Assembly: GCA_964404925.1 (NCBI GenBank)
Contig: CAYOLW010000001.1
Coordinates: 2,106-66,105 of the forward strand
Source: an uncultured Candidatus Saccharibacteria bacterium
Lineage (GTDB): Bacteria; Patescibacteriota; Minisyncoccia; Phycocordibacterales; UBA9973
Reading direction: 5' to 3'
Length of the DNA stretch: 64,000 nucleotides
This document shows positions 1-64,000 of the stretch, piece after piece. The notes beneath the pieces are model-generated. The model saw only the letters and a list, made by a program, of their open reading frames with translations. It did no database searches and was not told where the DNA came from. The position numbers were made by a program, and so were the translations under genes. Position 1 is the first letter of the stretch, and each line of letters opens with the position of its first letter.

Positions 1-378
1 GAAGATTATAAAAGGTATGTTGAGCCATATTTCACAGGAGACTATGCTGAGTTTTTATTTGTATCTCGTGATAAAGTCAGCACGGATGCGTTTGACGTAG
101 AAGAATGCATAAAAAAAATGGCTCCAGAAATGCTTGAAGTGGCACGTAAACAAGAAACAGAATTATTGTCTTATATAAGCAGTAATACAAAGAAGATTGC
201 TGATAGATCTAAGAAACTATTAGACTTATACAAAAAACCTGGCAACGAAGCAGAGATAAATAGAGTTCAAAATGAAATCGATTCAGACCGAGGAATAATT
301 GAAGGCCAAAAAGAAGAGTTGAAGGCAGTGCGAAAGAGAATTGCAGTGATAGAAAAAATATTAAGCGCAAAAAGCTAG
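1..378 (+). CDS. Hypothetical coiled-coil protein, 5'-truncated at the window edge. The frame is open from position 1 and the listed ATG at 118 is internal.
   Basis: Frame 1 has no stop from 1 to 378. The C-terminal 86 aa are predicted helical and charged. Confidence 0.4.
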   Translation, partial: EDYKRYVEPYFTGDYAEFLFVSRDKVSTDAFDVEECIKKMAPEMLEVARKQETELLSYISSNTKKIADRSKKLLDLYKKPGNEAEINRVQNEIDSDRGIIEGQKEELKAVRKRIAVIEKILSAKS

Positions 379-379
379 T

Positions 380-408
380 TTGACAAAATATGTTTTTTAC
401 AGTATAAT
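380..408 (+). promoter_or_regulatory. Consensus sigma70-type promoter with TTGACA, a 17-bp spacer and TATAAT, upstream of the 491 gene.
   Basis: TTGACA at 380-385, a 17-nt spacer, and TATAAT at 403-408, all seen directly in the sequence. Confidence 0.55.
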
Positions 409-490
409 ATATATTATTCTGTAACTTAATTGGTTTTGTATCTAAATAATTATAAAATAGTTAGTAATATTAATTAATAATAAAAGTACT

Positions 491-2974
491 ATGTTTGGAT
501 TTAACTTTAACAAAAAAGCTAACAACCCACCCAACCCACCAATAGATCCTGATAAAATGAGCAGGAAGCAGAAAGAATCTGCTGCACGTGAGATATTTAA
601 TCAACAAACAGCAACTGAAATACTGGCGCTGATTGAAGCAGAAGAGAAGCCAGCAGGTACACCTCGCCGCAAGGCAATAAGCATAGAGAGGAAAAACGAA
701 ATTACTCGTGAGCATTTTAATAAAAGAAGAGCTGAATTTGATGCACAACTAAAAGAAACACTGGACGGAGATACGAGAAAGGCCCTCGAAAAAACAATGG
801 ATTGGTGGGATGGTCTAGATGAATCGAAAGGAGGAAAGGCACTTAAAATTGGTATTAGCACAACTGTTGTTGTGGGTGGAACCATAGGAGCAGGTGCTGC
901 TTTGGGTATATCACCTGGGCCACTAGGCGCAGCCAGGAAAATACTAACTAGAGTTGGTTTGTCTGTGGCAGCTAATATGATGATGACATCCAATATCCCA
1001 GGACGAATTAAAGAATTATTCAATGGAGATCCAGCACATTCAACCCCAGGACATACACCAGATGAAGGGTGGCTCAAAAAAAATTACAAAAAATTACTGG
1101 TTGGCGGCACAGTGGTAACAATATACATAATGAGTGGACCACTTATGGCTGCGGTATCTGGTGCAGGAATTGCACTCAAGGAAGCTACTAAGAGAATCTA
1201 TGACCATTATATAAAGAAACAAAAAGAACTATCCGAGAAAAAACTCGAGTTGGTGAAAAACGGCTTTACCATAGAAGAAGCTGCTTTTGAAGTGAACAAG
1301 CGAACTCGTAATCCTATAGACATAAAAGTTCTGATTGGAAAACTCGATGAGATGAACAAAGAGTATGATGCTTTTGCCAAAGCAGCTGCTAGTGTAAAAA
1401 CACTGGAAAGACTCAAAGAAGTAACCAACATGGCAGAAACGATGGCGGCCGGTCTCGGAAGTATGGAAATCCATGCTACTGAGTTAGATAAAGTTACTAC
1501 AAGCGATTTAATGCATGGCAGACTAGAACACCAACCACCTCTAGGTGAAGCAAAAGCAGAGGGGGGAGAGAGTGGTAATGTAAAAGCAGAAGGAGAGCTA
1601 AAGGAAAAAAATACAGATAATAACACAAACACACAAGACAATTCTTCTCAAGATGCATTGGCTAAAGCTCGTGCTGATTTAGAAGAAGCTAAAAAAGAAC
1701 TTGAAGAAGCTAACAAAGGTGAGGATAAATCTATATTAGAAAAAGCGGAAGAAAAACTAAAAAATGCAAAAAATGCAGTAGAAAACTTGGCTGAAAAAGC
1801 AAAGAATTCAATTGATAAGACTGTTGAATCTTTAACTCAAGATGAGATAAGGAACATGACTCATGCTGACAATACTGTAGAGGTTAGTTCAAGAGGTGCA
1901 GTAGCTACACTAAATGAACTAAAAGAAAAAATTAAATTACAGTATAAAGACCTAGATAAAGCACCAGAAGAAATACAAGAATTCGTAAAAGGTAAATCAA
2001 TTGAACAAGCTAAAGAATTAGGATTCTATAAACCTGATGAGGTTGCAGAAAGTGCAAACATCCTAAAAGGATCAACTCTATCTATCAATGAAAAAGGTGA
2101 ATTGGTTCTACACGATGCTCGAGATGGAAAATTCATAGTAATAGACGAAGACCATCCATATGGTGGCAAGTTTGGAGACTATATGCACGAAAGAGTTGCA
2201 GTAGGTGGAGGACGTACTGGTGGTTATGACGCACCAGAATTTGTAGGCAACATGCAAGACAACGGATATACGGAACATGATTTTAAAGATCTAGGAGAAG
2301 AGGTAGATTTATATGCAGATGTTCCAGATTTCAAAGAATACATAACAAACTATATCAGAGGAGACTATACAGGAACACCTATGGCTGAATTAGGCGACAC
2401 GTACCGTGAATTGTTGAATAGCGACAAGGATAATGACTTGCCATCACTAGACGAATTGAAGGGTATGACCACAGCAGAAGTTTATAAGAGTATGAAGAAC
2501 ATTGAAAACAATACAGCTTTTGGTGCTGAGCCGGGTGATCAACAGTTTGACTATGAAATCGAAGAAGCACCCGAAAGGATCGAAGTAGACGCTGCTCGCG
2601 TACCACTAAGTAAAAATCCATACGAACTATCAGAAGAACAGCTAAGATCAGCTAATTCCTTGTACGCTAAATTAATAGACCAACTACCGGAAAAAACTGA
2701 GGAAATTTGGAATGAAAGTTTAAAAAATTCCAACGCAACAATTTTAATTCATGGACAAGATGTTGCTAACAATGCACCAGAATTAGCTGGACCAGTAGCA
2801 GCAATTAAATTCCTGTATAATGTAACAGGCCTTGAACCAGCACAACAAACAGATGTGTTAAATCCAGCAGAAACAAATGAACACTATGTGCAACGAGCTA
2901 TACATTATGCTTTTAAAAATGGTTTAAGCATAGAAGGTTTAGAGAGAGCTGGTTTTAGAGAGATTGAGAAATAA
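491..2974 (+). CDS. Large hypothetical membrane-associated coiled-coil protein (827 aa).
   Basis: The N-terminal region is Pro/Asn-rich. Two Gly/Ala-rich hydrophobic segments lie at about aa 115-160 and aa 200-225. A long Lys/Glu-rich helical region follows, with KAEG and EEAKKELEEA repeats, then a globular C-terminus. I do not recognise a family. Confidence 0.5.
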   Translation: MFGFNFNKKANNPPNPPIDPDKMSRKQKESAAREIFNQQTATEILALIEAEEKPAGTPRRKAISIERKNEITREHFNKRRAEFDAQLKETLDGDTRKALEKTMDWWDGLDESKGGKALKIGISTTVVVGGTIGAGAALGISPGPLGAARKILTRVGLSVAANMMMTSNIPGRIKELFNGDPAHSTPGHTPDEGWLKKNYKKLLVGGTVVTIYIMSGPLMAAVSGAGIALKEATKRIYDHYIKKQKELSEKKLELVKNGFTIEEAAFEVNKRTRNPIDIKVLIGKLDEMNKEYDAFAKAAASVKTLERLKEVTNMAETMAAGLGSMEIHATELDKVTTSDLMHGRLEHQPPLGEAKAEGGESGNVKAEGELKEKNTDNNTNTQDNSSQDALAKARADLEEAKKELEEANKGEDKSILEKAEEKLKNAKNAVENLAEKAKNSIDKTVESLTQDEIRNMTHADNTVEVSSRGAVATLNELKEKIKLQYKDLDKAPEEIQEFVKGKSIEQAKELGFYKPDEVAESANILKGSTLSINEKGELVLHDARDGKFIVIDEDHPYGGKFGDYMHERVAVGGGRTGGYDAPEFVGNMQDNGYTEHDFKDLGEEVDLYADVPDFKEYITNYIRGDYTGTPMAELGDTYRELLNSDKDNDLPSLDELKGMTTAEVYKSMKNIENNTAFGAEPGDQQFDYEIEEAPERIEVDAARVPLSKNPYELSEEQLRSANSLYAKLIDQLPEKTEEIWNESLKNSNATILIHGQDVANNAPELAGPVAAIKFLYNVTGLEPAQQTDVLNPAETNEHYVQRAIHYAFKNGLSIEGLERAGFREIEK

Positions 2975-3005
2975 AAAATCTAATTATTAATTATTAATTA
3001 TCTAT

Positions 3006-3326
3006 ATGAACACACAAAACGCACAAAGTGCAATAAGGAACAACATAATAAGTTTATTTGGTATCGACACACTACCAGAAGAAAAACAAGAAGAGGTTAT
3101 AAGTAAAATCGGTAAAATGATTTTTCAAGCTGTTTTGATGAGGGTGCTACCAATGCTTGAAGAAGAAGACCTAAAATCCTATGATGAATTAGTGGCAACT
3201 AAACCAGGACCAGACGAATTAATGGGCTTCCTATTAGATAAAGTCCCTGAATTCCTAGACATAGTAGCAGAAGAATCAGAGAATTTTAGATCAGATGCTG
3301 AAGCAGTCATAAAACAAGTTAACTAA
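3006..3326 (+). CDS. Hypothetical small acidic protein (106 aa).
   Basis: The ORF is followed directly by a rho-independent terminator. Confidence 0.4.
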   Translation: MNTQNAQSAIRNNIISLFGIDTLPEEKQEEVISKIGKMIFQAVLMRVLPMLEEEDLKSYDELVATKPGPDELMGFLLDKVPEFLDIVAEESENFRSDAEAVIKQVN

Positions 3327-3330
3327 ACTA

Positions 3331-3358
3331 AAAACCCCGGGCAACCGGGGTTTTTAGT
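3331..3358 (+). terminator. Rho-independent terminator.
   Basis: The hairpin aaaaccccgg-gcaa-ccggggtttt is followed by a T-run. Confidence 0.7.
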
Positions 3359-3376
3359 TTGTGCTATATTTAGTGG

Positions 3377-5422
3377 ATGCAACACTTAGAAGGACTGAAC
3401 CCTAAACAAAAAGAAGCGGCATCTCATGTGTCTGGACCACTTCTTATCGTAGCTGGAGCTGGTGCAGGTAAAACCAAAACTATAGTACACAGAATTGTTA
3501 ATCTGGTTAAACAAGGCGTGAAACCCGAAGAAATACTGGCTGTGACTTTCACCAACAAGGCTGCTAAAGAAATGCGGGAAAGAGTGGAAAAAGAATTTCA
3601 CAAAAATGCCAGTGAACAGAGTGGTGTGCCGTTTGTTTCAACGTTTCATTCTCTCGGAGTGTTTATCATCAAAGAAAATGCCCCTATGCTGGGGCTTACG
3701 AAACATTTTTCTATATTAGATGAGGGTGATAGCGTTTCACTGGTGAAAGAAATAGTTAAAGAATTCGGTATTGATCCAAAACAGTATGACCCAAAAAAGA
3801 TTAAGGGAATTATTTCACGAGAAAAGGGTAAGTTTGTTAATCAAAGTGATTATGCTGAAAAAGCACTTAACCACGCCGGTGGGCGGGCAGGTTTCGGCAG
3901 CGGTATTGAAAATATTGTCGCCCGTGTTTGGGAAAAATATGAAAGCAAAAAGAAAGCAGAAAATTCATTGGATTTTGATGACCTATTAGTGAAGGCAACA
4001 GAACTACTGATTAATCATGAGGATATACGAGAACGCTACCAAAATAGATGGCAATATGTGCATATCGATGAGTATCAGGATACAAACGAAGTGCAGTACA
4101 GACTTTCAAAAATATTGGCTGAAAAAAATAAAAATATTTGTGTAGTAGGTGATGCTGATCAGAATATTTATTCTTGGCGTGGAGCAAACTTAAAAAATAT
4201 TTTGAGTTTTGAACGCGACTATAAAGATGCAAAAGTTGTACTGCTCGAAGAGAATTATCGTTCAACGCAAAACATATTAGCTGCCGCAAATGAAATAATT
4301 GAGAAGAATCAATTCCGTCCAGAAAAAAATCTTTTTACCAAAAATGAGGAAGGGGAGAAGATATCAATGTATGAAGCGCTAGATGAATCAGACGAGGCAG
4401 AATTTGTGGCAACAAAAATTTTGGAGTTATTAGACGAAGGAAAGCTTAGAGATTTTTCGAGTGGTCTGGTTGAGGGCGCACAGCACAAAGACACAAGCGC
4501 GCCCGACCCAAGGACCCGAGAAAAATCTGCTAAGCTTTCCGAAGTCGCTATCTTGTACAGAGCAAATTTTCAGTCACGAATTTTAGAAGAATCCATGCTA
4601 CGGTACAACATTCCATACCAAGTGCTGGGAGTAAAGTTCTTTGAACGTAAAGAAATAAAAGACACACTAGCCTACCTACGCGCAGCACTCAATCCTGAAA
4701 GTTTATCTGATATAAAAAGAATTATTAATTTCCCAGCTCGAGGAATTGGTAAAGCCAGTTTAGCAAAAATTTTTGCTGGACAGAAAAATGATTTGCCAAT
4801 TAAAATGCAAATTAAACTGCAGAACTTTTATGAACTTCTAGAAGACATCAAAAATGCAATTTTAGAAAACAAAGTTTCAGAGGTTATTAAATATGTAATT
4901 AAAAAGTCTGGGATAGAGGCAGAGTTGCTGGAAGGAGGAGATGAAGAAATGGAGAGACTTGAGAACATTAAAGAATTGGCAACACTTGCACTCAAGTACG
5001 ATAATCTGGAAAACGGATTAGGTGTTGAGAAATTACTTGAGGATGCAGCACTGGCAAGTGACCAAGATTCATTAATAATTAACCGGGAGCAAAAACAAGA
5101 AGTGAATGCGGTTAAACTAATGACTGTCCACGCAGCTAAAGGATTGGAGTTTGATTATGTTTTTATCGTAGGACTAGAGGATGGACTGTTCCCAAACCAA
5201 CGTGCTGGAGAAGTAAAAAACGGAGAGGATGCTGAAGAAGAACGTCGATTGTTTTATGTGGCACTTACTCGGGCTCGAAAAAAAGTATATTTATCTTTTG
5301 CAAACTACCGTACCATATTTGGCTCAAGACAGATCAATGCACCGTCCGAATTCCTCAGTGATATATCACAAGATTTAATCCAAAGAGAACGTGGTAATAT
5401 ATTAAAGACAATATATTTGTAA
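3377..5422 (+). CDS. uvrD: ATP-dependent DNA helicase of the UvrD/PcrA/Rep family.
   Basis: Walker A GAGAGKTKT is near the N-terminus. UvrD-family motifs include TFTNKAAKEM, the DEYQDTN Walker B/DExx motif, VGDADQNIYSWRGA, LEENYRST and the C-terminal VALTRARKKVYLS. Confidence 0.85.
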   Translation: MQHLEGLNPKQKEAASHVSGPLLIVAGAGAGKTKTIVHRIVNLVKQGVKPEEILAVTFTNKAAKEMRERVEKEFHKNASEQSGVPFVSTFHSLGVFIIKENAPMLGLTKHFSILDEGDSVSLVKEIVKEFGIDPKQYDPKKIKGIISREKGKFVNQSDYAEKALNHAGGRAGFGSGIENIVARVWEKYESKKKAENSLDFDDLLVKATELLINHEDIRERYQNRWQYVHIDEYQDTNEVQYRLSKILAEKNKNICVVGDADQNIYSWRGANLKNILSFERDYKDAKVVLLEENYRSTQNILAAANEIIEKNQFRPEKNLFTKNEEGEKISMYEALDESDEAEFVATKILELLDEGKLRDFSSGLVEGAQHKDTSAPDPRTREKSAKLSEVAILYRANFQSRILEESMLRYNIPYQVLGVKFFERKEIKDTLAYLRAALNPESLSDIKRIINFPARGIGKASLAKIFAGQKNDLPIKMQIKLQNFYELLEDIKNAILENKVSEVIKYVIKKSGIEAELLEGGDEEMERLENIKELATLALKYDNLENGLGVEKLLEDAALASDQDSLIINREQKQEVNAVKLMTVHAAKGLEFDYVFIVGLEDGLFPNQRAGEVKNGEDAEEERRLFYVALTRARKKVYLSFANYRTIFGSRQINAPSEFLSDISQDLIQRERGNILKTIYL

Positions 5423-5431
5423 TATTCACCG

Positions 5432-5536
5432 CACGAGATATAAATCTTTTCACGGTACGAAGTTTTTGAAGCTTAAAAACTTCTGCAACGCTCGGCCCGT
5501 CGGCCTCGCGACCCCTAAAAAAGATTATATCTCGTG
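5432..5536 (+). ncRNA. Structured intergenic element, copy A (~105 nt). It has a long outer stem with a single bulge and an inner hairpin, and it ends 11 nt before the rsmA start codon.
   Basis: The outer arms cacgagatataaatctttt and aaaagattatatctcgtg are complementary. The inner hairpin is gaagttttt-gaagctt-aaaaacttc. The second copy at 42573..42675 carries compensatory substitutions in both stems. Confidence 0.5.
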
Positions 5537-5547
5537 CAATAAACCAA

Positions 5548-6336
5548 ATGCATAAAGCAAAAAAATCACTTGGGCAAAATTTTCTTAAATCGGAAGCGGC
5601 CTTACGCGCAATAATTGAAGCTGGAGAAATAAAAAATACTGACACTATTCTCGAGATAGGACCTGGTAAGGGTGCCCTCACAGAGAGACTACTGGAAAAA
5701 GCAGGGAAGGTACTTGCTGTTGAGAAAGATCAAGATTTGATTTTATTCTTGCAAGAAAAATTTAGTGAGGAAATAAAAACCAAAAAACTAATTTTAATAG
5801 AAGGAGATATTTTAGATATAGAAATAAAAGAAAATAAATATAAAGTTATTGCCAATATCCCATACAACATCACCGGTGCAATTTTAAAAAAGTTTTTGTC
5901 TGGAGATAGTCAGCCAGAATTAATGGTTCTTTTAGTGCAGAAAGAAGTGGCAGAGAGAATTGTAACTAGAGATGGTAAAGAAAGCTTGCTTTCTATATCG
6001 GTCAAAGCGTACGGAGAACCCAAGTACATAACCAAGGTAGCCGCCAGGTATTTTAGCCCAGCACCAAAGGTAGACTCAGCTGTGATAAAAATAAGCAATA
6101 TTTCAAAAAATATTTTTACACAAGGAAAGGTTAGCGAACAAGTGTTCTGGGAATTAGTGCGAGCTGGTTTCGCACACAAAAGGAAAAAGTTAATTGGCAA
6201 CCTAAAAACCAATGACAAAAGTACTAACTGGGAAAGAATTTTTGAAAAAACTGGAATCAAAATAGACATTAGACCAGAAAAAGTATCTGTGGAAGAATGG
6301 GTGGCTATTTGCATCAACAAAAATATTGGTAATTAA
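5548..6336 (+). CDS. rsmA: 16S rRNA (adenine1518/1519-N6)-dimethyltransferase RsmA/KsgA.
   Basis: The N-terminal KSLGQNFL motif and SAM-binding LEIGPGKGALT are present, along with the NIPYNIT motif. Length is typical at 262 aa. Confidence 0.9.
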   Translation: MHKAKKSLGQNFLKSEAALRAIIEAGEIKNTDTILEIGPGKGALTERLLEKAGKVLAVEKDQDLILFLQEKFSEEIKTKKLILIEGDILDIEIKENKYKVIANIPYNITGAILKKFLSGDSQPELMVLLVQKEVAERIVTRDGKESLLSISVKAYGEPKYITKVAARYFSPAPKVDSAVIKISNISKNIFTQGKVSEQVFWELVRAGFAHKRKKLIGNLKTNDKSTNWERIFEKTGIKIDIRPEKVSVEEWVAICINKNIGN

Positions 6337-6342
6337 AGGGTA

Positions 6343-6759
6343 TTGGGTTATAATTTGAACATGGAAAGGTTTTTACTTTTTATAGTTTTTGTTTCTTTGT
6401 GTTTTTTTGTCTTAAACCATCCAGTTTATGCTCTTGGCACAACTAAAGATTTCGCTGGGCAAATAATTGCAACCAAGGCAATACAAATCGATGCATTAGA
6501 AAAAGGAAATTATACTTGTGTTGTACCAGGCAAAACCATTCAAATTAAAAGTGTTGGAGTAACAGGATACCAACCAGGAGCTTATTTCATACCTTTTAAT
6601 TCACTTGCACGCTGGCGAAGTAACCTAAAAAGGGGAAAACAGATTTTGGGTCAATATAGTGGAAAATTCTCAATTGTGTGCACCTCAAAAACAGTTCCAC
6701 CAACAGTCCAAACCGTAATGCTGCCAATAGTAGGCATGCATGGAACCCCATCAAAATAA
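6343..6759 (+). CDS. Small secreted hypothetical protein (138 aa).
   Basis: A hydrophobic signal-peptide-like N-terminus (LLFIVFVSLCFFVLNHPVYALG) is present. This is the first gene of the co-directional cluster. Confidence 0.45.
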   Translation: MGYNLNMERFLLFIVFVSLCFFVLNHPVYALGTTKDFAGQIIATKAIQIDALEKGNYTCVVPGKTIQIKSVGVTGYQPGAYFIPFNSLARWRSNLKRGKQILGQYSGKFSIVCTSKTVPPTVQTVMLPIVGMHGTPSK

Positions 6760-6766
6760 TTATAAA

Positions 6767-7825
6767 ATGAATTTTTTAAAAAAAATAAAAAAAATTAGAA
6801 TTAGTAAAAGATACAAGAAATATCTACCTAGTAGTAATTTTATACGTGTAGTTGGTAGTGGTGCTGGTTTTATGTTTGTAGTCTTTCTTATCTTTGGATT
6901 CGGTAATAGTTCAAAGAATTTTTTTAACTCAAAAAAACCAATTTTCAATGAAAATACAACAGTAAGTAGCCTGCTCCAGACCGATACAGATAGTGATGGA
7001 GTTTATGATTGGGAAGAAGCACTGTGGGGAACTGATATTAACAAAAAAGCTTCTTTCAACGACATACCAGACTCTGTTTTTATAGAACAAAGAAAGAGCG
7101 CCTTAGGCGTTGAAGGAGAACAAAACAATAAAGTGTTAAATGAAACAGATCAGTTTGCTCGAGAATTCTTTGCTTCTTATTTAGCGCTCAAGACAGCTGG
7201 TCAAGACCAAGAGACAATTAACAAATTTAGCCAGTCTTTAGGTGAAAAGATTAATAACACCAAATTGGTTGATGTCTACAGCGAAGCAAATATAAAAACA
7301 GCACCAGACAATGATTTTGATGCAAAAAAAGACTATTACTTAATCATACAAGCAGCTTTTGAAAAATATAGAGAATTAGGAATTGGGGATGAATTAGATA
7401 TTGTAAATAAAGGACTTTTAAGTTATACACAAGGTCAAACAAAGGTTAATTATGATAGATTAAAAATGATCGGCCAACTCTACCAAGAATTTGCTAAAAT
7501 TGTTATAGATACAAAAGTACCAAAAAGCTACACTGAAGAACACTTGTCGATGGCTAACACAGCTCACAACACGGGTACTGCTGTTTTGTCTATGGCAAAT
7601 GTGATAGATGACCCATTAGTTGGTTTAACTGGACTAAATCAATATGATTTATATAGCGAGGATTTTATTATGTCTGTAAAAAACCTAGAAGATGATCTTT
7701 TAGAAGAAATTGAGTCAACATATGGTATTAATGAGTACAATACAACCAGCAACGAAGACACCGCAACGGAAAAAGACTATTCTAAATACCCAGATGAAGA
7801 AATTGATTATCTTGATGAAGAATAG
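6767..7825 (+). CDS. N-terminally membrane-anchored hypothetical protein with a very acidic C-terminus.
   Basis: I prefer the ATG at 6767 (MNFLKK) because it follows the upstream stop, whereas the listed 6740 start overlaps the previous gene. One transmembrane segment is GAGFMFVVFLIFGFG. The C-terminus is DEEIDYLDEE. Confidence 0.45.
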   Translation: MNFLKKIKKIRISKRYKKYLPSSNFIRVVGSGAGFMFVVFLIFGFGNSSKNFFNSKKPIFNENTTVSSLLQTDTDSDGVYDWEEALWGTDINKKASFNDIPDSVFIEQRKSALGVEGEQNNKVLNETDQFAREFFASYLALKTAGQDQETINKFSQSLGEKINNTKLVDVYSEANIKTAPDNDFDAKKDYYLIIQAAFEKYRELGIGDELDIVNKGLLSYTQGQTKVNYDRLKMIGQLYQEFAKIVIDTKVPKSYTEEHLSMANTAHNTGTAVLSMANVIDDPLVGLTGLNQYDLYSEDFIMSVKNLEDDLLEEIESTYGINEYNTTSNEDTATEKDYSKYPDEEIDYLDEE

Positions 7826-7856
7826 GTGTTTTCGGTTATAAAATTTATAAGTTATA

Positions 7857-10691
7857 ATGGATAGACAAATGCAAAGCAGTATATTCAAAAACATAGTATC
7901 GGCAATGCTGGTTGCACTTTTTGCTTTTGCGCCAATCCTACAAGTAAAAGAAGCCTTAGCACAATCACAGGGTTCATATAGTTATAGTTCAGGGGGTAAT
8001 GCTAGTGGAGGACTCAAGGGTTATGTAAAAGGTCTAGCTCCCGCAATTGCCCAACTTCCATTATGCCAGAAAGCATTAACAGGTCCAGTTAAAAACATGT
8101 TTAAAGGTATTATAAATAAACTTGGAAAAAAAACTGTAGAAAAAATTTTTAGAAGAAAACTGGAAGAAAAATTGGCTGCTCAACAACAGATAAAAGTTGT
8201 AAACCAGGTGGACAATAAAAAACAAGATAAATTATTGTCAAATGCAAAATCACACAATGAAACCGATAGAGAAGCAAACGACAACGACACTTGTTATAAA
8301 TCAATCGGTCGTATGGTGGTTAAAATGATTTTACAGAAAATAACCTTAAGTACTGTAGAATGGATAAAGAATGGTTTTAATGGTGGACCAGCTTTTGTTC
8401 AAAACCCTGGCAGATTCTTTAAAAATATTGCAAAAGAAGAAGTATTGAAATTCGGCATAGAGTTAAATGCTGGAGCTAATTGTCAGGCAGTTTTCTCTGG
8501 AGATATTACTGGTACGAGTGGTGAAAACGATATAAGTAAATGTATATCACCTTTTGCCAAAGCCTATATGATTGGTTTAGCTGAAACATATAATAAAAAG
8601 TTTTCTGATAATGCTAGGTATTCTTTAAACGAACTTATTGCTAATACTACACCTGAGTACACGGCAGCTAGTTTCTCGGCCGATTTTTCGGCTGGTGGAT
8701 GGAACGCCTGGACAGCCATGACAGAAACACCGGCGAATAACCCTGTTGGTTTTACTGTTATATCTGACATAGAAATAGGCAGGAGAACAGATGGTACAAG
8801 TAAATCAACTGCTGAACAAAAGAAAGAAGCCCTAGAACAGTCTCGTGGTTTCCTTGGAGATTATCGTTGTGCTGATCCAGAAGGTCTAACCCAAGAACAA
8901 GACCGAGAGGAACAAGCCAAACCTGAACCAGACCCGGCTAGATTATGTAAACGTTGGGAATATGTTACCCCCGGAGAAACTGTTGCAGAAGCGGCCACAA
9001 AACTTGTTAACTACCAAGATAACAATCTATTAAAAGCCGAAGATTTAAATGACGCAGTAGCTGCTATTGTAGACGCTTTGATAAGTAGATTAATGGGTGA
9101 TGTTATTAATTATGGCCTAGCAGAGTTTTCAGATGAGGGTGCTGATGGTGATTTGATTATCAACAGTTATGCTATAAATGGTAATTATGAGATTGGCCAG
9201 GCTGAAAAAGACTTTCCTCAACACCTGCAAAGCGAGGGGTGGTTAACGGAGCATCCTAATTTTAATATTCGTACAGACTTAACTCAAGCAATAATAGATG
9301 AGCAAAGAACCTATGTAGAAAAACTAGAAAAACAAAACGAATCTCTTGAGAGGTCTATACTCGGAGCTAAACAAGCTGATTATTGTTTACCAGGACCTTC
9401 ATATGATGTTTATACCTCTATTTCTGATACAGATTTGTTTACTAGTTTTAATGATTTTAGTAGTGGTTTTTTAAAAGGTCGTCAAGAATTAACGGAATTT
9501 GCTCTACAATTTAATCAGTGGACAGCTTTCCAAGTAGCTAATGCTAATGGCTTATTTGTTAATAAAGAAAGAATTGCTAAAAAATTAATAGCAACCTATT
9601 TAGGGGTTAACTTTGGAGTACATGTATATGGTGCATATGGTTATTCAAACGAGGAAGATACAAACAGTAGAAACCAAGACCAGGTTTTAAACAAAGAAGA
9701 TATTCTTGGTTTGCAAAGAAATATATTTACTAGCTACCAAGTTTTAATGCACAATATTTATTTCAATGGTGCAAAATCTATAGCGCCAATGCCTTTAGTA
9801 ACTAAAGAAATAAGAAGTGAGTTAAGTAATGTAGGAGCATATCAGGATATAATTAATGAAAATGATGAAATAATTGCTTTAAAAAGATCTGTAATTCAAC
9901 GTTTAGCAGTAATAAAAAACCTCATAGAGGATTTAGGTCCGGTACCTGAACCAAATGACTCTAATTTTATAGAATACGAAGAAGCAATTAAACCCATAAT
10001 CCAAGATTTTGGTCGATTAACAAATGATATGGTAACAGGTGACGATGTAGCTCAAATAGATACAACGCTCAAAGAAACAGAGGACAAAGAAAAATATATT
10101 TTTGAAGATTTGTTAGAGGCATGTGAGCGTGAAATGCTTGATGTTTATGAAAATGACAAAGAGACATATAGCAGGTTTTGGCGAAGACAACCATATAAAG
10201 AACCAATTTTATATTTATATGGCGACAATGTAGGTGTAGATTACATAAGTGTTACAAACCTGAATGTACCAAAAATACCTCAGCAGCCAGACCACAATTC
10301 ATATGATCCCCATTATCATACACAGTGGAGTGAACAAGCTATCAAAAACTGGAATAGAAACGATATGTTTGCTTATGGTAGTTTTTATTGGAACTACTGG
10401 GTACGACCACACGAGGGAGGAGATGCATTTAATCCTAACGATCCAAAAACCCCTAATCCTCCAGATTTAGTAAAAATAAAAAGTAATTTACAAACAACCT
10501 GCCCTGAGTTTATAGATGTTGTATACTTCTCTTACCCTGGAACCAATGAAGGTCCTACAGGAGAAGAAAAAGGTCAGTTACCAAAAGATATTGAAGGTCT
10601 TGAAGCTGATGGACGAGGATACTCAATAAATTATGGAGATAATATTTGTGGTGTTTTGCATACCATTGAAGACCGAGCTAATATATACTAA
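7857..10691 (+). CDS. Large secreted hypothetical protein (944 aa).
   Basis: The N-terminal signal peptide is IVSAMLVALFAFAPILQVKEALAQ. No transmembrane core is apparent and no family is recognised. Confidence 0.5.
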   Translation: MDRQMQSSIFKNIVSAMLVALFAFAPILQVKEALAQSQGSYSYSSGGNASGGLKGYVKGLAPAIAQLPLCQKALTGPVKNMFKGIINKLGKKTVEKIFRRKLEEKLAAQQQIKVVNQVDNKKQDKLLSNAKSHNETDREANDNDTCYKSIGRMVVKMILQKITLSTVEWIKNGFNGGPAFVQNPGRFFKNIAKEEVLKFGIELNAGANCQAVFSGDITGTSGENDISKCISPFAKAYMIGLAETYNKKFSDNARYSLNELIANTTPEYTAASFSADFSAGGWNAWTAMTETPANNPVGFTVISDIEIGRRTDGTSKSTAEQKKEALEQSRGFLGDYRCADPEGLTQEQDREEQAKPEPDPARLCKRWEYVTPGETVAEAATKLVNYQDNNLLKAEDLNDAVAAIVDALISRLMGDVINYGLAEFSDEGADGDLIINSYAINGNYEIGQAEKDFPQHLQSEGWLTEHPNFNIRTDLTQAIIDEQRTYVEKLEKQNESLERSILGAKQADYCLPGPSYDVYTSISDTDLFTSFNDFSSGFLKGRQELTEFALQFNQWTAFQVANANGLFVNKERIAKKLIATYLGVNFGVHVYGAYGYSNEEDTNSRNQDQVLNKEDILGLQRNIFTSYQVLMHNIYFNGAKSIAPMPLVTKEIRSELSNVGAYQDIINENDEIIALKRSVIQRLAVIKNLIEDLGPVPEPNDSNFIEYEEAIKPIIQDFGRLTNDMVTGDDVAQIDTTLKETEDKEKYIFEDLLEACEREMLDVYENDKETYSRFWRRQPYKEPILYLYGDNVGVDYISVTNLNVPKIPQQPDHNSYDPHYHTQWSEQAIKNWNRNDMFAYGSFYWNYWVRPHEGGDAFNPNDPKTPNPPDLVKIKSNLQTTCPEFIDVVYFSYPGTNEGPTGEEKGQLPKDIEGLEADGRGYSINYGDNICGVLHTIEDRANIY

Positions 10692-10696
10692 CTTAA

Positions 10697-13600
10697 ATGT
10701 TTAAACTAAAAACAAAAATTTTATTATCTATCGCGCTATTGTTAACAACAATACCTATAACCACCTTAGCAGCTTTATATGTTGAGGTTATACCAGTAAC
10801 ACAAAAAAATTTAACGAGTGCAACATTGGTTGGGGTACTAATGGATGATGCTTTTCCAACAGGTGTAAGTACTGAGTATGTAAAATTTAGATATACCACA
10901 ACATCCAGTACTTCATGTGCAAACATGACAACCGAAACAGCAGTACAAACAATAAATTTAGATTTCCAATTACATGAATTTTATAATTTTCAACAACAAT
11001 TAAATTCACTTACTCCACACACTAAATATTACTTTTGTGCTGTAGCTTCTAGTGAAGCAGATTTTTCTGCAAACGTTCTTTATAGTGGAATAAGAGATTT
11101 CACAACAGAACTGCCTCCAGACTTGGCAGATAATGTTGTGACAGGTACCGCAAGTAATATAACACAAAACGGTGCAACAATATATGGAGAAATTTACAAT
11201 GATCACAGCACTCCTATATTTGGAAAATTTAAATATTCAGAAAATTATTCTGTTAGTTGCGCATCATTACCTAATGCTATAAACACACCAGTTCAACCTC
11301 CTGGTGGTGTTGGTGCATCATTGTCTCTTAATTTTTCACACACGTTAACTAACCTAAAAAGCAGCACCACATACTCTTATTGTGCTGTCGGTGATACTAA
11401 CTCTGATTTTCCAAATGCAATTTATGGAGAGGTTAAAGTATTTACTACGCCACCTTCTGCTTCTGGTAATCCAGAAGATATTGGACCAGTTGATACGCAA
11501 GAATCTACGGAAATGGATGACAATGAAGTTACTTTGCAAGGTAATTATTCAGGGGGGGCACCTGGTTTTGCATATTTTAGATTAACAAGTGCTACTGTGC
11601 CTCCTCTTTTTTGTAATGATATTTATGGTTCAGATATGATTGGTATAACCTCTAATGAACCAGACCCTATTGGGTATACAACTGGCGGAGATTTTTCTGT
11701 ACATGTTAACGGACTTGAACCAGAAACAACATATTTTTATTGTGCTATTGTTTCTAACAATGCGCTAACAACAAAATTAAATAAATTAACCTATAGGCCT
11801 CAAATAAAATATGGATCAGTTAAATCATTTAGAACTTTACCTTGTTTAACTTGTAATATTACACAAGTAACAACACTTGGTTCAAATGTAATTGATTCAC
11901 AAAGCGTCAATTTAAAAGGTTCTTACAGAACAAGCAGGCCTGTAAAAATATATTTTGAGTATAGTAAAGATTTTGATGTAAGTACCCCGCCCACAAGTGG
12001 TAATGTTTGGATTCCAACAAACCCACCAAAACTTGGAGGTTTTAATTCTTATGGTAACTATAATTTTTTACTTACTGGACTTGATAGCAATACTAAATAC
12101 AGTTTCAGAATAGTTGGAGAATTAGCTATTGGTGGTGAAATAATCTACGGATCTACTCTAGACTTTACAACAGATGCTTATGATGGTGTTGACCCTATAA
12201 TAACAGAAGACCCTGTAGATGATGTTCCAGTTGAACCAGGTGGAGAAGGTGGAGGTGATGATAATTGTCCAGCTGGAACAATAGGTATATTTCCTGATTG
12301 TACTGTTGGTGAAATAGGCTGTCCAGCAGGATATGAAGGAGTGCCACCAGATTGTGTTAATCTGGGAGGAGGAAGCGGGGATGATGACGCACCGGTTGTA
12401 GAAGTAACAGCTGATCCAATATTTGTTGATCCCGGACAGTCTTCTACTATAACTTGGACTTCTACTAATGCGACGTCTTGTGTTTTAAACGGATACGACA
12501 TACCAACATCAGGATCTGCTGATACTGGTGCTCTCAATACGAGTAAATCGTATTCAGTAATTTGTACAGGACCGGGTGGAGTTGGTTCTGATAATGCTCA
12601 AGTCTACGTAAACATAACAGGCGGAGGTGGGGGTGGTGACATTATCTGGGTTAAAGCTTTGGCTGCACCAGTTTTTGTCACAACAAACAGTTCCTCTGTT
12701 GTATCATGGCAATCAAGCGGTGCAGAATTTTGTGAATCTGGTGGACATGGAAATGGTACTAGCGGTTCTTTTAACACTGGACCACTTACTAGTTCAATGT
12801 CCTACACAATTTCTTGTAGTGGACAATCTGGCAGTGCAGCAAGCACTGCATACATAGAAACACATGATCCTGTTACTCCACCATCTTGTTTCGCAGTACC
12901 ACAAACCCAGTCACTACAATGTCCTGCTGGACAGGTAGGTCTGATCTTACAATCTCGCAGTTCAACTTGTCCTGATCCAAACGGTTCTCCTGTTTGGTCA
13001 AATTGGGAGACAGTGACCAACTCTTGTCAGAGTTCAAGTGGTGGTCCAACTCCACCATCTTGTTTCGCAGTACCACAAACCCAGTCACTACAATGTCCTG
13101 CTGGACAGGTAGGTCTGATCTTACAATCTCGCAGTTCAACTTGTCCTGATCCAAACGGTTCTCCTGTTTGGTCAAATTGGGAGACAGTGACCAACTCTTG
13201 TCAGAGTTCAAGTGGTGGTCCAACTCCACCATCTTGTTTCGCAGTACCACAAACCCAGTCACTACAATGTCCTGCTGGACAGGTAGGTCTGATCTTACAA
13301 TCTCGCAGTTCAACTTGTCCTGATCCAAACGGTTCTCCTGTTTGGTCAAATTGGGAGACAGTGACCAACTCTTGTCAGAGTTCAAGTGGTGGTCCTGGAG
13401 GACCAGGTAGTGGAGTGTTTCCACCGGGACCAGGTAATCCATGGAGCCCTACTGGACCCGGAGGCCCTGGCGGCCCCAATGGTAATGGCGGTACAAACCC
13501 AACCCTACCACAAGGACCAGATAACGATGGTGATGGACTTGGTAATCCAAACGATGATGATACAGACGGGGACTGGGATCCAAATGGAACAGATACAGAC

Positions 13601-14239
13601 GATGATGGTGATGGGATTCCTGATTTAGTTGATGCGACTCCAAACGGACCTGGAAATTCTGATGATTTAGACGGTAATGGAGTAGGTAATGACAAAGACA
13701 ATGATATTGATGGTGATGGTGTACCCAACTATCTAGACAACGATACTGATGCAGATGGTATTCCAAATGCTACAGATTCAGACGATGATGGTGATGGGAT
13801 TCCTGATTGGCTTGACCCTTTACCAAAAGGTCCACACGGAGATAAGGTTGGAGTTATTTTGGGGGTAGGGGATGAGGCCATACCACCTTCGGACGCAATC
13901 GTTCATTATAACGAAGGTGTAGAGACTGTTTTTGCTAGACAAATCAGAAATCGCAACAAACTTTCAGAGAAGTTAGGATATTCAGGCAGAGGCAACCTAG
14001 AATCATTTGCTCAAAATATGGCTCATACACTCTCTCGATATTACTTTGGTTATGTTGACGAAAGCGGCAAAGAAGTGCGTGTGTCAGTACCTGATGTTTC
14101 AGCATATGAGTTGAGGATTGTTGGCAACAAATTAGCTGTTTATGAATATTATCGAAACAAAATAATAGATATACGAGTGCAAAGCATCCAATTCAAGAGT
14201 AAGAATCCGTACGAATATTATTTCCAGAAAAGGTTTTAG
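10697..14239 (+). CDS. Giant surface protein or adhesin (1180 aa). It has a signal peptide, repeated Ig/FN3-like modules, three identical 58-aa Cys-containing tandem repeats, thrombospondin-type-3-like Ca-binding Asp-rich repeats and a C-terminal globular domain.
   Basis: The signal peptide is LLSIALLLTTIPITTLAA. Recurrent module endings are YYFCAV, YSYCAVGD, YFYCAI and YSFRIV...FTT. The DxDxDGxxDxxD-type repeats are DNDGDGLGNPNDDDTDGDWDPNGTDTDDDGDGIPD and related copies. Confidence 0.6.
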   Translation: MFKLKTKILLSIALLLTTIPITTLAALYVEVIPVTQKNLTSATLVGVLMDDAFPTGVSTEYVKFRYTTTSSTSCANMTTETAVQTINLDFQLHEFYNFQQQLNSLTPHTKYYFCAVASSEADFSANVLYSGIRDFTTELPPDLADNVVTGTASNITQNGATIYGEIYNDHSTPIFGKFKYSENYSVSCASLPNAINTPVQPPGGVGASLSLNFSHTLTNLKSSTTYSYCAVGDTNSDFPNAIYGEVKVFTTPPSASGNPEDIGPVDTQESTEMDDNEVTLQGNYSGGAPGFAYFRLTSATVPPLFCNDIYGSDMIGITSNEPDPIGYTTGGDFSVHVNGLEPETTYFYCAIVSNNALTTKLNKLTYRPQIKYGSVKSFRTLPCLTCNITQVTTLGSNVIDSQSVNLKGSYRTSRPVKIYFEYSKDFDVSTPPTSGNVWIPTNPPKLGGFNSYGNYNFLLTGLDSNTKYSFRIVGELAIGGEIIYGSTLDFTTDAYDGVDPIITEDPVDDVPVEPGGEGGGDDNCPAGTIGIFPDCTVGEIGCPAGYEGVPPDCVNLGGGSGDDDAPVVEVTADPIFVDPGQSSTITWTSTNATSCVLNGYDIPTSGSADTGALNTSKSYSVICTGPGGVGSDNAQVYVNITGGGGGGDIIWVKALAAPVFVTTNSSSVVSWQSSGAEFCESGGHGNGTSGSFNTGPLTSSMSYTISCSGQSGSAASTAYIETHDPVTPPSCFAVPQTQSLQCPAGQVGLILQSRSSTCPDPNGSPVWSNWETVTNSCQSSSGGPTPPSCFAVPQTQSLQCPAGQVGLILQSRSSTCPDPNGSPVWSNWETVTNSCQSSSGGPTPPSCFAVPQTQSLQCPAGQVGLILQSRSSTCPDPNGSPVWSNWETVTNSCQSSSGGPGGPGSGVFPPGPGNPWSPTGPGGPGGPNGNGGTNPTLPQGPDNDGDGLGNPNDDDTDGDWDPNGTDTDDDGDGIPDLVDATPNGPGNSDDLDGNGVGNDKDNDIDGDGVPNYLDNDTDADGIPNATDSDDDGDGIPDWLDPLPKGPHGDKVGVILGVGDEAIPPSDAIVHYNEGVETVFARQIRNRNKLSEKLGYSGRGNLESFAQNMAHTLSRYYFGYVDESGKEVRVSVPDVSAYELRIVGNKLAVYEYYRNKIIDIRVQSIQFKSKNPYEYYFQKRF
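12875..13396 (+). repeat. Perfect 3 x 174-bp in-frame tandem repeat inside the adhesin gene. Each unit encodes ...PPSCFAVPQTQSLQCPAGQVGLILQSRSSTCPDPNGSPVWSNWETVTNSCQSSSGGPT.
   Basis: The unit boundary actccaccatcttg recurs at 12875, 13049 and 13223. The three units are identical at every base I compared. Confidence 0.9.
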
Positions 14240-14313
14240 TAGATTTGAGTGAATTGTTAGTCTTATAAAATAGTTTTTGTGTAGCTAATTTGATAGAATA
14301 TTATTAGTTACGA

Positions 14314-17049
14314 ATGAATTTTTCAAAGAAAAAAATTGGTAGAAAAATAGTGTTGTGGACACTGGTCTTGTACTTTGTATTTTTTCCTATTGCTAACACC
14401 TACGCTCAAAACTCAGGAACAACTGGTACCGTCAACAACAACACATATGCAACCAGTGGCGAAACATTGCTTCTTAATAAAGATTTAAGCACTGTAACCA
14501 ATACAACAGCATCGCTTAGTTTTACCGCTAGTACTACTCGCGAAGACCAATACGAACCTCTTTTAGTCAGAATTTATAAAGATAGCAATTTAAACGATGG
14601 AGATAATTCCGGGGTTTGGGATTATTCTACTAATACTGTACCAGCCGGCGTAGAAGAAGCAGTTTTGTGGCAAACAGCTGTTTTAGCCAGTAATACACCG
14701 GGACAAATAAAAGAAGTTACTTTTAGTTCCCTGGAACCAAACACTAATTACTTTGTTGTTGCTTATTTGTATAATGTTAATAAAATTGGTCTGCCATTTT
14801 TCTCTGGAGATTGGGATACTTTAATTACGGTAAATCTAACACTGACAACAGCCAAGGCTGTGGATACACTAGGTACTGTTAATAGTGTGGGTGGATCTAA
14901 TTATCACAATGACCCAGGTCCGGATTTAGGATGTTCTCCTTTATTTTTTGCTACACTAAAAAATTGTTTAGGTGCATTGTTTTACTACGTACTCTATGAA
15001 CCAGCAGCAGCCTTGGCACGACTTGCAGCGCACTTCTTGGACTTCTTTGTTTACTATGCAACTAATAGTGATTCATATAGATCAGAATTCGTACTAAAAG
15101 CTTGGGGGGTTGTAAGAGACGTTTCTAATATGTTTTTCATTGTGGCGCTTATGGTTTTAGCAATACGGATGATACTCGATATAGACAAGGCTCACGTTAA
15201 AAAAACATTGTCTGTCATAATACTAGTAGCACTAGTTATTAACTTTAGTTTATTTATTACTCGAGTGGTTATTGATGCTTCAAACATTCTAGCTAAAGTT
15301 TTCTACAACAACATTTCTTCTGTGGATGCATATGGTAACCCAACAGTTGGTGAAAGTGGAGAAAAATCTATAACCATAGGACTAACTAAGGTCATAGACC
15401 CAGTTAAAATAGTCAATAAACCACAAGACAACCTGAAGAACTTTATTTTTGTGGTATTTCTTTGTTTCTTCCTTATGCTTGGAATGGCATGGATATTCTT
15501 TACCAGCGCTTTGTTTTTCGTAGGGCGGGTAATATCACTATGGTTCTCAATGATTTTTGCGCCACTGGCCTTTATATCATACGCAGTGCCATTTAAAATA
15601 CCTGAATATGGACACACCGAATGGTGGAGTGGTTTATTCAAGGCTGCCTTTATGGCGCCATTGTTTGTATTTTTCTTGTATATAACAGCTTTGTTTGGTG
15701 GTACACTCGGCGCAATACCAGGAGACATTGCAAATGCAGACGATTGGTTTATGTCAGTAGTAGGGGAACTTGTACCATTCATACTTATATTCGGATTATT
15801 AAAAGCAGCTCAAAAAATAGCTAAAGAATATTCAGGTAAATTTGGCGATATGGTAAGTAAAACTGGTGCTGTATTGGGTACATTGGCCCTCGGCGGTGCA
15901 GGACTCGCAACCGCTGCTTTAGGTAGAAAATTCATAGGTTCACAAATTGCTAAAGGTTCACAAAGTCAGAAAGCAATGGATTGGGCGGGGCATAGAATGA
16001 AGTTTGATGAACAACTTAATCAATGGAAGGCCTCAAGCAAAAAAACTCGTGGAGCTAAACCAACCTGGGACCAATATTCTAAGAGTAATGGTGTTGATAG
16101 AAATAATATGGGCTTACGCGAAAGACTGGGAGCTCGTGCTAATTATTCTAAACTAAAAGTTAAGAGTGTTGAGCATGCTCGCCACGAACTTGAAGAAACA
16201 AAGAAGAAGCTTGGTTATGAAGGGGTTAATAACAATCAACTAGGTGGACAAGCTCAAAAAGATATTAAAGATCAATTCTTAAAAGACCATAAGTCAGAGT
16301 TTGAGAACTCAGTTAGGAACGGTAACGAGGTTCTGGTTGTTAATGTAAACGGAATAGACACTATTGTAAAAGGCCAAAATGAATACGAGGCAACCATGCG
16401 AAAAGTACTAAGTAAAGAAGTTTTGGGTGATGGCGATAAGACAAAAGAAGCTGAAGCAATTAAAGACGGTGATGCCATGTATAAACGTGTTGATAAAATA
16501 GACCCTGCAACAGGCCAAGTAATGAAAGACTCTCGTGGAAGGAAACTCACCGAAGATAAACTAGTATTAACTGATCAGGGTAGGAAGAAGGTAGAAAATA
16601 GACTGCATACAAGCTACAACAAAGAGGTTGGTGAGAAGGTCAAGAAAATGTCTGAAGTTAAGTATGAACATCTAGAAACAGAAGCAAAAATGAAATTAGG
16701 GGTTAAAGACAGACTGTCTGCTAGATCTGATGTTGGTACATATGACACCAGGAATCTGTCTCAGATAATTACCAAAATGTCTGCCAAAGATAAAATGTGG
16801 ATGGGAGGTATCCTTGGGTTAATGGTTGGAGGCATACGTGGCGGATTTAAGTCATTAAAACTAGACATGGGCAAAGGCCAAGGCGATTGGAAAAAGGACC
16901 TCGGTAGTACTATTACAGAAGCCTTGAAGAAGGCACCATCTGATTTTAAAGTTAATGTCAATCTAAGTGGTGGAGGAGGTGGAGGGGGAGGACATGGTGG
17001 CGGCGGCGATCATGGCGGTGGACACGGGGGAGGACATGGAGGACACTAA
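14314..17049 (+). CDS. Polytopic membrane protein (911 aa) with a secreted N-domain, a multi-TM core, a long charged cytoplasmic tail and a Gly/His-rich C-terminus. The topology is VirB6/TrbL/TcpH/PrgH-like.
   Basis: A signal/anchor sequence is followed by at least six hydrophobic helices between about aa 200 and 520. The protein sits two genes upstream of VirB4. The C-terminus is GGGGGGGHGGGGDHGGGHGGGHGGH. Confidence 0.45.
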   Translation: MNFSKKKIGRKIVLWTLVLYFVFFPIANTYAQNSGTTGTVNNNTYATSGETLLLNKDLSTVTNTTASLSFTASTTREDQYEPLLVRIYKDSNLNDGDNSGVWDYSTNTVPAGVEEAVLWQTAVLASNTPGQIKEVTFSSLEPNTNYFVVAYLYNVNKIGLPFFSGDWDTLITVNLTLTTAKAVDTLGTVNSVGGSNYHNDPGPDLGCSPLFFATLKNCLGALFYYVLYEPAAALARLAAHFLDFFVYYATNSDSYRSEFVLKAWGVVRDVSNMFFIVALMVLAIRMILDIDKAHVKKTLSVIILVALVINFSLFITRVVIDASNILAKVFYNNISSVDAYGNPTVGESGEKSITIGLTKVIDPVKIVNKPQDNLKNFIFVVFLCFFLMLGMAWIFFTSALFFVGRVISLWFSMIFAPLAFISYAVPFKIPEYGHTEWWSGLFKAAFMAPLFVFFLYITALFGGTLGAIPGDIANADDWFMSVVGELVPFILIFGLLKAAQKIAKEYSGKFGDMVSKTGAVLGTLALGGAGLATAALGRKFIGSQIAKGSQSQKAMDWAGHRMKFDEQLNQWKASSKKTRGAKPTWDQYSKSNGVDRNNMGLRERLGARANYSKLKVKSVEHARHELEETKKKLGYEGVNNNQLGGQAQKDIKDQFLKDHKSEFENSVRNGNEVLVVNVNGIDTIVKGQNEYEATMRKVLSKEVLGDGDKTKEAEAIKDGDAMYKRVDKIDPATGQVMKDSRGRKLTEDKLVLTDQGRKKVENRLHTSYNKEVGEKVKKMSEVKYEHLETEAKMKLGVKDRLSARSDVGTYDTRNLSQIITKMSAKDKMWMGGILGLMVGGIRGGFKSLKLDMGKGQGDWKKDLGSTITEALKKAPSDFKVNVNLSGGGGGGGGHGGGGDHGGGHGGGHGGH

Positions 17050-17055
17050 AAATAT

Positions 17056-18036
17056 ATGGATAAAGAAGATTTACAAAAAGTAATAGCAGAATATCACACA
17101 AGGTTGTCACCAAGGCTACAACAAGTTTTCTCTTCGCTTGGCTGGCTAGAAACATTGAAATCAATTGGGGACAGGTACAAACTCGACGATTCTCAAATGA
17201 ACGACCTCTCAATAGAGACAACCATGCTTATGCTTGGGGCTACGCACTGGAGTGACTATGCCAAACATTTGTTTGATGTAATGAAACTACCTCAATCTAA
17301 ACTAGACGAAGTGTTGGGTGAAATAAAAACTTTCGTCTATGGACCAGTAGAAGAAGAATTATCTGACGCTTACTATATTAATGCAATAATTCTAGAAGAG
17401 GTTGAAAAAAACATGGTTGAAGAAGAAAGCAAGTTAGTGCAGGCTGGTCTTGATGAAAGATTCAAGAAACTTGAACCAAGGATTCAGAAAATTGTACAAG
17501 ATTCTAATTATCAAGTTAAAATTTATTCAATTGGTAAAAGGAATAATTTAACCTTTGCCCAAATAACTGAACTAGAAGAAGTTATTACTGAAACAATATT
17601 AGGGAATATTCCCATAGACAAGTTCGAGGGGGAACTAAAAAACCGAGCGAACCTACCCACAGAAAGAATGGATTTTATTGTTAACGAAGTAAACGATAAA
17701 ATCCTTAGAGATATTAGAAGCTCAATCTTAAGTCTGGGTAGGCAGTCTGAAAACAAAGAAAATAGTCTAACTCTAAAACCAAACCATTCTATTTCTAATA
17801 GATTAAACATTAGTATTGAAGCAGAAAAGAAATTAGCCCCAATCGAACCAGAAAAAAAAGAAGAAGTATCCTCCACAAACTCAATCATAGCAGCTAAAAT
17901 GCAAGATTCTTTTAGTATGCCTAAAGTTACAACTGAATATACAATTGGTAAAATAAGCAAAGAATCTGACAAACCAACAACTAATACTGAAGTAAAAAAA
18001 TGGAGTGATCCATACCGCACAGATCCCAACGAATAG
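17056..18036 (+). CDS. Hypothetical soluble protein (326 aa) in the T4SS-like cluster.
   Basis: The ORF is tightly packed against its neighbours and no family is recognised. Confidence 0.4.
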   Translation: MDKEDLQKVIAEYHTRLSPRLQQVFSSLGWLETLKSIGDRYKLDDSQMNDLSIETTMLMLGATHWSDYAKHLFDVMKLPQSKLDEVLGEIKTFVYGPVEEELSDAYYINAIILEEVEKNMVEEESKLVQAGLDERFKKLEPRIQKIVQDSNYQVKIYSIGKRNNLTFAQITELEEVITETILGNIPIDKFEGELKNRANLPTERMDFIVNEVNDKILRDIRSSILSLGRQSENKENSLTLKPNHSISNRLNISIEAEKKLAPIEPEKKEEVSSTNSIIAAKMQDSFSMPKVTTEYTIGKISKESDKPTTNTEVKKWSDPYRTDPNE

Positions 18037-18090
18037 TATCGTTTTAATTCAAATACTTGTATAATAGATAAAGTCCAAAGGACTTTATCT

Positions 18091-18519
18091 ATGCAATTTA
18101 AAGTTCCACAATTTTTAGATATTGAAGACAAGATATTCGGCCCATTTACTTTTAGCGAATTCGTTTATTTAGCAGGAGGGGCAGGTCTGTGTTATGTGCT
18201 TTTTAAATTGCTTGGTTTTTTTGTAGGTTTTGTACCGATACTTTTGGTTGGTGGATTTTCTTTGGCTTTAGTTTTCTATAGACCAAACGGTAAACCTTTT
18301 ATAAATATGGTTGAGAATAGTATTAGTTACTATACTCAAAACAGATTATATGTATGGAAAAGACAAGACAGAAGTGATAATAAAAACAAACAACCAATAA
18401 ACAATGCAGTGTTAACAGAAAATGAACACATAGTTAAATTAAACAAAAGTAAACTTAAGGATTTATCATGGAGTTTAGATGTACTTGATGTTAAAAACAA
18501 AAGTGAAGAAAATATTTAA
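18091..18519 (+). CDS. Small two-TM membrane protein. Its size and its position immediately upstream of VirB4 are VirB3/PrgI-like.
   Basis: Two hydrophobic helices are YLAGGAGLCYVLFKLLGFFVGF and VPILLVGGFSLALVFY. The assignment rests on position alone, without sequence-family support. Confidence 0.3.
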   Translation: MQFKVPQFLDIEDKIFGPFTFSEFVYLAGGAGLCYVLFKLLGFFVGFVPILLVGGFSLALVFYRPNGKPFINMVENSISYYTQNRLYVWKRQDRSDNKNKQPINNAVLTENEHIVKLNKSKLKDLSWSLDVLDVKNKSEENI

Positions 18520-18524
18520 TTAAA

Positions 18525-19175
18525 ATGGCACTAAACGCACGCGCAACTCAAGATTTTGTACCTATCAAAGAAGTAAGAGATGGGGTAATAATGCTAAAAG
18601 ATGGCAGTTTGCGTGCCGTTGTTTTGGCTAATTCTATAAACTTATCTTTAAAATCAGAAGACGAACAAAAAGCTACTATTATGCAATTTCAGTCTTTCTT
18701 GAATACATTAGACTTCCCGGTACAAATTTCTATTCAATCAAGACGTTTAGATATTAGACCTTATTTATTACTCTTGGAGAATCGAGTGAAGGTACAAACA
18801 GAACCCTTGCTTAAAATGCAAACACAGGAATATATGGAGTTTATTCGAAGTTTTACAGATACGGTTAGTATTATGACAAAAAGTTTCTTTGTGGTTGTGC
18901 CGTATACAGAATCGGTGGTAACCGAAAACAGCAATCCTCTATCTAAGCTACTTGCTTTTGGTAATAAAAAAAATGTAGCTTTAGAAGTAGAAATGGATTT
19001 CGAAGAAAAAAGGTCACAACTAGAACAACGTGTTGGTGTTATACAACAAGGTTTGTCTCGATGTGGAATAAAAACAGCACAGCTCGGCACCGAAGAGGTA
19101 ATTGAGGTATTATATAAAGTATTTAATCCAGGCGAATTAGAAGGTAAAATAAAATTAGAAAACACAGAACAGTAA
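18525..19175 (+). CDS. VirB4/TrbE-like N-terminal region (216 aa), encoded as a separate ORF from the ATPase part.
   Basis: The stop TAA at 19173-19175 is followed one nt later by the ATG of the ATPase ORF, in a different frame. Together the two ORFs give 827 aa, a typical VirB4 size. The N-terminal-domain pattern FVPIKEVRDGVIMLKDGSLRAVVL is like Gram-positive VirB4 N-termini. Confidence 0.5.
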   Translation: MALNARATQDFVPIKEVRDGVIMLKDGSLRAVVLANSINLSLKSEDEQKATIMQFQSFLNTLDFPVQISIQSRRLDIRPYLLLLENRVKVQTEPLLKMQTQEYMEFIRSFTDTVSIMTKSFFVVVPYTESVVTENSNPLSKLLAFGNKKNVALEVEMDFEEKRSQLEQRVGVIQQGLSRCGIKTAQLGTEEVIEVLYKVFNPGELEGKIKLENTEQ

Positions 19176-19176
19176 T

Positions 19177-21012
19177 ATGGGATTATTTGATTCAATTTTA
19201 GGTGGTGACAAAACGGACAACAATAAAAAGCCGACAATATTGCCGATACTACCTGAGGAAATACACGAATCAGCGGCACTAGAACTCCAAGACGTAATTG
19301 CGCCTTCAGCTTTAAAAATAAATCCTAAATCTATCAATCTGGGGGATAAAATAGCTCGAACCTTCTTTATTATTTCTTATCCTAGATATTTGGCCGATAA
19401 CTGGTTTTCTCCAATTATTAACTTGGATCAAATTTTTGATGTATCAGTATATGTAAATCCAGTAGACACTTCTTTGGCAATGCGTCAGTTCCAAAAGAAA
19501 GTGGCTGAGGTAGAAAGCCAGATCAATACTCGTGAATCCAAAGGTATTGTACGTGACCCAATGCTAGACACAGCTTACCAGGATTTAGAAGAACTACGAG
19601 ATAAACTTATTCAAGCTCAAGAAAAGATGTTCGATGTAGGTATTTACATAACTATCTATGCTAATAATGAAATGGAGCTTTTTAAGGTTGAGAACGAAGT
19701 AAAATCCATTTTAGAATCAAAATTAATATACATTAAACCAGCCCTTTTCCAGCAAGAAGAAGGTTTTATGAGCGTGGTGCCTGTAGATACCGATAGGCTT
19801 AATATTACCCAGAGATTAAATTCTGAACCACTTTCTTCTGTGTTTCCTTTTATTTCTTTTGACTTAACTTCAGATAAAGGAATATTGTATGGTGTCAATA
19901 GACACAATTCTTCTTTGGTTATTTTTGATCGATTTTCTCTTGAGAACTATAACTCTGTTACTTTTGCTAAATCAGGTAGTGGTAAAAGTTATGCTACAAA
20001 ACTAGAAATTTTACGTAGTCTAATGTTTGATATTGATGTCATTGTCATAGACCCTGAAAGGGAATATGAATTCTTGTCTGAGGCTGTAGGAGGAAGGTAC
20101 TTCAACATCTCTCTTTCCTCAGATCACCACATAAACCCATTTGATTTACCTGTTCCCAGAGAGGACGAAACACCAGAAGACGTATTACGCTCAAATATAA
20201 TTAACTTGGTTGGTTTATTTAGATTGATGCTAGGTGGACTAACACCCGAAGAAGATGCTTTAGTTGACCGGGCGATATCTGAAACATACGCTATTAAAGA
20301 CATTACACCAGACTCTGATTTCACTAATATTGAACCTCCACTTTTGTCTGACTTTGAAATGGTTCTTTCTGGAATGGAAGGTTCTGAGTCTGTTGTGCAG
20401 AGATTGGTAAAATATACCAAAGGTTCTTGGTCCACGTTCATTAACCGACCGTCCAACGTAGATATCAACAAAAAGTTTGTTGTTTTCTCTGTTCGTGATA
20501 TGGAAGATGAATTAAAGCCAATCGCCATGTATATAGTTACTCACTATATATGGAATACAATCCGTAAAAACCTAAAGAAAAGACTTTTAGTAGTGGACGA
20601 GGCTTGGTGGATGATGAAATCTGAAGACACAGCATCTTTCTTGTATTCACTAGCTAAAAGAGGCCGCAAATACTATCTAGGTCTGGCTACAATAACTCAA
20701 GACGCTGCGGACTTTATGAAATCTCCGTACGGTGTACCTATTGTTACCAACTCATCAATCCAAATACTCCTCAAACAATCCCCAAGTACCATTGAAGTGC
20801 TCCAAAAGATATTTAATCTAACCGATGAAGAAAAATATCTTTTACTTGAATCTGGGGTAGGGGAAGGTATATTCTTTGCCGGTTTGAAGCATGTTGCTAT
20901 TAAGGTTGTAGCTTCTTACACAGAAGATCAAATCATTACTTCAGACCCATCACAAATATTGGCTATCAAAAAATCAAAAGACGATTTTGAAGAAGTGTCA
21001 CAAGGAAAGTAA
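19177..21012 (+). CDS. virB4: Type IV secretion/conjugation ATPase VirB4/TrbE/CagE-like (AAA_10/DUF87 type), C-terminal ATPase part.
   Basis: Walker A is AKSGSGKSY and Walker B is LLVVDEAW. The arrangement of RGRKYYLGLATITQD and the C-terminal TEDQI region is typical of VirB4-family ATPases. Confidence 0.85.
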   Translation: MGLFDSILGGDKTDNNKKPTILPILPEEIHESAALELQDVIAPSALKINPKSINLGDKIARTFFIISYPRYLADNWFSPIINLDQIFDVSVYVNPVDTSLAMRQFQKKVAEVESQINTRESKGIVRDPMLDTAYQDLEELRDKLIQAQEKMFDVGIYITIYANNEMELFKVENEVKSILESKLIYIKPALFQQEEGFMSVVPVDTDRLNITQRLNSEPLSSVFPFISFDLTSDKGILYGVNRHNSSLVIFDRFSLENYNSVTFAKSGSGKSYATKLEILRSLMFDIDVIVIDPEREYEFLSEAVGGRYFNISLSSDHHINPFDLPVPREDETPEDVLRSNIINLVGLFRLMLGGLTPEEDALVDRAISETYAIKDITPDSDFTNIEPPLLSDFEMVLSGMEGSESVVQRLVKYTKGSWSTFINRPSNVDINKKFVVFSVRDMEDELKPIAMYIVTHYIWNTIRKNLKKRLLVVDEAWWMMKSEDTASFLYSLAKRGRKYYLGLATITQDAADFMKSPYGVPIVTNSSIQILLKQSPSTIEVLQKIFNLTDEEKYLLLESGVGEGIFFAGLKHVAIKVVASYTEDQIITSDPSQILAIKKSKDDFEEVSQGK

Positions 21013-21023
21013 AGTGTTATAAT

Positions 21024-22037
21024 ATGCAAAGCATGTTTAATAAAAATATGTTAAGAAAAACATCTCTATTAATCTTGGTTTTGTCTTTTATTGTTTCCTT
21101 TACAGGAGTGAACAATGTTTTTGCACAACAAATTCAAGATAACGATATATTGATGAGCGTATATCCCAAATATCCAAAACCAGGGGATAATGTTCGTGTC
21201 TCAATTAACAGTTATACTGTTAATCTTGATAAGTCGTTTATTGTTTGGTCTTTAAATGGGGAAGAAAGGTCTAGGGGAATCGGTAAAAAGACATTTTCTT
21301 TTGACTTAGAAAAAACAAATAGTCAAAATCAGGTTACAGCTTCTATTGATTTGGTGGGTGGTATTACTGTTGTTAAAAGTAATACTATTGTTGCTTCGGA
21401 TATAGACATGCTTTGGGAAGCGGTAGATTCATACGTACCACCATTTTATAGAGGCAAGGCCCTTGGTGTACAAGACGGTAGTTTCAAGATTGTTGCTATA
21501 CCGAGTATTTTGTCCTCTGGTGGAAAAGTAAGCCCTAACAACCTTTCATATGTTTGGAAAAAAGACGGTGATGGCCAAGTAGGCGCTTCTGGTTTTGGTA
21601 AAAATTACCTTATCTTTACTAAAAGCTACCTTGATTCAGAAAACGAAATAGAGGTTGAAGCATCAGATATTGAAGGCAAAGTAAAAACAGGTAATAAAAT
21701 TATGGTGACAGGTTTAAAGAAACCAAAGGTTGTCTTATATAAAAAAGACTCTAAAATAGGCTTTAGATTAAACCAAGCACTGAGTGATAATTATAGTATT
21801 TCCGAACCAACAACAATAATTGCAGTTCCGTACTTCTTTTCTTTTAGCAATATCAATTCAGAGGATATGGCTTTTACCTGGTCAGCGGGCGGTAAACAAA
21901 TACAACCAAACAGAAATAAAAATGAAATAACAGTTATTCCACCCAAAGAAAGGGGTGGTACTGATATTTCATTAGCAGTAGAAAAAGCTAATTCTTTCTA
22001 CCAGAGTGTTAAAAAAAGGATCAATGTTGATTTTTAA
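21024..22037 (+). CDS. Secreted hypothetical protein (337 aa), predicted beta-rich.
   Basis: The signal peptide is LLILVLSFIVSFTGVNNVFAQQ. Confidence 0.45.
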   Translation: MQSMFNKNMLRKTSLLILVLSFIVSFTGVNNVFAQQIQDNDILMSVYPKYPKPGDNVRVSINSYTVNLDKSFIVWSLNGEERSRGIGKKTFSFDLEKTNSQNQVTASIDLVGGITVVKSNTIVASDIDMLWEAVDSYVPPFYRGKALGVQDGSFKIVAIPSILSSGGKVSPNNLSYVWKKDGDGQVGASGFGKNYLIFTKSYLDSENEIEVEASDIEGKVKTGNKIMVTGLKKPKVVLYKKDSKIGFRLNQALSDNYSISEPTTIIAVPYFFSFSNINSEDMAFTWSAGGKQIQPNRNKNEITVIPPKERGGTDISLAVEKANSFYQSVKKRINVDF

Positions 22038-23100
22038 TGAAAAAATAAAAAAGGTTACTGCTTTTATTTTTATACTGTTCTTTTGTGTTGGTTTTATAAT
22101 AAAAACACCTGTAATTATAGCCCAGGACCCTTGCACAACAGATTCAGATGGTGATGGACTTGTGGATGGAATGGATCCAATAAATGATACAACCAGCCAA
22201 ACTAATCCAAATATAATAAATTGTAATGAATTACAAAACACTCAAAATGATAGCGATGTAACATACACACTACTCGAACCTATTGGTGATTTGAGTAAAT
22301 TTAATGCAACTCAACCTTGTCCTTTGGTTGATTATATTAATAAATTTATAAAAATATTCCTTGGTATTTGTGCTGCACTTGCTATGGTGATGATTGTTGT
22401 TGGGGGACTCCAATACATGACCAGTGAATTATTGTCTTCAAAAGAAGCGGGAGTTAAGCAAATTCAAGGCGCGGCTTTTGGTTTTATTATGGCACTGGCC
22501 GCTTATGCTATTTTAAACACCGTTAATGCTGATTTACTTAACTTCTGTCCACACATACCAGATGCAAAAGTAACAGTTGTTGAAGATATAAGTGACGAGG
22601 CAACCACCTTAACAGGTGGAGGTAAAGCAACATACCACCCATACAAAGCTTATTCTCCTAATAATGCTTGCCCAGGACAACCAGGTAAAGAAACAAGCAC
22701 TTGTGTAAAAATGAACACAACTAATTTACCTAAAAAATATGATCAGAGTTTAGAAAAAGACACTCTAGATAAAATGGTAATATTTGATAACATCATGCGT
22801 TCTAAAGGAATTGTATGGTATGTGACTGAAGGGTGGCCAGCATCTAGCTCACATAAATCTAGTTGTCATGGTAATGGAACATGCTTAGACTTAAATACAC
22901 CAAACGCAACACCAGAAACAGTTAAATTAATGATTGGCGGTTTAATAGCTGTTGGTATGTGCCCAAACTATGAAATTTTACAGTCTGGAGGTATTACCAG
23001 GGAACAACTTAATGCTATTGGTATTCCCGATGCACGTATTTGGGTTACCAAAGGTACAGGGGCTCATATACATGTTGTTAATGCTAGGTGTGGTAGTTAA
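22006..23100 (+). CDS. Membrane-anchored cell-wall peptidase. An N-terminal anchor and Asp-rich Ca-binding-like motif are followed by a pilin-like double hydrophobic helix and a C-terminal LAS/M15 (VanY-like) metallopeptidase domain.
   Basis: The M15/LAS signature S-x-H-x-x-G-x-[AC]-x-D appears as SCHGNGTCLD, and HxH appears as GAHIHV near the C-terminus. The TSP3-like motif is TDSDGDGLVDGMDP. The paired hydrophobic helices are FLGICAALAMVMIVVGG and AFGFIMALAAYAIL. The start may instead be the in-frame ATG at 22024. Confidence 0.5.
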   Translation: MLKKGSMLIFNEKIKKVTAFIFILFFCVGFIIKTPVIIAQDPCTTDSDGDGLVDGMDPINDTTSQTNPNIINCNELQNTQNDSDVTYTLLEPIGDLSKFNATQPCPLVDYINKFIKIFLGICAALAMVMIVVGGLQYMTSELLSSKEAGVKQIQGAAFGFIMALAAYAILNTVNADLLNFCPHIPDAKVTVVEDISDEATTLTGGGKATYHPYKAYSPNNACPGQPGKETSTCVKMNTTNLPKKYDQSLEKDTLDKMVIFDNIMRSKGIVWYVTEGWPASSSHKSSCHGNGTCLDLNTPNATPETVKLMIGGLIAVGMCPNYEILQSGGITREQLNAIGIPDARIWVTKGTGAHIHVVNARCGS

Positions 23101-23125
23101 TCTGCTATAATATATTTAAATAAAT

Positions 23126-24442
23126 ATGTCCAAAAAAAATATAATTCTTTTAGCTGTTTTAATACTAATCATTGGACTGGTTGTGCTAGTTGCGTCTTTG
23201 CCTAAAAAAAGCAACGAGCCGGGTAGCGAAGGTGGAACAAACTTTTTCTCTGATTTATTTAATTTAGTTGGATTAAAGAACAAAAACTCTGATGATGGCA
23301 CACCAACCAAAAACATAGGTGGCACACCAGGCGGGGAAGAGGCAAGAGGTTCTTTATTTAAAATGTCTTCAATGCCTGTGGCAGGTTTTGGTGTATTAAA
23401 AAGAGAAGTTTACACTTATGTAGCACCACCAGAAGTAACAGATTTAGCTTCCAGCACTGAAAATGATACCAGAACCAATACTTTAAGTGTTCCAGAAACA
23501 GAATACAAACTAGATGTTAGATATGTTACAGCTGAAAATGGCAGTATCTATCAATATGACATTGAAAACGGACAAGAAAAGAAGTATTCAAGCTCTGTAC
23601 TACCGTATATGTACGAAGCCTTTTTTGGTAAAAATGCCTCATCAATTGCACTCAGATATATATCAGTGAACAAGCCAACAATCGAGACTTTTGTTCGTCA
23701 GTTACCAGAAGACCTACTGGGTTCAGATGCTGAACCTGAGGATAAAATATCTGGTAATTTCTTACCTCAAAACATAAATGATATTTCTATTTCTCCGGAT
23801 GGTATGAATATGTTTTATCTTTTAAAGATTTCATCCGGGATATCCGGCACTGTAGCGTCTTTGTCTGGTGCAAATAAAAACCAGGTGTTTGATTCAAGTT
23901 ATACAGAGTGGCTGTCTCAGTGGCCAAACAAGGATTTAATCACTGTTACGACCAAACCTGCTGCTGGTATTCCAGGTTTTATGTATGGAATCAATCCAAA
24001 CATAAAAGACTTTAAAAAAATATTAGGGGGTGTTAATGGTTTAACCACACTTACTAGCCCAAACGGTAAACTAGTCTTGTACTCTGCCGATGATTTAAAT
24101 CTATACTTATATGACACAGAAGAGAATAATTCAAAAAATTTAAATGTTCGTACATTACCTGAAAAATGTGTTTGGGGTGCATTAAGTGATCGTGTTTTTT
24201 GTGCTGTACCCCAGTATATTAATACTGATAAATACCCGGACTCTTGGTACCAAGGAGAAGTCTCTTTTATAGACTCATTAGAAGAAGTTTCTTTAACAGG
24301 TGGATTGCCTATCACTTTGACAAAAGAAGGGGAGGTTATTGACCCGATAGACGCAATTAAACTAACATTAAGTGAAGATGGCAACTTCTTGTTCTTTATG
24401 AATAAGAAAGATTTATATCTATGGGGTTTGCGTTTAAAATAA
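23126..24442 (+). CDS. N-terminally anchored extracytoplasmic protein (438 aa) with TolB/PD40-like beta-propeller repeat signatures.
   Basis: The transmembrane segment is IILLAVLILIIGLVVLVASL. Repeat-like segments are SPDGMNMFYLL and SPNGKLVLYSADDLNLYLYD. Confidence 0.35.
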   Translation: MSKKNIILLAVLILIIGLVVLVASLPKKSNEPGSEGGTNFFSDLFNLVGLKNKNSDDGTPTKNIGGTPGGEEARGSLFKMSSMPVAGFGVLKREVYTYVAPPEVTDLASSTENDTRTNTLSVPETEYKLDVRYVTAENGSIYQYDIENGQEKKYSSSVLPYMYEAFFGKNASSIALRYISVNKPTIETFVRQLPEDLLGSDAEPEDKISGNFLPQNINDISISPDGMNMFYLLKISSGISGTVASLSGANKNQVFDSSYTEWLSQWPNKDLITVTTKPAAGIPGFMYGINPNIKDFKKILGGVNGLTTLTSPNGKLVLYSADDLNLYLYDTEENNSKNLNVRTLPEKCVWGALSDRVFCAVPQYINTDKYPDSWYQGEVSFIDSLEEVSLTGGLPITLTKEGEVIDPIDAIKLTLSEDGNFLFFMNKKDLYLWGLRLK

Positions 24443-24443
24443 A

Positions 24444-24923
24444 CTAGATTTGCCCTACATACCTAATAACCACACGCCTATCGCGGCCAACACCATTTGA
24501 TTCTGTTTTTAAATCATTAGCGAGTGACAATATCTCATGTACAATCCTCCTGTCGTAGGCAGACATTGGCTCAAGCTCTATGCTTGATTTAAAGTACCTT
24601 GCTCGCTCTGCCATCATATGGACTAAACTTTTCAAAGTCTCAATCTTTTTCTTTTGAAAACCATTTATATCAACTACAATGTTTTCGTTTGGGGTTTTAC
24701 TTGTTGGATTTTTTGATTCAACGATCCTGCGAACAATATGATTAAGTGCTTGCAGCGCTTCTCCTTCGCGGCTTAGAAATGGGTGAGCATTATTAAGCTC
24801 AACAGAGAAACAGTGACCACCTAATTCATCGTCTAAAACACACTCAGTAACAACAACATTATCTGAAACGTTAGTTTTATCAATTAGTTCTTTGATTATT
24901 GTTTTTATTTCTTCTTTGTTCAT
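24444..24923 (-). CDS. jag: Jag/KhpB-like RNA-binding protein with an R3H domain.
   Basis: The gene lies downstream of yidC in the conserved rpmH-rnpA-yidD-yidC-jag order. The R3H-type motif is YDRRIVHEIL. Confidence 0.65.
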   Translation of the reverse strand: MNKEEIKTIIKELIDKTNVSDNVVVTECVLDDELGGHCFSVELNNAHPFLSREGEALQALNHIVRRIVESKNPTSKTPNENIVVDINGFQKKKIETLKSLVHMMAERARYFKSSIELEPMSAYDRRIVHEILSLANDLKTESNGVGRDRRVVIRYVGQI

Positions 24924-24927
24924 ATAT

Positions 24928-25656
24928 TTATTTTGTGTTTAAAGTAAGAACCTCTTTTTTCTTGGCTAAATATATCTGTTGCAGGGTAGCAAAAACATTA
25001 CTTGTTATCCAATATAATGCAATTGCCCCAGAAATGCTATAGGCAATAAAGGTAACAACAACAGGGAAGACATATTTCATTTGAATTTGTAAGCTTTTTT
25101 GTAGACTTTCATTAAAAGAACCCTTGGTTGCAGTACTAACTGGTGGCTTAGGCATAAAATACGCTTGGAGGAACTGAGACAAACCAGCCAAAACAGCTAA
25201 AATAATACTTTTACTTGTTAGGTCCAACAAACCTAGGAAATTATTACTAGTAATTGTTGGTATTGGGGTAAAGGAGTACAAAGTGCTTGGATCTATATTT
25301 ATACCTTTATAGAAAGCATAGTATAAAGCAAAAATAATCGGTATCTGAATTAAAACCAGTAAACAACCTGAAAAAGGATTGGTTTTGTTTGTTTTATATA
25401 ATTCAAAAGTTAGTCGAGCTTGTTCTTCTTTGGTCTTACCAGAATTCTTTATTTTATCAATTTCAGGCTGTATCAGGTTCATTTTAACCTGACTTTTTAT
25501 AGATTTACTAGCCAAAGGGAAGAGGATTACCTTGACCAAAACGGTTAATAAAATAACAGCTAAGCCGATATCCCCACCAGGAACCAAGGCCACAAAAGCA
25601 GCCAACAGGTTAACCATTGGTTTATAAAGTAGCATTTCCCATAAACTATGTAACAT
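24928..25656 (-). CDS. yidC: Membrane protein insertase YidC/Oxa1 (short form).
   Basis: Five hydrophobic helices are present with a conserved YidC core (PLASKSIKSQVKMNLIQPEI, LIQIPIIFALY). The operon position is conserved. Confidence 0.85.
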   Translation of the reverse strand: MLHSLWEMLLYKPMVNLLAAFVALVPGGDIGLAVILLTVLVKVILFPLASKSIKSQVKMNLIQPEIDKIKNSGKTKEEQARLTFELYKTNKTNPFSGCLLVLIQIPIIFALYYAFYKGINIDPSTLYSFTPIPTITSNNFLGLLDLTSKSIILAVLAGLSQFLQAYFMPKPPVSTATKGSFNESLQKSLQIQMKYVFPVVVTFIAYSISGAIALYWITSNVFATLQQIYLAKKKEVLTLNTK

Positions 25657-25692
25657 CCAACCATTCTATACTAAAAGAACAGAATTTCAAAG

Positions 25693-25902
25693 TTATGGCA
25701 CAGGATCTATATGGTTCTTTTGCCAAGGATGGCAACGCAAAATCCTAAAAAAGCTTAAAACTACACCTTTAAGTGCACCATGTTTTTGTATTGCTTCTTT
25801 TGCGTAACTTGAACAGGTGGGGTAAAAGACACAAGAGGGTTTTTTGAGCGGACTTATGTTTTTCTGATATAAATCAATTAATTTTATTAAGTATTTTTTC
25901 AA
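25693..25902 (-). CDS. yidD: Membrane protein insertion efficiency factor YidD.
   Basis: YYQKNISP...[23 protein letters not shown] matches the YidD hallmark CxFxPTCSxY. Confidence 0.8.
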
Positions 25903-26200
25903 CGTCTTGTTTGATTAATTCAGTGTTTATTTCTTTATTTTTTAAAGTAAAAACACCATTAAAACCCAACGGGAGTTTATGCATAAAACTCTTTATAGCT
26001 AAATAACCCTTTCTTTTTAAGGCATTTCTCTTGTTGGCTAGTTTTTCCACCTTCTTAGAAACAACAAAAGACACCTTAGGTGGTGTTTTTAAGGTGCTTT
26101 TATAAAATTTAAGGCCTACATTTTTACCCCAAAAAGAAACACCTTTTTGAAAAACAGTGCCCACATCCTTTCTAGTTGTTCTATTTTTCTTAGGTAGCAT
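25874..26200 (-). CDS. rnpA: RNase P protein component RnpA.
   Basis: A basic 108-aa protein lies immediately downstream of rpmH and contains RnpA-like [10 protein letters not shown]. Its start overlaps the rpmH stop in a TAATG junction. Confidence 0.85.
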
Positions 26201-26346
26201 TAAGCCTTCTTTTGCACTGCCAGGCGAGCTCGTCCTTTTTGACGTCTTCGGGCCAGAACCTTTTTACCATTCTTAGTCTTGTTTCTAACTAAAAATCCGT
26301 GGGTTTTGGCTCGTTTTCGTTTTTTAGGATTATATGTTTGTGACAT
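26200..26346 (-). CDS. rpmH: 50S ribosomal protein L34. It is absent from the ORF track because it is under 60 aa.
   Basis: Manual minus-strand translation gives [48 protein letters not shown]. This is the classic L34 sequence. Confidence 0.85.
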
Positions 26347-26483
26347 TCGGGAAGTATACTGTAAAAGCAGGCTAAAGTCAAAACCCTTATTTATTAAAAT
26401 ATATATCTTATCAACAGGTTATTAACATATTTTATAACTTTTAATAATTTGTGTATTAGGTCTCGAATAGTATAATTTGTCCC
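26347..26483 (+). promoter_or_regulatory. rpmH/dnaA divergent control region. It holds DnaA-box-like sites and a dnaA promoter whose TATAAT is 7 nt from the ATG.
   Basis: TTATCAACA is an 8/9 DnaA box. TTGTGT, a 16-nt spacer and TATAAT at 26466-26471 lie just before the ATG at 26484, so dnaA is possibly leaderless. Confidence 0.4.
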
Positions 26484-27830
26484 ATGGATACTAAACAGCT
26501 TTGGAAAAATTGCTTGGGGGAGATTGAACTTGGTGTTTCAAAAGCTAATTTCAGTACTTGGTTTAAAAATACCAGTATTGTTAAGGAGGATGGTGGTGTT
26601 ATATACATCGGTGTACCTAATGAATTCGTAAGAGACTGGCTGAAGAATAAATATCATAAACTAATAACCAAAACCCTTACAGATACCTACGACACATTAC
26701 GCGCTGTTGAATACATAATAAGTAAAACAGACCACAATAAAGCAGAACCGGCTCCGGTTATCGCTGAAAGCACTATAAACAAAGAGTTACCCCTAAAAGA
26801 CCTTTATGTCAGCCCAGAAGACAACCTAAATCCACGCTATCGTTTTGATTCTTTTATTGTTGGTGGTTTTAATGAGTTAGCTTATGCGGCCGCACAAGCA
26901 ATCATCGAATCTCCTGGTACAAAATACAATCCATTTTTTGTATATGGTAATACAGGGCTTGGGAAGACCCACTTATTACAGTCTGTTGGTAATGGTATTA
27001 AAGAAAAATACCCAAACAAAAAGGTTTATTACCTAACTTTGGAGAAATTTGCTACAGATTTTATAAATTCACTCCAAGGGAACAAAGCCAACTCTTTCAA
27101 AGAAAAATATAGAAAATATGACCTATTAATCATAGATGATATTCAATTTATTGGTAAAATGGAGAAAATACAAGAAGAATTGTTTCATACTTTCAATACT
27201 TTTTATGAAAGTAATAAACAAATTATATTTTCTTCTGACAAACACCCAAACTATATACCTGAATTAGCTGACCGGCTCAAGTCTCGTTTCGCTGCTGGTA
27301 TGATTGTGGATGTTTCAGAGCCAGAATATGAGTCTAGATTAGCTATTCTAAAAATAAAAACAAAAGAACAGGGTATTGAGTTAGAACAAGACAGCCTAGA
27401 ATTCGTGGCTTCGTCTATTCGAGGGAATATAAGAGAGCTTGAAGGTTGTCTAAACTCAATCGCATGCCAAGCAAAACTAAAAGGGAAGCAATTGTCTTTA
27501 GTAGAGATCAAAAACATACTTAAGAACAATATAAAACCCAAGAAAACAGTAGCTGTAAAAGATGTGGTTAAGATAGTTAGCGACCATTACAACATCGAGG
27601 AAGCCGCTGTATACGACAAAACAAGACGTAAAGAAATTGTACGTGCTAGACAATTAATAATGTATATCTTGCGGGAAGATTTTAATGTTTCCTACCCTTT
27701 AATTGGACAGAAACTTGGTGGTAAAGATCACACAACCGTTATTCACTCTTATTTAAAAATTAAAGAGGACTTAAAAAATGATCCACAGTTATTACAAGAG
27801 TTGGAGCAGGTGCGTATTATGTTTAAATAG
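26484..27830 (+). CDS. dnaA: Chromosomal replication initiator DnaA.
   Basis: Walker A is GNTGLGKTHL and the box is IDDIQFIGKMEKIQEEFFHTFN. The C-terminal DNA-binding domain has the DnaA signature ...IGQKLGGKDHTTVIHS. Confidence 0.95.
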   Translation: MDTKQLWKNCLGEIELGVSKANFSTWFKNTSIVKEDGGVIYIGVPNEFVRDWLKNKYHKLITKTLTDTYDTLRAVEYIISKTDHNKAEPAPVIAESTINKELPLKDLYVSPEDNLNPRYRFDSFIVGGFNELAYAAAQAIIESPGTKYNPFFVYGNTGLGKTHLLQSVGNGIKEKYPNKKVYYLTLEKFATDFINSLQGNKANSFKEKYRKYDLLIIDDIQFIGKMEKIQEELFHTFNTFYESNKQIIFSSDKHPNYIPELADRLKSRFAAGMIVDVSEPEYESRLAILKIKTKEQGIELEQDSLEFVASSIRGNIRELEGCLNSIACQAKLKGKQLSLVEIKNILKNNIKPKKTVAVKDVVKIVSDHYNIEEAAVYDKTRRKEIVRARQLIMYILREDFNVSYPLIGQKLGGKDHTTVIHSYLKIKEDLKNDPQLLQELEQVRIMFK

Positions 27831-28058
27831 CTGTGTATAAAGTGTTTATTTTTAATTAATGTTGTGTTAATTATTTGTTGAAAGAAAATTGTTTTTAGAA
27901 AGTTTTACCAATAGGTGTGTATAAACCAAAATTAACATAACAAGTAATCAACACCACTAATTCAATTCAAATCTTTATAAATAACACATAAAAGATTTAT
28001 CCACTTATCAACACCCCTAATAATATTAATAGATTTAATATATAAAGATATAAACATT
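27831..28058 (+). promoter_or_regulatory. Putative oriC, an AT-rich dnaA-dnaN intergenic region with at least four DnaA-box-like 9-mers.
   Basis: TGTGTATAA (reverse complement TTATACACA) occurs at 27832-27840 and 27916-27924. TTATCCACT is at 27997-28005 and TTATCAACA at 28005-28013. The region also has AT-rich tracts. Confidence 0.55.
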
Positions 28059-29156
28059 ATGAAACTCGAATGTGGGATAGAAAAAATTAAGAACGCGATT
28101 TCATTAACAGAGCGAGTAACAAGTGGTAATCTAACCCTACCAGTTTTAAACTCAATACTTTTAATTGCAGAAGGGAAGAATCTGAAACTTAGATCAACCA
28201 ATCTGTCTATTGGTGTAGAGGTGGATATACCAGCCAAGATTGAAGTAGAGGGAACTATAGCTATCACTGGAACGTCTCTTTCTAATGCTTTTACAAATAT
28301 ACACGGAAATGAAAACATCACCCTAGAGGTAGAGAATGGGAATCTTTTAGTTAAAACTAAAAAAAGTAAAATACGTTTTAAAGCAAACCCTCATGAAGAT
28401 TTCCCAACCATACCAAAAGTAGAAGGGAATAGTTTTGAAATTGAAAACAAAAAATTAATAGAAGGTATAAAATCAGTTTACTATAGTGCTTCAGTTACAG
28501 ATATTAAACCAGAAATATCAAGTGTTTATATTTATAAAGAGGAAGAGAACCTTGTTTTTGTATCTACAGATTCTTTTCGTTTAGCGGAGAAGAGGGTTAA
28601 AATAAAGAAAAGTTTTGATTTGAGTGGTATTTTAATACCTTATAAAAATATCCCAGAAATAATTAGGATTCTAGGTGAAGTGAATGAGGTTATTCAAGTT
28701 AGTTTTAATAAAAACCAAATATCTTTCTACGTTTCTGGTATATATTTAACATCCAGGATTGTTGACGGGGGTTTCCCTGATTATAAACAAATAATACCAA
28801 AAACATTTAGCACAGAAATTGTTTTACTTAAACAAGATTTATTGAACGCTTTAAAATTATCAAATATATTTTCTGACAAGTTCAATCAATTAAACTTAAA
28901 AGTTGATGTAAAAAATAAAAATTTAGAACTTTTTTCTGAGAATACTAATGTTGGAGAAAATAAAACTCAAATAGACGCAGCTATAACAGGAGAGGATACT
29001 GAATTAAGTTTTAATTATAAATATTTTCTAGACTGTTTTCCTTCATTAACTACAGATAGTGTAGTTATTAAAATAAACAACTCCTCAAAACCAATGGTTA
29101 TTGAACCTGTATCAGACAAGTCTTTTACTTACCTGGTAATGCCAATGAATAAGTAA
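28059..29156 (+). CDS. dnaN: DNA polymerase III beta sliding clamp.
   Basis: The gene is 365 aa, sits immediately after dnaA, and begins with MKLECGIEKIKNAISLTERVTS, a typical DnaN N-terminus. Confidence 0.9.
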   Translation: MKLECGIEKIKNAISLTERVTSGNLTLPVLNSILLIAEGKNLKLRSTNLSIGVEVDIPAKIEVEGTIAITGTSLSNAFTNIHGNENITLEVENGNLLVKTKKSKIRFKANPHEDFPTIPKVEGNSFEIENKKLIEGIKSVYYSASVTDIKPEISSVYIYKEEENLVFVSTDSFRLAEKRVKIKKSFDLSGILIPYKNIPEIIRILGEVNEVIQVSFNKNQISFYVSGIYLTSRIVDGGFPDYKQIIPKTFSTEIVLLKQDLLNALKLSNIFSDKFNQLNLKVDVKNKNLELFSENTNVGENKTQIDAAITGEDTELSFNYKYFLDCFPSLTTDSVVIKINNSSKPMVIEPVSDKSFTYLVMPMNK

Positions 29157-29160
29157 TCTT

Positions 29161-29418
29161 ATGCCAGAGATTAGCGAACTACTTCTACGTTTCGAAAAAA
29201 TACTTGGTGGACAAAGAAATCAAAAACACATAATTATTGAAATTGTAAAAGACAAAATAAATATATCTTTGAACACGGACTCAATAACACTTAAAAACGG
29301 AGTTGTTTTTTTTAAAGTTAAGCCAATTATTAAAAACGAAATCTTATTTAAAAAAGATGAGCTTTTAATGGAGATAAAAAAAGAAATTCCTGGTTTAGTT
29401 GTGGAGGATATTAGGTGA
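29161..29418 (+). CDS. Small protein (85 aa), possibly DUF721/DciA-like, in the position after dnaN.
   Basis: The position after dnaN fits. The C-terminal pattern LKNGVVFFKVKPIIKNEILFKKDELLMEIKKEI resembles the DUF721 fold pattern. This identification is weak. Confidence 0.35.
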   Translation: MPEISELLLRFEKILGGQRNQKHIIIEIVKDKINISLNTDSITLKNGVVFFKVKPIIKNEILFKKDELLMEIKKEIPGLVVEDIR

Positions 29419-31977
29419 TTATCGTACTTTAAAATGTACAACAGATTCTGTTTTGTTATATACAGAGTCGTAAACAATGAGTTTGAATTCGTTGTTGTCG
29501 GATAAATTAGTCAACTTGTTTGGTATAAAAGAGTAACTAAAAGGTATGCTTATTGTATCTAAATAAATTCCATTAATTAAAACATCAGCTTTTGTTATTG
29601 GGTACGCACCAGAACTATTAGCTTGTAAACTAATTAATTCATTAGCGTTGTAATATGTATCACTATTCGGTTGAATTATTTCAACCTTAGGTTTTGAACC
29701 TTCGGTGTGAAGTCTGTCTGTTTCAGATGGTTTTGTATATATAAAATCATTTCCATATCTATAGCTATTGTTTTTCCACCAGTTTTGTACACCAACTTCC
29801 CAGTGTGAGAATTGTGGGTCGTTGGATGGGTTGGTTGGGGGTGGACCCATAATGTTGTTTTTATTTACCCAATATAGGATGGAGTGAACATTTGTTAAAA
29901 CCTTCTCTACTCGAGTTTCTTTTGGTGTTAAATTGGTGGCTAAAGCACCAGTTAATTTATCAACATAAAAGCTTTCGTTTCCTTGCCACAAACCACGTAA
30001 TACTGGTTTGTACTCACTTGGGTCAAAGTATATATCAGGTTTTTCAAACTTTTCTTCAGGTAGTTTCGTTAAAGCATAAGAAATAAAATTATTCCAAATA
30101 GGACCTGCTACAGCCGAACCTCCTTTTTTCATTGGTTTATTGTCGTTATTACCAGCCCACACACCTACTGCTATGGATGGGGTATAACCAACAGTCCAAG
30201 CGTCTTTGTTGTTATTAGTGGTACCGGTTTTTACCGCCACCTGGTGTCCAGAAACTACTAGACTTGAATTTGATCCAAATGTTGGTGTGCGAGCAGTATT
30301 ATCAGATAAAATATCTGAAACCAACAATGCTGTGTTTCTTGGTAAAACATCAACTGGGTTTGGTTTATATTCTTCTAAAATATTTCCATCCCTATCCTCA
30401 ACCTTAAGTATTCCTGTGTATTTATTTTTTATACCACTATTAGCAAAAACACTATAAGCTGAAGTTATATCAAGTAAGCTTACTTCGCCACCTCCAATAA
30501 CAAGTGTTAATCCATAGCGGTTAATATCCGAAAGGGTTGTTATACCCATTTCCTCAGCTGTTTTTAAAGAGTCTTTAAGTCCAGATAAATAAAATAGTTT
30601 AACAGCTGGTATGTTTATAGATTGGGCTAATGCATTTCTGAGACTTAATGGTCCACGAAACTTGCCATCATAGTTGTCCGGCATATAACAATTTGCTTGA
30701 TCGCGTCCTGGTAGAGCTTTGCCATAAGGGTCACAGGTTGTTTGGAATTCAGTTGGCACATCAAATAAAACTGTATCAGGGGTAAAGCCTTTATTAAAAG
30801 CAGTAGCGTAGATAAATGGTTTAAAAGAAGAGCCTGGCTGCCTCACAGCTGTACCTACATTAAAGTTTCCATCAACCAACTTGTCATTGTAGTCACGAGA
30901 GCCTACCATTGTGATTAAATGCCCTGTTTTAGGGTCTATTGCTACAAGAGCAGCGTTGCTACCATTCCAGTCTTTTTCGTTCTGTAGAGCGCCGTTTTTC
31001 ACATATTCTTCAGCTTTTTGTTGCAAGTCATAATCAAGGGTGGTTGTGACTCGTAAACCTCTTTCTTCAACAGCCTCTTCGCCGTATTTTTTTTCTAAAT
31101 AATCCTTAATGAAGAAAACAAAATGAGGCGCTTTAATTCCACCAGCTTCTTTAGGCAAGAAAACAACAACTTCGTTTTTTGCTTTGTCATATTCTTCTTG
31201 GTTTATGTATCCAAGTTGTTTCATTCTAAATAAAACCAAGTTTTTTCTTTCATCTAATTTATCTCTATTTTTTCCATAAGGTGATAGTTTGGTTGGGGAT
31301 TGAGGTACAGCTGCCATATACGCAGCTTCAGTTACATTTAAATCATAAGAATGTTTACCAAAATATGTTTTAGAAGCTTCTTCAATTCCGTAGATAGTAC
31401 CTCCATAAGGTGCCTCGTTCAAATATAGTTCAAGTATTTTTTCTTTCGTTAGTTTTTGTTCAATCTTTATAGCTAAAACCCATTCTTTGATTTTGCGACT
31501 AATTTTCTTTTCGGATGTGAGTAAGGTGTTTTTAATAAGTTGTTGGGTTATGGTAGAACCACCTCCACCAATACCTATATTAAATATATTTGATAAAACT
31601 GCCCGAATCGTAGAGGTAACTCGCACACCACTATGTTGATAAAATTCAGCATCTTCGATGGCAACGGTTGCATTTTTGATATTAACCCCCATATCTCCAA
31701 AAGGAATACTAGTCCTTTTGGTATCGGCATGTATGTCGTACAACAACACTTCACCAGTCCTGTCATAAATTTTTGTTGAGTTTACAATCTTTCTATCCTC
31801 AAAGTCATTAAAATCAGGTATATCCATTAAAGACAACCAAACAACCAGGCTTCCTGTGGTTAGTAAAAATAAACTTAAAAAACCCATCCAAAAATTCTTA
31901 CCAAAAAAAAACTTTCTTTTTTTGTTTTTCTTTATATGAATAATATTTTTTAATATTTTCTTAGATTTTTTTATCAC
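29419..31977 (-). CDS. Class A penicillin-binding protein (bifunctional glycosyltransferase/transpeptidase, PBP1A-like) with an extra C-terminal domain.
   Basis: GT51 motifs are EDAEFYQHSGV and GGSTITQQLIKN. Transpeptidase motifs are SSFKP (SxxK) and KTGTT (KTG). The N-terminal membrane anchor is GFLSLFLLTTGSLVVWL. Confidence 0.9.
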   Translation of the reverse strand: MIKKSKKILKNIIHIKKNKKRKFFFGKNFWMGFLSLFLLTTGSLVVWLSLMDIPDFNDFEDRKIVNSTKIYDRTGEVLLYDIHADTKRTSIPFGDMGVNIKNATVAIEDAEFYQHSGVRVTSTIRAVLSNIFNIGIGGGGSTITQQLIKNTLLTSEKKISRKIKEWVLAIKIEQKLTKEKILELYLNEAPYGGTIYGIEEASKTYFGKHSYDLNVTEAAYMAAVPQSPTKLSPYGKNRDKLDERKNLVLFRMKQLGYINQEEYDKAKNEVVVFLPKEAGGIKAPHFVFFIKDYLEKKYGEEAVEERGLRVTTTLDYDLQQKAEEYVKNGALQNEKDWNGSNAALVAIDPKTGHLITMVGSRDYNDKLVDGNFNVGTAVRQPGSSFKPFIYATAFNKGFTPDTVLFDVPTEFQTTCDPYGKALPGRDQANCYMPDNYDGKFRGPLSLRNALAQSINIPAVKLFYLSGLKDSLKTAEEMGITTLSDINRYGLTLVIGGGEVSLLDITSAYSVFANSGIKNKYTGILKVEDRDGNILEEYKPNPVDVLPRNTALLVSDILSDNTARTPTFGSNSSLVVSGHQVAVKTGTTNNNKDAWTVGYTPSIAVGVWAGNNDNKPMKKGGSAVAGPIWNNFISYALTKLPEEKFEKPDIYFDPSEYKPVLRGLWQGNESFYVDKLTGALATNLTPKETRVEKVLTNVHSILYWVNKNNIMGPPPTNPSNDPQFSHWEVGVQNWWKNNSYRYGNDFIYTKPSETDRLHTEGSKPKVEIIQPNSDTYYNANELISLQANSSGAYPITKADVLINGIYLDTISIPFSYSFIPNKLTNLSDNNEFKLIVYDSVYNKTESVVHFKVR

Positions 31978-32029
31978 GGCCTTATTTTAGCTTAAAAACT
32001 ATGTATAATCCATACTAGTAACACAATCA

Positions 32030-32057
32030 AAAAACCTGGGTTACTCCCAGGTTTTTT
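32030..32057 (-). terminator. Bidirectional rho-independent terminator with an A-run, the stem acctggg/cccaggt, and a T-run.
   Basis: The sequence is aaaaaacctgggttactcccaggtttttt. It lies downstream of the small acidic ORF on the minus strand. Confidence 0.65.
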
Positions 32058-32066
32058 GATTTTTAT

Positions 32067-32231
32067 TCAGTATCCATCCTCATTGTCGTCGCCAAATCCA
32101 CCAAAAACTTTATCATCTTCTAAATCAAGATCATCCACCATTGGATCGAAATCATCAGCATCTTCTCCATCAAAATCTTTTTCTTCAGCTAAATCACCAC
32201 CCTCTTTCTCTTCTTCGTTTTTGTAACTCAT
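32067..32231 (-). CDS. Small extremely acidic protein (54 aa), not in the ORF track.
   Basis: Manual translation gives MSYKNEEEKEGGDLAEEKDFDGEDADDFDPMVDDLDLEDDKVFGGFGDDNEDGY. It is co-directional with and downstream of ruvB-ruvC, and is followed by a terminator. Confidence 0.35.
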   Translation of the reverse strand: MSYKNEEEKEGGDLAEEKDFDGEDADDFDPMVDDLDLEDDKVFGGFGDDNEDGY

Positions 32232-32337
32232 TTAAACAAAAATATATATAATTTTTTTACCGACCTTTTAATTTGAGTAATTAATATCAAAATATAAAAA
32301 CCAAAGCAAGACAATTTTTTTAAATATGTGGAAAACC

Positions 32338-32811
32338 CTACCTTAAGTGAGCAAAAGCAGTCAGGGCAATGGCAATAGCGTCAAGTTCGTCGTCTGAGTT
32401 TTTGCTTTTATCTAGGGTAATTAGTAATTTAACCATTTTAATTACATCTCTTTTTTCAGCACGGCCATACCCTGTTGTAGCTATTTTAATTTGCAGTGGT
32501 GTAGCTTCGAATACTTTTAGCCCAGCTAAGCCGCTTTCGTATACAACCACACCTCGTGCCTCAGCTACTTTCATAGCTGTTTTTTGGTTGGTGTTTAGAA
32601 AAAGAGTTTCTATGGATAGAACTTCTGGTTTGTATATATTAATTATTTCTTTAATTTTATTACCCACCAATACCAACCTCTCATTAAAAGGTAGGGTAGG
32701 GGAAGTTTTGAAGCATTCAGAAAAAACTAGGTTCTCTTTTGTGTTGCCAGTTTTTTCAACTATAGCTATTCCAAGTCTTTCATATCCAGGGTCTATTCCT
32801 AATATTCGCAT
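32338..32811 (-). CDS. ruvC: Holliday junction resolvase RuvC.
   Basis: The N-terminus MRILGIDPGYERLGIAIVE carries the catalytic Asp, and the length is typical. Confidence 0.9.
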   Translation of the reverse strand: MRILGIDPGYERLGIAIVEKTGNTKENLVFSECFKTSPTLPFNERLVLVGNKIKEIINIYKPEVLSIETLFLNTNQKTAMKVAEARGVVVYESGLAGLKVFEATPLQIKIATTGYGRAEKRDVIKMVKLLITLDKSKNSDDELDAIAIALTAFAHLR

Positions 32812-32817
32812 ACAAAT

Positions 32818-33807
32818 CTATTCTTTAAACTCGTAACCCAAATGCTCGTATGCTTTTTTTGTAGCGATGCGGCCGCGGGTTGTACGTTCGATTAAACCAA
32901 GCTGGATTAGGTATGGTTCAACCACTTCTTCTACTGTTGCATCTTCTTCACTCATGGCTGCTGCGATGGTTTTAAGCCCAACAGGGCCGCCGTTAAATTT
33001 ATCAATCACTATTTCTAAATACTTTCTGTCTCCATTATTTAAACCCAACTCATCTATTTCAAGCATAGCTAAAGCTTCCTTAACTAATTTTGTTTCTGGT
33101 TTTTTTTTACTTACTTGAGCAAAGTCGCGAACCCTTTTTAATAAATAGTTTGCAATACGAGGGGTGAATCGACTGCGAGTAGCTATTTCAAATAAAGCTT
33201 CTTTATCTACTTCAATGTTCAGTAGGTTGCTAGACCTTTTTAATATCTCAGCAACTTCTTGGTTAGTGTAGAACTCCATTCTAAAAGCTCCACCAGAAAA
33301 TCTAGACCGAAGAGGGGAGGATATCATTGCAGCTCGAGTAGTGGCCGCAATCATTGTAAATGGTGGTAGGTCAAGTTGGATGGTTCTAGCAGAAGGTCCT
33401 TTGCCAATTATAATGTCCAAAACACCAGACTCCATAGCTGGGTATAGAACCTCCTCAACCATTTTATTTAGTCGATGTATTTCATCAATAAATAAAATAT
33501 CTCCAGGAGATAGATTGGTTAGGATTGAAGCTAGATCACCAACCTTCTCAATTGCTGGTCCAGAGGTTATTTTCATTTGTTTACCAGTTTCTTTGGCGAT
33601 TAAGTGTGCCAAGGTTGTTTTTCCTAAACCTGGTGGTCCGTAAAAAAGGATGTGTTCGGGTGTGTGTCCGCGTTCATAGGCAGCCTGAAGGAGTATTTTA
33701 AGGTTGTCTTTTATGTGTTTTTGGCCAATATAGTCATCCCAAGATTGTGGCCGGAGTGTCTGGTCTAAATTGCTATCAGTATTAATTTCTTTTATATTGT
33801 TTTCCAT
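32818..33807 (-). CDS. ruvB: Holliday junction branch-migration helicase RuvB.
   Basis: Walker A is [11 protein letters not shown]. Walker B/sensor is [10 protein letters not shown], and the RuvB-specific C-terminal winged helix is present. Confidence 0.95.
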
Positions 33808-33822
33808 TTTTCACTTGACCTT

Positions 33823-33838
33823 GTCGTTCGCGAACGAC
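33823..33838. promoter_or_regulatory. Perfect 16-bp palindrome GTCGTTCGCGAACGAC about 15 nt upstream of the ruvB start, a candidate operator (an SOS-box-like GTTC/GAAC core).
   Basis: The palindrome is exact and is flanked by the direct repeats TTGACC and TTGACA. Confidence 0.4.
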
Positions 33839-33842
33839 GGGG

Positions 33843-33871
33843 TTGACATATTAATTTAATTATGCTATATT
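33843..33871 (+). promoter_or_regulatory. Sigma70-like promoter with TTGACA, a 17-nt spacer and TATATT, pointing into a gene-free region.
   Basis: TTGACA at 33843-33848, a 17-nt spacer, and TATATT at 33866-33871. Confidence 0.45.
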
Positions 33872-33877
33872 ACAGAA

Positions 33878-34160
33878 AGTTTAAGATATTGACAGTTTAT
33901 CAACAGGCCTTTCCACATTATATCATTTGGCAGGGAAATTGAAGAGTTATAATTTAAAAGTAAGAGAAGAGGGTTCTAATCTCTAAGCAATCAGCCTCTG
34001 GTTCTACAGCTGTGCGTAGGACGTCCTGGATATTTATTAAATTTTCTGGGTCTATCCTTCAAGGAGTTGTTACTTTTGGGGCAAAGCCCTAAAAGGATTG
34101 TTTAGAGATTAGGATTCTTTTTTTATTTAAACCACCAAGTTAGGTGGTTTTTATATTTTA
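33878..34160 (+). ncRNA. Candidate small RNA of unknown identity (~280 nt), running from a promoter to an intrinsic terminator with no ORF and no ATG on that strand.
   Basis: The promoter at 33843-33871 and the terminator hairpin aaccacc-aagtta-ggtggtt plus T-run at 34128-34160 bracket the unit. An internal perfect palindrome aggacgtcct is present. No tmRNA, RNase P or SRP signature motifs were seen. Confidence 0.3.
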
Positions 34161-34849
34161 TACTTTTCGTAGTTTAAACAAAAATCTTTACCACCTACTT
34201 TAAAACTTGAGTACGAATCATTAATTATGTTCATTGCTTCTTCTGGTGTTTTAACGTGAAAGATTAGATTATAGTCTTCTTTGTCTAAATATTTTTTTGC
34301 TAAAGGTTCTTCTTTTATCCAACGGAGTAATCCTTCCCATTCGTTGCCCATTAAAATAATTGGAATGTTACAAATATGATGCACTTGCACAAGTTGCCAT
34401 GTATAAAAAAGTTCTAGGATTGTACCTAACCCCCCAGGGCATACTACCACTGCATTTGTAAGGGTCATAAATTCGTCTAGTCTTCCTGAGAAACGATTAA
34501 ACTGTTCTTTGTATTCTACTGAATCATTAAACTTTTGTTCCCAAGGAAGCTTTATCCCTATTCCTATAGAGTGTGCACCTGTTTTACCTATTGCTTGTCC
34601 TTCTAAATGACCTTCGTTGCCTGCTTTCATTAAACCAGGACCACCACCAGTTATTACATCGATACCTGTTTCCCCGAGCATTTTAGCTAAGTGTTTAACT
34701 TGTTTGTAGATTTCATCATTGTTTTCTATTCTCGAACTACCAAAAATGGTCACTCGGAAATGTTGCTTGTCTTTTTTTAAAAAAAAGTTGAACACCTTGT
34801 TTTTCATATGTTCCACTATAAGATTATTCTTCGTATAGGTCAACAACAC
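34151..34849 (-). CDS. LOG-family protein (putative cytokinin riboside 5'-monophosphate phosphoribohydrolase/lysine decarboxylase-like, TIGR00730 type).
   Basis: The GGGPGLMKAGNEG and PGGLGTILELF motifs match the LOG-family GGGxGxM and PGGxGTxxE. Confidence 0.8.
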   Translation of the reverse strand: MLLTYTKNNLIVEHMKNKVFNFFLKKDKQHFRVTIFGSSRIENNDEIYKQVKHLAKMLGETGIDVITGGGPGLMKAGNEGHLEGQAIGKTGAHSIGIGIKLPWEQKFNDSVEYKEQFNRFSGRLDEFMTLTNAVVVCPGGLGTILELFYTWQLVQVHHICNIPIILMGNEWEGLLRWIKEEPLAKKYLDKEDYNLIFHVKTPEEAMNIINDSYSSFKVGGKDFCLNYEKYKI

Positions 34850-36521
34850 CAGATACTTCTTCGATAGAGGTTATGCCATTTAATATTTTTACCACCCCGT
34901 CTTGTCTCATGGACAAAATACCTTGGTGTTTAGCAATACTTTTTATTTCTCGTTCTGAAGGGTTTTCCGGCATTATTTTTTCAAGTGACTCATCTGTTTT
35001 GACTGCTTCAAAAATACCGATTCTACCTTTGTATCCTGTATTGTTACATTTTTCACAACCTGTTGGGTAAAAGAAGTGCAACTCTTGGTCTTTTTGAAGT
35101 CCATATTTTTTCAATTCTTTACCCTCTGTTTCCATGGTTGCTAATATGTTTTTCATTATTTCCAACTCTCTTTCTTTGGGTGCTTTTTCTATTTTGCAAA
35201 ATTGGCATAATTTTCTAACCAAACGTTGTGCTATTGAAAGAGAAAGTGCTGAAACAAGAATTTTTGGATTGACCTTAAGGTCAATCAAGCGGGGGATTGC
35301 ACCGGCTGCGTTGTTGGTGTGCAGCGTAGAGAAAACCATGTGACCAGTCAATGCAGCCTGGACAGCTGTTTCAGCCGTGTCTGGGTCACGTATTTCACCC
35401 ACCATGATTACATCAGGGTCTTGTCGTAATGCAGCTTTCATTCCTTCGGCGAACCCATACTTAGCATCGTCTTCTTTTTGAGTTTGGGTTATTCCACGTA
35501 GACGGTACTCCACCGGATCTTCAATAGTAATTATTTTTATTTCTGGAGAATAAATTCTGCGCAAGAATGCATACAGTGTGGTGGTTTTACCGCTACCAGT
35601 TGGACCTGTTACCAGAATCAATCCATTGGGCTTAGCTATTTCTTCTTTAATAATTCCAAACAAATACGGCTCAATACCCATATCTTCCAAATCAATCTGA
35701 ATTGATTTGGGATCCAAGATACGCATCACAATGGATTCTCCGTATGATCCAGGAATCATTGAAGTACGAATAGATAACTCTTCTTCACCTTCGGTTATAG
35801 AGAATCTACCGTCCTGGGAATTTTTAGAAGTAAGCTTCATTCCAGAAAGAAGTTTAATTCTAGAGTTTATTAGGTGGTAGGTGTCGAGTCCAAAAAAATC
35901 AATGTCTTGCAAAACACCATCGAGTCTAAAACGCAGTCGTCCACGATCGTTTTCTGGCTCGATGTGTATATCAGATGCCTTAATAGCAATAGCTCCAGCT
36001 AGAATTATTTCCAAGATTCTTGATATTCGGTGGACTTTGTTCGTCTCCATTTCTTTTTTGACCATGCTTGAAATATCTTGGATATGATTTATGTTTTCAG
36101 CTGTTTTGCGTAAAATCTCAGATGAAATATCAAGGCCACCAATTCTGGAGTTTTCGGCTAATGAAAGTTCTGTATACCTTTCCCAGACTTTTTCAATACT
36201 ACCTAAAGATGCCATATAAAAAACTGGAACCAGCCCATGACGTAGTACATCTTCACGGATTCGTTCCTTTAATTCGTCAGTTGGTGTTCTAAGTGCAACA
36301 TAAATATTTTTACCGACAAGTTTAAATGGACCAATTTTTAACTCTCGGGCATCAGCTTCTGAAATAGCACGCAATGATTCATTGTCTATACCGAGTCTGT
36401 ATAGGTCTACGTAAGGCAGATTGTATTTTGTTTCAGCCAGCATGGAGACCAACTGTTCTTCTTCTTTCCTGCGCAATTCATCAATCTGTTTATTTTGTTT
36501 ATCTTCATCAAAGGATGACAT
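34824..36521 (-). CDS. pilB: Type II secretion/type IV pilus assembly ATPase (GspE/PilB family).
   Basis: An N-terminal GSPII_E_N-like domain is present, with Walker A GPTGSGKTTTL, Asp/His boxes, and a tetracysteine motif CEKCNNTGYKGRIG. The gene overlaps the LOG gene by 26 nt. No other pilus genes are adjacent. Confidence 0.85.
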   Translation of the reverse strand: MSSFDEDKQNKQIDELRRKEEEQLVSMLAETKYNLPYVDLYRLGIDNESLRAISEADARELKIGPFKLVGKNIYVALRTPTDELKERIREDVLRHGLVPVFYMASLGSIEKVWERYTELSLAENSRIGGLDISSEILRKTAENINHIQDISSMVKKEMETNKVHRISRILEIILAGAIAIKASDIHIEPENDRGRLRFRLDGVLQDIDFFGLDTYHLINSRIKLLSGMKLTSKNSQDGRFSITEGEEELSIRTSMIPGSYGESIVMRILDPKSIQIDLEDMGIEPYLFGIIKEEIAKPNGLILVTGPTGSGKTTTLYAFLRRIYSPEIKIITIEDPVEYRLRGITQTQKEDDAKYGFAEGMKAALRQDPDVIMVGEIRDPDTAETAVQAALTGHMVFSTLHTNNAAGAIPRLIDLKVNPKILVSALSLSIAQRLVRKLCQFCKIEKAPKERELEIMKNILATMETEGKELKKYGLQKDQELHFFYPTGCEKCNNTGYKGRIGIFEAVKTDESLEKIMPENPSEREIKSIAKHQGILSMRQDGVVKILNGITSIEEVSGVVDLYEE

Positions 36522-36559
36522 TTGTTATTTATTATATAGCAAAGAAGTGAAATGGTATA

Positions 36560-39019
36560 ATGCAGGCAATGAAGAAAGACAAGAAGGTTTTGGTTCTACT
36601 CGACGCGCATGCGATTATTCATCGGGCATATCATGCATTGCCTGACTTTTCAGCGTCCACCGGAGAACCAACAGGTGCACTCTATGGGCTTTCAAACATG
36701 CTCATGAAAATAATTGATGATTTAAAGCCTGACTACATTGTGGCTTGTTATGATTTACCAGAAAAAACATTTAGACACGAAGCCTATGATGGATACAAGG
36801 CTGGCCGAGCTAAATCTGATCCAGCATTGATTGCACAGCTTATAAGTTCTCGTAAAATATTTGAAGCATTTAATATACCAATATATGATGCACCTGGGTT
36901 TGAAGCTGATGATGAGCTTGGCACAATTGCTGAAATGATGAAAAGCGAAAAAGAAGTGGAGGTGGTTATCGCTTCAGGGGATATGGATACAATGCAGCTT
37001 GTCGACGGTAAAAGGGTTCAGGTATATACACTAAAGAAAGGAATTAACGACACAATACTTTATGATGAGGATGCTGTTGTAGCTCGATTTGGATTTGCGC
37101 CAGAATTTCTTCCAGACTATAAGGGACTACGGGGCGACCCTTCGGACAACATAATAGGTATTAAAGGAATTGGAGAAAAAACAGCCACCACTTTAATACA
37201 AAAATTCGGTACAGTTGAAAAGATGTACGAAGCTTTGAAAAAAGTAGGCGCTCAAGATGATTTTAAAAAGTTTGGAATTACAGAAAGAATATTTAATCTA
37301 TTAAAAGACGGAGAAGAAGAAGCGTTGTTTTCTAAAACATTAGCAACCATCAGGCGAGATGCACCGATAGATTTCAAGCTTCCAGAGAAGACTTTCTGGC
37401 AGAATGCAGATGTAAAAAAAATAGAGAAAACTTTTAATGAATTTGAATTTCGTAGTTTGTTTGTCCGCTTACGTAATTTTTTTAGTGCTGGAGAAAGCCA
37501 GGAAAATTTACATGAATTTGTTCAGGTCCTCGGGTTGCCCGCGCAGAATTATAACAAAAGTTCGGGCTCAACCAGACCGCTCACAAATTCAGTAAATTCT
37601 ACTGGCGAAATTAATCCACAAGAATTAGAAGAAACCGCTATTGCACTCTGGCTCGTAAATTCAGAGATTTCTAATCCGAACTTGGATGATATTTTGCGTT
37701 TTGCTAAAACCTATGATTTTAAAGTGGCTCGTGATTTTATATTTGGCAGACTAAAAGGGGATGGGATAGAAAAGGTTTTTACAGAAATAGAAAAACCGAT
37801 TATTGGAATAGTGCATACAATGGAAGAGAGGGGTATCCTGCTTGATCAAGCATACTTTAAAAAAATAAGTGAAGATTATCAGAAAGAATTAGATTCTCTG
37901 ACTAAAAAGATTTATACCCTCGCTGGTACAGAGTTCAACATAAATTCACCCAAGCAAATAGCAGAAGTGCTTTTTGAAAAAATGGGAATAAAAACAAACA
38001 AAAAACGTGGTGCATCAGGTAGTTTTTCTACCAAAGCATCAATTCTAGAAGAGTTAGAAGAGGGGAATCCAATCATCACAGAAATAATGTCATACCGTGA
38101 GATTTCAAAACTACTCTCCACATATATTAATGTATTACCAAGTATGGTTGCAGAAGATGGTAGGCTGCACGCTAAATTTATCCAAAACGCTACTACCACT
38201 GGAAGATTCTCCTCACTTGATCCTAATCTACAAAACTTGCCAATAAAAAGTGAACTTGGTCGCAAAATCCGCGATGGTTTCGTAGCTGCACCAGGACACC
38301 AACTACTCGCACTTGATTACTCGCAGATTGAGCTACGGGTGGCAGCGATATTGTCCGGGGATGAAAACCTAACTCAGATTTTTGCTGAAGGCAAAGATGT
38401 GCATAGTGGAGTGGCGTCTTTTGTCTTTGGTGTGCCGATAGACAAGGTGGATAAAGAAATGCGCCGGAAGGCCAAGGTTATAAACTTTGGCATTATATAT
38501 GGTATGGGGGTGACAGCTTTGCGTAAGAACCTGGGTGGCACTCGCGAAGAAGCACAGAAATTTTATGATAATTACTTCCGTCAATTTAAAGGCGTGGCAG
38601 AATACCTTGAACAGACAAAAGAATTCGCTAAAGCCAAAGGCTATACCGAAACCCTATTTGGCCGCCGCCGATACTTTAAAGATATTAATTCAAGGCTACC
38701 TTTCCTGAAAAATATGGCTGAACGTACAGCCACCAATGCACCTATTCAGGGTACCGCGACCGCAGACATAATCAAACTCGCAATCCGGTACGCACATGAA
38801 GATTTAGAAAAAGCAGGACTTTTGAAAAAAGTACATTTGATACTTCAAATCCATGATGAGCTTGTGTATGAAGTAGAAGATTCTGTATTACAACAAGCAA
38901 CCGAAATAATAAAAAATGCCATGGAAGGCGTGCTGGCTCGATCATATATAAAATACAAAACAGAAATTACACTTATTGTCGGCTATGGCGCGGGCAAAAA
39001 CCTGGGGGAGGTGAAATAA
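36560..39019 (+). CDS. polA: DNA polymerase I with a 5'-3' exonuclease domain and a polymerase domain. The middle region lacks recognisable 3'-5' exonuclease motifs.
   Basis: The 5' nuclease N-terminus is VLVLLDAHAIIHRAYHAL. Pol motif A is DYSQIELR, motif B is RRKAKVINFGIIYG, and motif C is QIHDELVYEV. The true start may be the second ATG at 36569, which lies right after TATAAT at 36556-36561. Confidence 0.9.
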   Translation: MQAMKKDKKVLVLLDAHAIIHRAYHALPDFSASTGEPTGALYGLSNMLMKIIDDLKPDYIVACYDLPEKTFRHEAYDGYKAGRAKSDPALIAQLISSRKIFEAFNIPIYDAPGFEADDELGTIAEMMKSEKEVEVVIASGDMDTMQLVDGKRVQVYTLKKGINDTILYDEDAVVARFGFAPEFLPDYKGLRGDPSDNIIGIKGIGEKTATTLIQKFGTVEKMYEALKKVGAQDDFKKFGITERIFNLLKDGEEEALFSKTLATIRRDAPIDFKLPEKTFWQNADVKKIEKTFNEFEFRSLFVRLRNFFSAGESQENLHEFVQVLGLPAQNYNKSSGSTRPLTNSVNSTGEINPQELEETAIALWLVNSEISNPNLDDILRFAKTYDFKVARDFIFGRLKGDGIEKVFTEIEKPIIGIVHTMEERGILLDQAYFKKISEDYQKELDSLTKKIYTLAGTEFNINSPKQIAEVLFEKMGIKTNKKRGASGSFSTKASILEELEEGNPIITEIMSYREISKLLSTYINVLPSMVAEDGRLHAKFIQNATTTGRFSSLDPNLQNLPIKSELGRKIRDGFVAAPGHQLLALDYSQIELRVAAILSGDENLTQIFAEGKDVHSGVASFVFGVPIDKVDKEMRRKAKVINFGIIYGMGVTALRKNLGGTREEAQKFYDNYFRQFKGVAEYLEQTKEFAKAKGYTETLFGRRRYFKDINSRLPFLKNMAERTATNAPIQGTATADIIKLAIRYAHEDLEKAGLLKKVHLILQIHDELVYEVEDSVLQQATEIIKNAMEGVLARSYIKYKTEITLIVGYGAGKNLGEVK
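37528..37578 (+). repeat. GC-rich palindromic in-frame insertion within polA, encoding ...LGLPAQNYNKSSGSTRP.... It is a degenerate member of the family also found in uvrA and uvrC.
   Basis: The arms gggttgcccg and cgggctcaacc are near-complementary around an AT-rich loop. The core ggNtcaacc encodes G-S-T in the host frame. Confidence 0.45.
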
Positions 39020-39098
39020 CATCCTTGACTAAAAGCACAGAAGTTGTATAAATGGTTTAAGTAAACCCGCTCTTTTCACTTTTTAAACCACCTCCAAC

Positions 39099-39455
39099 AT
39101 GGAAGACTTCATTAACTATCTTCACGAACTTTTTCTGCCGGTGTGTGGCCCATGGTTAGAAGATGTTATACCTTTGCTTGGTTACGTTAATTCTATCGCT
39201 AATGTAATTTACTTATACTTTGGTTTTAGATATACAAAGACACCAAGGCTTGCAGATATTTTTGGAACAGGTGTTTGGTTGCCGGTTCTAATAATTGTTT
39301 GTTTGTCGGGCGTTTATTATAAAAATGCTCACCAGACTATATCTTTTTTTATTGCGTTAGTGTTTTTGTTAACACACCTTATTTTGTTAGTTGTTCGTTA
39401 TAAAAAACGAAAAAAGGCCATAAAACACAGAACCAAAAAACAAAAGAAAAAGTAA
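39099..39455 (+). CDS. Small membrane protein (118 aa) with a basic C-tail.
   Basis: There are three hydrophobic segments. The ORF is followed by a terminator. Confidence 0.4.
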   Translation: MEDFINYLHELFLPVCGPWLEDVIPLLGYVNSIANVIYLYFGFRYTKTPRLADIFGTGVWLPVLIIVCLSGVYYKNAHQTISFFIALVFLLTHLILLVVRYKKRKKAIKHRTKKQKKK

Positions 39456-39458
39456 GTC

Positions 39459-39487
39459 AGCCCTGCACCCCACAGGGCTTTTTTATT
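39459..39487 (+). terminator. Rho-independent terminator.
   Basis: The hairpin agccctg-cacccca-cagggct is followed by a T-run. Confidence 0.65.
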
Positions 39488-39564
39488 TGACAAATCTGTG
39501 TTTTCTTGTAGAGTGAATTTTGAACCCTAATTCTTCGTTAATTTCATAAAAAATCTCTGATAAT

Positions 39565-40605
39565 ATGAAAAGATATCTCTATTTTTTAGCTTTCTGCTTT
39601 TTTTTAAGCGGATGCAGCTTTGGAGATATCGATTCTCCAGAAGCTGCTTACTTTTTTGTCAAAGGATGGATGCCAAATACATTAATGGCATTTCTTTTTT
39701 GTTTTGGAATGGCGATTATTATAGTCGCTACGTGGTCTTTATTTGTTAAGGGGATTGCTTTTTTATACCGTAATATACGGGATATAAAAAACTGGTTCTT
39801 GAACGGATGGAATTACTTTGTGATTGCTTGTATCTGTTTGTTTCTAACAACAATCAGGGACAAGTGGCCAGACTGGATTTGGGATTGGTATCAAGCCTCC
39901 CACCCGGTGTGGTTAACTGCCGAAAACAATATATTTGTTAATGATACAACCTATTCCATAGCTGGTATCGGTGAGATTCAGGAACAAACTATTGTGGACA
40001 TGTACTTGAAACGTTTGAGAGACAGCACTCAATCTGAATATGAGTATAACTCAGTCGTTAAACTTTTTAATGAACTGCAAGACACTCTGAAACTTAGAAC
40101 AGTGTTGTCTCTATACGAGCCAATAAATATTGAATGTGGAATGAACCCATTTCGTGTCCGTGATGACGGGCGTGCGGCGGGGCTTATTCAGTTCACAAAC
40201 GATGGACTTGAAAACATTTTTTATAAAGGCAAAAGGGTTACTCTAGATGCTGTGAAAGAGTGTTGTAAAGTTCGCGACATAGATATGATGTGTAGCATTA
40301 CAAAGATGTATTTGTTGAATGTATTTAAATCTAAAAAAGCATTCAGTAAATATATTGATGTGTATATTGCTATATTTGCACCGGCTCACGTGGGTAAAGA
40401 CGACAACTTTGTCTTGTACCAAGGCAAAAACAACGACGAATATTACTTGAATGCTGGTTTTGATGGCTGGTATTTAAGTAACGCTGGACAAATTCTTTAT
40501 GCCAAAAGTATGAAGGATTACAAGATCACAATCCTGGAAGTTAAACTAACTGTAATCGCAAAACGAGAACGGTTAATGAAACAATATCTAAAACAAAATC
40601 ATTAA
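39565..40605 (+). CDS. Lipoprotein/membrane protein with a lytic-transglycosylase (SLT)-like catalytic motif.
   Basis: The lipobox FLSGCSF is followed by transmembrane segments. ECGMNPFRVRDDGRAAGLIQF matches the SLT E-[SC]-G-x-N...A-x-G-L-[MI]-Q active-site pattern. Confidence 0.45.
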   Translation: MKRYLYFLAFCFFLSGCSFGDIDSPEAAYFFVKGWMPNTLMAFLFCFGMAIIIVATWSLFVKGIAFLYRNIRDIKNWFLNGWNYFVIACICLFLTTIRDKWPDWIWDWYQASHPVWLTAENNIFVNDTTYSIAGIGEIQEQTIVDMYLKRLRDSTQSEYEYNSVVKLFNELQDTLKLRTVLSLYEPINIECGMNPFRVRDDGRAAGLIQFTNDGLENIFYKGKRVTLDAVKECCKVRDIDMMCSITKMYLLNVFKSKKAFSKYIDVYIAIFAPAHVGKDDNFVLYQGKNNDEYYLNAGFDGWYLSNAGQILYAKSMKDYKITILEVKLTVIAKRERLMKQYLKQNH

Positions 40606-40617
40606 AATCACACCGCC

Positions 40618-41511
40618 ATGACAAAAAGATTTTTTTCATTGCTGACGTGCGTTTTATTGCTTTCAGTGGTAAACGCGCAAAAAAGAAACCCTGCCCAAGA
40701 GGAAAAGTTGGGAACACAAATTAACCCTGACCTAGTGTTGAACGATGTGGTTGCCACAATGGGCAACCGTGTTTTTCAGAAGCCAGAAGGGGATGTTTCC
40801 TTTGTTTTCTCAGGGCATGTATTGACCTATGTTGCCCGCGGGAACAAGGATTATGTTGATATTCTTTCCGCCTTAGGTGAGCCCAGAAAGTCCAAATATG
40901 GACCACTTAAAGGTATCTACATTGGTAAAGAATATGTAGCAGGCAGAAGTGTTGAACCAGGCAGAGACCCAGATCCACCAAGAAATCTTAAGACGAAAGA
41001 AGATAAGTATCGGTGGGCTATTACCAACAGCATTTCCAGGGCTGCAGATTATTCAGAAGCTAACAGTCCCGAAATATATCGCGAAGTAGGTTATACGTGG
41101 AGTGAATTCCTGCGCATGGTTATGCCATATATGGGCCTTGTTGTTATTCTGTTGTGTGTTTTGTGGTTATTCCACGACGGACTTGGAAGAGAGTTGGTAA
41201 AAAACTTGAGTTGGCGAAATTTCGGAGTTGGGAAAGGGATATTCTCTTTTTGGGTTGTTATAACAGTGATTTATGTTGTTACTTTGTTGTGTGTAGGTGC
41301 TGGACTTGTGATTAATGCCGGCCTTGCTTTTTTTGAAGGCTACACAAGCAGTGATAATATTTTATGGCCCGCTGCGCAATGTATCGGTATCACATACCTT
41401 GTTGGTATTGGTATTGATTGGCTTGTAAGTTCTGACAAGTACACCACATCAGTTAATCAAATGTGGCTGGCGCAAGCGTCAGGTCACGGCAAAGGACATG
41501 ATCACGATTAA
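40618..41511 (+). CDS. Secreted or membrane hypothetical protein (297 aa) with a C-terminal transmembrane cluster and a His-rich tail.
   Basis: The signal peptide is LLTCVLLLSVVNAQ. C-terminal hydrophobic helices are present, and the tail is GHGKGHDHD. Confidence 0.4.
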   Translation: MTKRFFSLLTCVLLLSVVNAQKRNPAQEEKLGTQINPDLVLNDVVATMGNRVFQKPEGDVSFVFSGHVLTYVARGNKDYVDILSALGEPRKSKYGPLKGIYIGKEYVAGRSVEPGRDPDPPRNLKTKEDKYRWAITNSISRAADYSEANSPEIYREVGYTWSEFLRMVMPYMGLVVILLCVLWLFHDGLGRELVKNLSWRNFGVGKGIFSFWVVITVIYVVTLLCVGAGLVINAGLAFFEGYTSSDNILWPAAQCIGITYLVGIGIDWLVSSDKYTTSVNQMWLAQASGHGKGHDHD

Positions 41512-41523
41512 AACAAAAACATT

Positions 41524-41937
41524 ATGTTGGTTCCAAGATTAGATAAATCAGCTAAAATAGCGCTCGCACTTCTTGCGCTGACCTGTACACTTATCACTAT
41601 TTTTCTACCAGAAGTCTGGTACGATTTATGGAGAATGGTGAAATTTGTAATTCACTATTTTTCTATTGTTGTGTTTTTTATTTCAATCGGCTTTGTTTTT
41701 TACATCAATAACGAAAGGAAAAAACACAAAGAAGCAGAAAAGGGTGAGGCGAAAACCATTGTCATTCCGCAAACGGTTCTCGAAAAAATAAAAATAACAC
41801 TTGCGGATTCAGTGATTGCTTGGGTTGTAATAGGGGTGATTGCATTTTTGCTTTTCACAATAACCAAAGAGGCCCCAGTACCCGGATTTAGGGATGCGAA
41901 CGGCAACAAAATTGAACAAACCATTATCAGAGATTGA
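41524..41937 (+). CDS. Hypothetical membrane protein (137 aa).
   Basis: Three hydrophobic helices are present. Confidence 0.4.
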   Translation: MLVPRLDKSAKIALALLALTCTLITIFLPEVWYDLWRMVKFVIHYFSIVVFFISIGFVFYINNERKKHKEAEKGEAKTIVIPQTVLEKIKITLADSVIAWVVIGVIAFLLFTITKEAPVPGFRDANGNKIEQTIIRD

Positions 41938-41992
41938 TTAAACCCAATACCCCCTAGGGTTTACCTATATGGATTATCAGGGGGAAATTACC

Positions 41993-42025
41993 AAACGGTA
42001 CTCGAACGAGTACCGTTTTTTTATT
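41993..42025 (+). terminator. Rho-independent terminator.
   Basis: The hairpin aaacggtactcg-aa-cgagtaccgttt is followed by a 7-T run. Confidence 0.7.
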
Positions 42026-42055
42026 GCCAAAATATTTGTGTTAATGTGGTAGAAT

Positions 42056-42568
42056 ATGGTTATGGAACCTGAGAATGTACAAGAATCAAAAGACGAGAAA
42101 TTAGAGAGGGAAGCCAAGCATTTGGTTCACCACGTGTTGGCTCACTCATACACTGTTTATTTCTTTGTGCTTTTGGTGGGGGTGGCGCTGGATATGCTTT
42201 TCCCAATTCGTGTTTTTCCTCAGTATTTAAATACTGTTGGCATAGTCATGCTTCTTTTGTCTTCGGCTCTTATAGTCTGGGCTCAGACAAGCTCCATCGG
42301 CAGTCAGCACCACAGAAACAACAAAGAAGACTTAACCCACGATCATTTCAGATGTGGGCCGTACCGCTATAGCCGCACACCGACACATTGGGGACTCTTT
42401 CTTTTGGTATTAGGTTTCGGACTTATAATAAATGCATTCTTTATTACGATTCTAACTATTGTTTCATTTTTTATTACTAAGGTCACATTGATAGCTAAAG
42501 AGGAGAAAATCCTAGAAAGCCGCTACGGTGAGCCGTACAAAGAGTATAAAAAATCAGTCAAACTGTAA
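42056..42568 (+). CDS. Polytopic membrane protein with a possible ICMT/phospholipid methyltransferase-like fold.
   Basis: Four to five transmembrane helices are present. The C-terminal-half motif GPYRYSRTPTHWG resembles the ICMT-family G-x-Y-x-x-x-R-H-P-x-Y motif. This identification is weak. Confidence 0.35.
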   Translation: MVMEPENVQESKDEKLEREAKHLVHHVLAHSYTVYFFVLLVGVALDMLFPIRVFPQYLNTVGIVMLLLSSALIVWAQTSSIGSQHHRNNKEDLTHDHFRCGPYRYSRTPTHWGLFLLVLGFGLIINAFFITILTIVSFFITKVTLIAKEEKILESRYGEPYKEYKKSVKL

Positions 42569-42572
42569 TCAA

Positions 42573-42675
42573 GCAGTATATAAACTTTTTTCCGGTACGA
42601 AATTTTTGAAGCTTAAAAATTTCTGAAGTTGGCTCGCCGTCGCTCGCCAAACCCCTTCAAAAAGTTATATACTGC
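42573..42675 (+). ncRNA. Structured intergenic element, copy B (~103 nt). It ends 7 nt before the likely holA start.
   Basis: The outer arms gcagtatataaactttttt and aaaaagttatatactgc have the same 1-nt bulge as copy A. The inner hairpin gaaattttt-gaagctt-aaaaatttc carries a compensatory g/c-to-a/t change relative to copy A. Confidence 0.5.
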
Positions 42676-42682
42676 TTTCATC

Positions 42683-43330
42683 ATGATTTACCTTTTCGCT
42701 GGCGATGATGCTGACAAGAAAATAGCCAACTATCAAAAGTTTATAACTTTACTGCCCAAGGAAACAGAAGTTTTTAAAATTGCCCGCAATAACTTCGATA
42801 AAGTAGAAATAGAAAGCTTTTTCTCTGGGTCTGGTCTTTTCTTTAAAACATGTGCGGTTGTATTTTCTAATATTTTAGAAAGGGAAGACGAAAGGGGTTT
42901 TGTTTTTTCTAAACTAAATGAATTAGCAGATTCACTGAACACTTTTGTTTTTATTGAAAGTAAATTATTAAAATCTGAACTTGATGAATTCAAAGAGGTT
43001 AAAGCTCAAATAAATTATTTTGAATTACCAAAAGAAAAACACGAAAAATATAATAATTTTATATTAGCCAATGACTTGGGTGCCAGGGATAAGAAAAGTC
43101 TCTGGTTGCATTATCGTGAGGCGGTTGATTTGGGTGTGGGGCTTGAAGAATTGGTTGGGGTAATGTTCTGGAAGGTTAAAGATATGCTCGTAAAGGGTTT
43201 GTACGGCAAGTGGCAAAAGGAGGAATTGCAAAAAGTGGGTGCCAGGTTATCCTACCTGTTGCCTGAGGCCCGTCGTGAAGGTCGCGACGCCGAAATAGCC
43301 TTCGAGCAGTTTATACTAGAAATTTTTTAA
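42683..43330 (+). CDS. holA: Short DNA polymerase III delta subunit (HolA)-like protein.
   Basis: I prefer the start MIYLFAGDD at 42683, because the listed 42629 start lies inside the structured element. The N-terminal YLF-G-D-D and the SGSGLFFKTCAVVF pattern resemble holA N-domains. The protein is about 216 aa, shorter than canonical. Confidence 0.5.
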   Translation: MIYLFAGDDADKKIANYQKFITLLPKETEVFKIARNNFDKVEIESFFSGSGLFFKTCAVVFSNILEREDERGFVFSKLNELADSLNTFVFIESKLLKSELDEFKEVKAQINYFELPKEKHEKYNNFILANDLGARDKKSLWLHYREAVDLGVGLEELVGVMFWKVKDMLVKGLYGKWQKEELQKVGARLSYLLPEARREGRDAEIAFEQFILEIF

Positions 43331-43403
43331 TGTGCGCCCAGCAGGAATCGAACCTGCGACCATCTCCTTAAAAGGGAGCTGCTCTACCAGCTGAGCTATG
43401 GGC
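43331..43403 (-). tRNA. tRNA-Lys (anticodon UUU).
   Basis: Manual fold gives acceptor GCGCCCA/UGGGCGC, a D-arm GCUC-AGCUGGUAGA-GAGC, an anticodon stem GCUCC/GGAGA with loop CUUUUAA, and a T-arm GCAGG-UUCGAUU-CCUGC. The sequence closely resembles E. coli tRNA-Lys. Confidence 0.85.
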
Positions 43404-43427
43404 GCGTAGTGTGATAATATAGTAAAC

Positions 43428-45545
43428 GTGTCGCAAAATCAAGGAAAGGTATTTAAATTAAAGAGTGAATACAAACCTGCCGGGGATCAACCCAAGGCTA
43501 TTTCTGAATTGGTGGATGGTCTTAAAAAAGGAATGAAAAAGCAAACCCTCCTCGGTGCCACCGGTACTGGTAAGACTTTCACCATGGCGAATGTTATTGC
43601 TGAGTATAATCGTCCAGCTTTGGTTATTGCGCACAATAAGACACTGGCTGCTCAGCTGGCCCAAGAGTTCAAAGCATTTTTTCCTGATGCTGCGGTGCAC
43701 TATTTTGTTTCTTATTACGATTACTATCAACCCGAAGCCTATATGCCAGTATCAGATACTTATATAGAAAAAGATGCTCAGATTAACAAAGAGATAGACC
43801 GTTTGCGACATGCTTCAACCCAGGCATTGCTTACTCGACCCGATACAATCATCGTTGCATCGGTATCTTGTATTTATGGTTTAGGTTCTCCCAAGGAGTA
43901 CGAAAAAGTAAATATGAAACTAGAGGCAGGAATGAAGATAGATAGAAACACTCTAATGAAGAGGTTGATTGAAATACATTTTTCAAGGACCAACGCAGAC
44001 CTTTTGCCTGGAACTTTTCGTGCGGTAGGGCCCAAGGTTGAATTTATGCCAGTTTCAGAGAATATCATGTACTCAATAGAGTTTGGTATTACTGGAGTGG
44101 ATAAAATATTTAAAATAGATCCAGTCTCGATGAGAATAGTCCAAGAAGAGAAGCACGTTTTTATTTTTCCAGCCAAGCACTTCATTACTGAAGATAAAAA
44201 AGTAAAAATTGCATTAGATAATATCAAAAAGGAACTAGCTCTTCAGTTAAAGAAATTTGAAAAGGAAGGAAAGTTGCTTGAAGCAGAGAGGATAAAAAGG
44301 AGGACTAACTACGATCTAGCTATGATAAAAGAAGTTGGCTACTGTAGCGGAATAGAAAATTACTCCAGGCATTTGTCTGGGAAAAAAGAAGGTGAGGCTC
44401 CAGACACACTCCTGTCGTATTTTCCAGATGGATTCCTGACAATTATCGATGAATCGCATGTGACCTTGCCGCAACTTTCTGGTATGTATGCTGGCGATGC
44501 TTCTCGCAAAACGACTTTAGTTGAATATGGATTTCGCCTACCTAGCGCAAAAGACAACCGACCACTTAAGTATCCTGAGTTTGGAGAAAGAATTAATTCG
44601 GTAATTTATACCAGTGCTACTCCTGGAGATTTAGAAAGAGAAGAAAGCGCCCAGATTGTAGAACAGATAATTCGTCCAACAGGGCTTGTTGATCCAGAAA
44701 CAATAATCCGTCCAGTTTCCGAGAAGGGTAAATATCCAGGCCAAATTCAAGATTTCATTATTGAAACAGAAGTTACTATAAAACGAGGTTATAGGGTTTT
44801 GGCGACAACCCTCACTAAGAAAATGGCTGAAGACTTATCTGTATACCTAAAGGATAAAAAAATTAAGGCTGAGTATCTACATAGTGATATTAAAACGATA
44901 GACAGAATAAAAATTCTTACAGAATTCCGTAAGGGTAAATTTGATGTATTAGTAGGTGTTAACTTGTTGCGTGAAGGTCTGGATTTGCCTGAGGTGGCAT
45001 TGATTGGAATTTTTGATGCTGACAAAGAAGGATTCTTGCGTAGCGAAACAGCATTGATTCAAACCATTGGCCGAGCTGCCCGTAATGCTGAGGGCCGAGT
45101 TATTTTATATGCTGATCAACTAACCGGATCTATGGACCGTGCACTAGGGGAGACTAAACGCCGTCGAGACATACAGATTGCTTATAATAAGAAGCACGGT
45201 ATAACACCCAAAACTATATTGAAAAACATTAAAGATATTACCGAAGAACTTGAAAGCGAGCACAGTAAGGCTGTAAATGCTGAACTTAATATAGACTTAG
45301 AGGTGTTCAAAAAAGCATATGCAAAAGAGTTGAAATTAGATAAAACAAAAATTACTAAACAAAAAGATGGAACAACAGAGGTAAAACTGCACATGTCAGA
45401 CGAAGAGCGCAGTGATTTGGTGTATGAAAAAATAATAAAAATAAAAGAGAAAGAAATGAATAAAGCAGTGAAGGAACTTGATTTTGAAACTGCCGCTATA
45501 TTGCGCGATGAAATTGTTGTTTTGCGCGAAAGGTCTAAAAAGTAA
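43428..45545 (+). CDS. uvrB: Excinuclease ABC subunit B.
   Basis: The N-terminus FKLKSEYKPAGDQPKAI and Walker A GATGTGKTFT are present. The helicase motif is DESH. The C-terminal UvrB/UvrC interaction helix is FETAAILRDEIVVLRE. Confidence 0.95.
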   Translation: MSQNQGKVFKLKSEYKPAGDQPKAISELVDGLKKGMKKQTLLGATGTGKTFTMANVIAEYNRPALVIAHNKTLAAQLAQEFKAFFPDAAVHYFVSYYDYYQPEAYMPVSDTYIEKDAQINKEIDRLRHASTQALLTRPDTIIVASVSCIYGLGSPKEYEKVNMKLEAGMKIDRNTLMKRLIEIHFSRTNADLLPGTFRAVGPKVEFMPVSENIMYSIEFGITGVDKIFKIDPVSMRIVQEEKHVFIFPAKHFITEDKKVKIALDNIKKELALQLKKFEKEGKLLEAERIKRRTNYDLAMIKEVGYCSGIENYSRHLSGKKEGEAPDTLLSYFPDGFLTIIDESHVTLPQLSGMYAGDASRKTTLVEYGFRLPSAKDNRPLKYPEFGERINSVIYTSATPGDLEREESAQIVEQIIRPTGLVDPETIIRPVSEKGKYPGQIQDFIIETEVTIKRGYRVLATTLTKKMAEDLSVYLKDKKIKAEYLHSDIKTIDRIKILTEFRKGKFDVLVGVNLLREGLDLPEVALIGIFDADKEGFLRSETALIQTIGRAARNAEGRVILYADQLTGSMDRALGETKRRRDIQIAYNKKHGITPKTILKNIKDITEELESEHSKAVNAELNIDLEVFKKAYAKELKLDKTKITKQKDGTTEVKLHMSDEERSDLVYEKIIKIKEKEMNKAVKELDFETAAILRDEIVVLRERSKK

Positions 45546-45562
45546 TTTGGTATACTAGTTAA

Positions 45563-46213
45563 ATGGCAAACATATTGGAAATAGGGGGCGGCAGGACTCC
45601 ATTTTTTATAAGGTACAAGATACCACTCAATAATGAAGATGTTTATATTGCGATAGACTCAGATAAGGAAAATATTCAAATGGCAGAATACTCTCTCCAT
45701 CATCATTTTAAAGAACCAAAACAATTATATAAAACACAAATTAAACAAGCGGATGCGTCCGTGGGCGTCCCTTATCCAGATAATTATTTTGATAAAGTTG
45801 TAATTAGTAACACTTTTTCTGCACCAATCCATAAAAATTGGGATGAGAATGGGTACACCGTAAAAACAAAAATTGGTGAAGAAATAGTTGAACGCAAAAT
45901 TCGTGAAGCATCTTCTAATGAAGACCCTTTTTATATTGAAAGAAGAAAAATGCTAGATGAGGCACTGAGGGTTCTGAAGACTGGGGGAGAATTGTTTATT
46001 TACACTGATTTGATAATCTACGGAATAGAATCATATGAGCGTTTAGTTAAAGAATTAAAAAACGATTATTTTATGTCTTATGTATTTGATACCAAAGAAG
46101 CTTCTAGGATAGACACCTTAAATAAGCAAAAATTAGTATCCAATGAATTTTGTTGTTGTTTCAGGGCGGAAGTTTTACCAAGGTCTGAGGTACACAGAGT
46201 TATTAAGGTTTAG
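45563..46213 (+). CDS. Putative class I SAM-dependent methyltransferase (216 aa).
   Basis: Motif I is LEIGGG, followed by an acidic post-I AIDSD and a motif II/III-like KVVISN ... LKTGGELFIY. The substrate is unknown. Confidence 0.45.
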   Translation: MANILEIGGGRTPFFIRYKIPLNNEDVYIAIDSDKENIQMAEYSLHHHFKEPKQLYKTQIKQADASVGVPYPDNYFDKVVISNTFSAPIHKNWDENGYTVKTKIGEEIVERKIREASSNEDPFYIERRKMLDEALRVLKTGGELFIYTDLIIYGIESYERLVKELKNDYFMSYVFDTKEASRIDTLNKQKLVSNEFCCCFRAEVLPRSEVHRVIKV

Positions 46214-46242
46214 CTTATAAAAAGACACCATATAATTGGCTT

Positions 46243-46270
46243 TGTCAATTAGGGTTGATTTTGCTATAAT
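46243..46270 (+). promoter_or_regulatory. Promoter for uvrA with TTGTCA, a 17-nt spacer and TATAAT.
   Basis: TTGTCA at 46243-46248 and TATAAT at 46265-46270, 9 nt before the ATG at 46280. Confidence 0.5.
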
Positions 46271-46279
46271 ACAACGTTC

Positions 46280-48910
46280 ATGAAAGATAAAAAATCAGAC
46301 AAACACGAATCTATAATTATTCGCGGAGCCAGGACACACAATCTGCGTAATATTGATGTGGAGATGCCCCGTAACAAAATGACGGTTATTACTGGTGTTT
46401 CAGGTTCTGGTAAATCTTCTCTTGCTTTTGACACAGTGTTTGCTGAGGGGCAGAGGAGGTATGTGGAATCACTTTCTTCATATGCTCGACAGTTTTTAAA
46501 CCAAATGCCCAAACCAGATGTGGACGAGATTACCGGACTTTCTCCAGCCATATCAATTGATCAAAAATCCAGGTCTAACAACCCTCGTTCAACAGTAGCA
46601 ACCATTACTGAAATCTACGACTACCTGCGTGTGATGTACGCCCGCATTGGGCACCCGCACTGTCCAGAGTGTGGTGAAGAAATCAAGAAACTGTCTAATG
46701 AAGAAATATTAAATTTTGTTTTAGATAAAGTTAATAGTTTCAGTAAGGCAAAAAAGGGCACCAAAAAAGTTCTAGATGTAGAGTGGAATGAAACTGAAAT
46801 AAGTATTTATGCACCTGTGGTCCGTGGACGTAAAGGGGAGTACTATCAGCTTTTATATGATTTGCTTGGTAAGGGTTTTACTCAAATACGATTAGATGGT
46901 GAGATAAAAAACTTGCGTGAACAAATAACCTTATCAAAAAACAAAGCCCACACCATTGAAGTTTTGGTTGATCACTTTGCATTGCATGAATTTATCGACA
47001 ATAAAGACACAGCCAAGACACGTCTGGCTGAAGCCTTGGAACGTGCCTTATTAGAATCTGACGGGTTAGTAAACATTAAAGTAAGCGATGAAGAGTTTCT
47101 AATGTCAGCTAAATTTGCTTGTAAAAATGATGGTTTTTCCTTTCCAGAAGTTGAACCAAGACTTTTCTCATTTAATTCACCGTATGGTGCCTGCCCAACA
47201 TGTAATGGACTTGGAACGAAATACTTTGGTGGGTTAGACCCATGTGATGATTGTCAGGGTGCACGACTAAGAAAAGAAGCGTTACATGTATTCTTGAGGT
47301 CGGATTCCCGAGGTTCGACCTCGGGAGGGGTAAATATTTTAGATTTAGCAAATCTCTCTGTTGCTGAGGCTTATGCTTTTTTTAAAAATTTAAAATTATC
47401 CGACAAAGAAAAAGAAATATCGCTACCGGTAGTTAGAGAAATAACTGACCGAATCAAATTCATGCTTGATGTAGGGCTCGACTACTTGCAACTTTCTCGT
47501 AAGGCCAACACCCTCTCCGGCGGGGAAGCACAGCGTATCAGGCTTGCTTCACAATTGGGCTCACGGCTCGTAGGTGCATTGTATGTGCTCGACGAGCCAA
47601 CGATTGGATTACACCAGCGGGATAATGATAGACTTATTAAAACATTGCTTGATTTGAGAGATTTAGGAAATACTATTTTAGTTGTTGAACATGATGAAGA
47701 CACTATCTATGCATCAGACTATATTGTGGATATTGGGCCTAAGGCTGGTGTGCATGGAGGGAATGTGGTTGTGTCTGGATATCTAGAAGATTTATTGACT
47801 GCTAAAAAGAACACCAGTGGATCACGTACCTTATCTTATTTGAGAGAAGAAACCAGAATAGAGATTCCTGAAAAGCGTCGTGATGCTAAAGGATGGCTCA
47901 AAATAGTTGGTGGAAAGGTTTTTAATATAGACAATATTAATGTTGAAATACCGCTAGGAGTAATGACTTGCATAACTGGAGTTTCAGGTAGTGGTAAGAG
48001 CTCTTTTATGTATGAAATTTTACACAAGAACCTGCAAGCTAGGTATGAAAGGAAATACCGTACAGCGGAAGTTTTTAACTGTTCTTCTTTTACTGGAACC
48101 GAGTATCTATCCAGAACTGTTCTGATAGATCAGTCACCAATTGGAAGAACACCTAGATCTAATATAGCTACTTATACCGGTACTTTTACGCACATCCGGG
48201 ATTTGTTTGCTGAGACCGAAGAATCAAAGTTCCGTGGTTGGAAGTCCAATAGATTTTCTTTTAATGTTAAAGGTGGTCGCTGTGAAGCTTGTGAAGGTAA
48301 TGGTGAGATAGCTGTTGAAATGCACTTTTTGCCAACAGTCTATGTAACCTGTGATGTATGCGGTGGAAAAAGATTTGATAAAGAAACACTGACAGTCAAA
48401 TATAAAAAGAAAAATATTTATGAAGTTTTGCGAATGACGGTAGAAGAAGGACTTGAATTCTTTAAGGATATTCCAGCTGTATATGATAGATTAGCTACAT
48501 TGATTGATGTTGGTTTAGGTTATCTAGAACTGGGTCAATCTGCCACAACCCTCTCCGGCGGGGAAGCACAGCGCGTAAAAATATCGAGTGAACTTTTTGA
48601 ATACCGAATGTCCCACCTACGTTCAGAGAAGACTATTTATTTATTGGACGAACCAACTGTAGGGTTACACTACGATGATGTAGCCAAACTACTAGAAGTA
48701 TTACAAAAGCTGGTTACCAAAGGAAACGCAGTTGTTTTAATTGAACATAATTTAGATATAATAAAAAGTGCTGATTATTTAATTGATTTTGGTCCCGAAG
48801 GTGGTACTGGTGGTGGTAATGTGGTTGCTCGTGGCACCCCAGAAGAGGTGGCTAATTCTCCTAAGAGTCATACAGGTAAATATTTGAAGAAAGTTTTACG
48901 CAAAAAATAA
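46280..48910 (+). CDS. uvrA: Excinuclease ABC subunit A.
   Basis: Two ABC modules are present: Walker A GVSGSGKSS twice, and signature LSGGEAQR twice. Zinc-finger cysteines are CPECGEE and CEACEG...CDVCGG. Confidence 0.95.
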   Translation: MKDKKSDKHESIIIRGARTHNLRNIDVEMPRNKMTVITGVSGSGKSSLAFDTVFAEGQRRYVESLSSYARQFLNQMPKPDVDEITGLSPAISIDQKSRSNNPRSTVATITEIYDYLRVMYARIGHPHCPECGEEIKKLSNEEILNFVLDKVNSFSKAKKGTKKVLDVEWNETEISIYAPVVRGRKGEYYQLLYDLLGKGFTQIRLDGEIKNLREQITLSKNKAHTIEVLVDHFALHEFIDNKDTAKTRLAEALERALLESDGLVNIKVSDEEFLMSAKFACKNDGFSFPEVEPRLFSFNSPYGACPTCNGLGTKYFGGLDPCDDCQGARLRKEALHVFLRSDSRGSTSGGVNILDLANLSVAEAYAFFKNLKLSDKEKEISLPVVREITDRIKFMLDVGLDYLQLSRKANTLSGGEAQRIRLASQLGSRLVGALYVLDEPTIGLHQRDNDRLIKTLLDLRDLGNTILVVEHDEDTIYASDYIVDIGPKAGVHGGNVVVSGYLEDLLTAKKNTSGSRTLSYLREETRIEIPEKRRDAKGWLKIVGGKVFNIDNINVEIPLGVMTCITGVSGSGKSSFMYEILHKNLQARYERKYRTAEVFNCSSFTGTEYLSRTVLIDQSPIGRTPRSNIATYTGTFTHIRDLFAETEESKFRGWKSNRFSFNVKGGRCEACEGNGEIAVEMHFLPTVYVTCDVCGGKRFDKETLTVKYKKKNIYEVLRMTVEEGLEFFKDIPAVYDRLATLIDVGLGYLELGQSATTLSGGEAQRVKISSELFEYRMSHLRSEKTIYLLDEPTVGLHYDDVAKLLEVLQKLVTKGNAVVLIEHNLDIIKSADYLIDFGPEGGTGGGNVVARGTPEEVANSPKSHTGKYLKKVLRKK
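47297..47327 (+). repeat. GC-rich palindromic in-frame element within uvrA, encoding ...RSDSRGSTSGG....
   Basis: The sequence is gaggtcggattcccgaggttcgacctcgggag, with arms cccgagg/cctcggg and gaggtcg/cgacctc. Its core matches the uvrC copies. Confidence 0.5.
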
Positions 48911-50203
48911 ATGAAACTAGAAAGTTTTAAAAAATTAAATTTACCGGAAAAACCAGGGGTTTATTTTTTCTTGGGTTATGAAAAATCGGGGTTGAACCCC
49001 GGGAATTCTAGGGGTTCAACCCCTGAAATATCTGGAAACGTACTTTACATCGGCAAGGCAACCAGTTTGCGTGACCGAGTTCGGAGTTATTTTTCTAAAG
49101 ATCTTATTGAAACTCGCGGTCCACTTTTAGTGGATATGGTTTGGAAGGCTACTGACATTAAATGGCAGGAAACAGAAAGTGTACTCGAAGCCCTAATCCT
49201 TGAAGCTAATTTAATAAAGAAACATCAGCCGTATTACAATACCAAAGAAAAAGACGACAAAAGCTTTAATTATGTTTGTATTACTTCTGAAAAAAGAATA
49301 CGTGTTATAAGAGGTAAGGATTTAAAACAAACAAAAGAAAAGTTCAAAAATACATTTGGTCCATATACTAACGGAGGACAACTGCGTGAAGCGTTAAAAA
49401 TAATTCGAAAGTTCTTCCCATTCATAGAAGACCGAAAGGGAACTAAAGGCAAAGAAGAATTTTACCGTCAGATAAAATTGATGCCCGAGAACATGAAAGA
49501 CAACACTAAAAATATTCGTAATATAATTTACTTCTTTGAAGGTAAGAAGAAAAAGATTATTAGCGGGCTAGTTCGAGAAATGAAGTCTTTGGCTAAAACA
49601 AAAAAATTTGAAGAAGCAAATGAAATAAAGAAAAAGATTTTTGCCCTAAATCATATTAATGACATTGCTTTGATTAAAAACGACTTGGCGGGCGGGAAGA
49701 GGTTGGACCTCGGGGGTTCTAGAGGTCCAACCTCAAAGAGCCATCAAACATTTCGTATTGAAGCCTATGATATAGCCCATATGGCTGGCAGGAACATGGT
49801 GGGCGTAATGACAGTGGTGGAAAATGGAGAAATAAATAAAAGAGAGTATAAGAAATTTAAAATCAAAACCCAATCTAATGCTAACGACACAGGTGCACTA
49901 ACCGAGGTATTGGAGAGGAGGTTTGGCCACCTTGAGTGGCAATTACCTAATCTGATTGTGGTTGATGGCGGAAAAGCTCAGATAAATTTTGCCGAGAAGG
50001 TTCTACAAAGAATGAATATACAAATACCAATAGTATCTGTCTTGAAAGACGAAAGGCATAGACCCAAAAACATTTTAGGTGACAAAGATTTAGCTAGAAA
50101 GTATGAGAGAGAAATACTACTGGCCAATGCTGAGGCTCACAGGTTCTCTATTGGTTATCATAAACAAATGCGGAATAAAAACTTTTTACCCAATGCAAAG
50201 TAA
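48911..50203 (+). CDS. uvrC: Excinuclease ABC subunit C (short form, 430 aa). It has a GIY-YIG nuclease and a UvrC middle/RNase H-like domain. The C-terminal HhH region appears absent.
   Basis: The GIY-YIG region is PGVYFFLGY...VLYIGKATSLRDRVRSYF, interrupted by a ~14-aa insertion. The gene directly follows uvrA. Confidence 0.8.
   Translation: MKLESFKKLNLPEKPGVYFFLGYEKSGLNPGNSRGSTPEISGNVLYIGKATSLRDRVRSYFSKDLIETRGPLLVDMVWKATDIKWQETESVLEALILEANLIKKHQPYYNTKEKDDKSFNYVCITSEKRIRVIRGKDLKQTKEKFKNTFGPYTNGGQLREALKIIRKFFPFIEDRKGTKGKEEFYRQIKLMPENMKDNTKNIRNIIYFFEGKKKKIISGLVREMKSLAKTKKFEEANEIKKKIFALNHINDIALIKNDLAGGKRLDLGGSRGPTSKSHQTFRIEAYDIAHMAGRNMVGVMTVVENGEINKREYKKFKIKTQSNANDTGALTEVLERRFGHLEWQLPNLIVVDGGKAQINFAEKVLQRMNIQIPIVSVLKDERHRPKNILGDKDLARKYEREILLANAEAHRFSIGYHKQMRNKNFLPNAK
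48988..49023 (+). repeat. GC-rich palindromic in-frame element within the uvrC GIY-YIG motif, encoding SGLNPGNSRGSTPE.
   Basis: The arms ggggttgaacccc and ggggttcaacccc are exact reverse complements, and the loop is gggaattcta. Confidence 0.6.
49699..49734 (+). repeat. Second GC-rich palindromic in-frame element within uvrC, encoding LDLGGSRGPTSK.
   Basis: The arms gaggttggacctc and gaggtccaacctc are exact reverse complements. The loop gggggttcta is nearly identical to the loop of the first uvrC copy. Confidence 0.6.
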
Positions 50204-50669
50204 ACAAAATATTTTAATATTAAACGACATTCGTGGAGCTGAAAATGTGGGTGCTATGTTTCGCACCGCTGATGCAGCCGGGGTCCATAAAATTTATTTG
50301 GTTGGCTATACGCCAACACCTATCGATAGATTTGGACGCAAACAAAAGTCTATAGCTAAGACAGCCCTGGGTGCTGAAGATTATATACCCTGGGAACAGG
50401 TAAAAAGTATAAATACACTTATTAATAAACTCCACAAAAACGGTTTCCAAATTATTGCCATAGAACAAGATGAAAATTCAGTAAATTACAAAAAAGTAAA
50501 ATTGAAAGACAAGAACGCTATAATAATGGGTAGCGAGGTAGATGGTGTAGCTAAAAATGTTTTAGCTAAATGTGACGTGATTGCCGAGATACCCATGCAA
50601 GGTAAAAAAGAGTCCTTGAACGTTTCTGTGGCTTGTGGGGTGGCGTTATACGGTTTATTGGGTAAATAG
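50193..50669 (+). CDS. SpoU/TrmH-family RNA 2'-O-methyltransferase (TrmL-like, about 158 aa).
   Basis: I prefer the start at 50193 (MQSKQNILIL), because the listed 50103 start overlaps uvrC. The protein has the SPOUT motifs NVGAMFRTADAAG, IMGSEVDGV and the C-terminal ESLNVSVACGVALY. Confidence 0.75.
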   Translation: MQSKQNILILNDIRGAENVGAMFRTADAAGVHKIYLVGYTPTPIDRFGRKQKSIAKTALGAEDYIPWEQVKSINTLINKLHKNGFQIIAIEQDENSVNYKKVKLKDKNAIIMGSEVDGVAKNVLAKCDVIAEIPMQGKKESLNVSVACGVALYGLLGK

Positions 50670-50670
50670 T

Positions 50671-50823
50671 TTACCAATACGACTCACCAGTGTTAAGCGG
50701 TGTTGGTGGTTTGATAAATGGACCACCACCGCCTTCAGACTCGTACCTTTGTGGGCCGCCTGTCCAGAGCCAAAAAAACCAAAGCAGTATTACAATTCCA
50801 ATAAATCCTAAAATTATTCTCAT
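50671..50823 (-). CDS. Possible 50-aa single-TM, Gly/Pro-rich membrane peptide (unlisted).
   Basis: Manual translation gives MRIILGFIGIVILLWFFWLWTGGPQRYESEGGGGPFIKPPTPLNTGESYW. No homology is recognised. Confidence 0.25.
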   Translation of the reverse strand: MRIILGFIGIVILLWFFWLWTGGPQRYESEGGGGPFIKPPTPLNTGESYW

Positions 50824-50897
50824 CCCAGTACTAAAAATTTAAATGTTAATTTTAATTTATTTACCCGTAATCAAAATTTTAGTACGGGACAAGTAAA

Positions 50898-51743
50898 TTA
50901 AATTTGATGTTTGTCGCAAAAATGTGCGCTACGGCCATTTACTACTTTTCGTATTATAACACCATGGCAGGACTTTTTCTTGCATTTTTCACCACGAAGA
51001 CCATAGACAGTGTGTTCTGACTGGAAATTTCCTTTTTCGCCATAGACATTAATATAATCTGACATTGAATCACCTCCAAAATCGATACCTTTATTTAAGA
51101 GTATTTTAGTGGATTCATAAATTTTTCGCAGTTCTTTGTTATTAATGTTTCGCACTAGTCTCTCTGGGTGTACATCGGCGCGCCACAGTACCTCATCTGA
51201 ATATATATTACCAACACCAACAAGTATACTTTGATCCATTAAAACTGTTTTTATCTTGCCGTTTGGTTTCTTGGTTAATCTTTCTTTGAATGTTTCAAGT
51301 GTGAAGCCTTTTTCTAGTGGCTCAGGACCGAGGTCTTTCAAGTGTTTAGACTCGTGCATATTTTTAGTATCAAGTAGAGTCATCTTGCCAAATTTGCGCG
51401 GATCAGAAAAAGCGAGTTTTTTACCACCGGATAAGGTAAACAAGACGTGAACATATTTATCGTGATTTTTGACGAGCATTCGCCCTGTCATTTTCATATG
51501 TACTAAAATCGTTTTATTCCCCGACAGGTGTATTAGAATATTTTTGGCTCGACGTTTAACTTCTGTTATCTTTTTACCAACTACTTCCTTTTTAAAAATA
51601 TTGAAAAATGCGGGTTCGGATACCGTGTCTTTTTTCCTTTTGTCTTTGGTTCTAAGGTCAGTCCAAACATCAAGGATTTTATGTCCTACGATTTCTTTCT
51701 GTAACCCTAAAACGGTGGTTTCTACCTCTGGTAACTCGGGCAT
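50898..51743 (-). CDS. mutM: Formamidopyrimidine-DNA glycosylase (Fpg/MutM; the Nei family is not excluded).
   Basis: The N-terminus is MPELPEVETT, with catalytic Pro2 and Glu3. The H2TH region is present. The C-terminal zinc finger is CKKKSC...CDKHQ. Confidence 0.9.
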   Translation of the reverse strand: MPELPEVETTVLGLQKEIVGHKILDVWTDLRTKDKRKKDTVSEPAFFNIFKKEVVGKKITEVKRRAKNILIHLSGNKTILVHMKMTGRMLVKNHDKYVHVLFTLSGGKKLAFSDPRKFGKMTLLDTKNMHESKHLKDLGPEPLEKGFTLETFKERLTKKPNGKIKTVLMDQSILVGVGNIYSDEVLWRADVHPERLVRNINNKELRKIYESTKILLNKGIDFGGDSMSDYINVYGEKGNFQSEHTVYGLRGEKCKKKSCHGVIIRKVVNGRSAHFCDKHQI

Positions 51744-52306
51744 TATTTATTTCCTAAGAATTTTAAAGCTTCCTTTATTTTTGTATTTGTGTCGGCCTCA
51801 GGGTTTAGCTGTTTTAAAATATCACGTACTTCATTTTCTCGATAGCCTATTGCTTTGAGTGCCTCAAGCACATCAAGATTGTTGCTATAACCATCTGCTA
51901 ATGTTTCTTTGCCTAATTTATCTCGAAGTTCAAGGATTATTTTTTCAGCAGTTTTTTTACCAATACCAGATATTTTATTTAAATAAGCCAAGTCTCCAGT
52001 TTTAATAGATCGAGTAAGGGTCTCCACTCCTGAGACTGAGAGTATGCCCATTGCACCCTTAGGTCCAATACCAGACACGCCAAGTAGTAGTTCAAATAAA
52101 GACAATTCTTTTAAATCCTTAAATCCATAAAGGTCGAAAGCATCTTCTCTTACGTGTGTATGTAAATACAAAAATGTTTCTAATTCATTGCCTATACCTA
52201 GCAACAACTCTGGCAACACCGAAATACGGTAGCCAATACCATTATTTTCTACCAAAATATGCTTTTCCCCCCTATGTATTATCTTGCCGCGGATGCTTCC
52301 AAACAT
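51743..52306 (-). CDS. ruvA: Holliday junction DNA helicase subunit RuvA.
   Basis: The N-terminus is MFGSIRGKI, followed by an OB fold and the tandem HhH LLGVSGIGPKGAMGIL ... ISGIGKKTAEKIILEL. The gene is separated from ruvBC by about 18 kb. Confidence 0.85.
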   Translation of the reverse strand: MFGSIRGKIIHRGEKHILVENNGIGYRISVLPELLLGIGNELETFLYLHTHVREDAFDLYGFKDLKELSLFELLLGVSGIGPKGAMGILSVSGVETLTRSIKTGDLAYLNKISGIGKKTAEKIILELRDKLGKETLADGYSNNLDVLEALKAIGYRENEVRDILKQLNPEADTNTKIKEALKFLGNK

Positions 52307-52382
52307 AGGCTAATAATAGCATATTAGTTATTTGACACACCTGGGATTTGCCTTTTTAGTTACTTTTTGTTAAATTACCTTT

Positions 52383-52634
52383 ATGCCAATAACAAAATCA
52401 GCTAAAAAAGCAATTCGCGTTTCTGCTCGCAAAAAGGCAGTTAATGACCAGAACAAGCGCCGCGTAAAGGACGTAATCAAGAAGTTTGAGAAAACAGTCA
52501 AAGCTGACAAGAAAACAGCCGAGTCTATGCTATCCAACGCTTACGCTACTATTGATAAAGCTGCTAAGCGAGGTGTCATAAAGAAGAACAATGCGGCTCG
52601 CAAGAAATCTCGTCTAGCTAGACTAGTTAAGTAA
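52383..52634 (+). CDS. rpsT: 30S ribosomal protein S20.
   Basis: MPITKSAKKAIRVSARKKAVNDQNKRRVK... is typical of S20. Confidence 0.9.
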   Translation: MPITKSAKKAIRVSARKKAVNDQNKRRVKDVIKKFEKTVKADKKTAESMLSNAYATIDKAAKRGVIKKNNAARKKSRLARLVK

Positions 52635-52655
52635 TACACGAGATAAACATACTTA

Positions 52656-52684
52656 AAACCCGCGAAAGCGGGTTTTCTTTTAGC
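52656..52684 (+). terminator. Rho-independent terminator after rpsT.
   Basis: The hairpin aaaacccgc-gaaa-gcgggtttt is followed by a T-run. Confidence 0.75.
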
Positions 52685-52685
52685 C

Positions 52686-53498
52686 ATGTTTAAAAAAGAA
52701 AATCTGTTTAAAACAATTTTAAAAATAGTCACAATAATATTTGCTATTATTGGTTTTATTTTTGTCATGGTTTTTTGTGCTATGCAGTTCGGGTGGTTAA
52801 ATGTGCCAGGTACGATTAAAGATCGTAATTCATTTTTCTCTGAAATTAAAAAGAAGCCAAATTTTGCTTTTACTCCGGAGTGGGGAGTGTTAGGAGATGC
52901 ATTTCTTAAAGATAAAGAAGTTATACAAAAGGTATCATCCGAGACTGATATATCAGAACGCATGTTGATTGCTACTATTACCCCTGAACAGTTACGTTTC
53001 TTTACCTCCAACCGAGAGTCATATAAAAAGTATTTTGAACCACTTAAGATTCTAGGTGTTATGTCTCAGTTTTCTTTAGGTGTGTCTGGGATGAAACCAG
53101 AAACTGCTATTTTTATAGAAAAAAACTTAACAGATAAACAGTCGCCATTTTATCTTGGTAAAAAGTATGAAAAAATATTAGCCTATCAAGAAGGGGAAGA
53201 CCGTAATGCTGTTTTATATCAAAGACTAACAAATCCAAAAGATCGTTACTATCAATATTTATATACAGCTTTGTTTATTAAACAAATAGAGAAACAGTGG
53301 AATGACGCAGGATATAATGTTGAAAACAAGCCAGAAATTATTGCTACTATTTTTAATTTAGGATTTGATAAATCCAAACCTAAAAGAAATCCAGTTTTAG
53401 GTGGAGCGGAAGTTTCACTTGGTGGGGAGACATATATTTTTGGGGAACTAGCCTATCAGTTTTATTTTTCTGATGAGCTAAAATCCTATTTTCCATAG
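52686..53498 (+). CDS. N-terminally anchored hypothetical protein (270 aa).
   Basis: The transmembrane segment is ILKIVTIIFAIIGFIFVMVFCAM. No family is recognised. Confidence 0.4.
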   Translation: MFKKENLFKTILKIVTIIFAIIGFIFVMVFCAMQFGWLNVPGTIKDRNSFFSEIKKKPNFAFTPEWGVLGDAFLKDKEVIQKVSSETDISERMLIATITPEQLRFFTSNRESYKKYFEPLKILGVMSQFSLGVSGMKPETAIFIEKNLTDKQSPFYLGKKYEKILAYQEGEDRNAVLYQRLTNPKDRYYQYLYTALFIKQIEKQWNDAGYNVENKPEIIATIFNLGFDKSKPKRNPVLGGAEVSLGGETYIFGELAYQFYFSDELKSYFP

Positions 53499-53501
53499 AG
53501 T

Positions 53502-54185
53502 TTAGAGTTGTAAAAGAGACAAGAATTTTTCTAACTCTGTTCCAGTAATTTCTCGTGTTTGATTTTGTTTTAAATCTCCAAGTTTGATGTTCATCACTCG
53601 AATACGTTTTAATTCTGCTACTTCTTGAAATAGCGCTACACACATTCGGCGAATTTGGTGTTTCTTTCCTTCGGTTAAGGTAACTCTGAATTTATCTACA
53701 TCTAGTATTTCTACTTTACATGGTTTGGTTTGATAACCTTCTATATTTACACCCTTCTCCATTTTGTCTTTGAAGCTAGATCGTAAGTGGCCTTTAACTC
53801 GCACATCATATCCTTTCTCGTGTTCAAATTTTGGATTCAAAAGCCTGTCAGTTATTCTTCCGTCATTCGTAAGCAGCATGAGTCCGTGTGAGGCTTTGTC
53901 GATGCGGCCAACAGGGAATACTCCAGCCGTTTTTAATTTGGGCATTCTTTCGATTATGTCTTCTGTTTGTACGCCAATTGGTTTATTGTAAGCAAAGTAA
54001 ACATACTTTTGCTTTTCTAAGCCTTTGACATCTACCTTGTCTGATTCACCTACCTTGTCTCCGAGCTTGGCTTTTTTACCATTTATAAAAACTTTGCCCG
54101 ACTCAATAAGTACATCAGCGCCTCGGCGAGTCGAAATACCCTTCAAAGCTAAATATTTATTAATACGCATGGGATAATTTTCCAT
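53502..54185 (-). CDS. rRNA pseudouridine synthase (RsuA/RluB family) with an N-terminal S4 domain.
   Basis: The S4 region is MRINKYLALKGISTRRGADVLIESGKVFINGK. The catalytic motif is GRIDKASHGLMLLTNDG. Confidence 0.8.
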   Translation of the reverse strand: MENYPMRINKYLALKGISTRRGADVLIESGKVFINGKKAKLGDKVGESDKVDVKGLEKQKYVYFAYNKPIGVQTEDIIERMPKLKTAGVFPVGRIDKASHGLMLLTNDGRITDRLLNPKFEHEKGYDVRVKGHLRSSFKDKMEKGVNIEGYQTKPCKVEILDVDKFRVTLTEGKKHQIRRMCVALFQEVAELKRIRVMNIKLGDLKQNQTREITGTELEKFLSLLQL

Positions 54186-54264
54186 TACCGCATTATAGAC
54201 TTTTTTATAAAAACTGCTAATGTAGGAGTATTACCCATCGTTTTGATGAGTAGGGTTTAAATAT

Positions 54265-54339
54265 GCCCTCGTAGTTTAATGGATAGAATGCGAGCTTGCG
54301 GAGTTTGCGATCCAGGTTCGATTCCTGGCGAGGGCACCA
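54265..54339 (+). tRNA. tRNA-Arg (anticodon GCG by manual fold), with CCA encoded.
   Basis: The acceptor is GCCCUCG/CGAGGGC with discriminator A and CCA. The D-loop is UAAUGGAUAG. The anticodon stem CGAGC/GUUUG has two G-U pairs, and the loop UUGCGGA gives anticodon G34-C35-G36. The T-arm is CCAGG-UUCGAUU-CCUGG. Confidence 0.7.
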
Positions 54340-54395
54340 AAACAAAACTTAAAAACACTTACATAAGAGTAAGTGTTTTTAAGTTTTGTTTCCAC
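54340..54395 (+). terminator. Long perfect palindrome (arms of about 24 bp) after the tRNA-Arg gene, a likely terminator.
   Basis: The arms aaaacaaaacttaaaaacacttac and taagtgtttttaagttttgtttcc are separated by ataagag. Confidence 0.55.
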
Positions 54396-54406
54396 AACCA
54401 ATTAGT

Positions 54407-54435
54407 TTGACGTATACCCCCTGGGGGTATAGACT
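54407..54435 (+). promoter_or_regulatory. Copper-operon promoter with an embedded CsoR-type operator. The perfect 9-1-9 palindrome TATACCCCC-T-GGGGGTATA sits between the -35 and -10 elements.
   Basis: TTGACG is at 54407-54412, the palindrome at 54413-54431, and TAGACT or TATAGA follows. It matches the GC-rich ATACC...GGTAT architecture of known CsoR operators and lies directly upstream of csoR. Confidence 0.7.
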
Positions 54436-54441
54436 GTAGAC

Positions 54442-54720
54442 ATGCATACAGATAATAAAAAAAGCGATAAGCAAAAATTAATTAAAAGATTAAAAATAAT
54501 CGAAGGACAAGTGCGCGGGCTGCAAGGGATGATCGACAAAGATACATATTGTATTGATGTAATTACTCAGACTTCAGCGATCAAGCAGGGTTTGTCAGGT
54601 GTTGAGGATGAACTTTTGAAGGGCCACTTGGGCCATTGTGTTGTAAACCAAATCAAAAGAGGGGAAACAGATAAAGCTACCAAAGAAATATTAAAAGTTT
54701 ATCAATTAAAGAAAAAATAA
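54442..54720 (+). CDS. csoR: Copper-sensing transcriptional repressor CsoR (CsoR/RcnR, DUF156 family).
   Basis: RLKIIEGQVRGLQGMIDKDTYCIDVITQTSAI...HLGHCV is present, with the conserved metal-ligand Cys and His-Cys. Confidence 0.85.
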   Translation: MHTDNKKSDKQKLIKRLKIIEGQVRGLQGMIDKDTYCIDVITQTSAIKQGLSGVEDELLKGHLGHCVVNQIKRGETDKATKEILKVYQLKKK

Positions 54721-54724
54721 TTTT

Positions 54725-55288
54725 ATGTCTAAAATTTCAACAACGTTAGCCGTTTCTCTCATGGTTGTTACTGGCGTACTGGGGGGAGTAGTAGGATACG
54801 CCAACACTCCAGAATATAAATCTAGCATGTATGATAAAACAACCATGGATCTGGGTCGGGCAGATAGAACCCTTGACCTTCGGTATATTAATGCAATGGT
54901 TGCTCACCATAGAGGGGCGATGCTTTTAGCAGAGCAAGTATTAACACAAACCGAGCGTCCAGAAATGAAAGGACTTGCAGAGATGATTTTAAAAGACGAA
55001 CCAGCGGCAATCGACGAACTTTATCGATGGAAGGCAGATTGGTATAAAGATACCCGCAAGGTAAAAGATTCTGTGGTGTCGAATCTCGGAACATACGATG
55101 AAAAATTCGACCTCCGTTTCCTTAACGCTCTCATTGCACACCATGAAGCGGGCTTGTTAATGACCAGTGAAGTAAAGGCTAAGTCCAGCAGGAATGAGAT
55201 TTTAAATAACGCAGATGCAGTAGATGCATTCTTGACGACAACATCAAAGGTTTTAAAAGATTGGAGGGCAGAGTGGTATAACATCTAA
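54725..55288 (+). CDS. DUF305-family protein (tandem four-helix repeats), secreted or anchored and associated with copper resistance.
   Basis: Two HH-containing repeats are [14 protein letters not shown] and [14 protein letters not shown]. An N-terminal hydrophobic segment is present. Confidence 0.7.
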
Positions 55289-55302
55289 CACAAAATTTTT
55301 AT

Positions 55303-57573
55303 ATGGCTAACAAAATACTAAAAATTAAAGGAATGCATTGTGCAAGTTGTGCCGCTATCATCACCAACAAAGTTTCAAAGCTGCCAGGAGTAGATAGTAT
55401 CAATGTTAATCCCGCAACAGAAAAAGCGATGGTGTCTTTTAACGCAGAGGTGGTTTCTGTGCCTCAAATGAATAGTGAGATTGAGAAACTTGGGTATGCA
55501 TTTCTTGATGAAGACGAATCAAAAACAATAGAAGACCACAGTATGCATACAGGGATGAACCAATCCAAAGATGAAAAGATGAAAGAATTACTGGACATGA
55601 AAACAAAGACCCAATTTGTTCTGCCCGTCGCCCTCCTCGTTTTTGTTCTTATGATGTGGGACATTGGTGCCAAGTTGGTCACTTCCATCCCAAACATTCC
55701 TTTACCAATGTCTATCTTCAACACCATTTCTATGGTGCTTGCGAGTATTGTAATTTTTTGGATTGGGCAACCTTTTTTGAAAGGAGTAGTGAGGTTTTTT
55801 AAGTATCGTGTTGCTAACATGGATACCTTGATAGGTATTGGAACTCTTGTTGCGTATCTTTATAGTATTAGCATTACATTATTTCCGCAGATTAGAATCG
55901 CTTTAAATCTTCCGGAATTTACATATTTTGATGTTACTATCGTTGTTATTGGTTTTGTAATGCTCGGCAAATACTTGGAAGCACGATCAAAACTTCGTAC
56001 CGGGGAAGCGATAGAAAAACTTCTGGGCCTTCAGGCAAAAACAGCATTACTCTGGCGCGATGGCGTAGAGGTTGAAGTTCCTGTAAATGAAGTGCAAATA
56101 GGAGACACTCTTATTGTAAAGCCAGGGTCAAAAATACCGGTTGACGGAGTTATTGTTGAAGGATACTCATCTCTCGATGAGTCTATGATTACAGGAGAAT
56201 CCATTCCTGTAGATAAAAAAGTAGGGGACTTGGTGGTGGGGGCAACAATTAATAAACAAGGCAATTTCAAATTTAAAGCTACAAAAGTTGGGTCTGATAC
56301 CGTGCTTGCTCAGATAATAAAAATGGTGGAAGAAGCACAGGGTTCCCGTGCCCCTATTCAGGCTTTAGCTGATAAAATATCTAGTGTATTTGTACCAGTT
56401 GTCCTGGTTATAGCAATACTGGCACTAGTCACTTGGCTTACTATTGGTGCGTCGTTTCTAGGATTCTCGAGTGCTCTTTCTTACGGCATCCTTTCTTTTG
56501 TCGGTGTTTTAGTCATTGCTTGTCCTTGTGCATTAGGACTTGCTACTCCAACCGCGATTATTGTTGGAGTGGGTAAAGGGGCAGAATACGGCATCCTTAT
56601 TCGAAACGCTGAAGCGCTAGAGAAGCTCAGTCACGTAGATACTATAGTGCTTGATAAGACAGGAACAATTACCAAAGGGAAACCAGAAGTTACAGATGTC
56701 ATCTCTCTTGATTCTGGATGGACAGAAAAAGACTTGCTTCTTGTAAGTGCAAGTATAGAAAAACTTTCAGAGCATCCTCTGGCAGACGCTGTTGTTGCTA
56801 AAGCCAAAGAGCAAAAAATTGAACTTGAAACAGTTGCAAATTTTCAAGCCTTTGAAGGGGTTGGGGTAGAAGGTACGATCAATAATAAGCATATATCAAT
56901 CCATAAACCATCCGGAGATAATTCAAAAGAAAGCAAGATTAAGTATCTGCAAGAGCAAGGAAAAACTGTTGTGATTGTAGAAGTTGATAAAAAACAGATT
57001 GGGCTTATTGCGCTTTCAGATACATTAAAGGAAGAGTCAAAAGAGGCCATTGTGAAACTTCATGCTAGAAATATTAAAGTAATAATGTTGACTGGTGATA
57101 ACCATTTAGCAGCAAATTACATTGCAAAACTTGCAGGCATTGATGAGGTCATTGCAGAGGTAATGTCACAAGAAAAGAGTGGCAAAATAAAGGAATTACA
57201 AGACAAGGGTGCTATTGTGGCAATGGTTGGTGACGGCATCAACGATGCCCCAGCGCTGGTACAAGCCGATGTGGGTATAGCTATGGGCACTGGCACAGAC
57301 GTAGCCATAGAGTCCGCAGGAATAACCCTCCTGGGTGGTGATGTTTCAAAAATCGCCAAGACGATAAAGTTGTCCAAGATTACCATGAGGGGAATAAAAC
57401 AAAACCTGTTCTGGGCCTTCGTTTTCAATGTTGTTGGCATACCACTTGCAGCCGGGCTATTCTATCCTATTTTTGGCTGGTTCTTGTCTCCAGTTTTTGC
57501 AGGGATGGCTATGGCGATGTCTTCCGTATCTGTGGTTGGAAACTCTCTTAGAATTAAAAGTATTAAATTATAA
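55303..57573 (+). CDS. copA: Copper-translocating P1B-type ATPase CopA.
   Basis: The HMA motif is GMHCASCA. The membrane motif is CPC, the phosphorylation site is DKTGTIT, and the hinge GDGINDAP is present. Confidence 0.95.
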
Positions 57574-57576
57574 TTT

Positions 57577-58590
57577 ATGCAAAAATATACATTTCATGTT
57601 TCGGGTACACATTGTGCATCGTGCAAAATCTTGATTGAAGATGTTTTGAAAGAGCAGGATATTGTTCAAACCGCAGAAGTAAATTTGAAGAATCAAACAG
57701 TTTCAGTAGAAAGTTCTCAGGATGTAGCCGAAGAAGAGCTAGCACAAACTTTAACCGAGAAAATAAAACCTCATGGTTATACTTTATCTGTTGAAAAAGT
57801 AATTCAAGAAAAACAAAGCATTGATGTTATTTGGACTGCGATACCCATTGGACTTCTTTTTCTGGCCTTGTTTTTTGTATTACAGAAGTCTGGGGTTTTA
57901 AATTTAGGATTTGGTAGTACAGTTACTCCAGTTACTAGTTTCTTTATCGGACTCATTGCTTCAGTGTCTTCGTGTTTGGCTGTTGTAGGCGGACTGGTTC
58001 TTTCACTTTCTGCCAAGGTTTCCGAAGACGGGGATAATACGATAGATAAAAAGAATTTTACCCTTTTCCATGTCGGTAGAATCGCAAGTTTTGCACTACT
58101 TGGTGGTGTGCTCGGATCAGTCGGGGGAGTGTTAGGGGTTAACTTTATATTTACTGCAATACTCGGAATTCTCGCTTCAGTTATCATGCTTCTCTTAGGG
58201 CTCAATCTTGTAGGAATTTTCGCCAGGAATAAAGTTACACTGCCTGCAGGACTTTTTAACTTTTTTAGGAAAATAGAACACAAGACTTTGACTCCACTTA
58301 TCATTGGTTTTGCTACATTCTTTCTCCCGTGTGGCTTCACTCAATCAATGCAGGTAGTAGCACTTTCTAGTGGGTCATTTGTATCGGGAATGTTAATCAT
58401 GCTCACCTTCTCACTTGGCACGTTGCCTGTGCTGGCGTTGCTTTCTTTTGGTTCGGCTTCTTTCGCACACTCTCGTTACGCACCACTTTTCTTCAAGTCT
58501 GCTGGGGTAGTAGTGATCGGACTTGGACTTTTCGCACTTCTTTCTGGACTTGCCGGACTAGGTATTATTCCGCCGTTGTTTAATATATAG
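57577..58590 (+). CDS. HMA-domain protein fused to a DsbD_2/CcdA-like multi-TM domain, a putative metal-handling membrane protein.
   Basis: The N-terminal motif is GTHCASCK. The membrane core carries FFLPCGFTQSMQVVALSSGS...FSLGTLP, a DsbD_2-type pattern. Confidence 0.6.
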   Translation: MQKYTFHVSGTHCASCKILIEDVLKEQDIVQTAEVNLKNQTVSVESSQDVAEEELAQTLTEKIKPHGYTLSVEKVIQEKQSIDVIWTAIPIGLLFLALFFVLQKSGVLNLGFGSTVTPVTSFFIGLIASVSSCLAVVGGLVLSLSAKVSEDGDNTIDKKNFTLFHVGRIASFALLGGVLGSVGGVLGVNFIFTAILGILASVIMLLLGLNLVGIFARNKVTLPAGLFNFFRKIEHKTLTPLIIGFATFFLPCGFTQSMQVVALSSGSFVSGMLIMLTFSLGTLPVLALLSFGSASFAHSRYAPLFFKSAGVVVIGLGLFALLSGLAGLGIIPPLFNI

Positions 58591-58594
58591 TAAG

Positions 58595-59029
58595 ATGAAA
58601 CAACCAATGCAAAGTTCAAAAAATACAAAAGAAGACAAAAAAATAACAAGATCTGTTCTGATCGTAATCGCAGTTCTGTTTTTTGTAGGGCTTGGTTTTG
58701 TGGTTTCAAGTGGCCCAAAAAATTCAAACTCAGGCAGCGTAGTGGAAAATGTAGCAATAAAAGACGGTGTGCAGTATGTGACCATTAATGCTAAAGGAGG
58801 GTATTTGCCAAGAGTTTCAAGCGCCAAGGCAGATATACCAACAAAGTTAATTATGAATACCACTGGTACCTTTGACTGCTCAGCTTCTCTTACTATTCCA
58901 AAACTCGGGATTAGAAAAATGCTACCCCCTAATGGCGAGGAGATAATAGATTTAGGTATTCCAAAGGTTGGTACCTTAGATGGGTTGTGTAGTATGGGGA
59001 TGTACAGTTTCTCGATCGACTTCAAATAG
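58595..59029 (+). CDS. Small anchored protein with a possible cupredoxin-like beta-sandwich.
   Basis: The N-terminal transmembrane segment is followed by the C-terminal ...GTFDCSASL...GLCSMGMY pattern, which is reminiscent of cupredoxin-like proteins in copper operons. This identification is weak. Confidence 0.35.
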   Translation: MKQPMQSSKNTKEDKKITRSVLIVIAVLFFVGLGFVVSSGPKNSNSGSVVENVAIKDGVQYVTINAKGGYLPRVSSAKADIPTKLIMNTTGTFDCSASLTIPKLGIRKMLPPNGEEIIDLGIPKVGTLDGLCSMGMYSFSIDFK

Positions 59030-59077
59030 TCTAAGTTAAATTTAAATCGTATTCTCAATAGAGGCCAAAAATAGATA

Positions 59078-59554
59078 CTAGAAACCTATTGCGTTCATTA
59101 TCTTTTCGGTTGGGTGTTCAGCCATTTCTTCTTCTTCAACACCAGCATCTAAAAAGATTGCTTGGATGTCTTCTGCTTGTTCGTTTTCTATTGGTATGGA
59201 TAAATAATGAGCAAACATCTTTTTTGTTTTTAAAAATAGCATGGGTGTTGCGTCGTTCTTTACCCAAAAGGTTAGTATTTCGTTATGAGAGAAAAATGTT
59301 TTATCAACCAGGAGACCTTTTTCGTTTAATTCATATCTGGTTATTCCAGGATGTTTCCCAGCTAAATAACCCATCATTAATCCACCTAACACTAAAAATA
59401 TAGCAAAGAAATAATTTTCATAAATTATTGAGGCGATTGAGCCACAAATGACTATAACGCCAAGTGCCCAATACCAGTCATTGGTTTTTTCTTGGTGGAT
59501 ATATTCAGGTTTGTCCCACACGACTATATCTGTATTTTCTGTAGAATTAATCAC
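59078..59554 (-). CDS. Hypothetical membrane protein (158 aa) with two transmembrane segments.
   Basis: The hydrophobic segments are YWALGVIVICGSIASIIYENYFFAIFLVLGGLMMGYLAG. Confidence 0.4.
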   Translation of the reverse strand: MINSTENTDIVVWDKPEYIHQEKTNDWYWALGVIVICGSIASIIYENYFFAIFLVLGGLMMGYLAGKHPGITRYELNEKGLLVDKTFFSHNEILTFWVKNDATPMLFLKTKKMFAHYLSIPIENEQAEDIQAIFLDAGVEEEEMAEHPTEKIMNAIGF

Positions 59555-59609
59555 CTGTGTATTATATCAAACCCACCCAAAAAGTGTCTATTATTTTTAT
59601 TAGCCTTTA

Positions 59610-61262
59610 GTGTATAATGCGGCTATGGAGAAAAAAAATGCGTCAGAAGTTTTCGTCGAATGTTTAGAAAATGAAGGGGTGGAGTATGTTTTCGGAGTCC
59701 CTGGTGAAGAGAACCTGACATTTCTAGAAGCATTACGCAAATCTAAAATTAAATTTATTACTACCAGGCATGAACAGGGTGCGGTATTTATGGCGGCAAC
59801 TTTTGGGCGGCTGACCGGCAAGGTTGGTGTAGCTATGTCGACCTTGGGGCCCGGGGCTACTAATCTTTTTACTGGGGTGGCTTATGCATATCTAGGTGGT
59901 ATGCCGCTACTTGTAATAACAGGACAGAAGCCAATAAAAAACAGTAAGCAAGGAAAATTTCAAATAATCAATGTGGTAAAAATGTTAAACCCAGTTACCA
60001 AATACGCGGAAACTATTATATCAGGTAACCGTGTTCCTGGAATGGTAACCGAGGCTATCAGTTTGGCAGAAAGCGAGAGACCTGGTCCAGTGCACCTTGA
60101 ATTACCAGAAGACATCGCTGAGGAGGGGTGCGATGCTACACCGATAAATTTCTATAAAGTTAGAAGGCCTATCGCTGATGATAAAGCAATTGATTTAGCT
60201 ATGTCTGAAATAGAAAATGCCAAGAGTCCAATTATCGTTATTGCCTCAGGCGGCAACAGAAAACTTGTTCGCAAACAACTAAAGAACTTTATCGACAAAA
60301 CGGGCATACCTTATGTGGCTACTCAAATGGGCAAAGGAGTAGAAGATGAATTTTCACAATTCTATATTGGAACTACGGCTCTGTCTGCTGGAGATTATAT
60401 ACACGAAGCATTGAATGCTGCTGACTTAATAATATCGATTGGTCATGATGTTAGTGAAAAACCACCGATAGTTCTCGACGGTAAAAAACACAAAACAATC
60501 CATATTAATTTTTACCCAGCATCAATCGATGAAGTGTATGTACCTAGCCTGGAGGTGGTGGGTGATATATCCCACACACTGTGGGCATTTTCTGAAAAAA
60601 TAAAAGTAAATCCAGATTGGGATTTCAGAAAGTTCTTTGCTGTTAGAGACACCATTAATGACGATATTGTTAAATTTTCTACAGACAACAGTTTCCCTAT
60701 GCGACCCGAGAGGATTGTAGCAGACGTACAAAAAGTTTTACCAGCTGATGGAATGCTGGCGCTGGATAATGGTATGTATAAAATATGGTTTGCCAGGAAT
60801 TTTAAAGCTCGAGAACAAAATAGCCTTCTACTTGATAATGCATTAGCGACTATGGGTGCGGGCCTGCCTGCTGGTATCGTTGCCAAAATGATTAATAAAG
60901 ACAAGAAAGTTTTAGTAGTGGCTGGAGACGGTGGTTTTATGATGAATGTAGCTGAACTTGAAACAGCAGTTAGGCTTAAGCTAGATTTAGTAGTGCTTAT
61001 TCTAAACGATTCAGGTTACGGAATGATCCGGTGGAAGCAAGGTAATATGCGTTTACCAGAATTTGGCCTTGATTTTAGTAATCCTGATTTTGTAAAACTA
61101 GCTGAATCATTTAGGGCACATGGATATCGAATCAGCAAAGCAGAAGATTTAGCGAGTACACTAGAAAATGCTTTTTCCCAAAGTGGAGTTTCTGTAATCG
61201 ATTGTCCAATTGATTACAAAGTAGCTAATGAATCATTAGACGCTATAAAAAATAAAAAATAA
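59610..61262 (+). CDS. Thiamine-diphosphate enzyme of the acetolactate synthase family (ALS large subunit or catabolic AlsS-like).
   Basis: The N-terminal Pyr domain is GVEYVFGVPGEENL and the C-terminal PP domain is GDGGFMMNVAELETAVR. Length is 550 aa, and the start may be the ATG at 59625. Confidence 0.8.
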   Translation: MYNAAMEKKNASEVFVECLENEGVEYVFGVPGEENLTFLEALRKSKIKFITTRHEQGAVFMAATFGRLTGKVGVAMSTLGPGATNLFTGVAYAYLGGMPLLVITGQKPIKNSKQGKFQIINVVKMLNPVTKYAETIISGNRVPGMVTEAISLAESERPGPVHLELPEDIAEEGCDATPINFYKVRRPIADDKAIDLAMSEIENAKSPIIVIASGGNRKLVRKQLKNFIDKTGIPYVATQMGKGVEDEFSQFYIGTTALSAGDYIHEALNAADLIISIGHDVSEKPPIVLDGKKHKTIHINFYPASIDEVYVPSLEVVGDISHTLWAFSEKIKVNPDWDFRKFFAVRDTINDDIVKFSTDNSFPMRPERIVADVQKVLPADGMLALDNGMYKIWFARNFKAREQNSLLLDNALATMGAGLPAGIVAKMINKDKKVLVVAGDGGFMMNVAELETAVRLKLDLVVLILNDSGYGMIRWKQGNMRLPEFGLDFSNPDFVKLAESFRAHGYRISKAEDLASTLENAFSQSGVSVIDCPIDYKVANESLDAIKNKK

Positions 61263-61263
61263 T

Positions 61264-62628
61264 ATGCCAATACAAACTAAAAATCCATATACGGAAAAGG
61301 TTGAAAAAACCTTTAAATCACTTAGTCACAAGCAAATTCATGCCGGGGTTAAAAAAGCCGAAAAAGCATATGAATCTTGGAGAGATATTCCATTAAAGAA
61401 GAGGGTGCAGTATGTGAAAAAGATTGCAAAAGTTTTAAGGAAAAACAAAGAAGTATATGCAGAGATAATTACCCGTGAAGTTGGCAAACCCATAACTCAG
61501 TCAATCGCTGAAATAGAAAAATCTGCCTGGAATGCAGAATATATTGCTGAAAATGGACCCAAATTTTTAGCTGATGAGCATATAAAAACTGAAGCTTTAG
61601 AAAGCTTTGTGCGGTATGAGTCGCTCGGGGTTGTGTTGGCAGTCATGCCTTGGAATTTTCCAATGTGGCAAGTGTTTCGTTTTGCCTCTTTGGCACTACT
61701 TGCAGGTAATGCCTGTATTTTGAAACATGCTTCTAATGTGCCCCAGACTGCTTTGCTCATAGAGAGGATAATCCTTGAAGCTGGAATTCCAAGGGATACC
61801 TTTCAAAGTTTATTTATAGAATCTCGTGACATTGAAGAAGTTATTAAGCAAGATTCTGTGCAGATAGTAATACTCACAGGCGGTGAGAAGGCAGGCAGTG
61901 AAGTAGGGGCTTTGGCTGGTAAATATATTAAAAAAAGTGTGCTTGAACTCGGAGGTGCTGACCCGTACATAATACTTAAAGACGCAGATTTAGAAAAAGC
62001 AGTAAAAGAGGGAGTGAAGGCCCGAATGTTAAATGCCGGACAGGTATGTATATCTCCGAAGAGGTTTATTATAGAAGAGAAAGTTTATGATAAAGTTCGT
62101 GATTTATTCATTCGCGAATTAGATATGGTTAAAGTAGGAAATCCAATAGATAAAGAAACCACGTTAGGTCCTCTAGCCAGAGAAGATTCTAGAGAAGAGT
62201 TGAATGATCAGATACAACGTGCAATCAAAAAAGGTGCAAGAATAGTGCGTGGAGGTAAAAAGATTCCAGGCACTGGATATTTCTATGAGCCGACGCTACT
62301 CGACAATATTACAAAAAATAATCCTGCATTTACAGAAGAACTTTTTGGTCCGGTTGTTTGTCTTGTGAAAGCAAAAGATTGGAAAGACGCAGTGATTTTA
62401 GCCAATGATCACATCTATGGACTTGCTGGTTCTGTGTGGGGAAAGAATGATAAAATCATAAGAGAAATTGCTGACAAGCTTGTTGTGGGAACTGTGTCTG
62501 TGAACAGTATTGTTGTATCAGATCCAAGGCTTCCTTTGGGTGGCGCCAAGCGTTCAGGTTATGGGCGTGAAATGGCTTCGCACGGTATTCGGGAGTTTAC
62601 TAATATAAAAACTATTGTAATTAAATAA
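61264..62628 (+). CDS. NAD(P)-dependent aldehyde dehydrogenase, succinate-semialdehyde dehydrogenase-like.
   Basis: ALDH motifs are VMPWNFPMWQ, the Glu in LELGGADP, and the catalytic Cys in GQVCISPKRF. Length is 454 aa. Confidence 0.85.
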   Translation: MPIQTKNPYTEKVEKTFKSLSHKQIHAGVKKAEKAYESWRDIPLKKRVQYVKKIAKVLRKNKEVYAEIITREVGKPITQSIAEIEKSAWNAEYIAENGPKFLADEHIKTEALESFVRYESLGVVLAVMPWNFPMWQVFRFASLALLAGNACILKHASNVPQTALLIERIILEAGIPRDTFQSLFIESRDIEEVIKQDSVQIVILTGGEKAGSEVGALAGKYIKKSVLELGGADPYIILKDADLEKAVKEGVKARMLNAGQVCISPKRFIIEEKVYDKVRDLFIRELDMVKVGNPIDKETTLGPLAREDSREELNDQIQRAIKKGARIVRGGKKIPGTGYFYEPTLLDNITKNNPAFTEELFGPVVCLVKAKDWKDAVILANDHIYGLAGSVWGKNDKIIREIADKLVVGTVSVNSIVVSDPRLPLGGAKRSGYGREMASHGIREFTNIKTIVIK

Positions 62629-62642
62629 TATTGAATAATTTT

Positions 62643-62672
62643 AGCCCTTCTATTTATGGAGGGCTTGTTTGT
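62643..62672 (+). terminator. Rho-independent terminator after the ALDH gene.
   Basis: The hairpin agccct-tctatttatgg-agggct is followed by a T-rich tail. Confidence 0.5.
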
Positions 62673-62761
62673 AATTATAATCTGTTCGAATCGGCATCAG
62701 TCGTATGAGAAGTCGAACTCAGATTATTATCTCAAATTATTAAAATAAATATATAAATTTT

Positions 62762-63427
62762 ATGAAAACAAATAAGAAAGTTCTGATAGTTGGTGTTTTT
62801 GCTTTAGCGTTTGCCTTTACTGTTTCTCCTAGTTTAGTATCAGCAGATTTTTCTCAAATAAGCGGATCAAGCACTATGACAGTTGGCTCAAGAGGGGAAA
62901 ATGTTCGAAGCCTGCAGAAGTTTATTAGTTCTAATGTAGATATGTATCCTTCTGGTGTTCAAGATGGAAACTTTGGTCTACAAACTAAAAATGGTGTTAT
63001 CCAGTTTCAACTTGCATACAATCTAGCAGCCGACGGTATTGTTGGAACCAGTACTCGCAACAAGATAAATACTGTTATTACTGCTGGTAGGGGTATTGAT
63101 GTGTCTGGTCCTATGATAAATAATTTAGCGGTTACTATATCTGGCCGAAATGCTACTATATCATTTAATACTAATGAACCTGTGAAGACAACAGCCTTTT
63201 TCGATACTAACTCTATTAATTGGAGCAATTGGGATGATTCAGTTACATCACTTGCAATACCAGCAATATCTGGAATGCAAAACACTGATTCAAATTTTAG
63301 TACATCTAAGCAGATAGTTTTAACTAATCTTTCTGCAAATACAAACTATAATTATACAGTTACTGCAACTGACCCAAGTGGAAATATCTCAGTAGTGTGG
63401 CCAAAGGTGTTTAGAACAGCACAGTAA
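62762..63427 (+). CDS. Secreted protein with a peptidoglycan-binding (PG_binding_1-like) domain followed by an FN3-like domain.
   Basis: The signal peptide is VLIVGVFALAFAFTVSPSLVSA. The PG-binding pattern is VRSLQKFI...DGNFGLQTKNGVIQFQLAYNLAADGIVGTSTRNKI. Confidence 0.6.
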   Translation: MKTNKKVLIVGVFALAFAFTVSPSLVSADFSQISGSSTMTVGSRGENVRSLQKFISSNVDMYPSGVQDGNFGLQTKNGVIQFQLAYNLAADGIVGTSTRNKINTVITAGRGIDVSGPMINNLAVTISGRNATISFNTNEPVKTTAFFDTNSINWSNWDDSVTSLAIPAISGMQNTDSNFSTSKQIVLTNLSANTNYNYTVTATDPSGNISVVWPKVFRTAQ

Positions 63428-63434
63428 AGTGTTA

Positions 63435-63480
63435 AGCCATAAATAAAAAACCACTTTAAAAGTGGTTTTTTATTTATGGC
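63435..63480. terminator. 46-bp perfect palindrome between convergent genes, acting as a bidirectional terminator.
   Basis: The arms gccataaataaaaaaccactttt and aaaagtggttttttatttatggc are exact reverse complements of each other. Confidence 0.7.
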
Positions 63481-63989
63481 TTATAAAGCAACTTTAGCTT
63501 TTCGAGCCCACGATGTAATTGTACTGCTAAATAGTTTTTTGAGTGGCCAGTAATAAGTGACATTTCTTCAAGAGATAAATCTTGTACATGCCGCATTCGC
63601 ATAATCTTGCGGTACGCTATTGGTAATTTACTGATTAATAAAACAGCAGCTTTGCCATCTAAAATATGTAACATTCTATTAGAAGTGTTTTCGCTCGGCT
63701 CAAACCCTTTTTCTAGCAAAGAGTCCAAAGATACTGCCTTATGTTTTCTATACTGATCAATTATCAGAGCATTTAATACGTGAAATAGAAATGATTTCAT
63801 CGTTTCTATTTTTCCAACTTTTACCAAGTATTTCCATGTTTTAAGGAAGGTATCTTGAACTAAATCATCACTTACTGCATGATCGCCAGTTTTAAAAAAT
63901 GCTCGGGCATTCAGGCCTCTCCCATAGTCCTTGTGTGCTAGAGATATTATGGCTTGCCGCAAGATTCTTTGTTTTGGAGTCATGGTCAT
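63474..63989 (-). CDS. ECF-type RNA polymerase sigma-70 family factor.
   Basis: Region 2 is DLVQDTFLKTWKYL...IIDQYRK. Region 4 is YRKIMRMRHVQDLSLEEMSLITGHSKNYLAVQLHRGLEKLK. Confidence 0.75.
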   Translation of the reverse strand: MTMTPKQRILRQAIISLAHKDYGRGLNARAFFKTGDHAVSDDLVQDTFLKTWKYLVKVGKIETMKSFLFHVLNALIIDQYRKHKAVSLDSLLEKGFEPSENTSNRMLHILDGKAAVLLISKLPIAYRKIMRMRHVQDLSLEEMSLITGHSKNYLAVQLHRGLEKLKLLYKP

Positions 63990-64000
63990 GTGATTAAGCC

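Follow-up and report, generated by a model that had tools for sequence, protein, structure and literature searches.

We found that the two adjacent ORFs at the centre of this analysis are very probably distinct genes that share an orientation and belong to a chromosomal T4SS cluster of monoderm type (MPF-FATA-like) in a Nomurabacteria/Paceibacteria-like Patescibacterium, arranged in the order prgI(virB3), trsD-like, virB4. The trsD-like protein is equivalent to the opening ~210 residues of a complete VirB4, and start and stop codons are conserved for each of the two genes separately. The gene split is genuine and conserved, and it is already known, the split itself having been published in 2025.

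Within the window (the whole 64,000-nt stretch of DNA analyzed here), a sequence-only reading had described a 216-aa ORF followed by a 611-aa ORF in a different frame, together 827 aa. These coordinates were confirmed, as were the Walker A and Walker B motifs in the longer ORF (Table 1). The spacer between the ORF1 stop and the ORF2 start is a single T at 19176, ORF2 is in frame +1 relative to ORF1 and the string at 19167-19184 reads gaacagtaatatgggatt. ORF1 ends in ...IKLENTEQ and ORF2 begins with MGLFDSILGGDK... at the protein level. Upstream of its start, the ORF2 frame is open only from 19159, with a TAG at 19156-19158, and a single ORF would therefore need an indel within ~17 nt. No SD motif was found before ORF2; SD-like motifs are rare in the window (4 of 39 genes), so a missing SD is normal here. 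A promoter and terminator scan of 10000-26500 gave nothing at the ORF1-ORF2 junction; over that region, promoter-like sites were at shuffle level and terminator-like sites somewhat above shuffles (18 versus 10.3, s.d. 3.2).

Table 1 Features of the T4SS cluster and its surroundings, in window coordinates.
Feature	Position	Strand	Details
prgI / VirB3-like small membrane protein	18091..18519	+	142 aa, directly upstream of ORF1; Pfam PF12666 PrgI, E 1e-6, 29.6 bits versus cutoff 27
ORF1, trsD-like	18525..19175	+	216 aa; ATG 18525, TAA 19173-19175
Junction TAA-t-ATG	19173..19179	+	trsD-like stop, one spacer base, virB4 start; read from sequence
ORF2, virB4 core	19177..21012	+	611 aa; ATG 19177, TAA 21010-21012
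Walker A, GSGKS	19975..19989	+	ORF2 aa 267-271
Walker B, VVDEAW	20590..20607	+	ORF2 aa 472-477
T4SS pilin-like protein	22006..23100	+	364 aa; Pfam PF18895 T4SS_pilin, E 3.9e-7, 30.5 bits versus cutoff 26.6
Replication-origin neighbourhood flanking the T4SS cluster	24444..29156	.	Pfam matches
jag/R3H	24444-24923	-	Pfam
yidC	24928-25656	-	Pfam
yidD	25693-25902	-	Pfam
rnpA	25874-26200	-	Pfam
dnaA	26484-27830	+	Pfam
dnaN	28059-29156	+	Pfam

Evidence for two genes comes from relatives. We compared the junction across 79 related genomes for which downstream DNA was available, all of them species-level relatives at 71-79% protein identity; the closest relatives are Nomurabacteria/Paceibacteria genomes. 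The ORF1 stop falls at the equivalent position in all 79, with a length of mostly 212-222 aa, and the trsD-like gene lies immediately upstream of virB4 and downstream of a VirB3-like gene in the window, in pSK41 and at all 79 related loci. The ORF2 orthologues are 611-636 aa long and conserve both the ATG start codon and an N-terminal M-x-(I/L/F)-F motif. The best 120 of ~8,000 ORF1 homologues are stand-alone proteins of 211-221 aa, and a library clustered at 50% identity yielded 2,357 ORF1 relatives, of which 148 of the best 150 carry no ATPase fusion. The alignment with related genomes that the sequence-only reading had proposed shows the split throughout, and these counts, together with PMC12102498, bear out its suggestion that the split into two genes is genuine and shared across the lineage. 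One locus, L019, had appeared to encode a fused 834-aa ORF; its DNA shows a TAA that tblastn aligned through, and L019 is split.

The sequence-only reading had also raised a programmed +1 ribosomal frameshift, which near CAG-TAA-T would yield one 827-aa VirB4 from two frames. The 1-nt separation and +1 relationship of the ORFs fit such an event, as do a summed length normal for VirB4 and the existence of fused orthologues elsewhere. However, the relative frame is not conserved: ORF2 is in frame 0 in 21 relatives, +1 in 34 and +2 in 24, and in the 21 frame-0 genomes the two genes share a frame and are parted by a stop. Spacers range from -8 to >100 nt (0-10 nt in 35 of 79) and often contain stops in all three frames, for example those of 40-120 nt. 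Nor was any slippery or SD-stimulator motif found within 19159-19175, the sole permissive stretch, and conservation of the ORF2 start codon and N-terminal motif indicates independent initiation. On this evidence, we consider a programmed frameshift vanishingly improbable. The frame offset is incidental and without meaning: the description of two adjacent VirB4 ORFs holds, but the stress on a +1 frame junction does not, given that relatives use all frames.

A further explanation to weigh was that a single virB4 gene had recently been pseudogenized by a frameshift, or had been misassembled or missequenced. Metagenome assemblies often contain single-base indels, and one ‘split’ did prove to be an assembly artefact: among two ~600-aa ‘unfused’ proteins within the otherwise fused Colwellbacteria group (P0289 and P0385), P0289 (locus L083) is not a real fission, as a run of Ns (a scaffold gap) interrupts its N-terminal module. 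In the window, by contrast, the stop is not private, being common to all 79 relatives despite their divergence, the closest homologues share the stand-alone length of ORF1 and both ORFs are intact and highly conserved. In addition, a separately produced Logan assembly (run SRR12762285) has 0 mismatches over 2,056 bases, junction included. Both pseudogenization and error are therefore very improbable.

We next consider what the two genes encode. In ORF1, the first module of the VirB4 N-terminal domain is encoded as a stand-alone protein. It matched four VirB4/TrsD NCBIfam profiles at N-terminal positions (E 4.5e-12 to 1e-4), including VirB4_plasma (profile positions 102-237/894, E 4.5e-12), CD1110 VirB4 (2-128/752), TIGR00929 (4-177/792) and TrsD/TraD (NF041427); the part of the VirB4 profiles matched is their first ~130-180 residues. 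The TrsD/TraD match was full-length (ORF1 8-201 against 15-200/201, E 1.8e-6) and scored 27.9 bits, far under the curated cutoff of 200. When aligned by hhalign, the ORF1 family and pSK41 TrsD matched end to end (E 5.8e-5, probability 65%). By these sequence criteria, ORF1 appears to be a remote TrsD homologue outside the curated TrsD/TraD subfamily. A PDB sequence search with ORF1 returned nothing relevant, and VirB4 was reached by fold search only: 13 of the 15 best PDB matches of its AlphaFold2 (AF2) model (pLDDT 72) are TrwK/VirB4 chains (Foldseek probability 0.94-1.0). ORF1 genuinely resembles the VirB4 N-terminus, beyond what chance would give, and the profiles, the predicted fold and the alignment to a fused VirB4 described below all uphold the VirB4-like N-terminal features first noticed in the 216-aa ORF. 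Because this similarity to VirB4 N-domains is present, the earlier assignment of the upstream ORF, which hinged on it, stands.

Two further observations concern ORF1. An hmmscan against our local Pfam copy found no family at E<=1, whereas precomputed tables place Pfam PF26593 ‘TraC-like’ on the identical protein and on all homologues, fused-form N-termini included; the mismatch is probably a difference in library version. Separately, a similar-looking order of secondary structure in the AF2 model prompted the idea of an internal duplication relating ORF1 to the N-terminal module of ORF2. The two gave a BLASTP E of 0.25 and an hhalign probability of 0.2%, and a duplication is therefore unsupported at the sequence level.

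ORF2 comprises the second N-terminal module and the P-loop ATPase domain of VirB4. It scored 368.3 bits against the CD1110-family VirB4 profile NF045971, over the cutoff of 325, and covered profile positions 183-733/752; as the match starts at position 183, the first ~180 positions are absent from ORF2. Pfam matches were P-loop_TraG (E 1e-23), AAA_10 and DUF87, and the Walker A and Walker B motifs agree with the patterns GxxGxGK[ST] and hhhhDE. Taken together, ORF1 and ORF2 supply a complete VirB4 N-terminal domain ahead of the ATPase domain, in two pieces.

The same parts also occur as one polypeptide. Against the fused 797-aa VirB4 P0240, ORF1 aligned to residues 1-213 (40% identity, E 6e-46) and ORF2 to residues 230-796 (56% identity). 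The fused form was represented by 118 protein clusters (P0240 and 117 others, 59-90% identical to P0240) of 775-807 aa, and those with a source name are mostly from Candidatus Colwellbacteria, a sister lineage. In the alignment of fused homologues, the Walker A residues G460, G462, K463 and S464 and the Walker B residues D667, E668 and W670 (P0240 numbering) are invariant. The Colwellbacteria protein is orthologous to ORF1 and ORF2 and has the same flanking genes: at the fused locus L084, synteny is the same (PrgI-VirB4-...-jag-yidC-rnpA-dnaA-dnaN), with PrgI in the same position. It differs in that a ~20-residue linker joins the parts with no stop codon, and it has no counterpart of the ORF1 tail or of the first ~36 residues of ORF2. 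A model of the fused homologue matched full-length TrwK (E 6e-26). The two-module packing in the fused AF2 model is of moderate confidence only (pTM 0.50).

An alternative is that the trsD-like protein evolved from the VirB4 N-terminus but now works independently, for instance in the role of regulator or adaptor, rather than as a detachable part of the motor. Many stand-alone ORF1 relatives are extended at the C terminus by long low-complexity tails (of the best 150 representatives of the 2,357 relatives, 43 are 261-450 aa), and PMC12102498 describes Gracilibacteria TrsD homologues that are not encoded next to virB4; both would fit a partly independent role. Opposing this are the fused Colwellbacteria orthologues at the same locus, the tight adjacency of TrsD and virB4 in every relative compared, the absence from ORF2 alone of the opening VirB4 profile positions and a predicted ORF1 fold that matches the VirB4 chain itself. 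We regard an independent role as unlikely.

Under the favored reading of two genes for one motor protein, trsD-like and virB4 are probably co-transcribed, the TAAtATG junction could permit translational coupling in this genome, and the two polypeptides would associate non-covalently and so rebuild the VirB4 N-terminal domain. Such coupling is not a conserved feature: in about half of the relatives the spacers are long and contain hairpins, and some spacers have both hairpins and TATAAT-like words. A broader reading, which we offer tentatively and think somewhat doubtful, is that the VirB4 N-terminal domain consists of two modules, the first detachable, and that Patescibacteria display both states at one locus, the parts being split in Nomurabacteria and in most of the other lineages but fused in Colwellbacteria and, as an independent second event, in the P0252 lineage, where a Pro-rich linker (roughly 130 aa) joins them. 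The split TrsD-like protein might then be a separately dosed subunit controlling how the ATPase docks on PrgI/VirB3, its ratio to VirB4 set by the variable hairpin- or promoter-like spacers.

The surrounding genes place the pair in a T4SS cluster near the replication origin. ORF2 is encoded with other T4SS components, namely the PrgI/VirB3-like protein and a protein with a T4SS_pilin match. The latter also matched the NCBIfam Mbov_0395 pilin-like model under its cutoff (E 6.5e-5); its GTG start is uncertain, with a 32-nt overlap with the upstream ORF. No VirB6, VirD4 or relaxase was recognized in the flanking ORFs using Pfam and NCBIfam. The synteny of the origin neighbourhood is also found at L083 and L084.

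For annotation, we suggest naming the 216-aa ORF a TrsD-like, VirB4 N-terminal-like T4SS protein and not marking the pair as a virB4 disrupted by frameshift or pseudogenization. Work on the structure or interactions of the VirB4 N-terminal domain could draw on the natural split and fused variants when constructs are designed. The Patescibacteria T4SS is also of broad interest: in Saccharibacteria it is reported to be essential for growth as an epibiont, and its role is probably not conjugation.

Finally, we compared the window to known systems. The conjugative plasmids pSK41/pGO1 of staphylococci (MPF-FATA, pGO1 subclass) share its three-gene layout as trsC-trsD-trsE, with trsC-like, trsD and trsE products of 135, 227 and 672 aa in pSK41 versus 142, 216 and 611 aa here. 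TraD-TraE of pIP501 is analogous to trsD-trsE. Alignment of pSK41 TrsE with ORF2 extended over 39-577 (22% identity, E 4e-30), and pSK41 TrsD has very low sequence similarity to ORF1 (BLASTP E 0.02). Unlike these plasmids, the window system is chromosomal and near the origin, with no relaxase seen in the cluster; the best VirB4 model for ORF2 is CD1110 (CTn2-type), not pGO1-type, and the SD absent before ORF2 is present in pSK41 as GGGAG.

In the solved R388 machine, it is through the VirB4 N-terminal domain that the ATPase is docked on VirB3 and the inner-membrane complex. R388 VirB4/TrwK (PDB 7O41-7O43, 8RTB and 8RTD) and the CD1110-family VirB4 of Firmicutes ICEs are collinear with ORF1 plus ORF2; Walker A and Walker B are shared, and the TrwK fold matches the models of ORF1 and of the fused homologue. 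These proteins are single polypeptides, whereas in the window a gene of its own encodes the first N-terminal module.

The closest known system is the one described in Patescibacteria by Quiñonero-Coronel et al. (2025, Microb Genom; PMC12102498). A TrsD-VirB4 similarity that this paper attributes to Guglielmini et al. 2014 is not spelled out in the passages seen of the latter, and other literature on TrsD/TrsE, together with a 2026 pELF plasmid paper, held nothing relevant. A T4SS is found in most Patescibacteria. According to PMC12102498, its loci lie near dnaA/dnaN, TrsD is its most abundant component and 1,664 TrsD copies adjoin virB4, including one that is essential in S. epibionticum. The paper leaves junction and frame undiscussed, and the passages searched make no mention of the fused Colwellbacteria form. 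It describes prgI(virB3)-trsD-virB4 adjoining dnaA/dnaN, with the same genes in the same order as here (PrgI/VirB3, a TrsD homologue, VirB4 and a VirB2-like pilin), a TrsD homologue that, like ORF1, has remote similarity to the VirB4 N-terminus and the same chromosomal site adjoining dnaA/dnaN/rnpA/ksgA. There is no difference of substance, and the window is one more instance of that system.

The sequence-only reading described two adjacent ORFs, ORF1 (trsD-like) and ORF2 (the virB4 core), and considered four explanations for their junction: a genuine two-gene split conserved in the lineage, a programmed +1 frameshift, a recent pseudogenising frameshift or an assembly error. Its description was accurate, with the coordinates, the +1 frame and the Walker motifs all reproduced (see table) and the quoted junction string found at 19167-19184. 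A TAG at 19156-19158 closes the ORF2 frame upstream, so both frames are open over only ~17 nt. Of 39 likely genes in the window, only 4 have an SD-like motif ahead of the start, making the absence of one before ORF2 uninformative. Many genes in the window carry a TATAAT-like word ~5-15 nt before the start codon which, together with the scarcity of SD-like motifs, suggests leaderless or very short-leader mRNAs.

Coordinates of features in the window, in profiles matched by ORF1 and in related loci
Feature	Position	Details
ORF1	ATG 18525 to TAA 19173-19175 (+)	216 aa
ORF2	ATG 19177 to 21012 (+)	611 aa; +1 frame relative to ORF1, one base after ORF1 stop
Walker A, ORF2	aa 267-271	GSGKS
Walker B, ORF2	aa 472-477	VVDEAW
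PrgI/VirB3-like gene	18091-18519	upstream of ORF1
T4SS-pilin-domain protein	22006-23100	downstream of ORF2
Origin gene set adjoining T4SS cluster	24444-29156	jag, yidC, yidD, rnpA on minus; dnaA, dnaN on plus
ksgA	5548-6336	
ORF1 match to CD1110 VirB4	profile positions 2-128	
ORF1 match to Mbov_0397 VirB4	profile positions 102-237	E 4.5e-12
ORF1 match to TIGR00929	profile positions 4-177	
Stretches upstream of start codons (examples)	21004-21023, 23106-23125, 26464-26483, 43408-43427, 46260-46279	
Perfect palindrome	63433-63483	25-nt arms, 1 nt apart, A/T-rich
Perfect palindrome	54340-54391	23-nt arms, 6 nt apart, A/T-rich; directly after tRNA-Arg (54265-54339)
Long trsD-like/virB4 spacers (examples)	L008 4640-4692; L030 4640-4720; L013 4640-4755; L017 4643-4717	related loci, own coordinates

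Searching 5.8 billion proteins yielded ~8,000 homologues of ORF1. The best 120 of these were all 211-221 aa, derived from Nomurabacteria, Paceibacterota and Patescibacteria assemblies, and shared 72-79% identity with ORF1, except for one cluster carrying ORF1's own sequence. Among the best 150 of 2,357 relatives in a library clustered at 50% identity, 148 lacked an ATPase fusion (86 of 195-260 aa, 43 of 261-450 aa that bore low-complexity tails, plus 19 shorter ones, some of them clearly fragments) and only two representatives were long. Tails on some stand-alone TrsD-like proteins are Pro/Gln-rich, C-terminal and 150-230 aa long (for example, cluster representatives P0167, 406 aa, and P0177, 443 aa). 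Many close relatives are labelled 'uncultured Candidatus Saccharibacteria', although the named relatives nearest to them are Nomurabacteria or Paceibacterota. One TrsD-like gene with 74% identity to ORF1 lies on a contig labelled 'Candidatus Woesearchaeota archaeon' (locus L041, JAGVYL010000035.1), which is probably mis-binned Patescibacteria rather than the source of an archaeal gene.

We compared the junction across 80 species-representative genome loci, a check that the sequence-only reading had proposed. All 79 loci with downstream DNA had a stop at the equivalent ORF1 position followed next by a virB4 gene (nearly all complete copies 611-636 aa), bearing out a conserved two-gene split. 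Across the species-representative loci, ORF1 orthologues were mostly 212-222 aa and ended in TAA (60), TAG (16) or TGA (4). The relative frame was 0 in 21, +1 in 34 and +2 in 24 of the 79 loci, and spacers ranged from -8 to >100 nt (median 14), the long ones holding stops in all three frames. A programmed +1 frameshift is excluded by these mixed frames, variable spacers and stops, and a recent, private frameshift mutation by the shared stop; the +1 offset in this genome is incidental. An assembly error is argued against by the Logan assembly of run SRR12762285, which matches window 18490-20545 without a difference, also across the junction; the run and the source genome may, however, come from one sample. 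ORF1 and ORF2 are two genes, and selection maintains a separate stop and start in each.

Long spacers in relatives (47-121 nt) are often long imperfect palindromes of short repeated words (xTAGGC...GCCTAx, AAGCTA...TAGCTT), and several spacers contain TATAAT-like words. For 4 of the 6 spacers folded as RNA, energies were -25 to -39 kcal/mol and z was -3.7 to -9.8. These elements may serve as internal promoters, or as hairpins with a role in processing, stability or termination.

ORF2 scored 368 bits against the NCBIfam CD1110-family VirB4 profile (curated cutoff 325), covering only positions 183-733 of 752, and matched P-loop_TraG, AAA_10 and DUF87 in Pfam. The N-terminal stretch of VirB4 models absent from ORF2 is that matched by ORF1 in several NCBIfam models. 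ORF1 also gave a weak alignment, spanning its full length, to the model of the TrsD/TraD family, with 27.9 bits (cutoff 200) and E 1.8e-6. It had no match in a local Pfam scan; precomputed tables assign PF26593 'TraC-like' to an identical protein. R388 T4SS TrwK/VirB4 chains made up 13 of the 15 best PDB matches of its AlphaFold2 model (mean pLDDT 72) by Foldseek, with probabilities of 0.94-1.0 and query-normalised TM-scores of 0.4-0.48. Profile and predicted-fold matches together indicate that ORF1 is a VirB4 N-terminal module, as the sequence-only reading had guessed.

Fused relatives point the same way. In P0240 (797 aa), one of the two long representatives, residues 1-213 align with ORF1 (40% identity) and residues 230-796 with ORF2 residues 37-602 (56% identity). 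Used as a query, it retrieved 118 clusters (775-807 aa, 59-90% identity); where a source is named, the label is mostly Candidatus Colwellbacteria. Its AlphaFold2 model (pLDDT 69.5, pTM 0.50) matched full-length TrwK/VirB4 (E 6e-26), with a short, lower-confidence joint between the two parts. By alignment, then, ORF1 and ORF2 together are collinear with one VirB4, and they are fused in a sister lineage. The P0240 gene (L084 544-2937) lies in the order PrgI, VirB4, then jag, yidC, rnpA (other strand), dnaA and dnaN; because these are also the window neighbours, gene order indicates that a single locus carries either the split form or its fused orthologue. P0289, a seemingly unfused member of the fused clade, is an artefact: Ns of a scaffold gap (L083 1545-1646) within the N-terminal module lead the gene caller to a 600-aa 'VirB4' without the TraC-like domain. 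A second kind of fused VirB4, P0252 (898 aa), has its parts joined by a Pro/Gln-rich low-complexity linker of roughly 130 aa, which suggests an independent origin through stop-codon loss.

The position of the T4SS cluster beside replication-origin genes agrees with Patescibacteria loci reported close to dnaA, dnaN, rnpA and ksgA in PMC12102498. ORFs of 911 and 326 aa upstream of prgI (within 14314-18036) and of 337 and 438 aa downstream of virB4 (within 21024-24442) had no Pfam or NCBIfam match; these large same-strand ORFs are candidates for divergent VirB6/VirB8/VirB1-like machine parts. Elsewhere in the window, a 1180-aa ORF (10697-14239) with fn3-like and purple-acid-phosphatase-N-like matches, probably a surface protein, contains a perfect in-frame tandem repeat (12875-13395; 174 bp × 3.0 copies, 100% identity, 58 aa per unit) with raised GC (0.449 versus about 0.36), reflecting either recent expansion or an assembly effect. 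Two perfect palindromes look like bidirectional terminator-like hairpins.

Within a prgI-trsD-virB4 operon, trsD-like and virB4 are probably co-transcribed, and the TAAtATG of this genome, which is not conserved among relatives, may permit translational coupling. The two polypeptides probably assemble non-covalently, restoring an N-terminal domain whose R388 counterpart contacts VirB3 and the inner-membrane complex. Alternatively, TrsD-like proteins may have gained a partly independent role, which would fit both the numerous relatives that carry C-terminal tails and the Gracilibacteria copies reported to lie away from virB4 (PMC12102498).

The trsD-like/virB4 split is real, ordinary and already described. 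Its prototype is pGO1/pSK41: on pSK41 the gene order is trsC-like (135 aa), trsD (227 aa), then trsE (672 aa), a DUF87 ATPase, with a 14-nt spacer. ORF2 aligned with pSK41 TrsE (E 4e-30), and the ORF1 family profile aligned end-to-end with pSK41 TrsD (E 5.8e-5). The fused Colwellbacteria form finds no mention in the searched passages of PMC12102498. In that paper, Quiñonero-Coronel et al. 2025 describe exactly the split arrangement for Patescibacteria, with 2,272 TrsD homologues, 1,664 of them encoded beside virB4, and the S. epibionticum copy listed as essential.

Follow-up and report, generated by a model that had tools for sequence, protein, structure and literature searches.

Hydrolases and pilins are both familiar components of type IV secretion systems (T4SSs). 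The hydrolases PrgK (pCF10), TcpG (pCW3) and TraG (pIP501), together with VirB1, are modular wall-cutters that are encoded within T4SS operons and are either membrane-tethered or secreted; their presumed role is a local remodelling of the wall to accommodate the channel (PMC12102498). PrgK, TcpG and TraG are separate proteins, which carry SLT, CHAP, LytM or NlpC/P60 domains on an ordinary transmembrane (TM) anchor. The VirB2/TrbC/TraA pilins and those of Patescibacteria (PF18895; PMC10633639, PMC12102498) consist of a signal peptide and a helical hairpin, are encoded near virB4, are small (about 70-150 aa when mature) and bear no enzyme. In Saccharibacteria, they occur in arrays of 2-11 genes. 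A third group to be considered is that of the LAS peptidases, i.e., MepA (M74; 1U10/1TZP), LdcB/VanY (M15B; 4OX3, 4MPH, 5HNM) and the phage M15A and M15B lysins, which are extracytoplasmic and hold zinc in a His/Asp/His site, together with the Hedgehog N-domain and the bacterial Hh/DD-peptidases (M15A-like; Shh 1VHH; PMC6027127).

The locus analyzed here encodes a protein in which a pilin of the second group is joined to a predicted domain of the third, an arrangement for which no description was found in the searchable literature. The window, by which we mean the whole stretch of 64,000 nucleotides that was analyzed, carries the gene in an operon that we assign to a chromosomal, oriC-proximal, Gram-positive-type (MPF-FATA-like) T4SS of a Nomurabacteria/Paceibacteria-like Patescibacterium. 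The operon genes, other than the fusion gene itself, are:

18091-18519, + strand: PrgI/VirB3-like gene (Pfam PrgI)
18525-19175, + strand: TrsD-like gene (Pfam P-loop_TraG; NCBIfam TrsD)
19177-21012, + strand: VirB4 ATPase (Pfam AAA_10; NCBIfam VirB4 N-terminal)
21024-22037, + strand: 337-aa partner, secreted or anchored, which in every case separates VirB4 from the pilin (L002-L006, L009 and L010, by synteny)
23126-24442, + strand: 438-aa N-terminally anchored partner, last gene of the operon, always directly 3' of the pilin (by synteny in the same loci)

The order is thus PrgI, TrsD, VirB4, the 337-aa gene, the pilin and the 438-aa gene, with jag, yidC, dnaA and dnaN coming next. It agrees with published Patescibacteria T4SS loci (PMC12102498), with which the window also shares its oriC-proximal position and the absence of a relaxase or coupling protein nearby. 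The two partner genes gave no Pfam, NCBIfam or PDB match. Among related loci, the T4SS gene order is strictly kept in all nine that reach T4SS genes, as judged on both sides of the pilin in L002-L006 and L008-L010 and on the downstream side only in L001, L007 being too short. Beyond the operon, ribosomal and replication genes differ slightly among these loci. A locus search based on a close alignment returned a single GTDB genome, a Candidatus Nomurabacteria MAG. The T4SS setting proposed in the preliminary description is hence borne out by the PrgI, TrsD and VirB4 neighbours, while its placement of the gene next to VirB4 is right as to the operon and wrong as to direct adjacency, one conserved 337-aa gene lying between the two.

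We interpret the protein as a T4SS pilin whose cargo, an exchangeable peptidoglycan hydrolase, cuts a wall locally for the apparatus, and put the probability of this interpretation at roughly 0.55. Architecture and operon context were observed directly, as were the fold class, residue conservation and domain swapping considered below. The open reading frame at 22006-23100 (+ strand) is real, and its mechanically called GTG start at 22006 gives 364 aa. The ATG at 22024 (358 aa) is the likely start codon, because an AGGA Shine-Dalgarno sequence lies just 5' of it and because P0001 and several homologues start with MLIFN. Residue numbers throughout follow the GTG (ATG numbering plus 6). The gene overlaps the one upstream by 14 nt. 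An identical protein is present in NCBI data (P0001, the database copy), and an assembly or frameshift artefact was ruled out, as the fusion was found again in 132 independent cluster representatives. The protein is composed as follows:

22024-23100, + strand: complete fusion gene (pilin plus predicted peptidase), 358 aa when read from the ATG
22024-22122, + strand: residues 7-39, Sec-type signal peptide, Lys-rich at first and then hydrophobic in its core (17-38)
22141-22176, + strand: single thrombospondin-type-3-like Ca-binding motif, DSDGDGLVDGMD, residues 46-57 (motif scan)
22264-22287, + strand: conserved YTLLEPIG motif, start of the pilin module
22324-22521, + strand: VirB2-type T4SS pilin hairpin, residues 107-172 (Pfam PF18895)
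22528-22680, + strand: residues 175-225, comprising the end-of-pilin motif NADLLNFCPHIP and an acidic linker
22681-23097, + strand: residues 226-364, predicted C-terminal zinc peptidase of the LAS (Hedgehog/DD-peptidase-like) type

Cleavage of the signal peptide is probably at A39|Q40, a site inferred from the sequence, with AQ at the equivalent point in homologues P0002, P0003, P0006-P0008, P0010, P0012 and P0013. The variable acidic and polar stretch that follows (residues 40-86) contains DSDGDGLVDGMD, of the pattern DxDxDGxxDxxD, on which Pfam TSP_3 gave no match. The Asp-rich Ca-binding motif that had been reported for the N-terminal half is present, but it should not be regarded as a family feature: among 161 collected proteins, it is confined to P0001, which is this protein, and to P0003, its closest relative, and at the level of sequence this acidic stretch is lineage-specific. 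Two more copies of the motif occur in the open reading frame at 10697-14239.

Hydropathy marks three segments, at residues 13-41, 107-143 and 152-178, which correspond to the signal peptide and to a pair of TM helices separated by a short polar loop; in the resulting layout, TM1 covers about 112-136 and TM2 152-175, with the cytoplasmic loop at 137-151. YTLLEPIG has a counterpart in the consensus YxLLxPxP of 81 relatives, and reads TYTLLAPLG in alignment A5. The hairpin matches PF18895 (T4SS_pilin) with 30.5 bits, above the gathering cut-off of 26.6, at E=3.9e-7 and in an alignment that takes in 66 of the 71 model positions, as suspected earlier from its likeness to VirB2/TrbC, and also gives a weak NCBIfam match to 'pilin-like conjugal transfer protein'. 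With a local pilin HMM, the fusion protein scores 98 bits and is the sole match in the 64-kb window; each of eight related loci likewise contains one pilin-like open reading frame only. In this lineage, the locus holds just one pilin gene, as opposed to the arrays of Saccharibacteria. As 30.5 bits is modest, and as short hydrophobic hairpins can match such a model by composition, one could argue that the hairpin is a plain membrane anchor and the protein a housekeeping wall hydrolase unrelated to type IV secretion. We consider this extremely improbable: the score exceeds a curated cut-off, PF18895 is also matched by 69 of the 81 relatives, the order of the T4SS genes around the pilin is strictly kept in the nine loci, and bare pilins (143-188 aa) that are about 85% identical to the fused protein P0004 in the hairpin fill the identical slot after VirB4.

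These bare pilins also define the junction. They stop, and C-terminal domains are swapped, where the end-of-pilin motif meets the acidic linker: the bare pilin P0163 terminates at ...NPQLLSVCLDKLK, from where the fused P0004 runs on. Sequence identity between the protein described here and P0003 ends at residue 198. Such a precise stop raises the question of whether the fusion is a polyprotein, in which a cut near NxDLLNFCPHIP frees a normal pilin and a secreted wall hydrolase and the fusion serves only their co-expression and co-localisation. The prepilins RP4 TrbC and Ti VirB2 are indeed processed C-terminally, and the acidic linker after the junction is flexible (in the first model, pLDDT is low for residues 1-8). 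Nonetheless, the operon shows no obvious protease gene and no cleavage consensus has been demonstrated past the end-of-pilin motif, such that we find processing of this kind improbable; it should be added that it is compatible with the pilin-cargo interpretation rather than exclusive of it.

The C-terminal domain had been assigned in the preliminary description to the VanY/M15-type D,D- or L,D-peptidases. The corresponding profile matches were not obtained: Pfam M15, M15_2, M15_3, M15_4, VanY, M74 and HH_signal, like all other Pfam models, did not match the domain in the fusion protein (E<=1) or in 81 relatives (E<=0.01), and NCBIfam gave nothing on it. Results improved in all fold and profile comparisons when a 44-sequence alignment was used. 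The single sequence found only Hedgehog among PDB sequences (phmmer, E about 1), a shallow 6-sequence profile found nothing there, and the AF2 model from the 6-sequence alignment was mediocre (pLDDT 76, with the active-site loop below 50), with weak Foldseek matches. When the 44-sequence profile (A3) was compared to PDB sequences, the top 22 matches were all Hedgehog N-domains (best E=5e-4, about 80 residues), in an alignment that takes in TEGW, H135, H141 and D148; among the matches there was neither a peptidase nor any other LAS chain. By hhalign, the domain aligned with ShhN at E=4.3e-5 and with an M15_4 domain at E=0.29, while the alignment with VanY was spurious. The AF2 model from the 44-sequence alignment reached a pLDDT of 93.6 and a pTM of 0.88, and with it Foldseek retrieved Hedgehog-N at E=1.8e-4 (TM about 0.54), MepA at about 1e-3, phage M15A and M15B peptidases from 1.5e-3 and LdcB/VanY at about 0.1. 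It should be considered that these fold matches are moderate and were not accompanied by residue-level superposition.

As judged from profiles and the predicted model, the fold class of the domain is LAS (Hedgehog/DD-peptidase), and its nearest known relatives are the Hedgehog N-domains, not VanY. The earlier assignment thus holds for the LAS fold, on the strength of the PDB profile, Foldseek and invariant residues, while strict membership in M15 or VanY was rejected given the absent Pfam and NCBIfam matches and the hhalign results. Hedgehog-N, the best match by both profile and fold, shares with the domain TEGW, the His aligned with H135, the H-x6-D motif, a C-terminal His strand and, as inferred from motif order, the Glu of 'VYE'. 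It differs in that identity is only about 16%, and in that the C-terminal domain has no HH_signal match and no Hint domain, is fused to a pilin and has two invariant Cys by the zinc ligands and an insertion of about 30 residues between Glu and His. The next-best fold, that of the LAS peptidases, has in common with the domain the fold class, the His/Asp/His zinc site (predicted here) and the extracytoplasmic location; against these peptidases, the domain lacks HMM-level similarity and the ExxH spacing, and does not conserve the Ser of S-x-H. With no Pfam or NCBIfam model of its own, the domain is, on sequence grounds, a new family, and a sizeable one. As its closest solved relatives are the animal Hedgehog ligands, it also provides a data point on the bacterial ancestry of the Hedgehog/DD-peptidase fold.

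The residues of the putative active site are located as follows:

22828-22830, + strand: E275 of 'TEGW', invariant, aligned to Shh E127
22852-22890, + strand: active-site strand H283-x3-C287-H288-x4-C293-x-D295 (HMM and hhalign alignments to Shh)
22972-22974, + strand: E323 in 'NYE', invariant, inferred counterpart of Shh E177 in 'VYYE'
23065-23073, + strand: H354-I-H356, family consensus HFSVY against Shh H183-CSV

The motifs from which a zinc site had been proposed, SCHGNGTCLD and AHIHV, were found at residues 286-295 (22861-22890) and 353-357 (23062-23076), respectively. E275, H283, C287, C293, D295 and E323 are invariant in all 132 aligned relatives, while H288 is kept in 131 (99%) and H354 in 124 (94%). 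H288-GNGTCL-D295 forms an H-x6-D zinc-ligand motif aligned to Shh H141 and D148, and H283 is aligned to Shh H135. The zinc signature stands as far as H-x6-D and the first His of HIH are concerned. Its second His does not, position 356 being Ser in 84 of the 132 relatives (64%) and His in 48, so that H356 is a subfamily feature, and neither does the Ser of S-x-H, which is variable; Cys287 and Cys293 beside the zinc ligands are invariant and family-specific, and the conserved Cys number four in all. By homology, we infer H354 to be the third zinc ligand, equivalent to Shh H183, and E323 to be the catalytic base, although for the latter the equivalence rests on motif order only, as the Shh alignments (HMM and hhalign) end one residue short of it. 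About 30 residues separate E323 from H354, whereas in VanX and Shh the last zinc-binding His follows the catalytic Glu after 2-5 residues, and the catalytic geometry is therefore unverified. Of the two-calcium site of Hh (E90, E91, D96, E127, D130, D132), only the equivalent of E127 (E275) is retained, the positions of D130 and D132 being taken by P278 and S280 here and by Pro and Ser/Thr across the family. The protein stops 8 residues past the last strand, leaving no Hint autoprocessing domain.

This unusually long Glu-His spacing, together with the debated peptidase activity (PMC6027127) of the Hedgehog signalling domains, its closest relatives of solved structure, leaves room for a non-catalytic, Hedgehog-like domain, an adhesin or ligand that attaches to peptidoglycan or to a surface molecule of the host and cleaves neither. 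Such a role is, in our view, very unlikely. Pseudoenzymes such as Drosophila Hh have lost catalytic and metal residues (PMC6027127), whereas the metal-ligand and catalytic positions are 94-100% kept here over 132 divergent sequences, and bona fide hydrolase families occupy the same slot in orthologues. H288, D295, H354 and E323 are directly testable as point-mutant positions.

It is this exchange of domains that gives the notion of a cell-wall hydrolase its strong comparative support. In orthologous slots, the pilin is fused to a YkuD, NlpC/P60, M15_4, VanY or SLT-like domain; some relatives have only a bare pilin there, and their loci lack a hydrolase altogether. A very close relative (DnaA 94.6% identical) bears an unrelated C-terminal domain, and the C-termini of bare pilins carry variable tails, either Pro/Thr-rich or Cys-rich. 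Given the relatives with bare pilins, the enzyme is an optional add-on: the basic apparatus either can do without it or obtains it from elsewhere. Since a profile search with the pilin module returned only proteins of up to 236 aa, the list of C-terminal domains is not a full census; a search for homologues of the isolated pilin module gave no match.

Domain swapping at such a pace fits conflict between organisms better than it fits a housekeeping role in wall remodelling, which weighs against the preferred interpretation and bears on whose wall is cut. The peptidase could be directed at a host, as part of an enzyme-decorated pilus that attacks host peptidoglycan from the filament surface or at the contact site, serving the access or nutrition of the epibiont. 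Catalytic filaments have a precedent in the enzymatic flagellins, and the termini of F-pilin are exposed on the pilus surface. The fusion is, moreover, the only pilin of its locus, the C-terminus of related bare pilins accepts variable tails, and the enzyme is optional and swapped among very close relatives, as are effectors and endolysins. Finally, the T4SS and pilins of Patescibacteria are essential for the epibiotic growth of S. epibionticum (PMC10633639, PMC12857230). However, no pilus has been seen in this lineage, the host is unknown and there is no experiment, while a 20-kDa domain on each subunit may clash sterically with VirB2-type packing, which was not modelled. We thus hold host attack to be possible, yet unlikely. 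The specific proposal that Nomurabacteria and Paceibacteria have a catalytic pilus, whose sole pilin bores through the host wall with a swappable wall-cutter on its exposed C-terminus, here a Hedgehog-like zinc peptidase known almost exclusively from pilins, is in our judgement rather unlikely; under it, cassette swapping would follow host wall chemistry, and an enzyme on the polymerised pilus, if true, would be the first catalytic conjugative-type pilus. The organism's own wall is also available as a target, a class A PBP being encoded at 29419-31977. That the enzyme opens this wall for the channel, as had been suggested, is an inference only, and the choice between own and host wall remains unresolved.

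For the pilin-cargo interpretation, the following sequence of events may be envisaged. After removal of the signal peptide, the protein would insert as a two-helix hairpin, with both ends outside the membrane and the short loop in the cytoplasm, a topology that is inferred. From its C-terminus, a linker of about 40 residues would extend to the 140-residue putative LAS-fold zinc peptidase, in which, by homology, H288, D295 and H354 would hold the zinc and E323 and H283 perform the chemistry. The enzyme would in this way be tethered at the exact site of T4SS and pilus assembly, where local cleavage of peptidoglycan peptide stems or cross-links could let the apparatus cross a wall. Zinc binding, the peptidoglycan substrate, the bond cleaved and the wall that is cut are all inferred, and activity data are lacking. 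The pilin itself would thereby bear a function of the VirB1/PrgK/TcpG type, with the enzyme as modular cargo that positional orthologues replace by other wall-cutting domains or by none. Compared to PrgK, TcpG and TraG, the fusion protein has a pilin as its anchor and a LAS peptidase domain, and the enzyme is missing in some close relatives. By Pfam, it has no SLT, CHAP, NlpC/P60 or LytM domain, and with no shared catalytic domain the analogy to PrgK and VirB1 is one of function, not of membership. Compared to known pilins, it has an added 20-kDa domain, for which catalysis is inferred. As the T4SS of Patescibacteria is essential for epibiotic life, a wall-cutting module on the pilin itself, in one large class, is a concrete alternative to be considered.

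The C-terminal domain family comprises at least 221 clusters at 50% identity. The pilin module lies upstream of the domain in 132 of 151 proteins. Of the 19 that lack it, 18 are short (98-209 aa), most of them starting inside or just before the domain, and are apparently truncated calls; the long exception is P0117, which, at 408 aa, carries the domain without the pilin module.

The open reading frame proposed at 22006-23100 (+) proved to be a real gene, with 364 codons when counted from its GTG, the point from which residues are numbered here. Its probable start is the ATG at 22024, with an AGGA motif just 5' of it. The database copy (P0001, in NCBI-derived data, on a 286.6-kb contig) is an identical 358-aa product, and MLIFN is the N-terminus of several homologues too. 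The gene is part of a co-directional, tightly packed run (7857-24442), its 5' end overlaps the 3' end of the upstream gene, and the antisense ORFs over it are only 47-89 aa long and unsupported. The protein is arranged as follows:

Residues 7-39: signal peptide, Lys-rich then hydrophobic, with an 'AQ' end motif at the same point in homologues
Residues 40-86: variable acidic/polar stretch with one DSDGDGLVDGMD motif
Residues 87-186: pilin module with a YTLLEPIG motif, helices at ~112-136 and ~152-175, and the end motif NADLLNFCPHIP
Residues 187-225: acidic linker
Residues 226-364: C-terminal domain

The VirB2-type hairpin suggested for the N-terminal half is supported by a PF18895 (T4SS_pilin) match over residues 107-172, at 30.5 bits against a cut-off of 26.6 bits, and NCBIfam gave a weak match to a pilin-like conjugal transfer protein. 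Two hydrophobic helices might also be a mere membrane anchor, a rival given very little weight. For a local pilin HMM, the fusion gene is the sole match in the 64-kb window and in each related locus. Assuming that the signal peptide is cleaved and two helices follow, we infer that both termini lie outside the membrane and that the C-terminal domain faces the wall. In relatives, the unfused pilins P0201, P0182, P0168, P0171 and P0213, which have this same module, carry variable tails of 10-90 residues, Pro/Thr-rich or Cys-rich, beyond an ...INPDLL motif; the pilin C-terminus therefore looks generally permissive and is probably exposed.

The Asp-rich calcium-binding motif of the preliminary description is real, as DSDGDGLVDGMD fits the thrombospondin-type-3 pattern DxDxDGxxDxxD, but it is not family-wide. 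Among relatives it is common only to the nearest, P0003, and it recurs in an ORF at 10697-14239 (+), so it is lineage-specific rather than a family feature. That 1180-aa ORF, a short way 5' of the T4SS genes, has two such DxDxDGxxDxxD motifs and fibronectin-III/purple-acid-phosphatase-N-like repeats, lies where the GC content rises locally (0.449 at 12-14 kb vs ~0.36 elsewhere) and probably encodes a large surface protein.

No curated model covers the C-terminal domain. Pfam (E<=1) and NCBIfam searches of the fusion protein, and Pfam searches of 81 relatives, gave no M15, VanY, M74 or HH_signal match, and strict membership of these families, expected earlier for M15/VanY, is thus unmet. The domain family comprises at least 221 cluster representatives (exhaustive HMMER search, E<=1e-3). 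When the profile of its 44-sequence alignment (A3) was compared with all PDB sequences, the top 22 matches were Hedgehog N-terminal domains (best E=5e-4), the remaining ones were two indole-3-glycerol phosphate synthase chains (E ~0.55), and bacterial M15, VanX or VanY chains were absent. The alignment with Sonic Hedgehog (Shh) pairs TE(275)GW with TE(127)GW, H283 with H135, H288 with H141 and D295 with D148. With hhalign, A3 matched the N-terminal domain of human Shh at E=4.3e-5 (the Shh sequence used agrees with the PDB alignment text) and an M15_4 domain at E=0.29, while the alignment with a VanY protein was spurious. An AlphaFold2 model built from A3 (pLDDT 93.6, pTM 0.88) was searched against the PDB with Foldseek, which ranked Hedgehog-N first (E 1.8e-4 to 3e-3, TM ~0.54), E. 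coli MepA second (E ~1e-3) and LdcB/VanY-type carboxypeptidases third (E ~0.1); among viral models it matched phage M15A/M15B peptidases and virion wall hydrolases (E from 1.5e-3). Judged from this predicted structure, the fold class is LAS, or Hedgehog/DD-peptidase, the matched structures being the set that defines that fold, whose features are listed in PMC6027127.

All 132 aligned family members share E275, H283, C287, C293, D295 and E323; 131 of them have H288 and 124 have H354, while position 356 is occupied by Ser in 84 members and by His in 48. The zinc signature read earlier is thus conserved across the family at H288, D295 and its first downstream His, H354, but not at the second. From sequence, we infer that H288, D295 and H354 would be the zinc ligands, with E323 and H283 putatively catalytic, an assignment supported by the resemblance of the family's 'VYE' to Shh 'VYYE177' and of 'HFSVY' to Shh 'H183-CSV'. 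A non-catalytic Hedgehog-like binding domain is a rival given little weight, to be considered in view of the ranking of the matches, alongside the invariance of E323 and H283. Unlike Hedgehog, the family lacks calcium ligands D130 and D132; compared with known LAS/Hedgehog members, two invariant Cys lie beside the zinc ligands, and the gap from Glu to the last His is ~30 residues.

The surroundings of the gene are as follows:

18091-18519: PrgI/VirB3-like gene, upstream of the fusion gene
18525-19175 (+): TrsD-like gene, 216 aa, matching TrsD and the N-terminal region of VirB4 models
19177-21012: VirB4 ATPase, upstream of the fusion gene
21024-22037 (+): conserved 337-aa gene with an N-terminal hydrophobic segment, between VirB4 and the pilin
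23126-24442 (+): conserved 438-aa gene with an N-terminal hydrophobic segment, downstream of the pilin
24444-29156: convergent jag (R3H) and yidC, then dnaA and dnaN, the oriC gene set adjoining the T4SS operon
29419-31977 (-): class A PBP (transglycosylase, transpeptidase and Big_7), which follows dnaN in related loci too

The N-domain of VirB4 thus has a gene of its own, immediately 5' of the ATPase gene, and orthologues of this N-domain gene match PF26593 (TraC-like). The putative hydrolase, described earlier as next to VirB4, does share its operon, although the 337-aa gene intervenes. This gene and the 438-aa gene flank the pilin in every related locus whose contig reaches them (9 of 10; L007 has the downstream one only); neither has a match in Pfam, NCBIfam or the PDB sequences, and both are candidates for T4SS subunits confined to the lineage. 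The operon agrees with the oriC-proximal MPF-FATA-like T4SS described in Patescibacteria (PMC12102498), and essentiality of the Patescibacteria T4SS has been shown (PMC10633639). Among named relatives, a Candidatus Nomurabacteria MAG comes closest. The Pfam scan took in 29 of the 37 plausible genes of at least 150 aa and revealed neither a relaxase nor a coupling protein; six genes lay outside that scan, including 53502-54185, 54725-55288 and 62762-63427, and ORF 6740-7825, searched with Pfam only, had no match.

As far as each contig extends, the order PrgI, TrsD, VirB4, ~330 aa, pilin, ~440 aa, jag, yidC, dnaA, dnaN is kept in the related loci L001-L006, L009 and L010, some of which have rnpA, rpmH and yidD between yidC and dnaA. 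The loci differ in what the pilin carries at its C-terminus:

LAS domain: the window, P0002, P0004, P0005, P0009
YkuD: P0003
NlpC/P60: P0008, P0010
Peptidase_M15_4: P0012
VanY: P0013
Weak SLT- or lysozyme-like: P0006, P0007, P0011
Bare pilin, no cargo: P0163 (143 aa), P0201 (188 aa)

The pilin's enzyme is a cargo that can be exchanged or absent altogether. The organism of P0003 is very close (DnaA 94.6%, YidC 83.5% and, to residue 198, pilin module 77% identity), and beyond residue 198 the two enzymes are unrelated. Bare P0163 and fused P0004 share ~85% identity across the hairpin, and P0163 ends exactly where the P0004 linker starts. A polyprotein cut at the pilin/C-domain junction is a less likely rival, to be considered beside these boundaries. 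The fusion itself is genuine and essentially obligate for the LAS family, since 132 of 151 LAS-domain proteins have the pilin module upstream and 18 of the other 19 resemble truncated calls (98-209 aa), the exception being P0117 (408 aa). Outside the window, the 491-aa pilin fusion P0014 has a different LAS-like signature, SSCHYEGYANSGNCAD ... GPHLHV; its C-domain is unmatched by the C-terminal family HMM and may represent another family of zinc-peptidase cargo, separate from the first.

We are confident of the architecture and enzyme class alone. That the protein is a T4SS pilin whose outward-facing C-terminus bears a zinc-dependent peptidoglycan peptidase, acting where the apparatus would pass through a wall, is given a probability of about 0.55; a VirB1/PrgK/TcpG-like function would then be integral to the pilin itself. 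Peptidoglycan as substrate is inferred by analogy, from the fold's known members and from the other cargos, all of which are wall enzymes. The class A PBP indicates that the organism makes its own peptidoglycan. A rival reading is a catalytic, enzyme-decorated pilus directed at the host. An accessory role, possibly directed at the host, is somewhat favoured by the relatives with bare pilins and by the recent swap of cassettes, although the target wall is unsettled. A published survey inferred VirB1 to be unnecessary for pilus biogenesis. Patescibacteria T4SS loci and VirB2-like pilins are already published, and the searchable literature yielded no account of pilins fused to hydrolases, nor of this domain family; the family and architecture are new, the apparatus and fold superfamily already known.

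Elsewhere in the window, a PilB/GspE-type ATPase (34824-36521 (-); Pfam T2SSE, E=8e-111) with an MshEN domain indicates that type IV pilus or type II secretion machinery is also nearby. Ordinary housekeeping genes with no unusual feature are the consecutive uvrB, uvrA and uvrC (43428-50203 (+)) and, at 55303-58590 (+), a heavy-metal P-type ATPase that adjoins an HMA-DsbD_2 protein.

Follow-up and report, generated by a model that had tools for sequence, protein, structure and literature searches.

Palindromic repeats built on a three-way junction form a previously undescribed family in Patescibacteria, with one copy between a methyltransferase-like gene and a clamp-loader delta-like gene

The element at positions 42571-42677 of the window (the whole stretch of 64,000 nucleotides analyzed here) belongs to a previously undescribed family of palindromic repeats of Patescibacteria (Paceibacteria/Nomurabacteria-type genomes) that is organized around a three-way junction; our searches of open-access papers turned up no account of such a repeat from this phylum. 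Genomes of Patescibacteria are about 1 Mb long and leave hardly any room between genes, and the mobile elements and non-coding RNAs known from them are few. We favor, with moderate confidence, the explanation that this copy, hereafter copy B, is a selfish palindromic repeat similar to REP, ERIC, and RPE elements, that it spread as a DNA hairpin, and that it is passively co-transcribed at its locus. That explanation is supported by the large family, empty orthologous sites, a recent duplicate, dead derivatives, sister families, and the occurrence of copies in both orientations.

The first-pass annotation had placed a structured element at 42573-42675 and had described it as the second of two direct repeats about 37 kb apart. 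The place is correct and the extent is slightly larger, since the complete element (42571-42677, + strand) has 107 nt and is scored by our covariance model at 127 bits (E 8e-28). The other copy, copy A (5431-5537, + strand, 107 nt, 119 bits), adopts the same three-way-junction fold, and the distance between the two is 37,140 nt with both on the + strand, as proposed. The spacer that each copy occupies separates two genes transcribed in the same direction: copy B lies between a gene for a PEMT/ICMT-like membrane methyltransferase (42056-42568, + strand), whose TAA at 42566-42568 ends 2 nt before the element, and a gene for a 215-aa clamp-loader delta-like protein (42683-43330, + strand), whose ATG begins 5 nt past it, and copy A lies between uvrD/pcrA (stop codon at 5420-5422) and rsmA (ATG at 5548). 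In copy B the 5' arm of the closing stem P1 (42571-42590, with a bulged A at 42584) pairs with the 3' arm at 42659-42677, as assigned from the fold and from reading the sequence, and all further parts are likewise on the + strand: J1/2 (TCCGGTAC, 42591-42598), the AU-rich 11-bp hairpin P2 (GAAATTTTTGA-AGC-TTAAAAATTTC, 42599-42623, with AAGCTT at its center), J2/3 (TGAAG, 42624-42628), the GC-rich hairpin P3 (TTGGC-TC-GC-CGTC-GC-TC-GCCAA, 42629-42650), and J3/1 (ACCCCTTC, 42651-42658). The corresponding parts of copy A, also on the + strand, are P1 (5431-5450/5519-5537), P2 (5459-5483), and P3 (5489-5510). The core is thus read in the order CGGTAC, AU-rich P2, CTGAAGTT, GC-rich P3, and AACCCCT, with the long AT-rich P1 closing it, and a 33-nt core pattern has exactly two matches in the window, compared with 0 expected from 100 shuffles. 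Relative to dinucleotide shuffles, the folding z-scores of the two copies are -6.4 and -7.3. The outer 7 bp of P1 are wholly different between copies A and B, yet complementary in each, P2 contains one compensatory pair, and P3 has been rebuilt with compensation.

The element does not correspond to any structured RNA represented in Rfam 15, where the gathering score was reached in the window by two tRNAs only; at E<=10 over 42450-42800 there was only noise (best snoR116 at 19.7 bits, and an IRES at 13.5 bits), and the families it fails to match include hammerhead, twister, pistol, hatchet, tRNA-like, Y RNA, and SRP. A hammerhead-like reading of CUGAAGU...GAAAC was rejected, with positions that vary between copies by eye and no covariance model match. 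Taken as guides, the P1 arms have no further match in the window at <=3 mismatches, and a search for a promoter inside copy B gave a single sigma-70-like match of 9/12 that is not above shuffles. No terminator-like site was found in 42000-43500. On both strands the element core has a T run on its 5' side and an A run on its 3' side, the canonical terminators of the window being A-run/stem/T-run. Long near-perfect AT-rich hairpins of this latter kind, with stems up to 25 bp, are found at 3324-3360, 18064-18092, 32020-32065, 41993-42022, 50840-50910, 54340-54390, and 63426-63492, and they look like bidirectional intrinsic terminators; one of them directly follows a tRNA-Arg, and the covariance model scores them weakly on both strands.

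Beyond the window, a scan of GTDB species genomes with an exact pattern gave 24 loci, all in Patescibacteria MAGs (one of them labeled Burkholderiales), and a looser pattern gave 62 further loci in JGI metagenomes. A covariance model built from 26 copies found others that the patterns had missed, bringing the family, which we call family 1, to 71-73 distinct copies, all from Patescibacteria, at a density of about one per 20-40 kb. The elements are 99-153 nt long, and nearly all contain the three-way-junction core of 64 nt, from CGGTAC to ACCCCT, in which these two hexamers are invariant. P1 ranges from 17 to 45 bp and is essentially copy-specific beyond the CTTTTT/AAAAAG that adjoins the core; its outer 7-30 bp are unrelated between copies, and conserved terminal inverted repeats are absent. 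All copies seen are intergenic, none lying inside coding sequence, and they are usually within about 15 nt of both neighbors. Where both neighbors could be called, 22 contexts are tandem-sense, 11 convergent, 9 tandem-antisense, and 4 divergent, and the orientation follows that of the upstream gene by 42:15 and positive GC skew by 40:14, the latter being inseparable from gene orientation here. The 9 antisense copies have covariance model scores as high as those of sense copies, and one antisense copy has been kept at an orthologous site. Searches of viral contigs and of phage and plasmid records, as possible vectors, found no copies, and clustering of the ORFs in about 0.56 Mb of flanking DNA gave no recurrent candidate mobilizing gene, the recurrent neighbors being orthologous housekeeping genes. 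The contig with the Burkholderiales label (L017, JAMPXW010000001.1, 277 kb, "Burkholderiales bacterium") carries two family-1 elements and also a homologue, P0115, that is 56% identical to the Paceibacteria 215-aa protein, and because of this homologue the label is probably wrong.

Orthologous sites with and without the element can be compared directly. In three relatives (L025/26, L027, and L029/30) the synteny of the PEMT-like gene, the delta-like gene, and uvrB is kept and the element is absent, with delta-like proteins that are 69-74% identical. The two genes there are joined with only 0-20 nt between them, in one case overlapping as ttcTAATGatt, in another as tttTAGtATGatt, in which TAG and ATG are separated by a single t, and in the third as a TAA, 20 nt, and an ATG. 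The corresponding spacer in the window is 114 nt and is lineage-specific as a whole, including the outer stem. The comparison shows that copy B was inserted, or is at least lineage-specific, between genes that abut in relatives. The closest relative (L028, 87% identity) is a 761-bp broken contig that is uninformative. The junction of uvrD and rsmA is filled by family 1 in the window and by another palindromic family in L093, and in L094 it carries none. The idea that the core had been inserted into the loop of an older terminator hairpin was rejected, both on the empty sites, which are without any hairpin, and on the polarity of the T run and A run of P1, which is opposite to that of the real terminators of the window. 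An origin of the outer P1 from an inverted duplication of the target likewise found no support at copy B, as judged by eye.

Copies have also been duplicated and degraded. One metagenome contributes loci L059 and L072 on separate contigs; their flanks are unrelated, but the hairpins match at 96% identity from end to end, a P1 of 36 bp included; the whole hairpin is therefore the copied unit. This is the only clear pair from a recent duplication. In L020 a truncated hairpin (7500-7590) has a loop of just CTTTTTTGGTACG, and in L091 (4868-4982) the 5' arm of P1, CGGTAC, and the 5' half of P2 are mirrored across the AAGCTT center with P3 lost, to give a perfect palindrome, a product that directly records a template switch within one strand of a hairpin. 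Two sister families have the same architecture as family 1, of which family 2 is composed of GGGTCC, GAATATTTTTC-loop, CTCGGCGCGTCCGCCTC, and CCCTT, and family 3 is characterized by CGAATGGTCTGGGG...CCGAGGACCTGAG, and they often adjoin family-1 copies in the opposite orientation. Family-1 and family-2 elements directly adjoin each other, or share about 13 nt, in L024 (822-943(+)/930-1049(-)) and L079 (8940-9061(+)/9048-9167(-)), are about 60 nt apart in L034 (3759-3881(-)/3582-3700(+)) and L087 (6845-6967(-)/6668-6786(+)), and are about 1 kb apart in L016 (3639-3760(+)/2536-2657(-)), pairs that are reminiscent of mosaic BIME organization.

Family 3 is present in the window itself, where a 103-bp palindromic element (4439-4541, + strand, core CGAGTGGTCTGG...CCAAGGACCCGAG) lies in frame inside uvrD/pcrA (3377-5422). 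It encodes a 29-aa insertion, residues 359-387, that is absent from the structures of PcrA (1pjr) and UvrD; PcrA is matched over 9-350 and 352-647 by the window protein, whose residues 359-387 have no counterpart. Palindromic DNA occupies the same uvrD codon position in L093 (2046-2189, opposite orientation) and L094 (1981-2112). At the uvrD-rsmA junction of L093 (3036-3115, GCA_964473855.1), it is a family-3 palindrome that takes the place of copy A's family, and there the public call for rsmA, of 305 aa, is extended upstream by about 40 codons across the element and overlaps uvrD by 38 nt. This extension is probably a start artefact induced by the element, an explanation that may also apply to several further homologues of RsmA, 287-323 aa in length.

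An alignment of 73 sequences was used to examine covariation, with 500 shuffles and register-slid controls. In this alignment 89% of cells are paired and 34 of the 38 pairs have double-sided changes, values reached by 0 of the 500 shuffles, and the register-slid controls fall to 40-64% paired; P2 is 99% paired across the family, with covariation in 7 of its 11 pairs. Even so, neither a clear RNA signature nor a strand signature is seen in the helices. Hardly any one-sided (G-U) changes occur, and the ratio of G.U to A.C in P1 is 13:43 in the covariance model alignment and 40:56 in an unbiased dynamic-programming alignment of the arms. The minus strand has the better minimum free energy in 69 of 71 copies, which reflects the composition of the core. 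Seven groups of copies are flanked, in different genomes, by one shared pair of gene families each, and in these the flanking proteins are 44-92% identical and the cores of about 63 nt are 78-98% identical. In one comparison, L002 with L065, two pairs of P1 have changed on both sides and none is uncompensated. P3 exists as a few discrete, fully paired alleles (GGCT/AGCC, GCGC/GCGC, GCTC/GAGC, GCAC/GTGC, and GCTCGC/GCTCGC), and it switches between them even in orthologues with 92%-identical flanks. This pattern in P1 and P3 is better explained by patch conversion from paralogues, or by template switching in the hairpin, than by point mutation and selection. The near-absence of G-U changes, the lack of a G.U excess, and the switching of P3 alleles count for a repeat acting at the DNA level. 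The case also carries a caution for the discovery of RNA motifs, in that palindromic DNA can show overwhelming covariation with nothing to indicate that selection acts on its RNA. The deep conservation of the junction nucleotides, for its part, needs a constraint, either from the propagation of the element itself or from a function in the host.

As to mechanism, the unit may be copied as a folded single-stranded DNA hairpin, in which the invariant junction nucleotides together with the P2 and P3 hairpins would constitute the recognition module for a putative trans-acting enzyme. Strand bias without target-site duplication, conservation that depends on structure, and few invariant unpaired bases are typical of HUH/Y1 enzymes and of IS200/IS605/REP-RAYT-type systems, and by analogy an enzyme of the HUH/Y1 type would be the best-fitting known mechanism because family 1 has no target-site duplication, has a strand bias, and conserves structure over stem sequence. 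The longest direct repeats flanking the copies are no longer than those of mismatched left/right controls, the sole exception being an 8-bp TTATTGTT at L059. The complementarity of the stems would be maintained by hairpin template switching and conversion between copies, and not by selection on RNA. At the copy B locus, the passively co-transcribed element would fold out of the mRNA and bring the TAA, 2 nt before P1, beside the ATG, 5 nt after it. The overlap or abutment of the two genes in relatives suggests translational coupling, and the proximity of TAA and ATG after folding may explain why the insertion has been tolerated, presumably with little harm at the locus beyond drawing gene callers to the TTG in P3. 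What counts against the selfish reading is the lack of target-site duplications, of conserved terminal repeats, and of vectors, together with the finding of no mobilizer or autonomous relative and of just one clear pair from a recent duplication. The conserved cores at orthologous sites also count against it, in that an unconstrained insertion should have decayed, and they point to either a host-level constraint or continual conversion between copies.

A host-level constraint might be exerted on RNA. It is possible, and we entertain it only tentatively, that operon transcripts carry the element as a structured RNA module with a function in the host, for example an intercistronic processing or stability element, in which P1 would be a substrate of RNase III and the three-way junction a platform for protein binding; such a module would be gained and lost between genes, with its RNA fold under selection. 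The strong covariation in all three helices agrees with this, as do the near-invariance of the junction nucleotides across deep divergence, the conservation of cores at orthologous sites whose flanking proteins are down to 44-79% identical, the preference for the sense orientation in tandem contexts (22 vs 9), and the very tight packing between stop and start codons. However, copies in antisense and divergent contexts are equally well conserved, the helices have no G-U excess and almost no one-sided substitutions, there is no consistent association with a gene, and the module is absent at the orthologous site in three relatives with overlapping or near-abutting genes; nor does an RNA module need mirrored or truncated derivatives or a recent duplication of the whole unit. 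We regard as rather doubtful the related proposal that the core is a functional catalytic or protein-recruiting scaffold of RNA or single-stranded DNA, with P1 as a processing substrate, that is selected at dozens of gene boundaries. If true, it would explain the 78-98% identity of cores at orthologous sites despite flanking proteins of 44-79% identity, and no structured non-coding element of phylum-wide occurrence would have been described for Patescibacteria before it.

Selection might also act on the DNA itself, with an extruded hairpin or cruciform, or nested palindromes, binding a chromosomal protein in a BIME-like manner (candidates being a topoisomerase, a nucleoid protein, or a replication or recombination factor), so that dispersal of the element would serve chromosome organization. 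Helices without a clear RNA signature, cores that are conserved at orthologous sites in either orientation to transcription, and the spacing of about one per 20-40 kb fit such a site. The orientation tracks GC skew as well, though here the skew and the direction of the genes are confounded, there is no known partner protein, and the presence or absence of the element among close relatives, along with its dead derivatives, argues against an essential site. We consider this explanation unlikely.

The first-pass annotation had taken the element to be the 5' leader of the delta-like gene, which does not hold in view of the three syntenic relatives without the element and the more than 70 copies in unrelated contexts. 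A gene-specific leader or riboswitch-like regulator of this holA-like gene would accord with the position of copy B, 5 nt upstream of the ATG and in the sense orientation, and with the riboswitch-like combination of a conserved junction core and a variable closing stem, but a P1 of 19-44 bp is far too stable for a switch and the element has no Rfam match. Moreover, the genes that follow the >70 copies are unrelated to one another, and for many of these copies there is no sense gene downstream at all, and these varied contexts therefore exclude a gene-specific leader for practical purposes, leaving it very improbable.

The same annotation was right that the ORF start listed at 42629 falls inside the element, the TTG at 42629-42631 being the first three bases of P3. 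With the 215-aa product as query, 570 homologues were found at E<=1e-5, and among the 120 listed almost all are 215 aa, cover the query at 100%, and start with MIYLF(A/S/T)GDD. The only 233-aa form among those listed is the self-match from the NCBI record, whose 18 extra residues (MARRRSPNPFKKLYTAFI) are read from P3, J3/1, and the 3' arm of P1. Since the homologues are 215 aa and the relatives have no element sequence before the ATG, the start is therefore at ATG 42683 (MIYLFAGDD), as had been argued earlier, and translation almost certainly begins there; the start call at 42629 is an annotation artefact caused by copy B. That part of the element is coding, with the delta-like protein starting at TTG 42629 as in the NCBI-derived call of 233 aa, can be put close to negligible, since the in-frame TTG ORF and its use in one public gene call are set against N-terminal residues unique to the window genome, the 215-aa length of almost all listed homologues, and relatives with nothing at all upstream of the delta-like ATG.

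The label "holA-like" for this gene has some support at the level of the fold and none from Pfam or NCBIfam profiles, the protein having no Pfam, NCBIfam, or PDB sequence match. Its AF2 model (pLDDT 88.5) retrieves clamp-loader subunits first in a Foldseek search of the PDB, including E. coli delta (8giy_A, 1jqj_C, and 3glh_A), with a probability of 1.0 but a TM of only 0.37-0.46, and at 215 aa the protein is a third shorter than delta, which has about 340. The predicted structure makes the label reasonable at the fold level only. A tRNA-Lys(UUU) (43332-43405, - strand) lies 2 nt past the stop of the delta-like gene (43330) and 22 nt before the GTG of uvrB at 43428, and the same tRNA-Lys(UUU) follows the delta-like gene in L028. 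Upstream of the PEMT-like gene, three consecutive genes on the + strand (39565-41937) encode proteins of 346, 297, and 137 aa without significant Pfam matches, which display a lipoprotein-like signal, multi-pass membrane segments, and a His-rich C-terminus (...GHGKGHDHD).

For those who annotate MAGs, the element is a recurrent source of wrong starts and N-terminal extensions, amounting to 18 false residues in the present case. The element and its covariance model also provide a ready marker with which to follow how genomes change and exchange DNA horizontally in a phylum that is uncultivated. The sharp question that they raise is what holds the core of a selfish-looking hairpin near-invariant across deep divergence.

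Like MITEs, family 1 is small (<500 bp), non-coding, and multi-copy, with unrelated flanks, but it lacks conserved terminal inverted repeats and target-site duplications; as in mobile repeats generally, orthologous sites are filled in some genomes and empty in others, here at the two junctions that carry copies in the window. We know of no IS that is related to family 1. REP/BIME elements, which are associated with RAYT (HUH Y1) enzymes, and the ends of IS200/IS605 elements have a conserved hairpin structure with few invariant bases, no target-site duplication, and a strand bias. REPs are simple hairpins of 20-40 nt with a conserved 5' tetranucleotide, and they occur in hundreds of copies together with a cognate RAYT gene. 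The family-1(+) copies beside family-2(-) copies in L024, L079, and L034 resemble the alternating orientation of BIMEs, but a three-way junction of about 107-150 nt present in tens of copies falls outside the definition of a REP. ERIC elements, also called IRUs, were reportedly studied by Hulton in 1991 and by Wilson and Sharp in 2006. The resemblance to ERIC is considerable, in that both are imperfect palindromes of about 100-130 bp that are intergenic within transcription units in either orientation, have a variable copy number, filled and empty orthologous sites, and no known transposase, and show a puzzling conservation of sequence across genera (PMC10969869 and, in part, general knowledge). 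However, the two share no similarity of sequence and come from different phyla, and family 1 conserves a central three-way junction while its closing stem varies and its P3 takes discrete compensated alleles. RPEs are palindromic families of about 100-150 bp in a reduced genome that are both intergenic and in frame within conserved genes (PMC10969869), a behavior matched here by the 29-aa insertion of the sister family at a surface position in uvrD/pcrA. Family 1 differs in being intergenic only, with no conserved encoded peptide found and no sequence relationship to RPEs. Correia/CREE elements are likewise small, AT-rich, non-coding, multi-copy, and intergenic, and a transcript of family 1, like theirs, would fold into a stable stem-loop; RNase III can cleave elements of that type, which can also contain promoters (PMC10969869), whereas family 1 is without their conserved terminal repeats and target-site duplication. 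The hairpin repeats of organelle genomes such as sponge mitochondria (PMC2800124), an unrelated system, are self-folding and invade the short intergenic regions of compact genomes. Overall, family 1 lacks the defining features of a canonical MITE and behaves most like the ERIC, REP/BIME, and RPE elements.

Follow-up and report, generated by a model that had tools for sequence, protein, structure and literature searches.

A decayed member of a dispersed family of 36-nt palindromic elements lies in frame within uvrA of a Patescibacteria genome

Palindromic elements in uvrA and uvrC

The DNA analyzed here (the window) is a 64,000-nt stretch from an uncultured Candidatus Saccharibacteria bacterium of the Patescibacteriota. 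It holds three related palindromic elements, all of them intragenic (3/3): a remnant in uvrA and two intact copies in uvrC (Table 1). The uvrA product matches UvrA entries in the PDB with E-values down to 1e-302, and the 120 Paceibacteria UvrA orthologues we collected are 80-88% identical to it. The 32-nt sequence GAGGTCGGATTCCCGAGGTTCGACCTCGGGAG occurs once in the window, at 47296-47327 inside uvrA, and translates in the uvrA frame as LRSDSRGSTSGG. A first-pass annotation had reported an element at 47297-47327; the element is indeed present and its true start is one nucleotide earlier.

Table 1. Palindromic elements, their parts and their host genes in the window
Feature	Position	Strand	Size or sequence	Remarks
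uvrA CDS	46280..48910	+	876 aa	host gene of the remnant; ORF list and translation
uvrA element remnant	47296..47322	+	27 nt, 9 codons, in frame	encodes RSDSRGSTS; truncated arm 1 (GAGGTCG/GA), loop remnant TTCCC, intact arm 2
uvrA remnant arm 2	47310..47322	+	GAGGTTCGACCTC	perfect fit to consensus GRGGTYSRACCYC
Residual perfect palindrome	47306..47326	+	TCCCGAGGT-TCG-ACCTCGGGA	hairpin scan; folds on both strands
uvrC CDS	48911..50203	+	430 aa	UvrC_RNaseH_dom; hosts both intact copies
uvrC copy 1, intact	48988..49023	+	GGGGTTGAACCCC-GGGAATTCTA-GGGGTTCAACCCC	GIY-YIG beta-hairpin loop (GVYFFL...ILYIGK)
uvrC copy 2, intact long form	49691..49742	+	ggcgggaa-GAGGTTGGACCTC-GGGGGTTCTA-GAGGTCCAACCTC-aaagagcc	linker preceding RNase H-like domain
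uvrC copy 2, 36-nt core	49699-49734	+		
Predicted peptides spanning inserts			LRSDSRGSTSGG, KRLDLGGSRGPTSK	

Only the first 7-9 nt of arm 1 are left in the uvrA remnant, and its spacing is 9 nt shorter than in the family form; the 9 nt lost span the junction of arm and loop, from the 3' part of arm 1 to the first bases of the loop, and the reading frame is kept. A residual 9-bp hairpin is made up of the loop remnant, arm 2 and the downstream flank. The sense-strand RNA of the remnant has a predicted fold of −21.1 kcal/mol (z = −2.6), and the two uvrC copies have predicted folds of −28.7 and −32.1 kcal/mol (z about −5.5). The long form of uvrC copy 2 has GGC/GCC closing pairs, and its 8-nt flanks recur at three other sites (L002 uvrA, L003 uvrC and JAG uvrC).

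Several observations tie the uvrA site to the uvrC copies, a kinship that the first-pass annotation had proposed. A motif scan for GRGGTYSRACCYC returned five perfect matches in the 64 kb, these being arm 2 of the uvrA remnant and the four uvrC arms, and nothing elsewhere. The three elements share one orientation and, as had also been noted, one relative frame, each starting at codon position 3. The same three sites are the only GC-rich perfect hairpins with a stem of at least 8 bp in the window, where Markov simulations expect 0.4. When a covariance model trained solely on copies from other genomes was run on the 64 kb, it scored the uvrC copies at 46-52 bits (copy 1 at 46-48, copy 2 at 52; E about 1e-11 and 5e-10) and recognized the uvrA remnant as the third-ranked site at 17-18 bits (rough E about 0.01-0.03); the fourth-ranked site reached only 9.5 bits (E = 2.2). 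The peptide core SRGST, which the annotation had extended to both uvrC copies, is found in copy 1, whereas copy 2 reads SRGPT. The three copies carry three different arm variants, and homogenization is not evident in this genome.

Insertion into a variable loop of UvrA

The 27 nt at 47296-47322 are inserted in frame into a surface loop of UvrA whose length is hypervariable and, as the first-pass annotation had supposed, do not encode a conserved loop. HMMER alignment to the solved UvrA 9gxk places a 9-residue gap exactly at FLRSDSRGS, and the closest orthologues (86-88% identity) lack the insert and read FLTNNKKKVNIL at this site. Across the 120 orthologues, NVFL and NILDL are separated by anything between 6 and more than 40 amino acids. 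The insert comes directly after the zinc module's second Cys pair, and UvrA residues 344-348 are predicted as coil with pLDDT below 50; by this model, the loop carrying the remnant is probably disordered.

A full-length 36-nt element occupies the same UvrA site in seven loci (L063, L013, L001, L002, L069, L148 and L111), the L063 copy being QRSDLKGARGPTSGG. L187 also has an intact copy at this site, all eight of these copies are in the same codon phase as the remnant, and the site holds the long-form or the short-form element depending on the genome. Compared with L001, the site in the window is shorter by three codons (GAGGTCGGA[CCTCAAGAA]TTCCCGAGG). The uvrA stretch belongs to a dispersed family of 36-nt palindromes and has decayed. 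The annotation's description of it as truncated and degenerate is borne out by the intact orthologous copies elsewhere; its suggestion that the copy is older is not. The uvrA copy probably has no role in UvrA function, and such inserts should not be annotated as functional UvrA or UvrC motifs.

The element family in Patescibacteria

The family element is 36 nt long and consists of a 13-nt arm, a 10-nt loop and a complementary 13-nt arm (GAGGT-NNN-ACCTC). The general arm form is GRGGT-NNN-ACCYC with arms that are mutually reverse-complementary, a form to which both uvrC copies conform fully; arms start with GAGG, GGGG or AAGG. Each arm is itself palindromic (GAGGTC-S-GACCTC), and positions 2 and 12 within the arm covary in 98 of 99 perfect copies.

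A scan of 185,579 species genomes yielded 62 stretches, about 50 of them in Patescibacteria, and a metagenome scan gave at least 120 matches. Copies keep the reading frame of their hosts and are found in each of the three phases and in either orientation. Their hosts include repair and other DNA proteins (UvrA/B/C/D, RecJ, RecG, PolA, TopA, XerC, ComEC), proteins of translation and RNA metabolism (Leu-, Ile-, Val- and Cys-tRNA synthetases, Tgt, TsaD, CCA-adding enzyme, RNase J), and SecA, enolase, iPGM, a P-type ATPase and GT4. Inside ORFs of at least 200 aa, uvrABC account for 10 of the 34 genome-scan matches, and among the in-ORF metagenome matches listed they account for 8 of 57. The corresponding share is 3/3 in the window and 12/12 in nine uvr-containing loci. 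The excess in uvrABC is 20- to 30-fold, which random insertion combined with tolerance would not predict and which is in that respect a point against a copying element. Copy number is low: the window has 3 in its 64 kb, and by the strict scan a genome has a handful, unlike typical proliferating MITEs or REPs; this too speaks against copying. Both the breadth of the family in Patescibacteria and its uvr bias go beyond what the first-pass annotation had proposed. No published description of a 36-nt Patescibacteria element family was found in the literature searched.

Gain, loss and decay of copies

Clean pairs of filled and empty alleles between close relatives were found at five sites: UvrA-340, UvrB-227, UvrC-25, UvrC-262 and UvrC-410. 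In addition, the site of uvrC copy 1 is empty in L001, L013, L063, L039, L148 and L111. At the UvrA site, carriers make up 6 of the 120 orthologues, their nearest neighbors are empty, and six Fitch steps are required. We read these patterns as gain and loss of copies. Target-site duplications are not evident in the filled and empty alleles, at sites that are hypervariable and with element boundaries that are not sharply defined. Decay is visible at UvrC-262 of JAG, where LGDIGQGTRGASNNS corresponds to RLDLGGSRGPTSKS in the window.

The sequence of the copies carries a second set of signatures. Arms are complementary at 13/13 positions in 99 of 128 unique copies, where 6% would be expected, and 7 of 13 pairs have double-sided changes, a value reached in none of 500 shuffles. 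In a codon alignment of the UvrA site from seven genomes the arms are 99% identical, compared with 77% for flanking codons and 46% (saturated) for third positions. Near-perfect arm conservation of this kind could equally reflect purifying selection for function, which would count against a copying element. All three copies in L187 have the compensated variant AAGGTCGAACCTT/AAGGTTCGACCTT, and JAG has one and the same 36-mer at two of its sites, as does L062 with a 36-mer at two of its own. Finally, orthologous sites differ by an in-place inversion of the loop in two comparisons (L090 vs L030, L129 vs L162).

Two further cases at the UvrA site were set aside. L002 and L188, whose proteins are 99.4% identical, might have represented a very recent insertion; this is ruled out by their uvrA DNA, in which identity is 100% until about 200 nt ahead of the element and falls to about 88% after it, as in a mosaic or an assembly chimera. 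A second insert type at the same site (RSHSVLEGQ...SEDSS, P0047/L186) was considered as a long palindrome and has no perfect hairpin.

Possible explanations for the family

Taken together, arm complementarity, compensatory changes, the 99% identity of arms against saturated flanks, within-genome likeness and loop inversion lead us to favor copying: the family is probably a palindromic insertion element, selfish or semi-selfish, that is actively copied or converted at the DNA level. Propagation and homogenization would both take place on DNA, whether by a putative enzyme that copies and inserts the element, by gene conversion between copies, or by homologous recombination that transfers it with flanking gene segments. 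Copies would survive only in places that can take up 12-17 additional hydrophilic residues, namely the linkers and surface loops of conserved proteins of large size. Translation is assumed here, in that the ribosome would read through each copy and the insert would become part of the protein. Perfect copies would then be young or lately converted, and those that are not renewed would decay by deletion and substitution, a state that the uvrA copy may represent. We identified no transposase or other mobilizing enzyme in the 64 kb of this genome or in the short flanks of the others; this counts against copying, as do the three different arm variants of the window and the filled and empty alleles in which no target-site duplication is evident.

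A copying element of this sort would bear on more than one question. Ultra-compact genomes may repeatedly accommodate in-frame repeat DNA inside proteins, the family would explain part of the puzzling length variation in housekeeping proteins of the Candidate Phyla Radiation (CPR), and the element could be used as a marker of recombination and gene flow in uncultured lineages. The contrast between arms at 99% identity and saturated synonymous sites, together with the uvrABC excess, raises the questions of how the element is copied and why repair genes are targeted.

A different DNA-level reading is that the element is a double-stranded recognition site, such as a pair of 13-bp palindromic half-operators, a 13-spacer-13 recombinase site of the lox/FRT type, or an uptake or recombination signal favoring exchange of genome-maintenance genes. 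The palindromic arms with their covarying positions 2 and 12, the symmetry at the DNA level and the apparent recombination mosaic of L002 and L188 inside uvrA are all consistent with it, as is the 13-10-13 layout, which resembles recombinase core sites; those of loxP and FRT are 13-8-13. We nevertheless regard this reading as unlikely. This one genome has three arm sequences and hence no single recognition sequence, known uptake sequences are more abundant by orders of magnitude, there is no known cognate protein, and many genomes have empty sites. We give just as little weight to a version of it in which the 13-10-13 palindromes would be a signal under selection or directed conversion that preferentially colonizes nucleotide-excision-repair genes, acting as a recombination- or uptake-type site or as the target of a recombinase or nuclease. 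If that version were true, the signal would help Patescibacteria, as competent scavengers of nucleotides, to exchange or renew their uvrABC alleles, and in-frame placement would be the price paid by genomes with almost no intergenic space.

The hairpins might instead act in mRNA as cis-elements for stability, RNase access or translational pausing, co-regulating uvrA, uvrB, uvrC and other nucleic-acid enzymes, with in-frame coding as a side constraint. Very stable predicted folds (−29 to −32 kcal/mol, z about −5.5), compensatory changes that preserve pairing, arms far more conserved than synonymous sites in the flanks, and clustering of copies in uvr genes would fit such a role. The pairing itself argues otherwise. 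Variable positions hold 445 Watson-Crick pairs against 4 G-T pairs on the sense strand and 6 A-C pairs, equivalent to G-T on the other strand, so that the G-U wobble that RNA tolerates is nearly absent; wobble pairs do not exceed the mismatch background, and their near-absence without strand asymmetry argues against RNA-specific selection. Moreover, the element occurs in both orientations, its loop flips in place, it is patchy among close relatives, decayed copies exist and no Rfam family matches it. We therefore consider an mRNA element decidedly improbable.

It is more doubtful still that the element is an ancient, vertically inherited insertion that only decays, with perfect copies merely less decayed than the rest. 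The same sites are filled in several lineages and both the uvrA copy of the window and UvrC-262 of JAG are visibly decayed, as one would expect, but the reading is contradicted by the 99% identity of the arms against third positions saturated at 46%, by variants specific to a genome and common to all its copies (L187), by scattered carriers with empty nearest neighbors, and by long and short forms at one UvrA site. It is hardly credible that the stretch is a GC-rich palindrome by chance, or a variable loop of native origin that arose by local duplication or template switching and is unrelated to the uvrC elements: the UvrA loop region is hypervariable regardless and the E-value of the uvrA copy under the family model is modest, but the 64 kb have no GC-rich hairpins other than those at the three sites, arm 2 matches the consensus arm perfectly, and seven other loci have intact elements at this very site.

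Several known sequence classes were also considered as identities. Despite the T-arm-like GGTTCGA, Rfam and tRNA models give no match at the elements, and the only two tRNAs of the window (43333-43405 and 54265-54336) lie away from them. A 36-nt CRISPR repeat is ruled out, as these are single in-frame copies within conserved genes and form no array, and a phage origin was rejected, a scan of IMG/VR giving no match. For a LexA/SOS operator we found no supporting evidence in the sources available. A recurrent short-ORF context (flivgayfEVQPQDVPRLNLF) was considered as an RNA gene, and Rfam gives none.

Comparison with known repeats

The Patescibacteria element is best read as comparable to the Rickettsia palindromic elements (RPEs), yet much smaller. 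RPEs are dispersed palindromic repeats in frame within unrelated housekeeping genes of a reduced genome, translated at tolerated positions (PMC10969869). Both are palindromic, dispersed over many loci and in frame in ORFs. RPEs of Rickettsia measure about 100-150 bp and form ten families with tens of copies per genome, whereas the present element, at 36 nt (52 with flanks) and few copies per genome, is set apart by length and host; the near-perfect conservation of its arms, the likeness of copies within a genome and the bias to uvrABC distinguish it further. To our knowledge, in-frame selfish palindromes are textbook matter for Rickettsia only, and the present family would add a smaller one of lox-like shape across the CPR.

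REPs are GC-rich imperfect palindromes of 20-40 nt that form stem-loops and for which copying on DNA has been proposed (PMC3733652, PMC3184786). Our element is likewise a short GC-rich palindrome in that size range, forming a stem-loop. REPs, however, are extragenic and high-copy, with a GTAG or CGTC head tetranucleotide and a Y1 HUH transposase (RAYT), whereas our element is mostly intragenic, in frame and low-copy and has no such head. MITEs are short non-autonomous inverted-repeat DNAs that can create in-frame fusions (PMC10969869). Our element is also short inverted-repeat DNA in frame; it differs in being smaller than a typical MITE, the whole of it is one hairpin, and we saw no target-site duplication or terminal inverted repeats around a distinct core.

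Palindromes in coding sequence are also known from mitochondria: perfect inverted repeats lie in translated genes of the compact AT-rich genomes of Nematomorpha (PMC6649704), and repetitive hairpin-forming elements occur likewise within coding genes of sponges (PMC2800124). The Patescibacteria element shares with these its perfect inverted repeats and its position inside translated genes of compact AT-rich genomes. Nematomorpha arms, of up to 284 bp, encode conserved protein regions, whereas ours are inserted in loops that vary, and one short sequence is found again in genes that are unrelated.

Lastly, the DNA uptake sequences DUS and USS are short motifs tolerated in certain reading frames within genes and often paired as inverted repeats, with a reported bias towards genome-maintenance genes (discussed in PMC2817400). 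Our element resembles them in being short, genic and inverted-repeat and in its genome-maintenance bias; the DUS/USS unit is 9-12 nt long. In genomes with uptake sequences there is about one in every kb, and each species uses a single fixed sequence, whereas the element studied here is present about three times per 64 kb and its arms are variable.

An element remnant in uvrA

The first-pass annotation had described a segment of uvrA as related to the palindromes in the adjoining uvrC gene, with arm 1 truncated, and perhaps an older or degenerate copy. The string that it quoted occurs once in the window, starting one base earlier than it had placed it, and is conspicuous because its G+C content is 63% in a window of about 37%. 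Solved UvrA structures align to the ORF with E values down to 1e-302, and 120 orthologues carry the labels Paceibacteria, Nomurabacteria or Patescibacteria; both identify it as UvrA.

Coordinates of features in the window
Feature	Position	Strand	Description
uvrA ORF	46280-48910	+	876 aa; solved-structure alignment and orthologues
Segment in uvrA	47296-47327		63% G+C
Remnant palindrome in uvrA	47306-47326		9 bp
Arm-consensus match in uvrA	47310-47322		perfect
uvrC	48911-50203		adjoins uvrA; holds two perfect 36-nt palindromes
uvrC palindrome 1	48988-49023		GGGGTTGAACCCC-GGGAATTCTA-GGGGTTCAACCCC
uvrC palindrome 2	49699-49734		GAGGTTGGACCTC-GGGGGTTCTA-GAGGTCCAACCTC
Long-form element	49691-49742		flanks ggcgggaa...aaagagcc
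SpoU methylase ORF	50103-50669		from first ATG
1180-aa ORF	10697-14239		G+C locally up to 45% (12000-14000)
Tail of 911-aa ORF	16972-17044		GC-rich

Kinship with the uvrC elements is supported by three results. The arm consensus GRGGTYSRACCYC is matched perfectly at five places in the 64 kb, namely the four uvrC arms and one site in uvrA; all three elements start at codon position 3 in identical orientation; and a covariance model trained on 94 copies from outside the window scored the uvrC copies at 46-52 bits (E 1e-11 to 5e-10) and the uvrA copy at 17-18 bits (E about 0.01-0.03) in a search of the whole window. The next match there reached 9.5 bits, giving no fourth element, and a blind scan for GC-rich perfect hairpins with stems of at least 8 bp returned only these three sites, against 0.4 expected.

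A HMMER alignment places a 9-residue gap in the solved UvrA 9gxk exactly opposite FLRSDSRGS of the window protein. Among the 120 orthologues, the stretch from NVFL to NILDL ranges from 6 residues (e.g. TDKNKK) to more than 40, and AlphaFold, in a model of moderate quality (mean pLDDT 66), gives residues 344-348 as coil with pLDDT below 50. The segment is therefore an insertion rather than a conserved UvrA loop. The closest relatives (86-88% identity) have FLTNNKKKVNIL at this loop.

Intact copies of the form GAGGTCGGACCTC-N10-GAGGTCCGACCTC occupy the same UvrA site and phase in loci of other Paceibacteria (L001, L002/L003, L013, L063, L069, L148 and L111), and locus L187 has the variant AAGGTCGAACCTT...AAGGTTCGACCTT there. 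Codon alignment to the intact copies confirms the truncation, with three codons missing from the window (agg tcg gaT --- --- --- tcc cga ggt tcg acc tcg); the matching L001 sequence, with the lost part in inner brackets, is GAGGTCGGA[CCTCAAGAA]TTCCCGAGG. The deletion, which leaves the frame intact, takes the last part of arm 1 and the first part of the loop. The remnant still forms a 9-bp DNA palindrome and, as RNA, a 16-bp hairpin that includes G-U pairs (-21.1 kcal/mol, z = -2.6).

Elsewhere in this UvrA, residues 313 to 319 align to 304 to 425 of 9gxk, and the insertion domain of about 120 residues that would separate the two Cys pairs of its zinc module is absent; judged by their lengths, the Paceibacteria orthologues probably lack it as well. 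Counted from its first ATG, the SpoU methylase ORF begins about 100 nt before the 3' end of uvrC; its real start probably lies further downstream.

Gain, loss and arm symmetry

The window and its closest relative, JAGOSH010000001 (loci L012 and L021), differ cleanly at the insertion sites. At UvrA-340 the window has a decayed copy and the relative none; UvrB-227 and UvrC-410 are empty in the first and filled in the second; UvrC-262 is perfect in the first and heavily decayed in the second; and UvrC-25 is filled in both, with four coordinated differences per arm. Six carriers among the 120 UvrA orthologues need six parsimony steps. Copies within a genome are alike in several cases: identical 36-mers stand at two sites in JAGOSH010000001 and likewise in L062, both L001 copies have the same loop, and one compensated variant is common to all three L187 copies. 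Four different sites carry the long-form element (peptide GGKRSDLKGSRGPTSKS), the one in the window among them.

Of 128 unique copies, 99 have perfectly complementary arms; independent variation of the arms would give 6%. Double-sided changes affect 7 of 13 pairs, a value reached in 0 of 500 shuffles; that alignment holds mainly low-GC loci and well-paired copies, and the complementarity count is the unbiased figure. Variable pairs comprise 445 Watson-Crick, 4 G-T and 6 A-C, so wobbles are almost absent and symmetric between strands, which points to DNA-level symmetry over RNA selection. At the UvrA site in seven genomes, identity is 99% over the 26 arm bases and 76% over the loops; in the flanking codons it is 77% overall and 46% at third positions.

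Taken together, these results and the loop inversion described below lead us to reject a palindrome that arose by chance and likewise a neutral relic of purely vertical descent. These dynamics require either ongoing copying or conversion or else nucleotide-level selection. We favour, with reasonable though far from full confidence, a palindromic insertion element that would be spread by copying or conversion at the DNA level, through an enzyme and target rules that we infer, and that would be tolerated in surface loops and presumably translated there; the uvrA copy would be a functionless, decaying remnant.

The 10-nt loop AAGGGAGCCC of one genome appears as its reverse complement GGGCTCCCTT in another at orthologous sites with unchanged arms (L090 versus L030/L130 in a methyltransferase; L129 versus L162 in ComEC), which, read from the sequences, is in-place inversion of the loop or of the whole element. 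The apparently empty UvrC-25 of L001, matching window position 48986 (atg aga ggt cgg aag att), holds GAGGTCGG, which equals the opening 8 nt of the arm and is perhaps the deletion footprint of a lost copy. Positions 1-3290 of L002 are 100% identical to L188 across uvrB and the first ~830 nt of uvrA and about 88% identical over the remainder of uvrA; either recombination has produced a mosaic or the metagenome assembly is chimeric.

Distribution and host genes

When one genome for each species was scanned by pattern (596 Gb in all), 62 stretches emerged, about 50 of them in Patescibacteria of many classes and the remainder mostly in GC-rich genomes; metagenomes gave at least 120 matches and the viral sequences scanned gave none. 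Most copies lie within long ORFs; each of the three phases and both orientations are represented. Hosts named by BLAST or Pfam act in DNA repair, recombination and replication (UvrA, UvrB, UvrC, UvrD/PcrA, RecJ, RecG, PolA, TopA, XerC/D, ComEC), are tRNA or RNA enzymes (Leu-, Ile/Val- and Cys-tRNA synthetases, Tgt, TsaD, CCA-adding enzyme, RNase J) or have other roles (SecA, enolase, iPGM, P-type ATPase, GT4 glycosyltransferase, TPR protein, methyltransferase).

The uvr genes are strongly over-represented (window; L001, L012, L021, L062, L187, L188), and at least eight separate sites are spread over the three genes. The window copies are all in uvrA or uvrC (3 of 3), two genes that together cover 6% of the 64 kb, and uvrABC hold 10 of 34 in-ORF matches in the gene-blind genome scan and 8 of 57 in the metagenome scan (among the matches listed), a binomial P near 1e-11 if uvrABC are taken, by estimate, as about 1% of such genomes. 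In nine loci where polA, fpg, ruvA and other genes are present as well, 12 of 12 copies are in uvrABC, a count partly ascertained because several of these loci were chosen for carrying the element. Recurrence extends to recJ, recG, uvrD, polA, topA, xerC and comEC. The bias could reflect unusual tolerance of loop insertions by Uvr proteins, easier transfer between lineages by homologous recombination because uvr genes are exceptionally conserved (UvrA identity is 80-88% among the 120 orthologues listed, with an apparent mosaic in uvrA), or a real functional link.

The variant GAGGTTCAACCTC-AAGATGTCCC-GAGGTTGAACCTC recurs in nine loci (L075, L079, L088, L119, L155, L165, L180, L182, L185) in a conserved context with short ORFs only (flivgayfEVQPQDVPRLNLFakedrcvs), which matches no Rfam family.

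Comparison with known repeats

The closest analogue is the Rickettsia palindromic element, which in a reduced genome is likewise inserted in frame into genes unrelated to one another (PMC10969869). The element described here is shorter by a factor of four, low-copy and from another phylum, and shows strong arm conservation and host-gene bias. Unlike REP sequences, it is neither extragenic nor high-copy and lacks a GTAG or CGTC head, and no MITE-type target-site duplication is evident. Coding palindromes of Nematomorpha mitochondria (PMC6649704) share its perfect inverted repeats and presumed translation but not its dispersed-repeat nature. The full-text literature, as far as its incomplete coverage reaches, contains no description of such elements in CPR bacteria, and an earlier one may exist.

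Other inserts and window features

In other Paceibacteria the same variable uvr loops carry further families of GC-rich palindromic in-frame inserts, for example CCCTCTCCTTAATAAGGAGAGGG, CTCCCCCTTAACAAGGGGGAG and CCCCTCCTT-AATC-AAGGAGGGG, at sites in L063 uvrC (HPDPLLNKER), L148 uvrB and uvrC, and L186 (4772-4793, 4840-4860 and 9058-9116). A second recurrent insert in the same UvrA loop, ...LR(R/H)SHSVL(E/K)...SEDSS..., is found in L069 and five UvrA orthologues (P0002, P0047, P0106, P0118, P0119); its counterpart in L186 has no perfect palindrome. In the window, a 911-aa ORF with a Gly/His-rich, GC-rich tail and no Pfam match lies beside the 1180-aa ORF, whose sole Pfam match is a purple-acid-phosphatase N-terminal domain. 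The sequence GTGGTCCAACTCC occurs twice, at 13041 and 13215.
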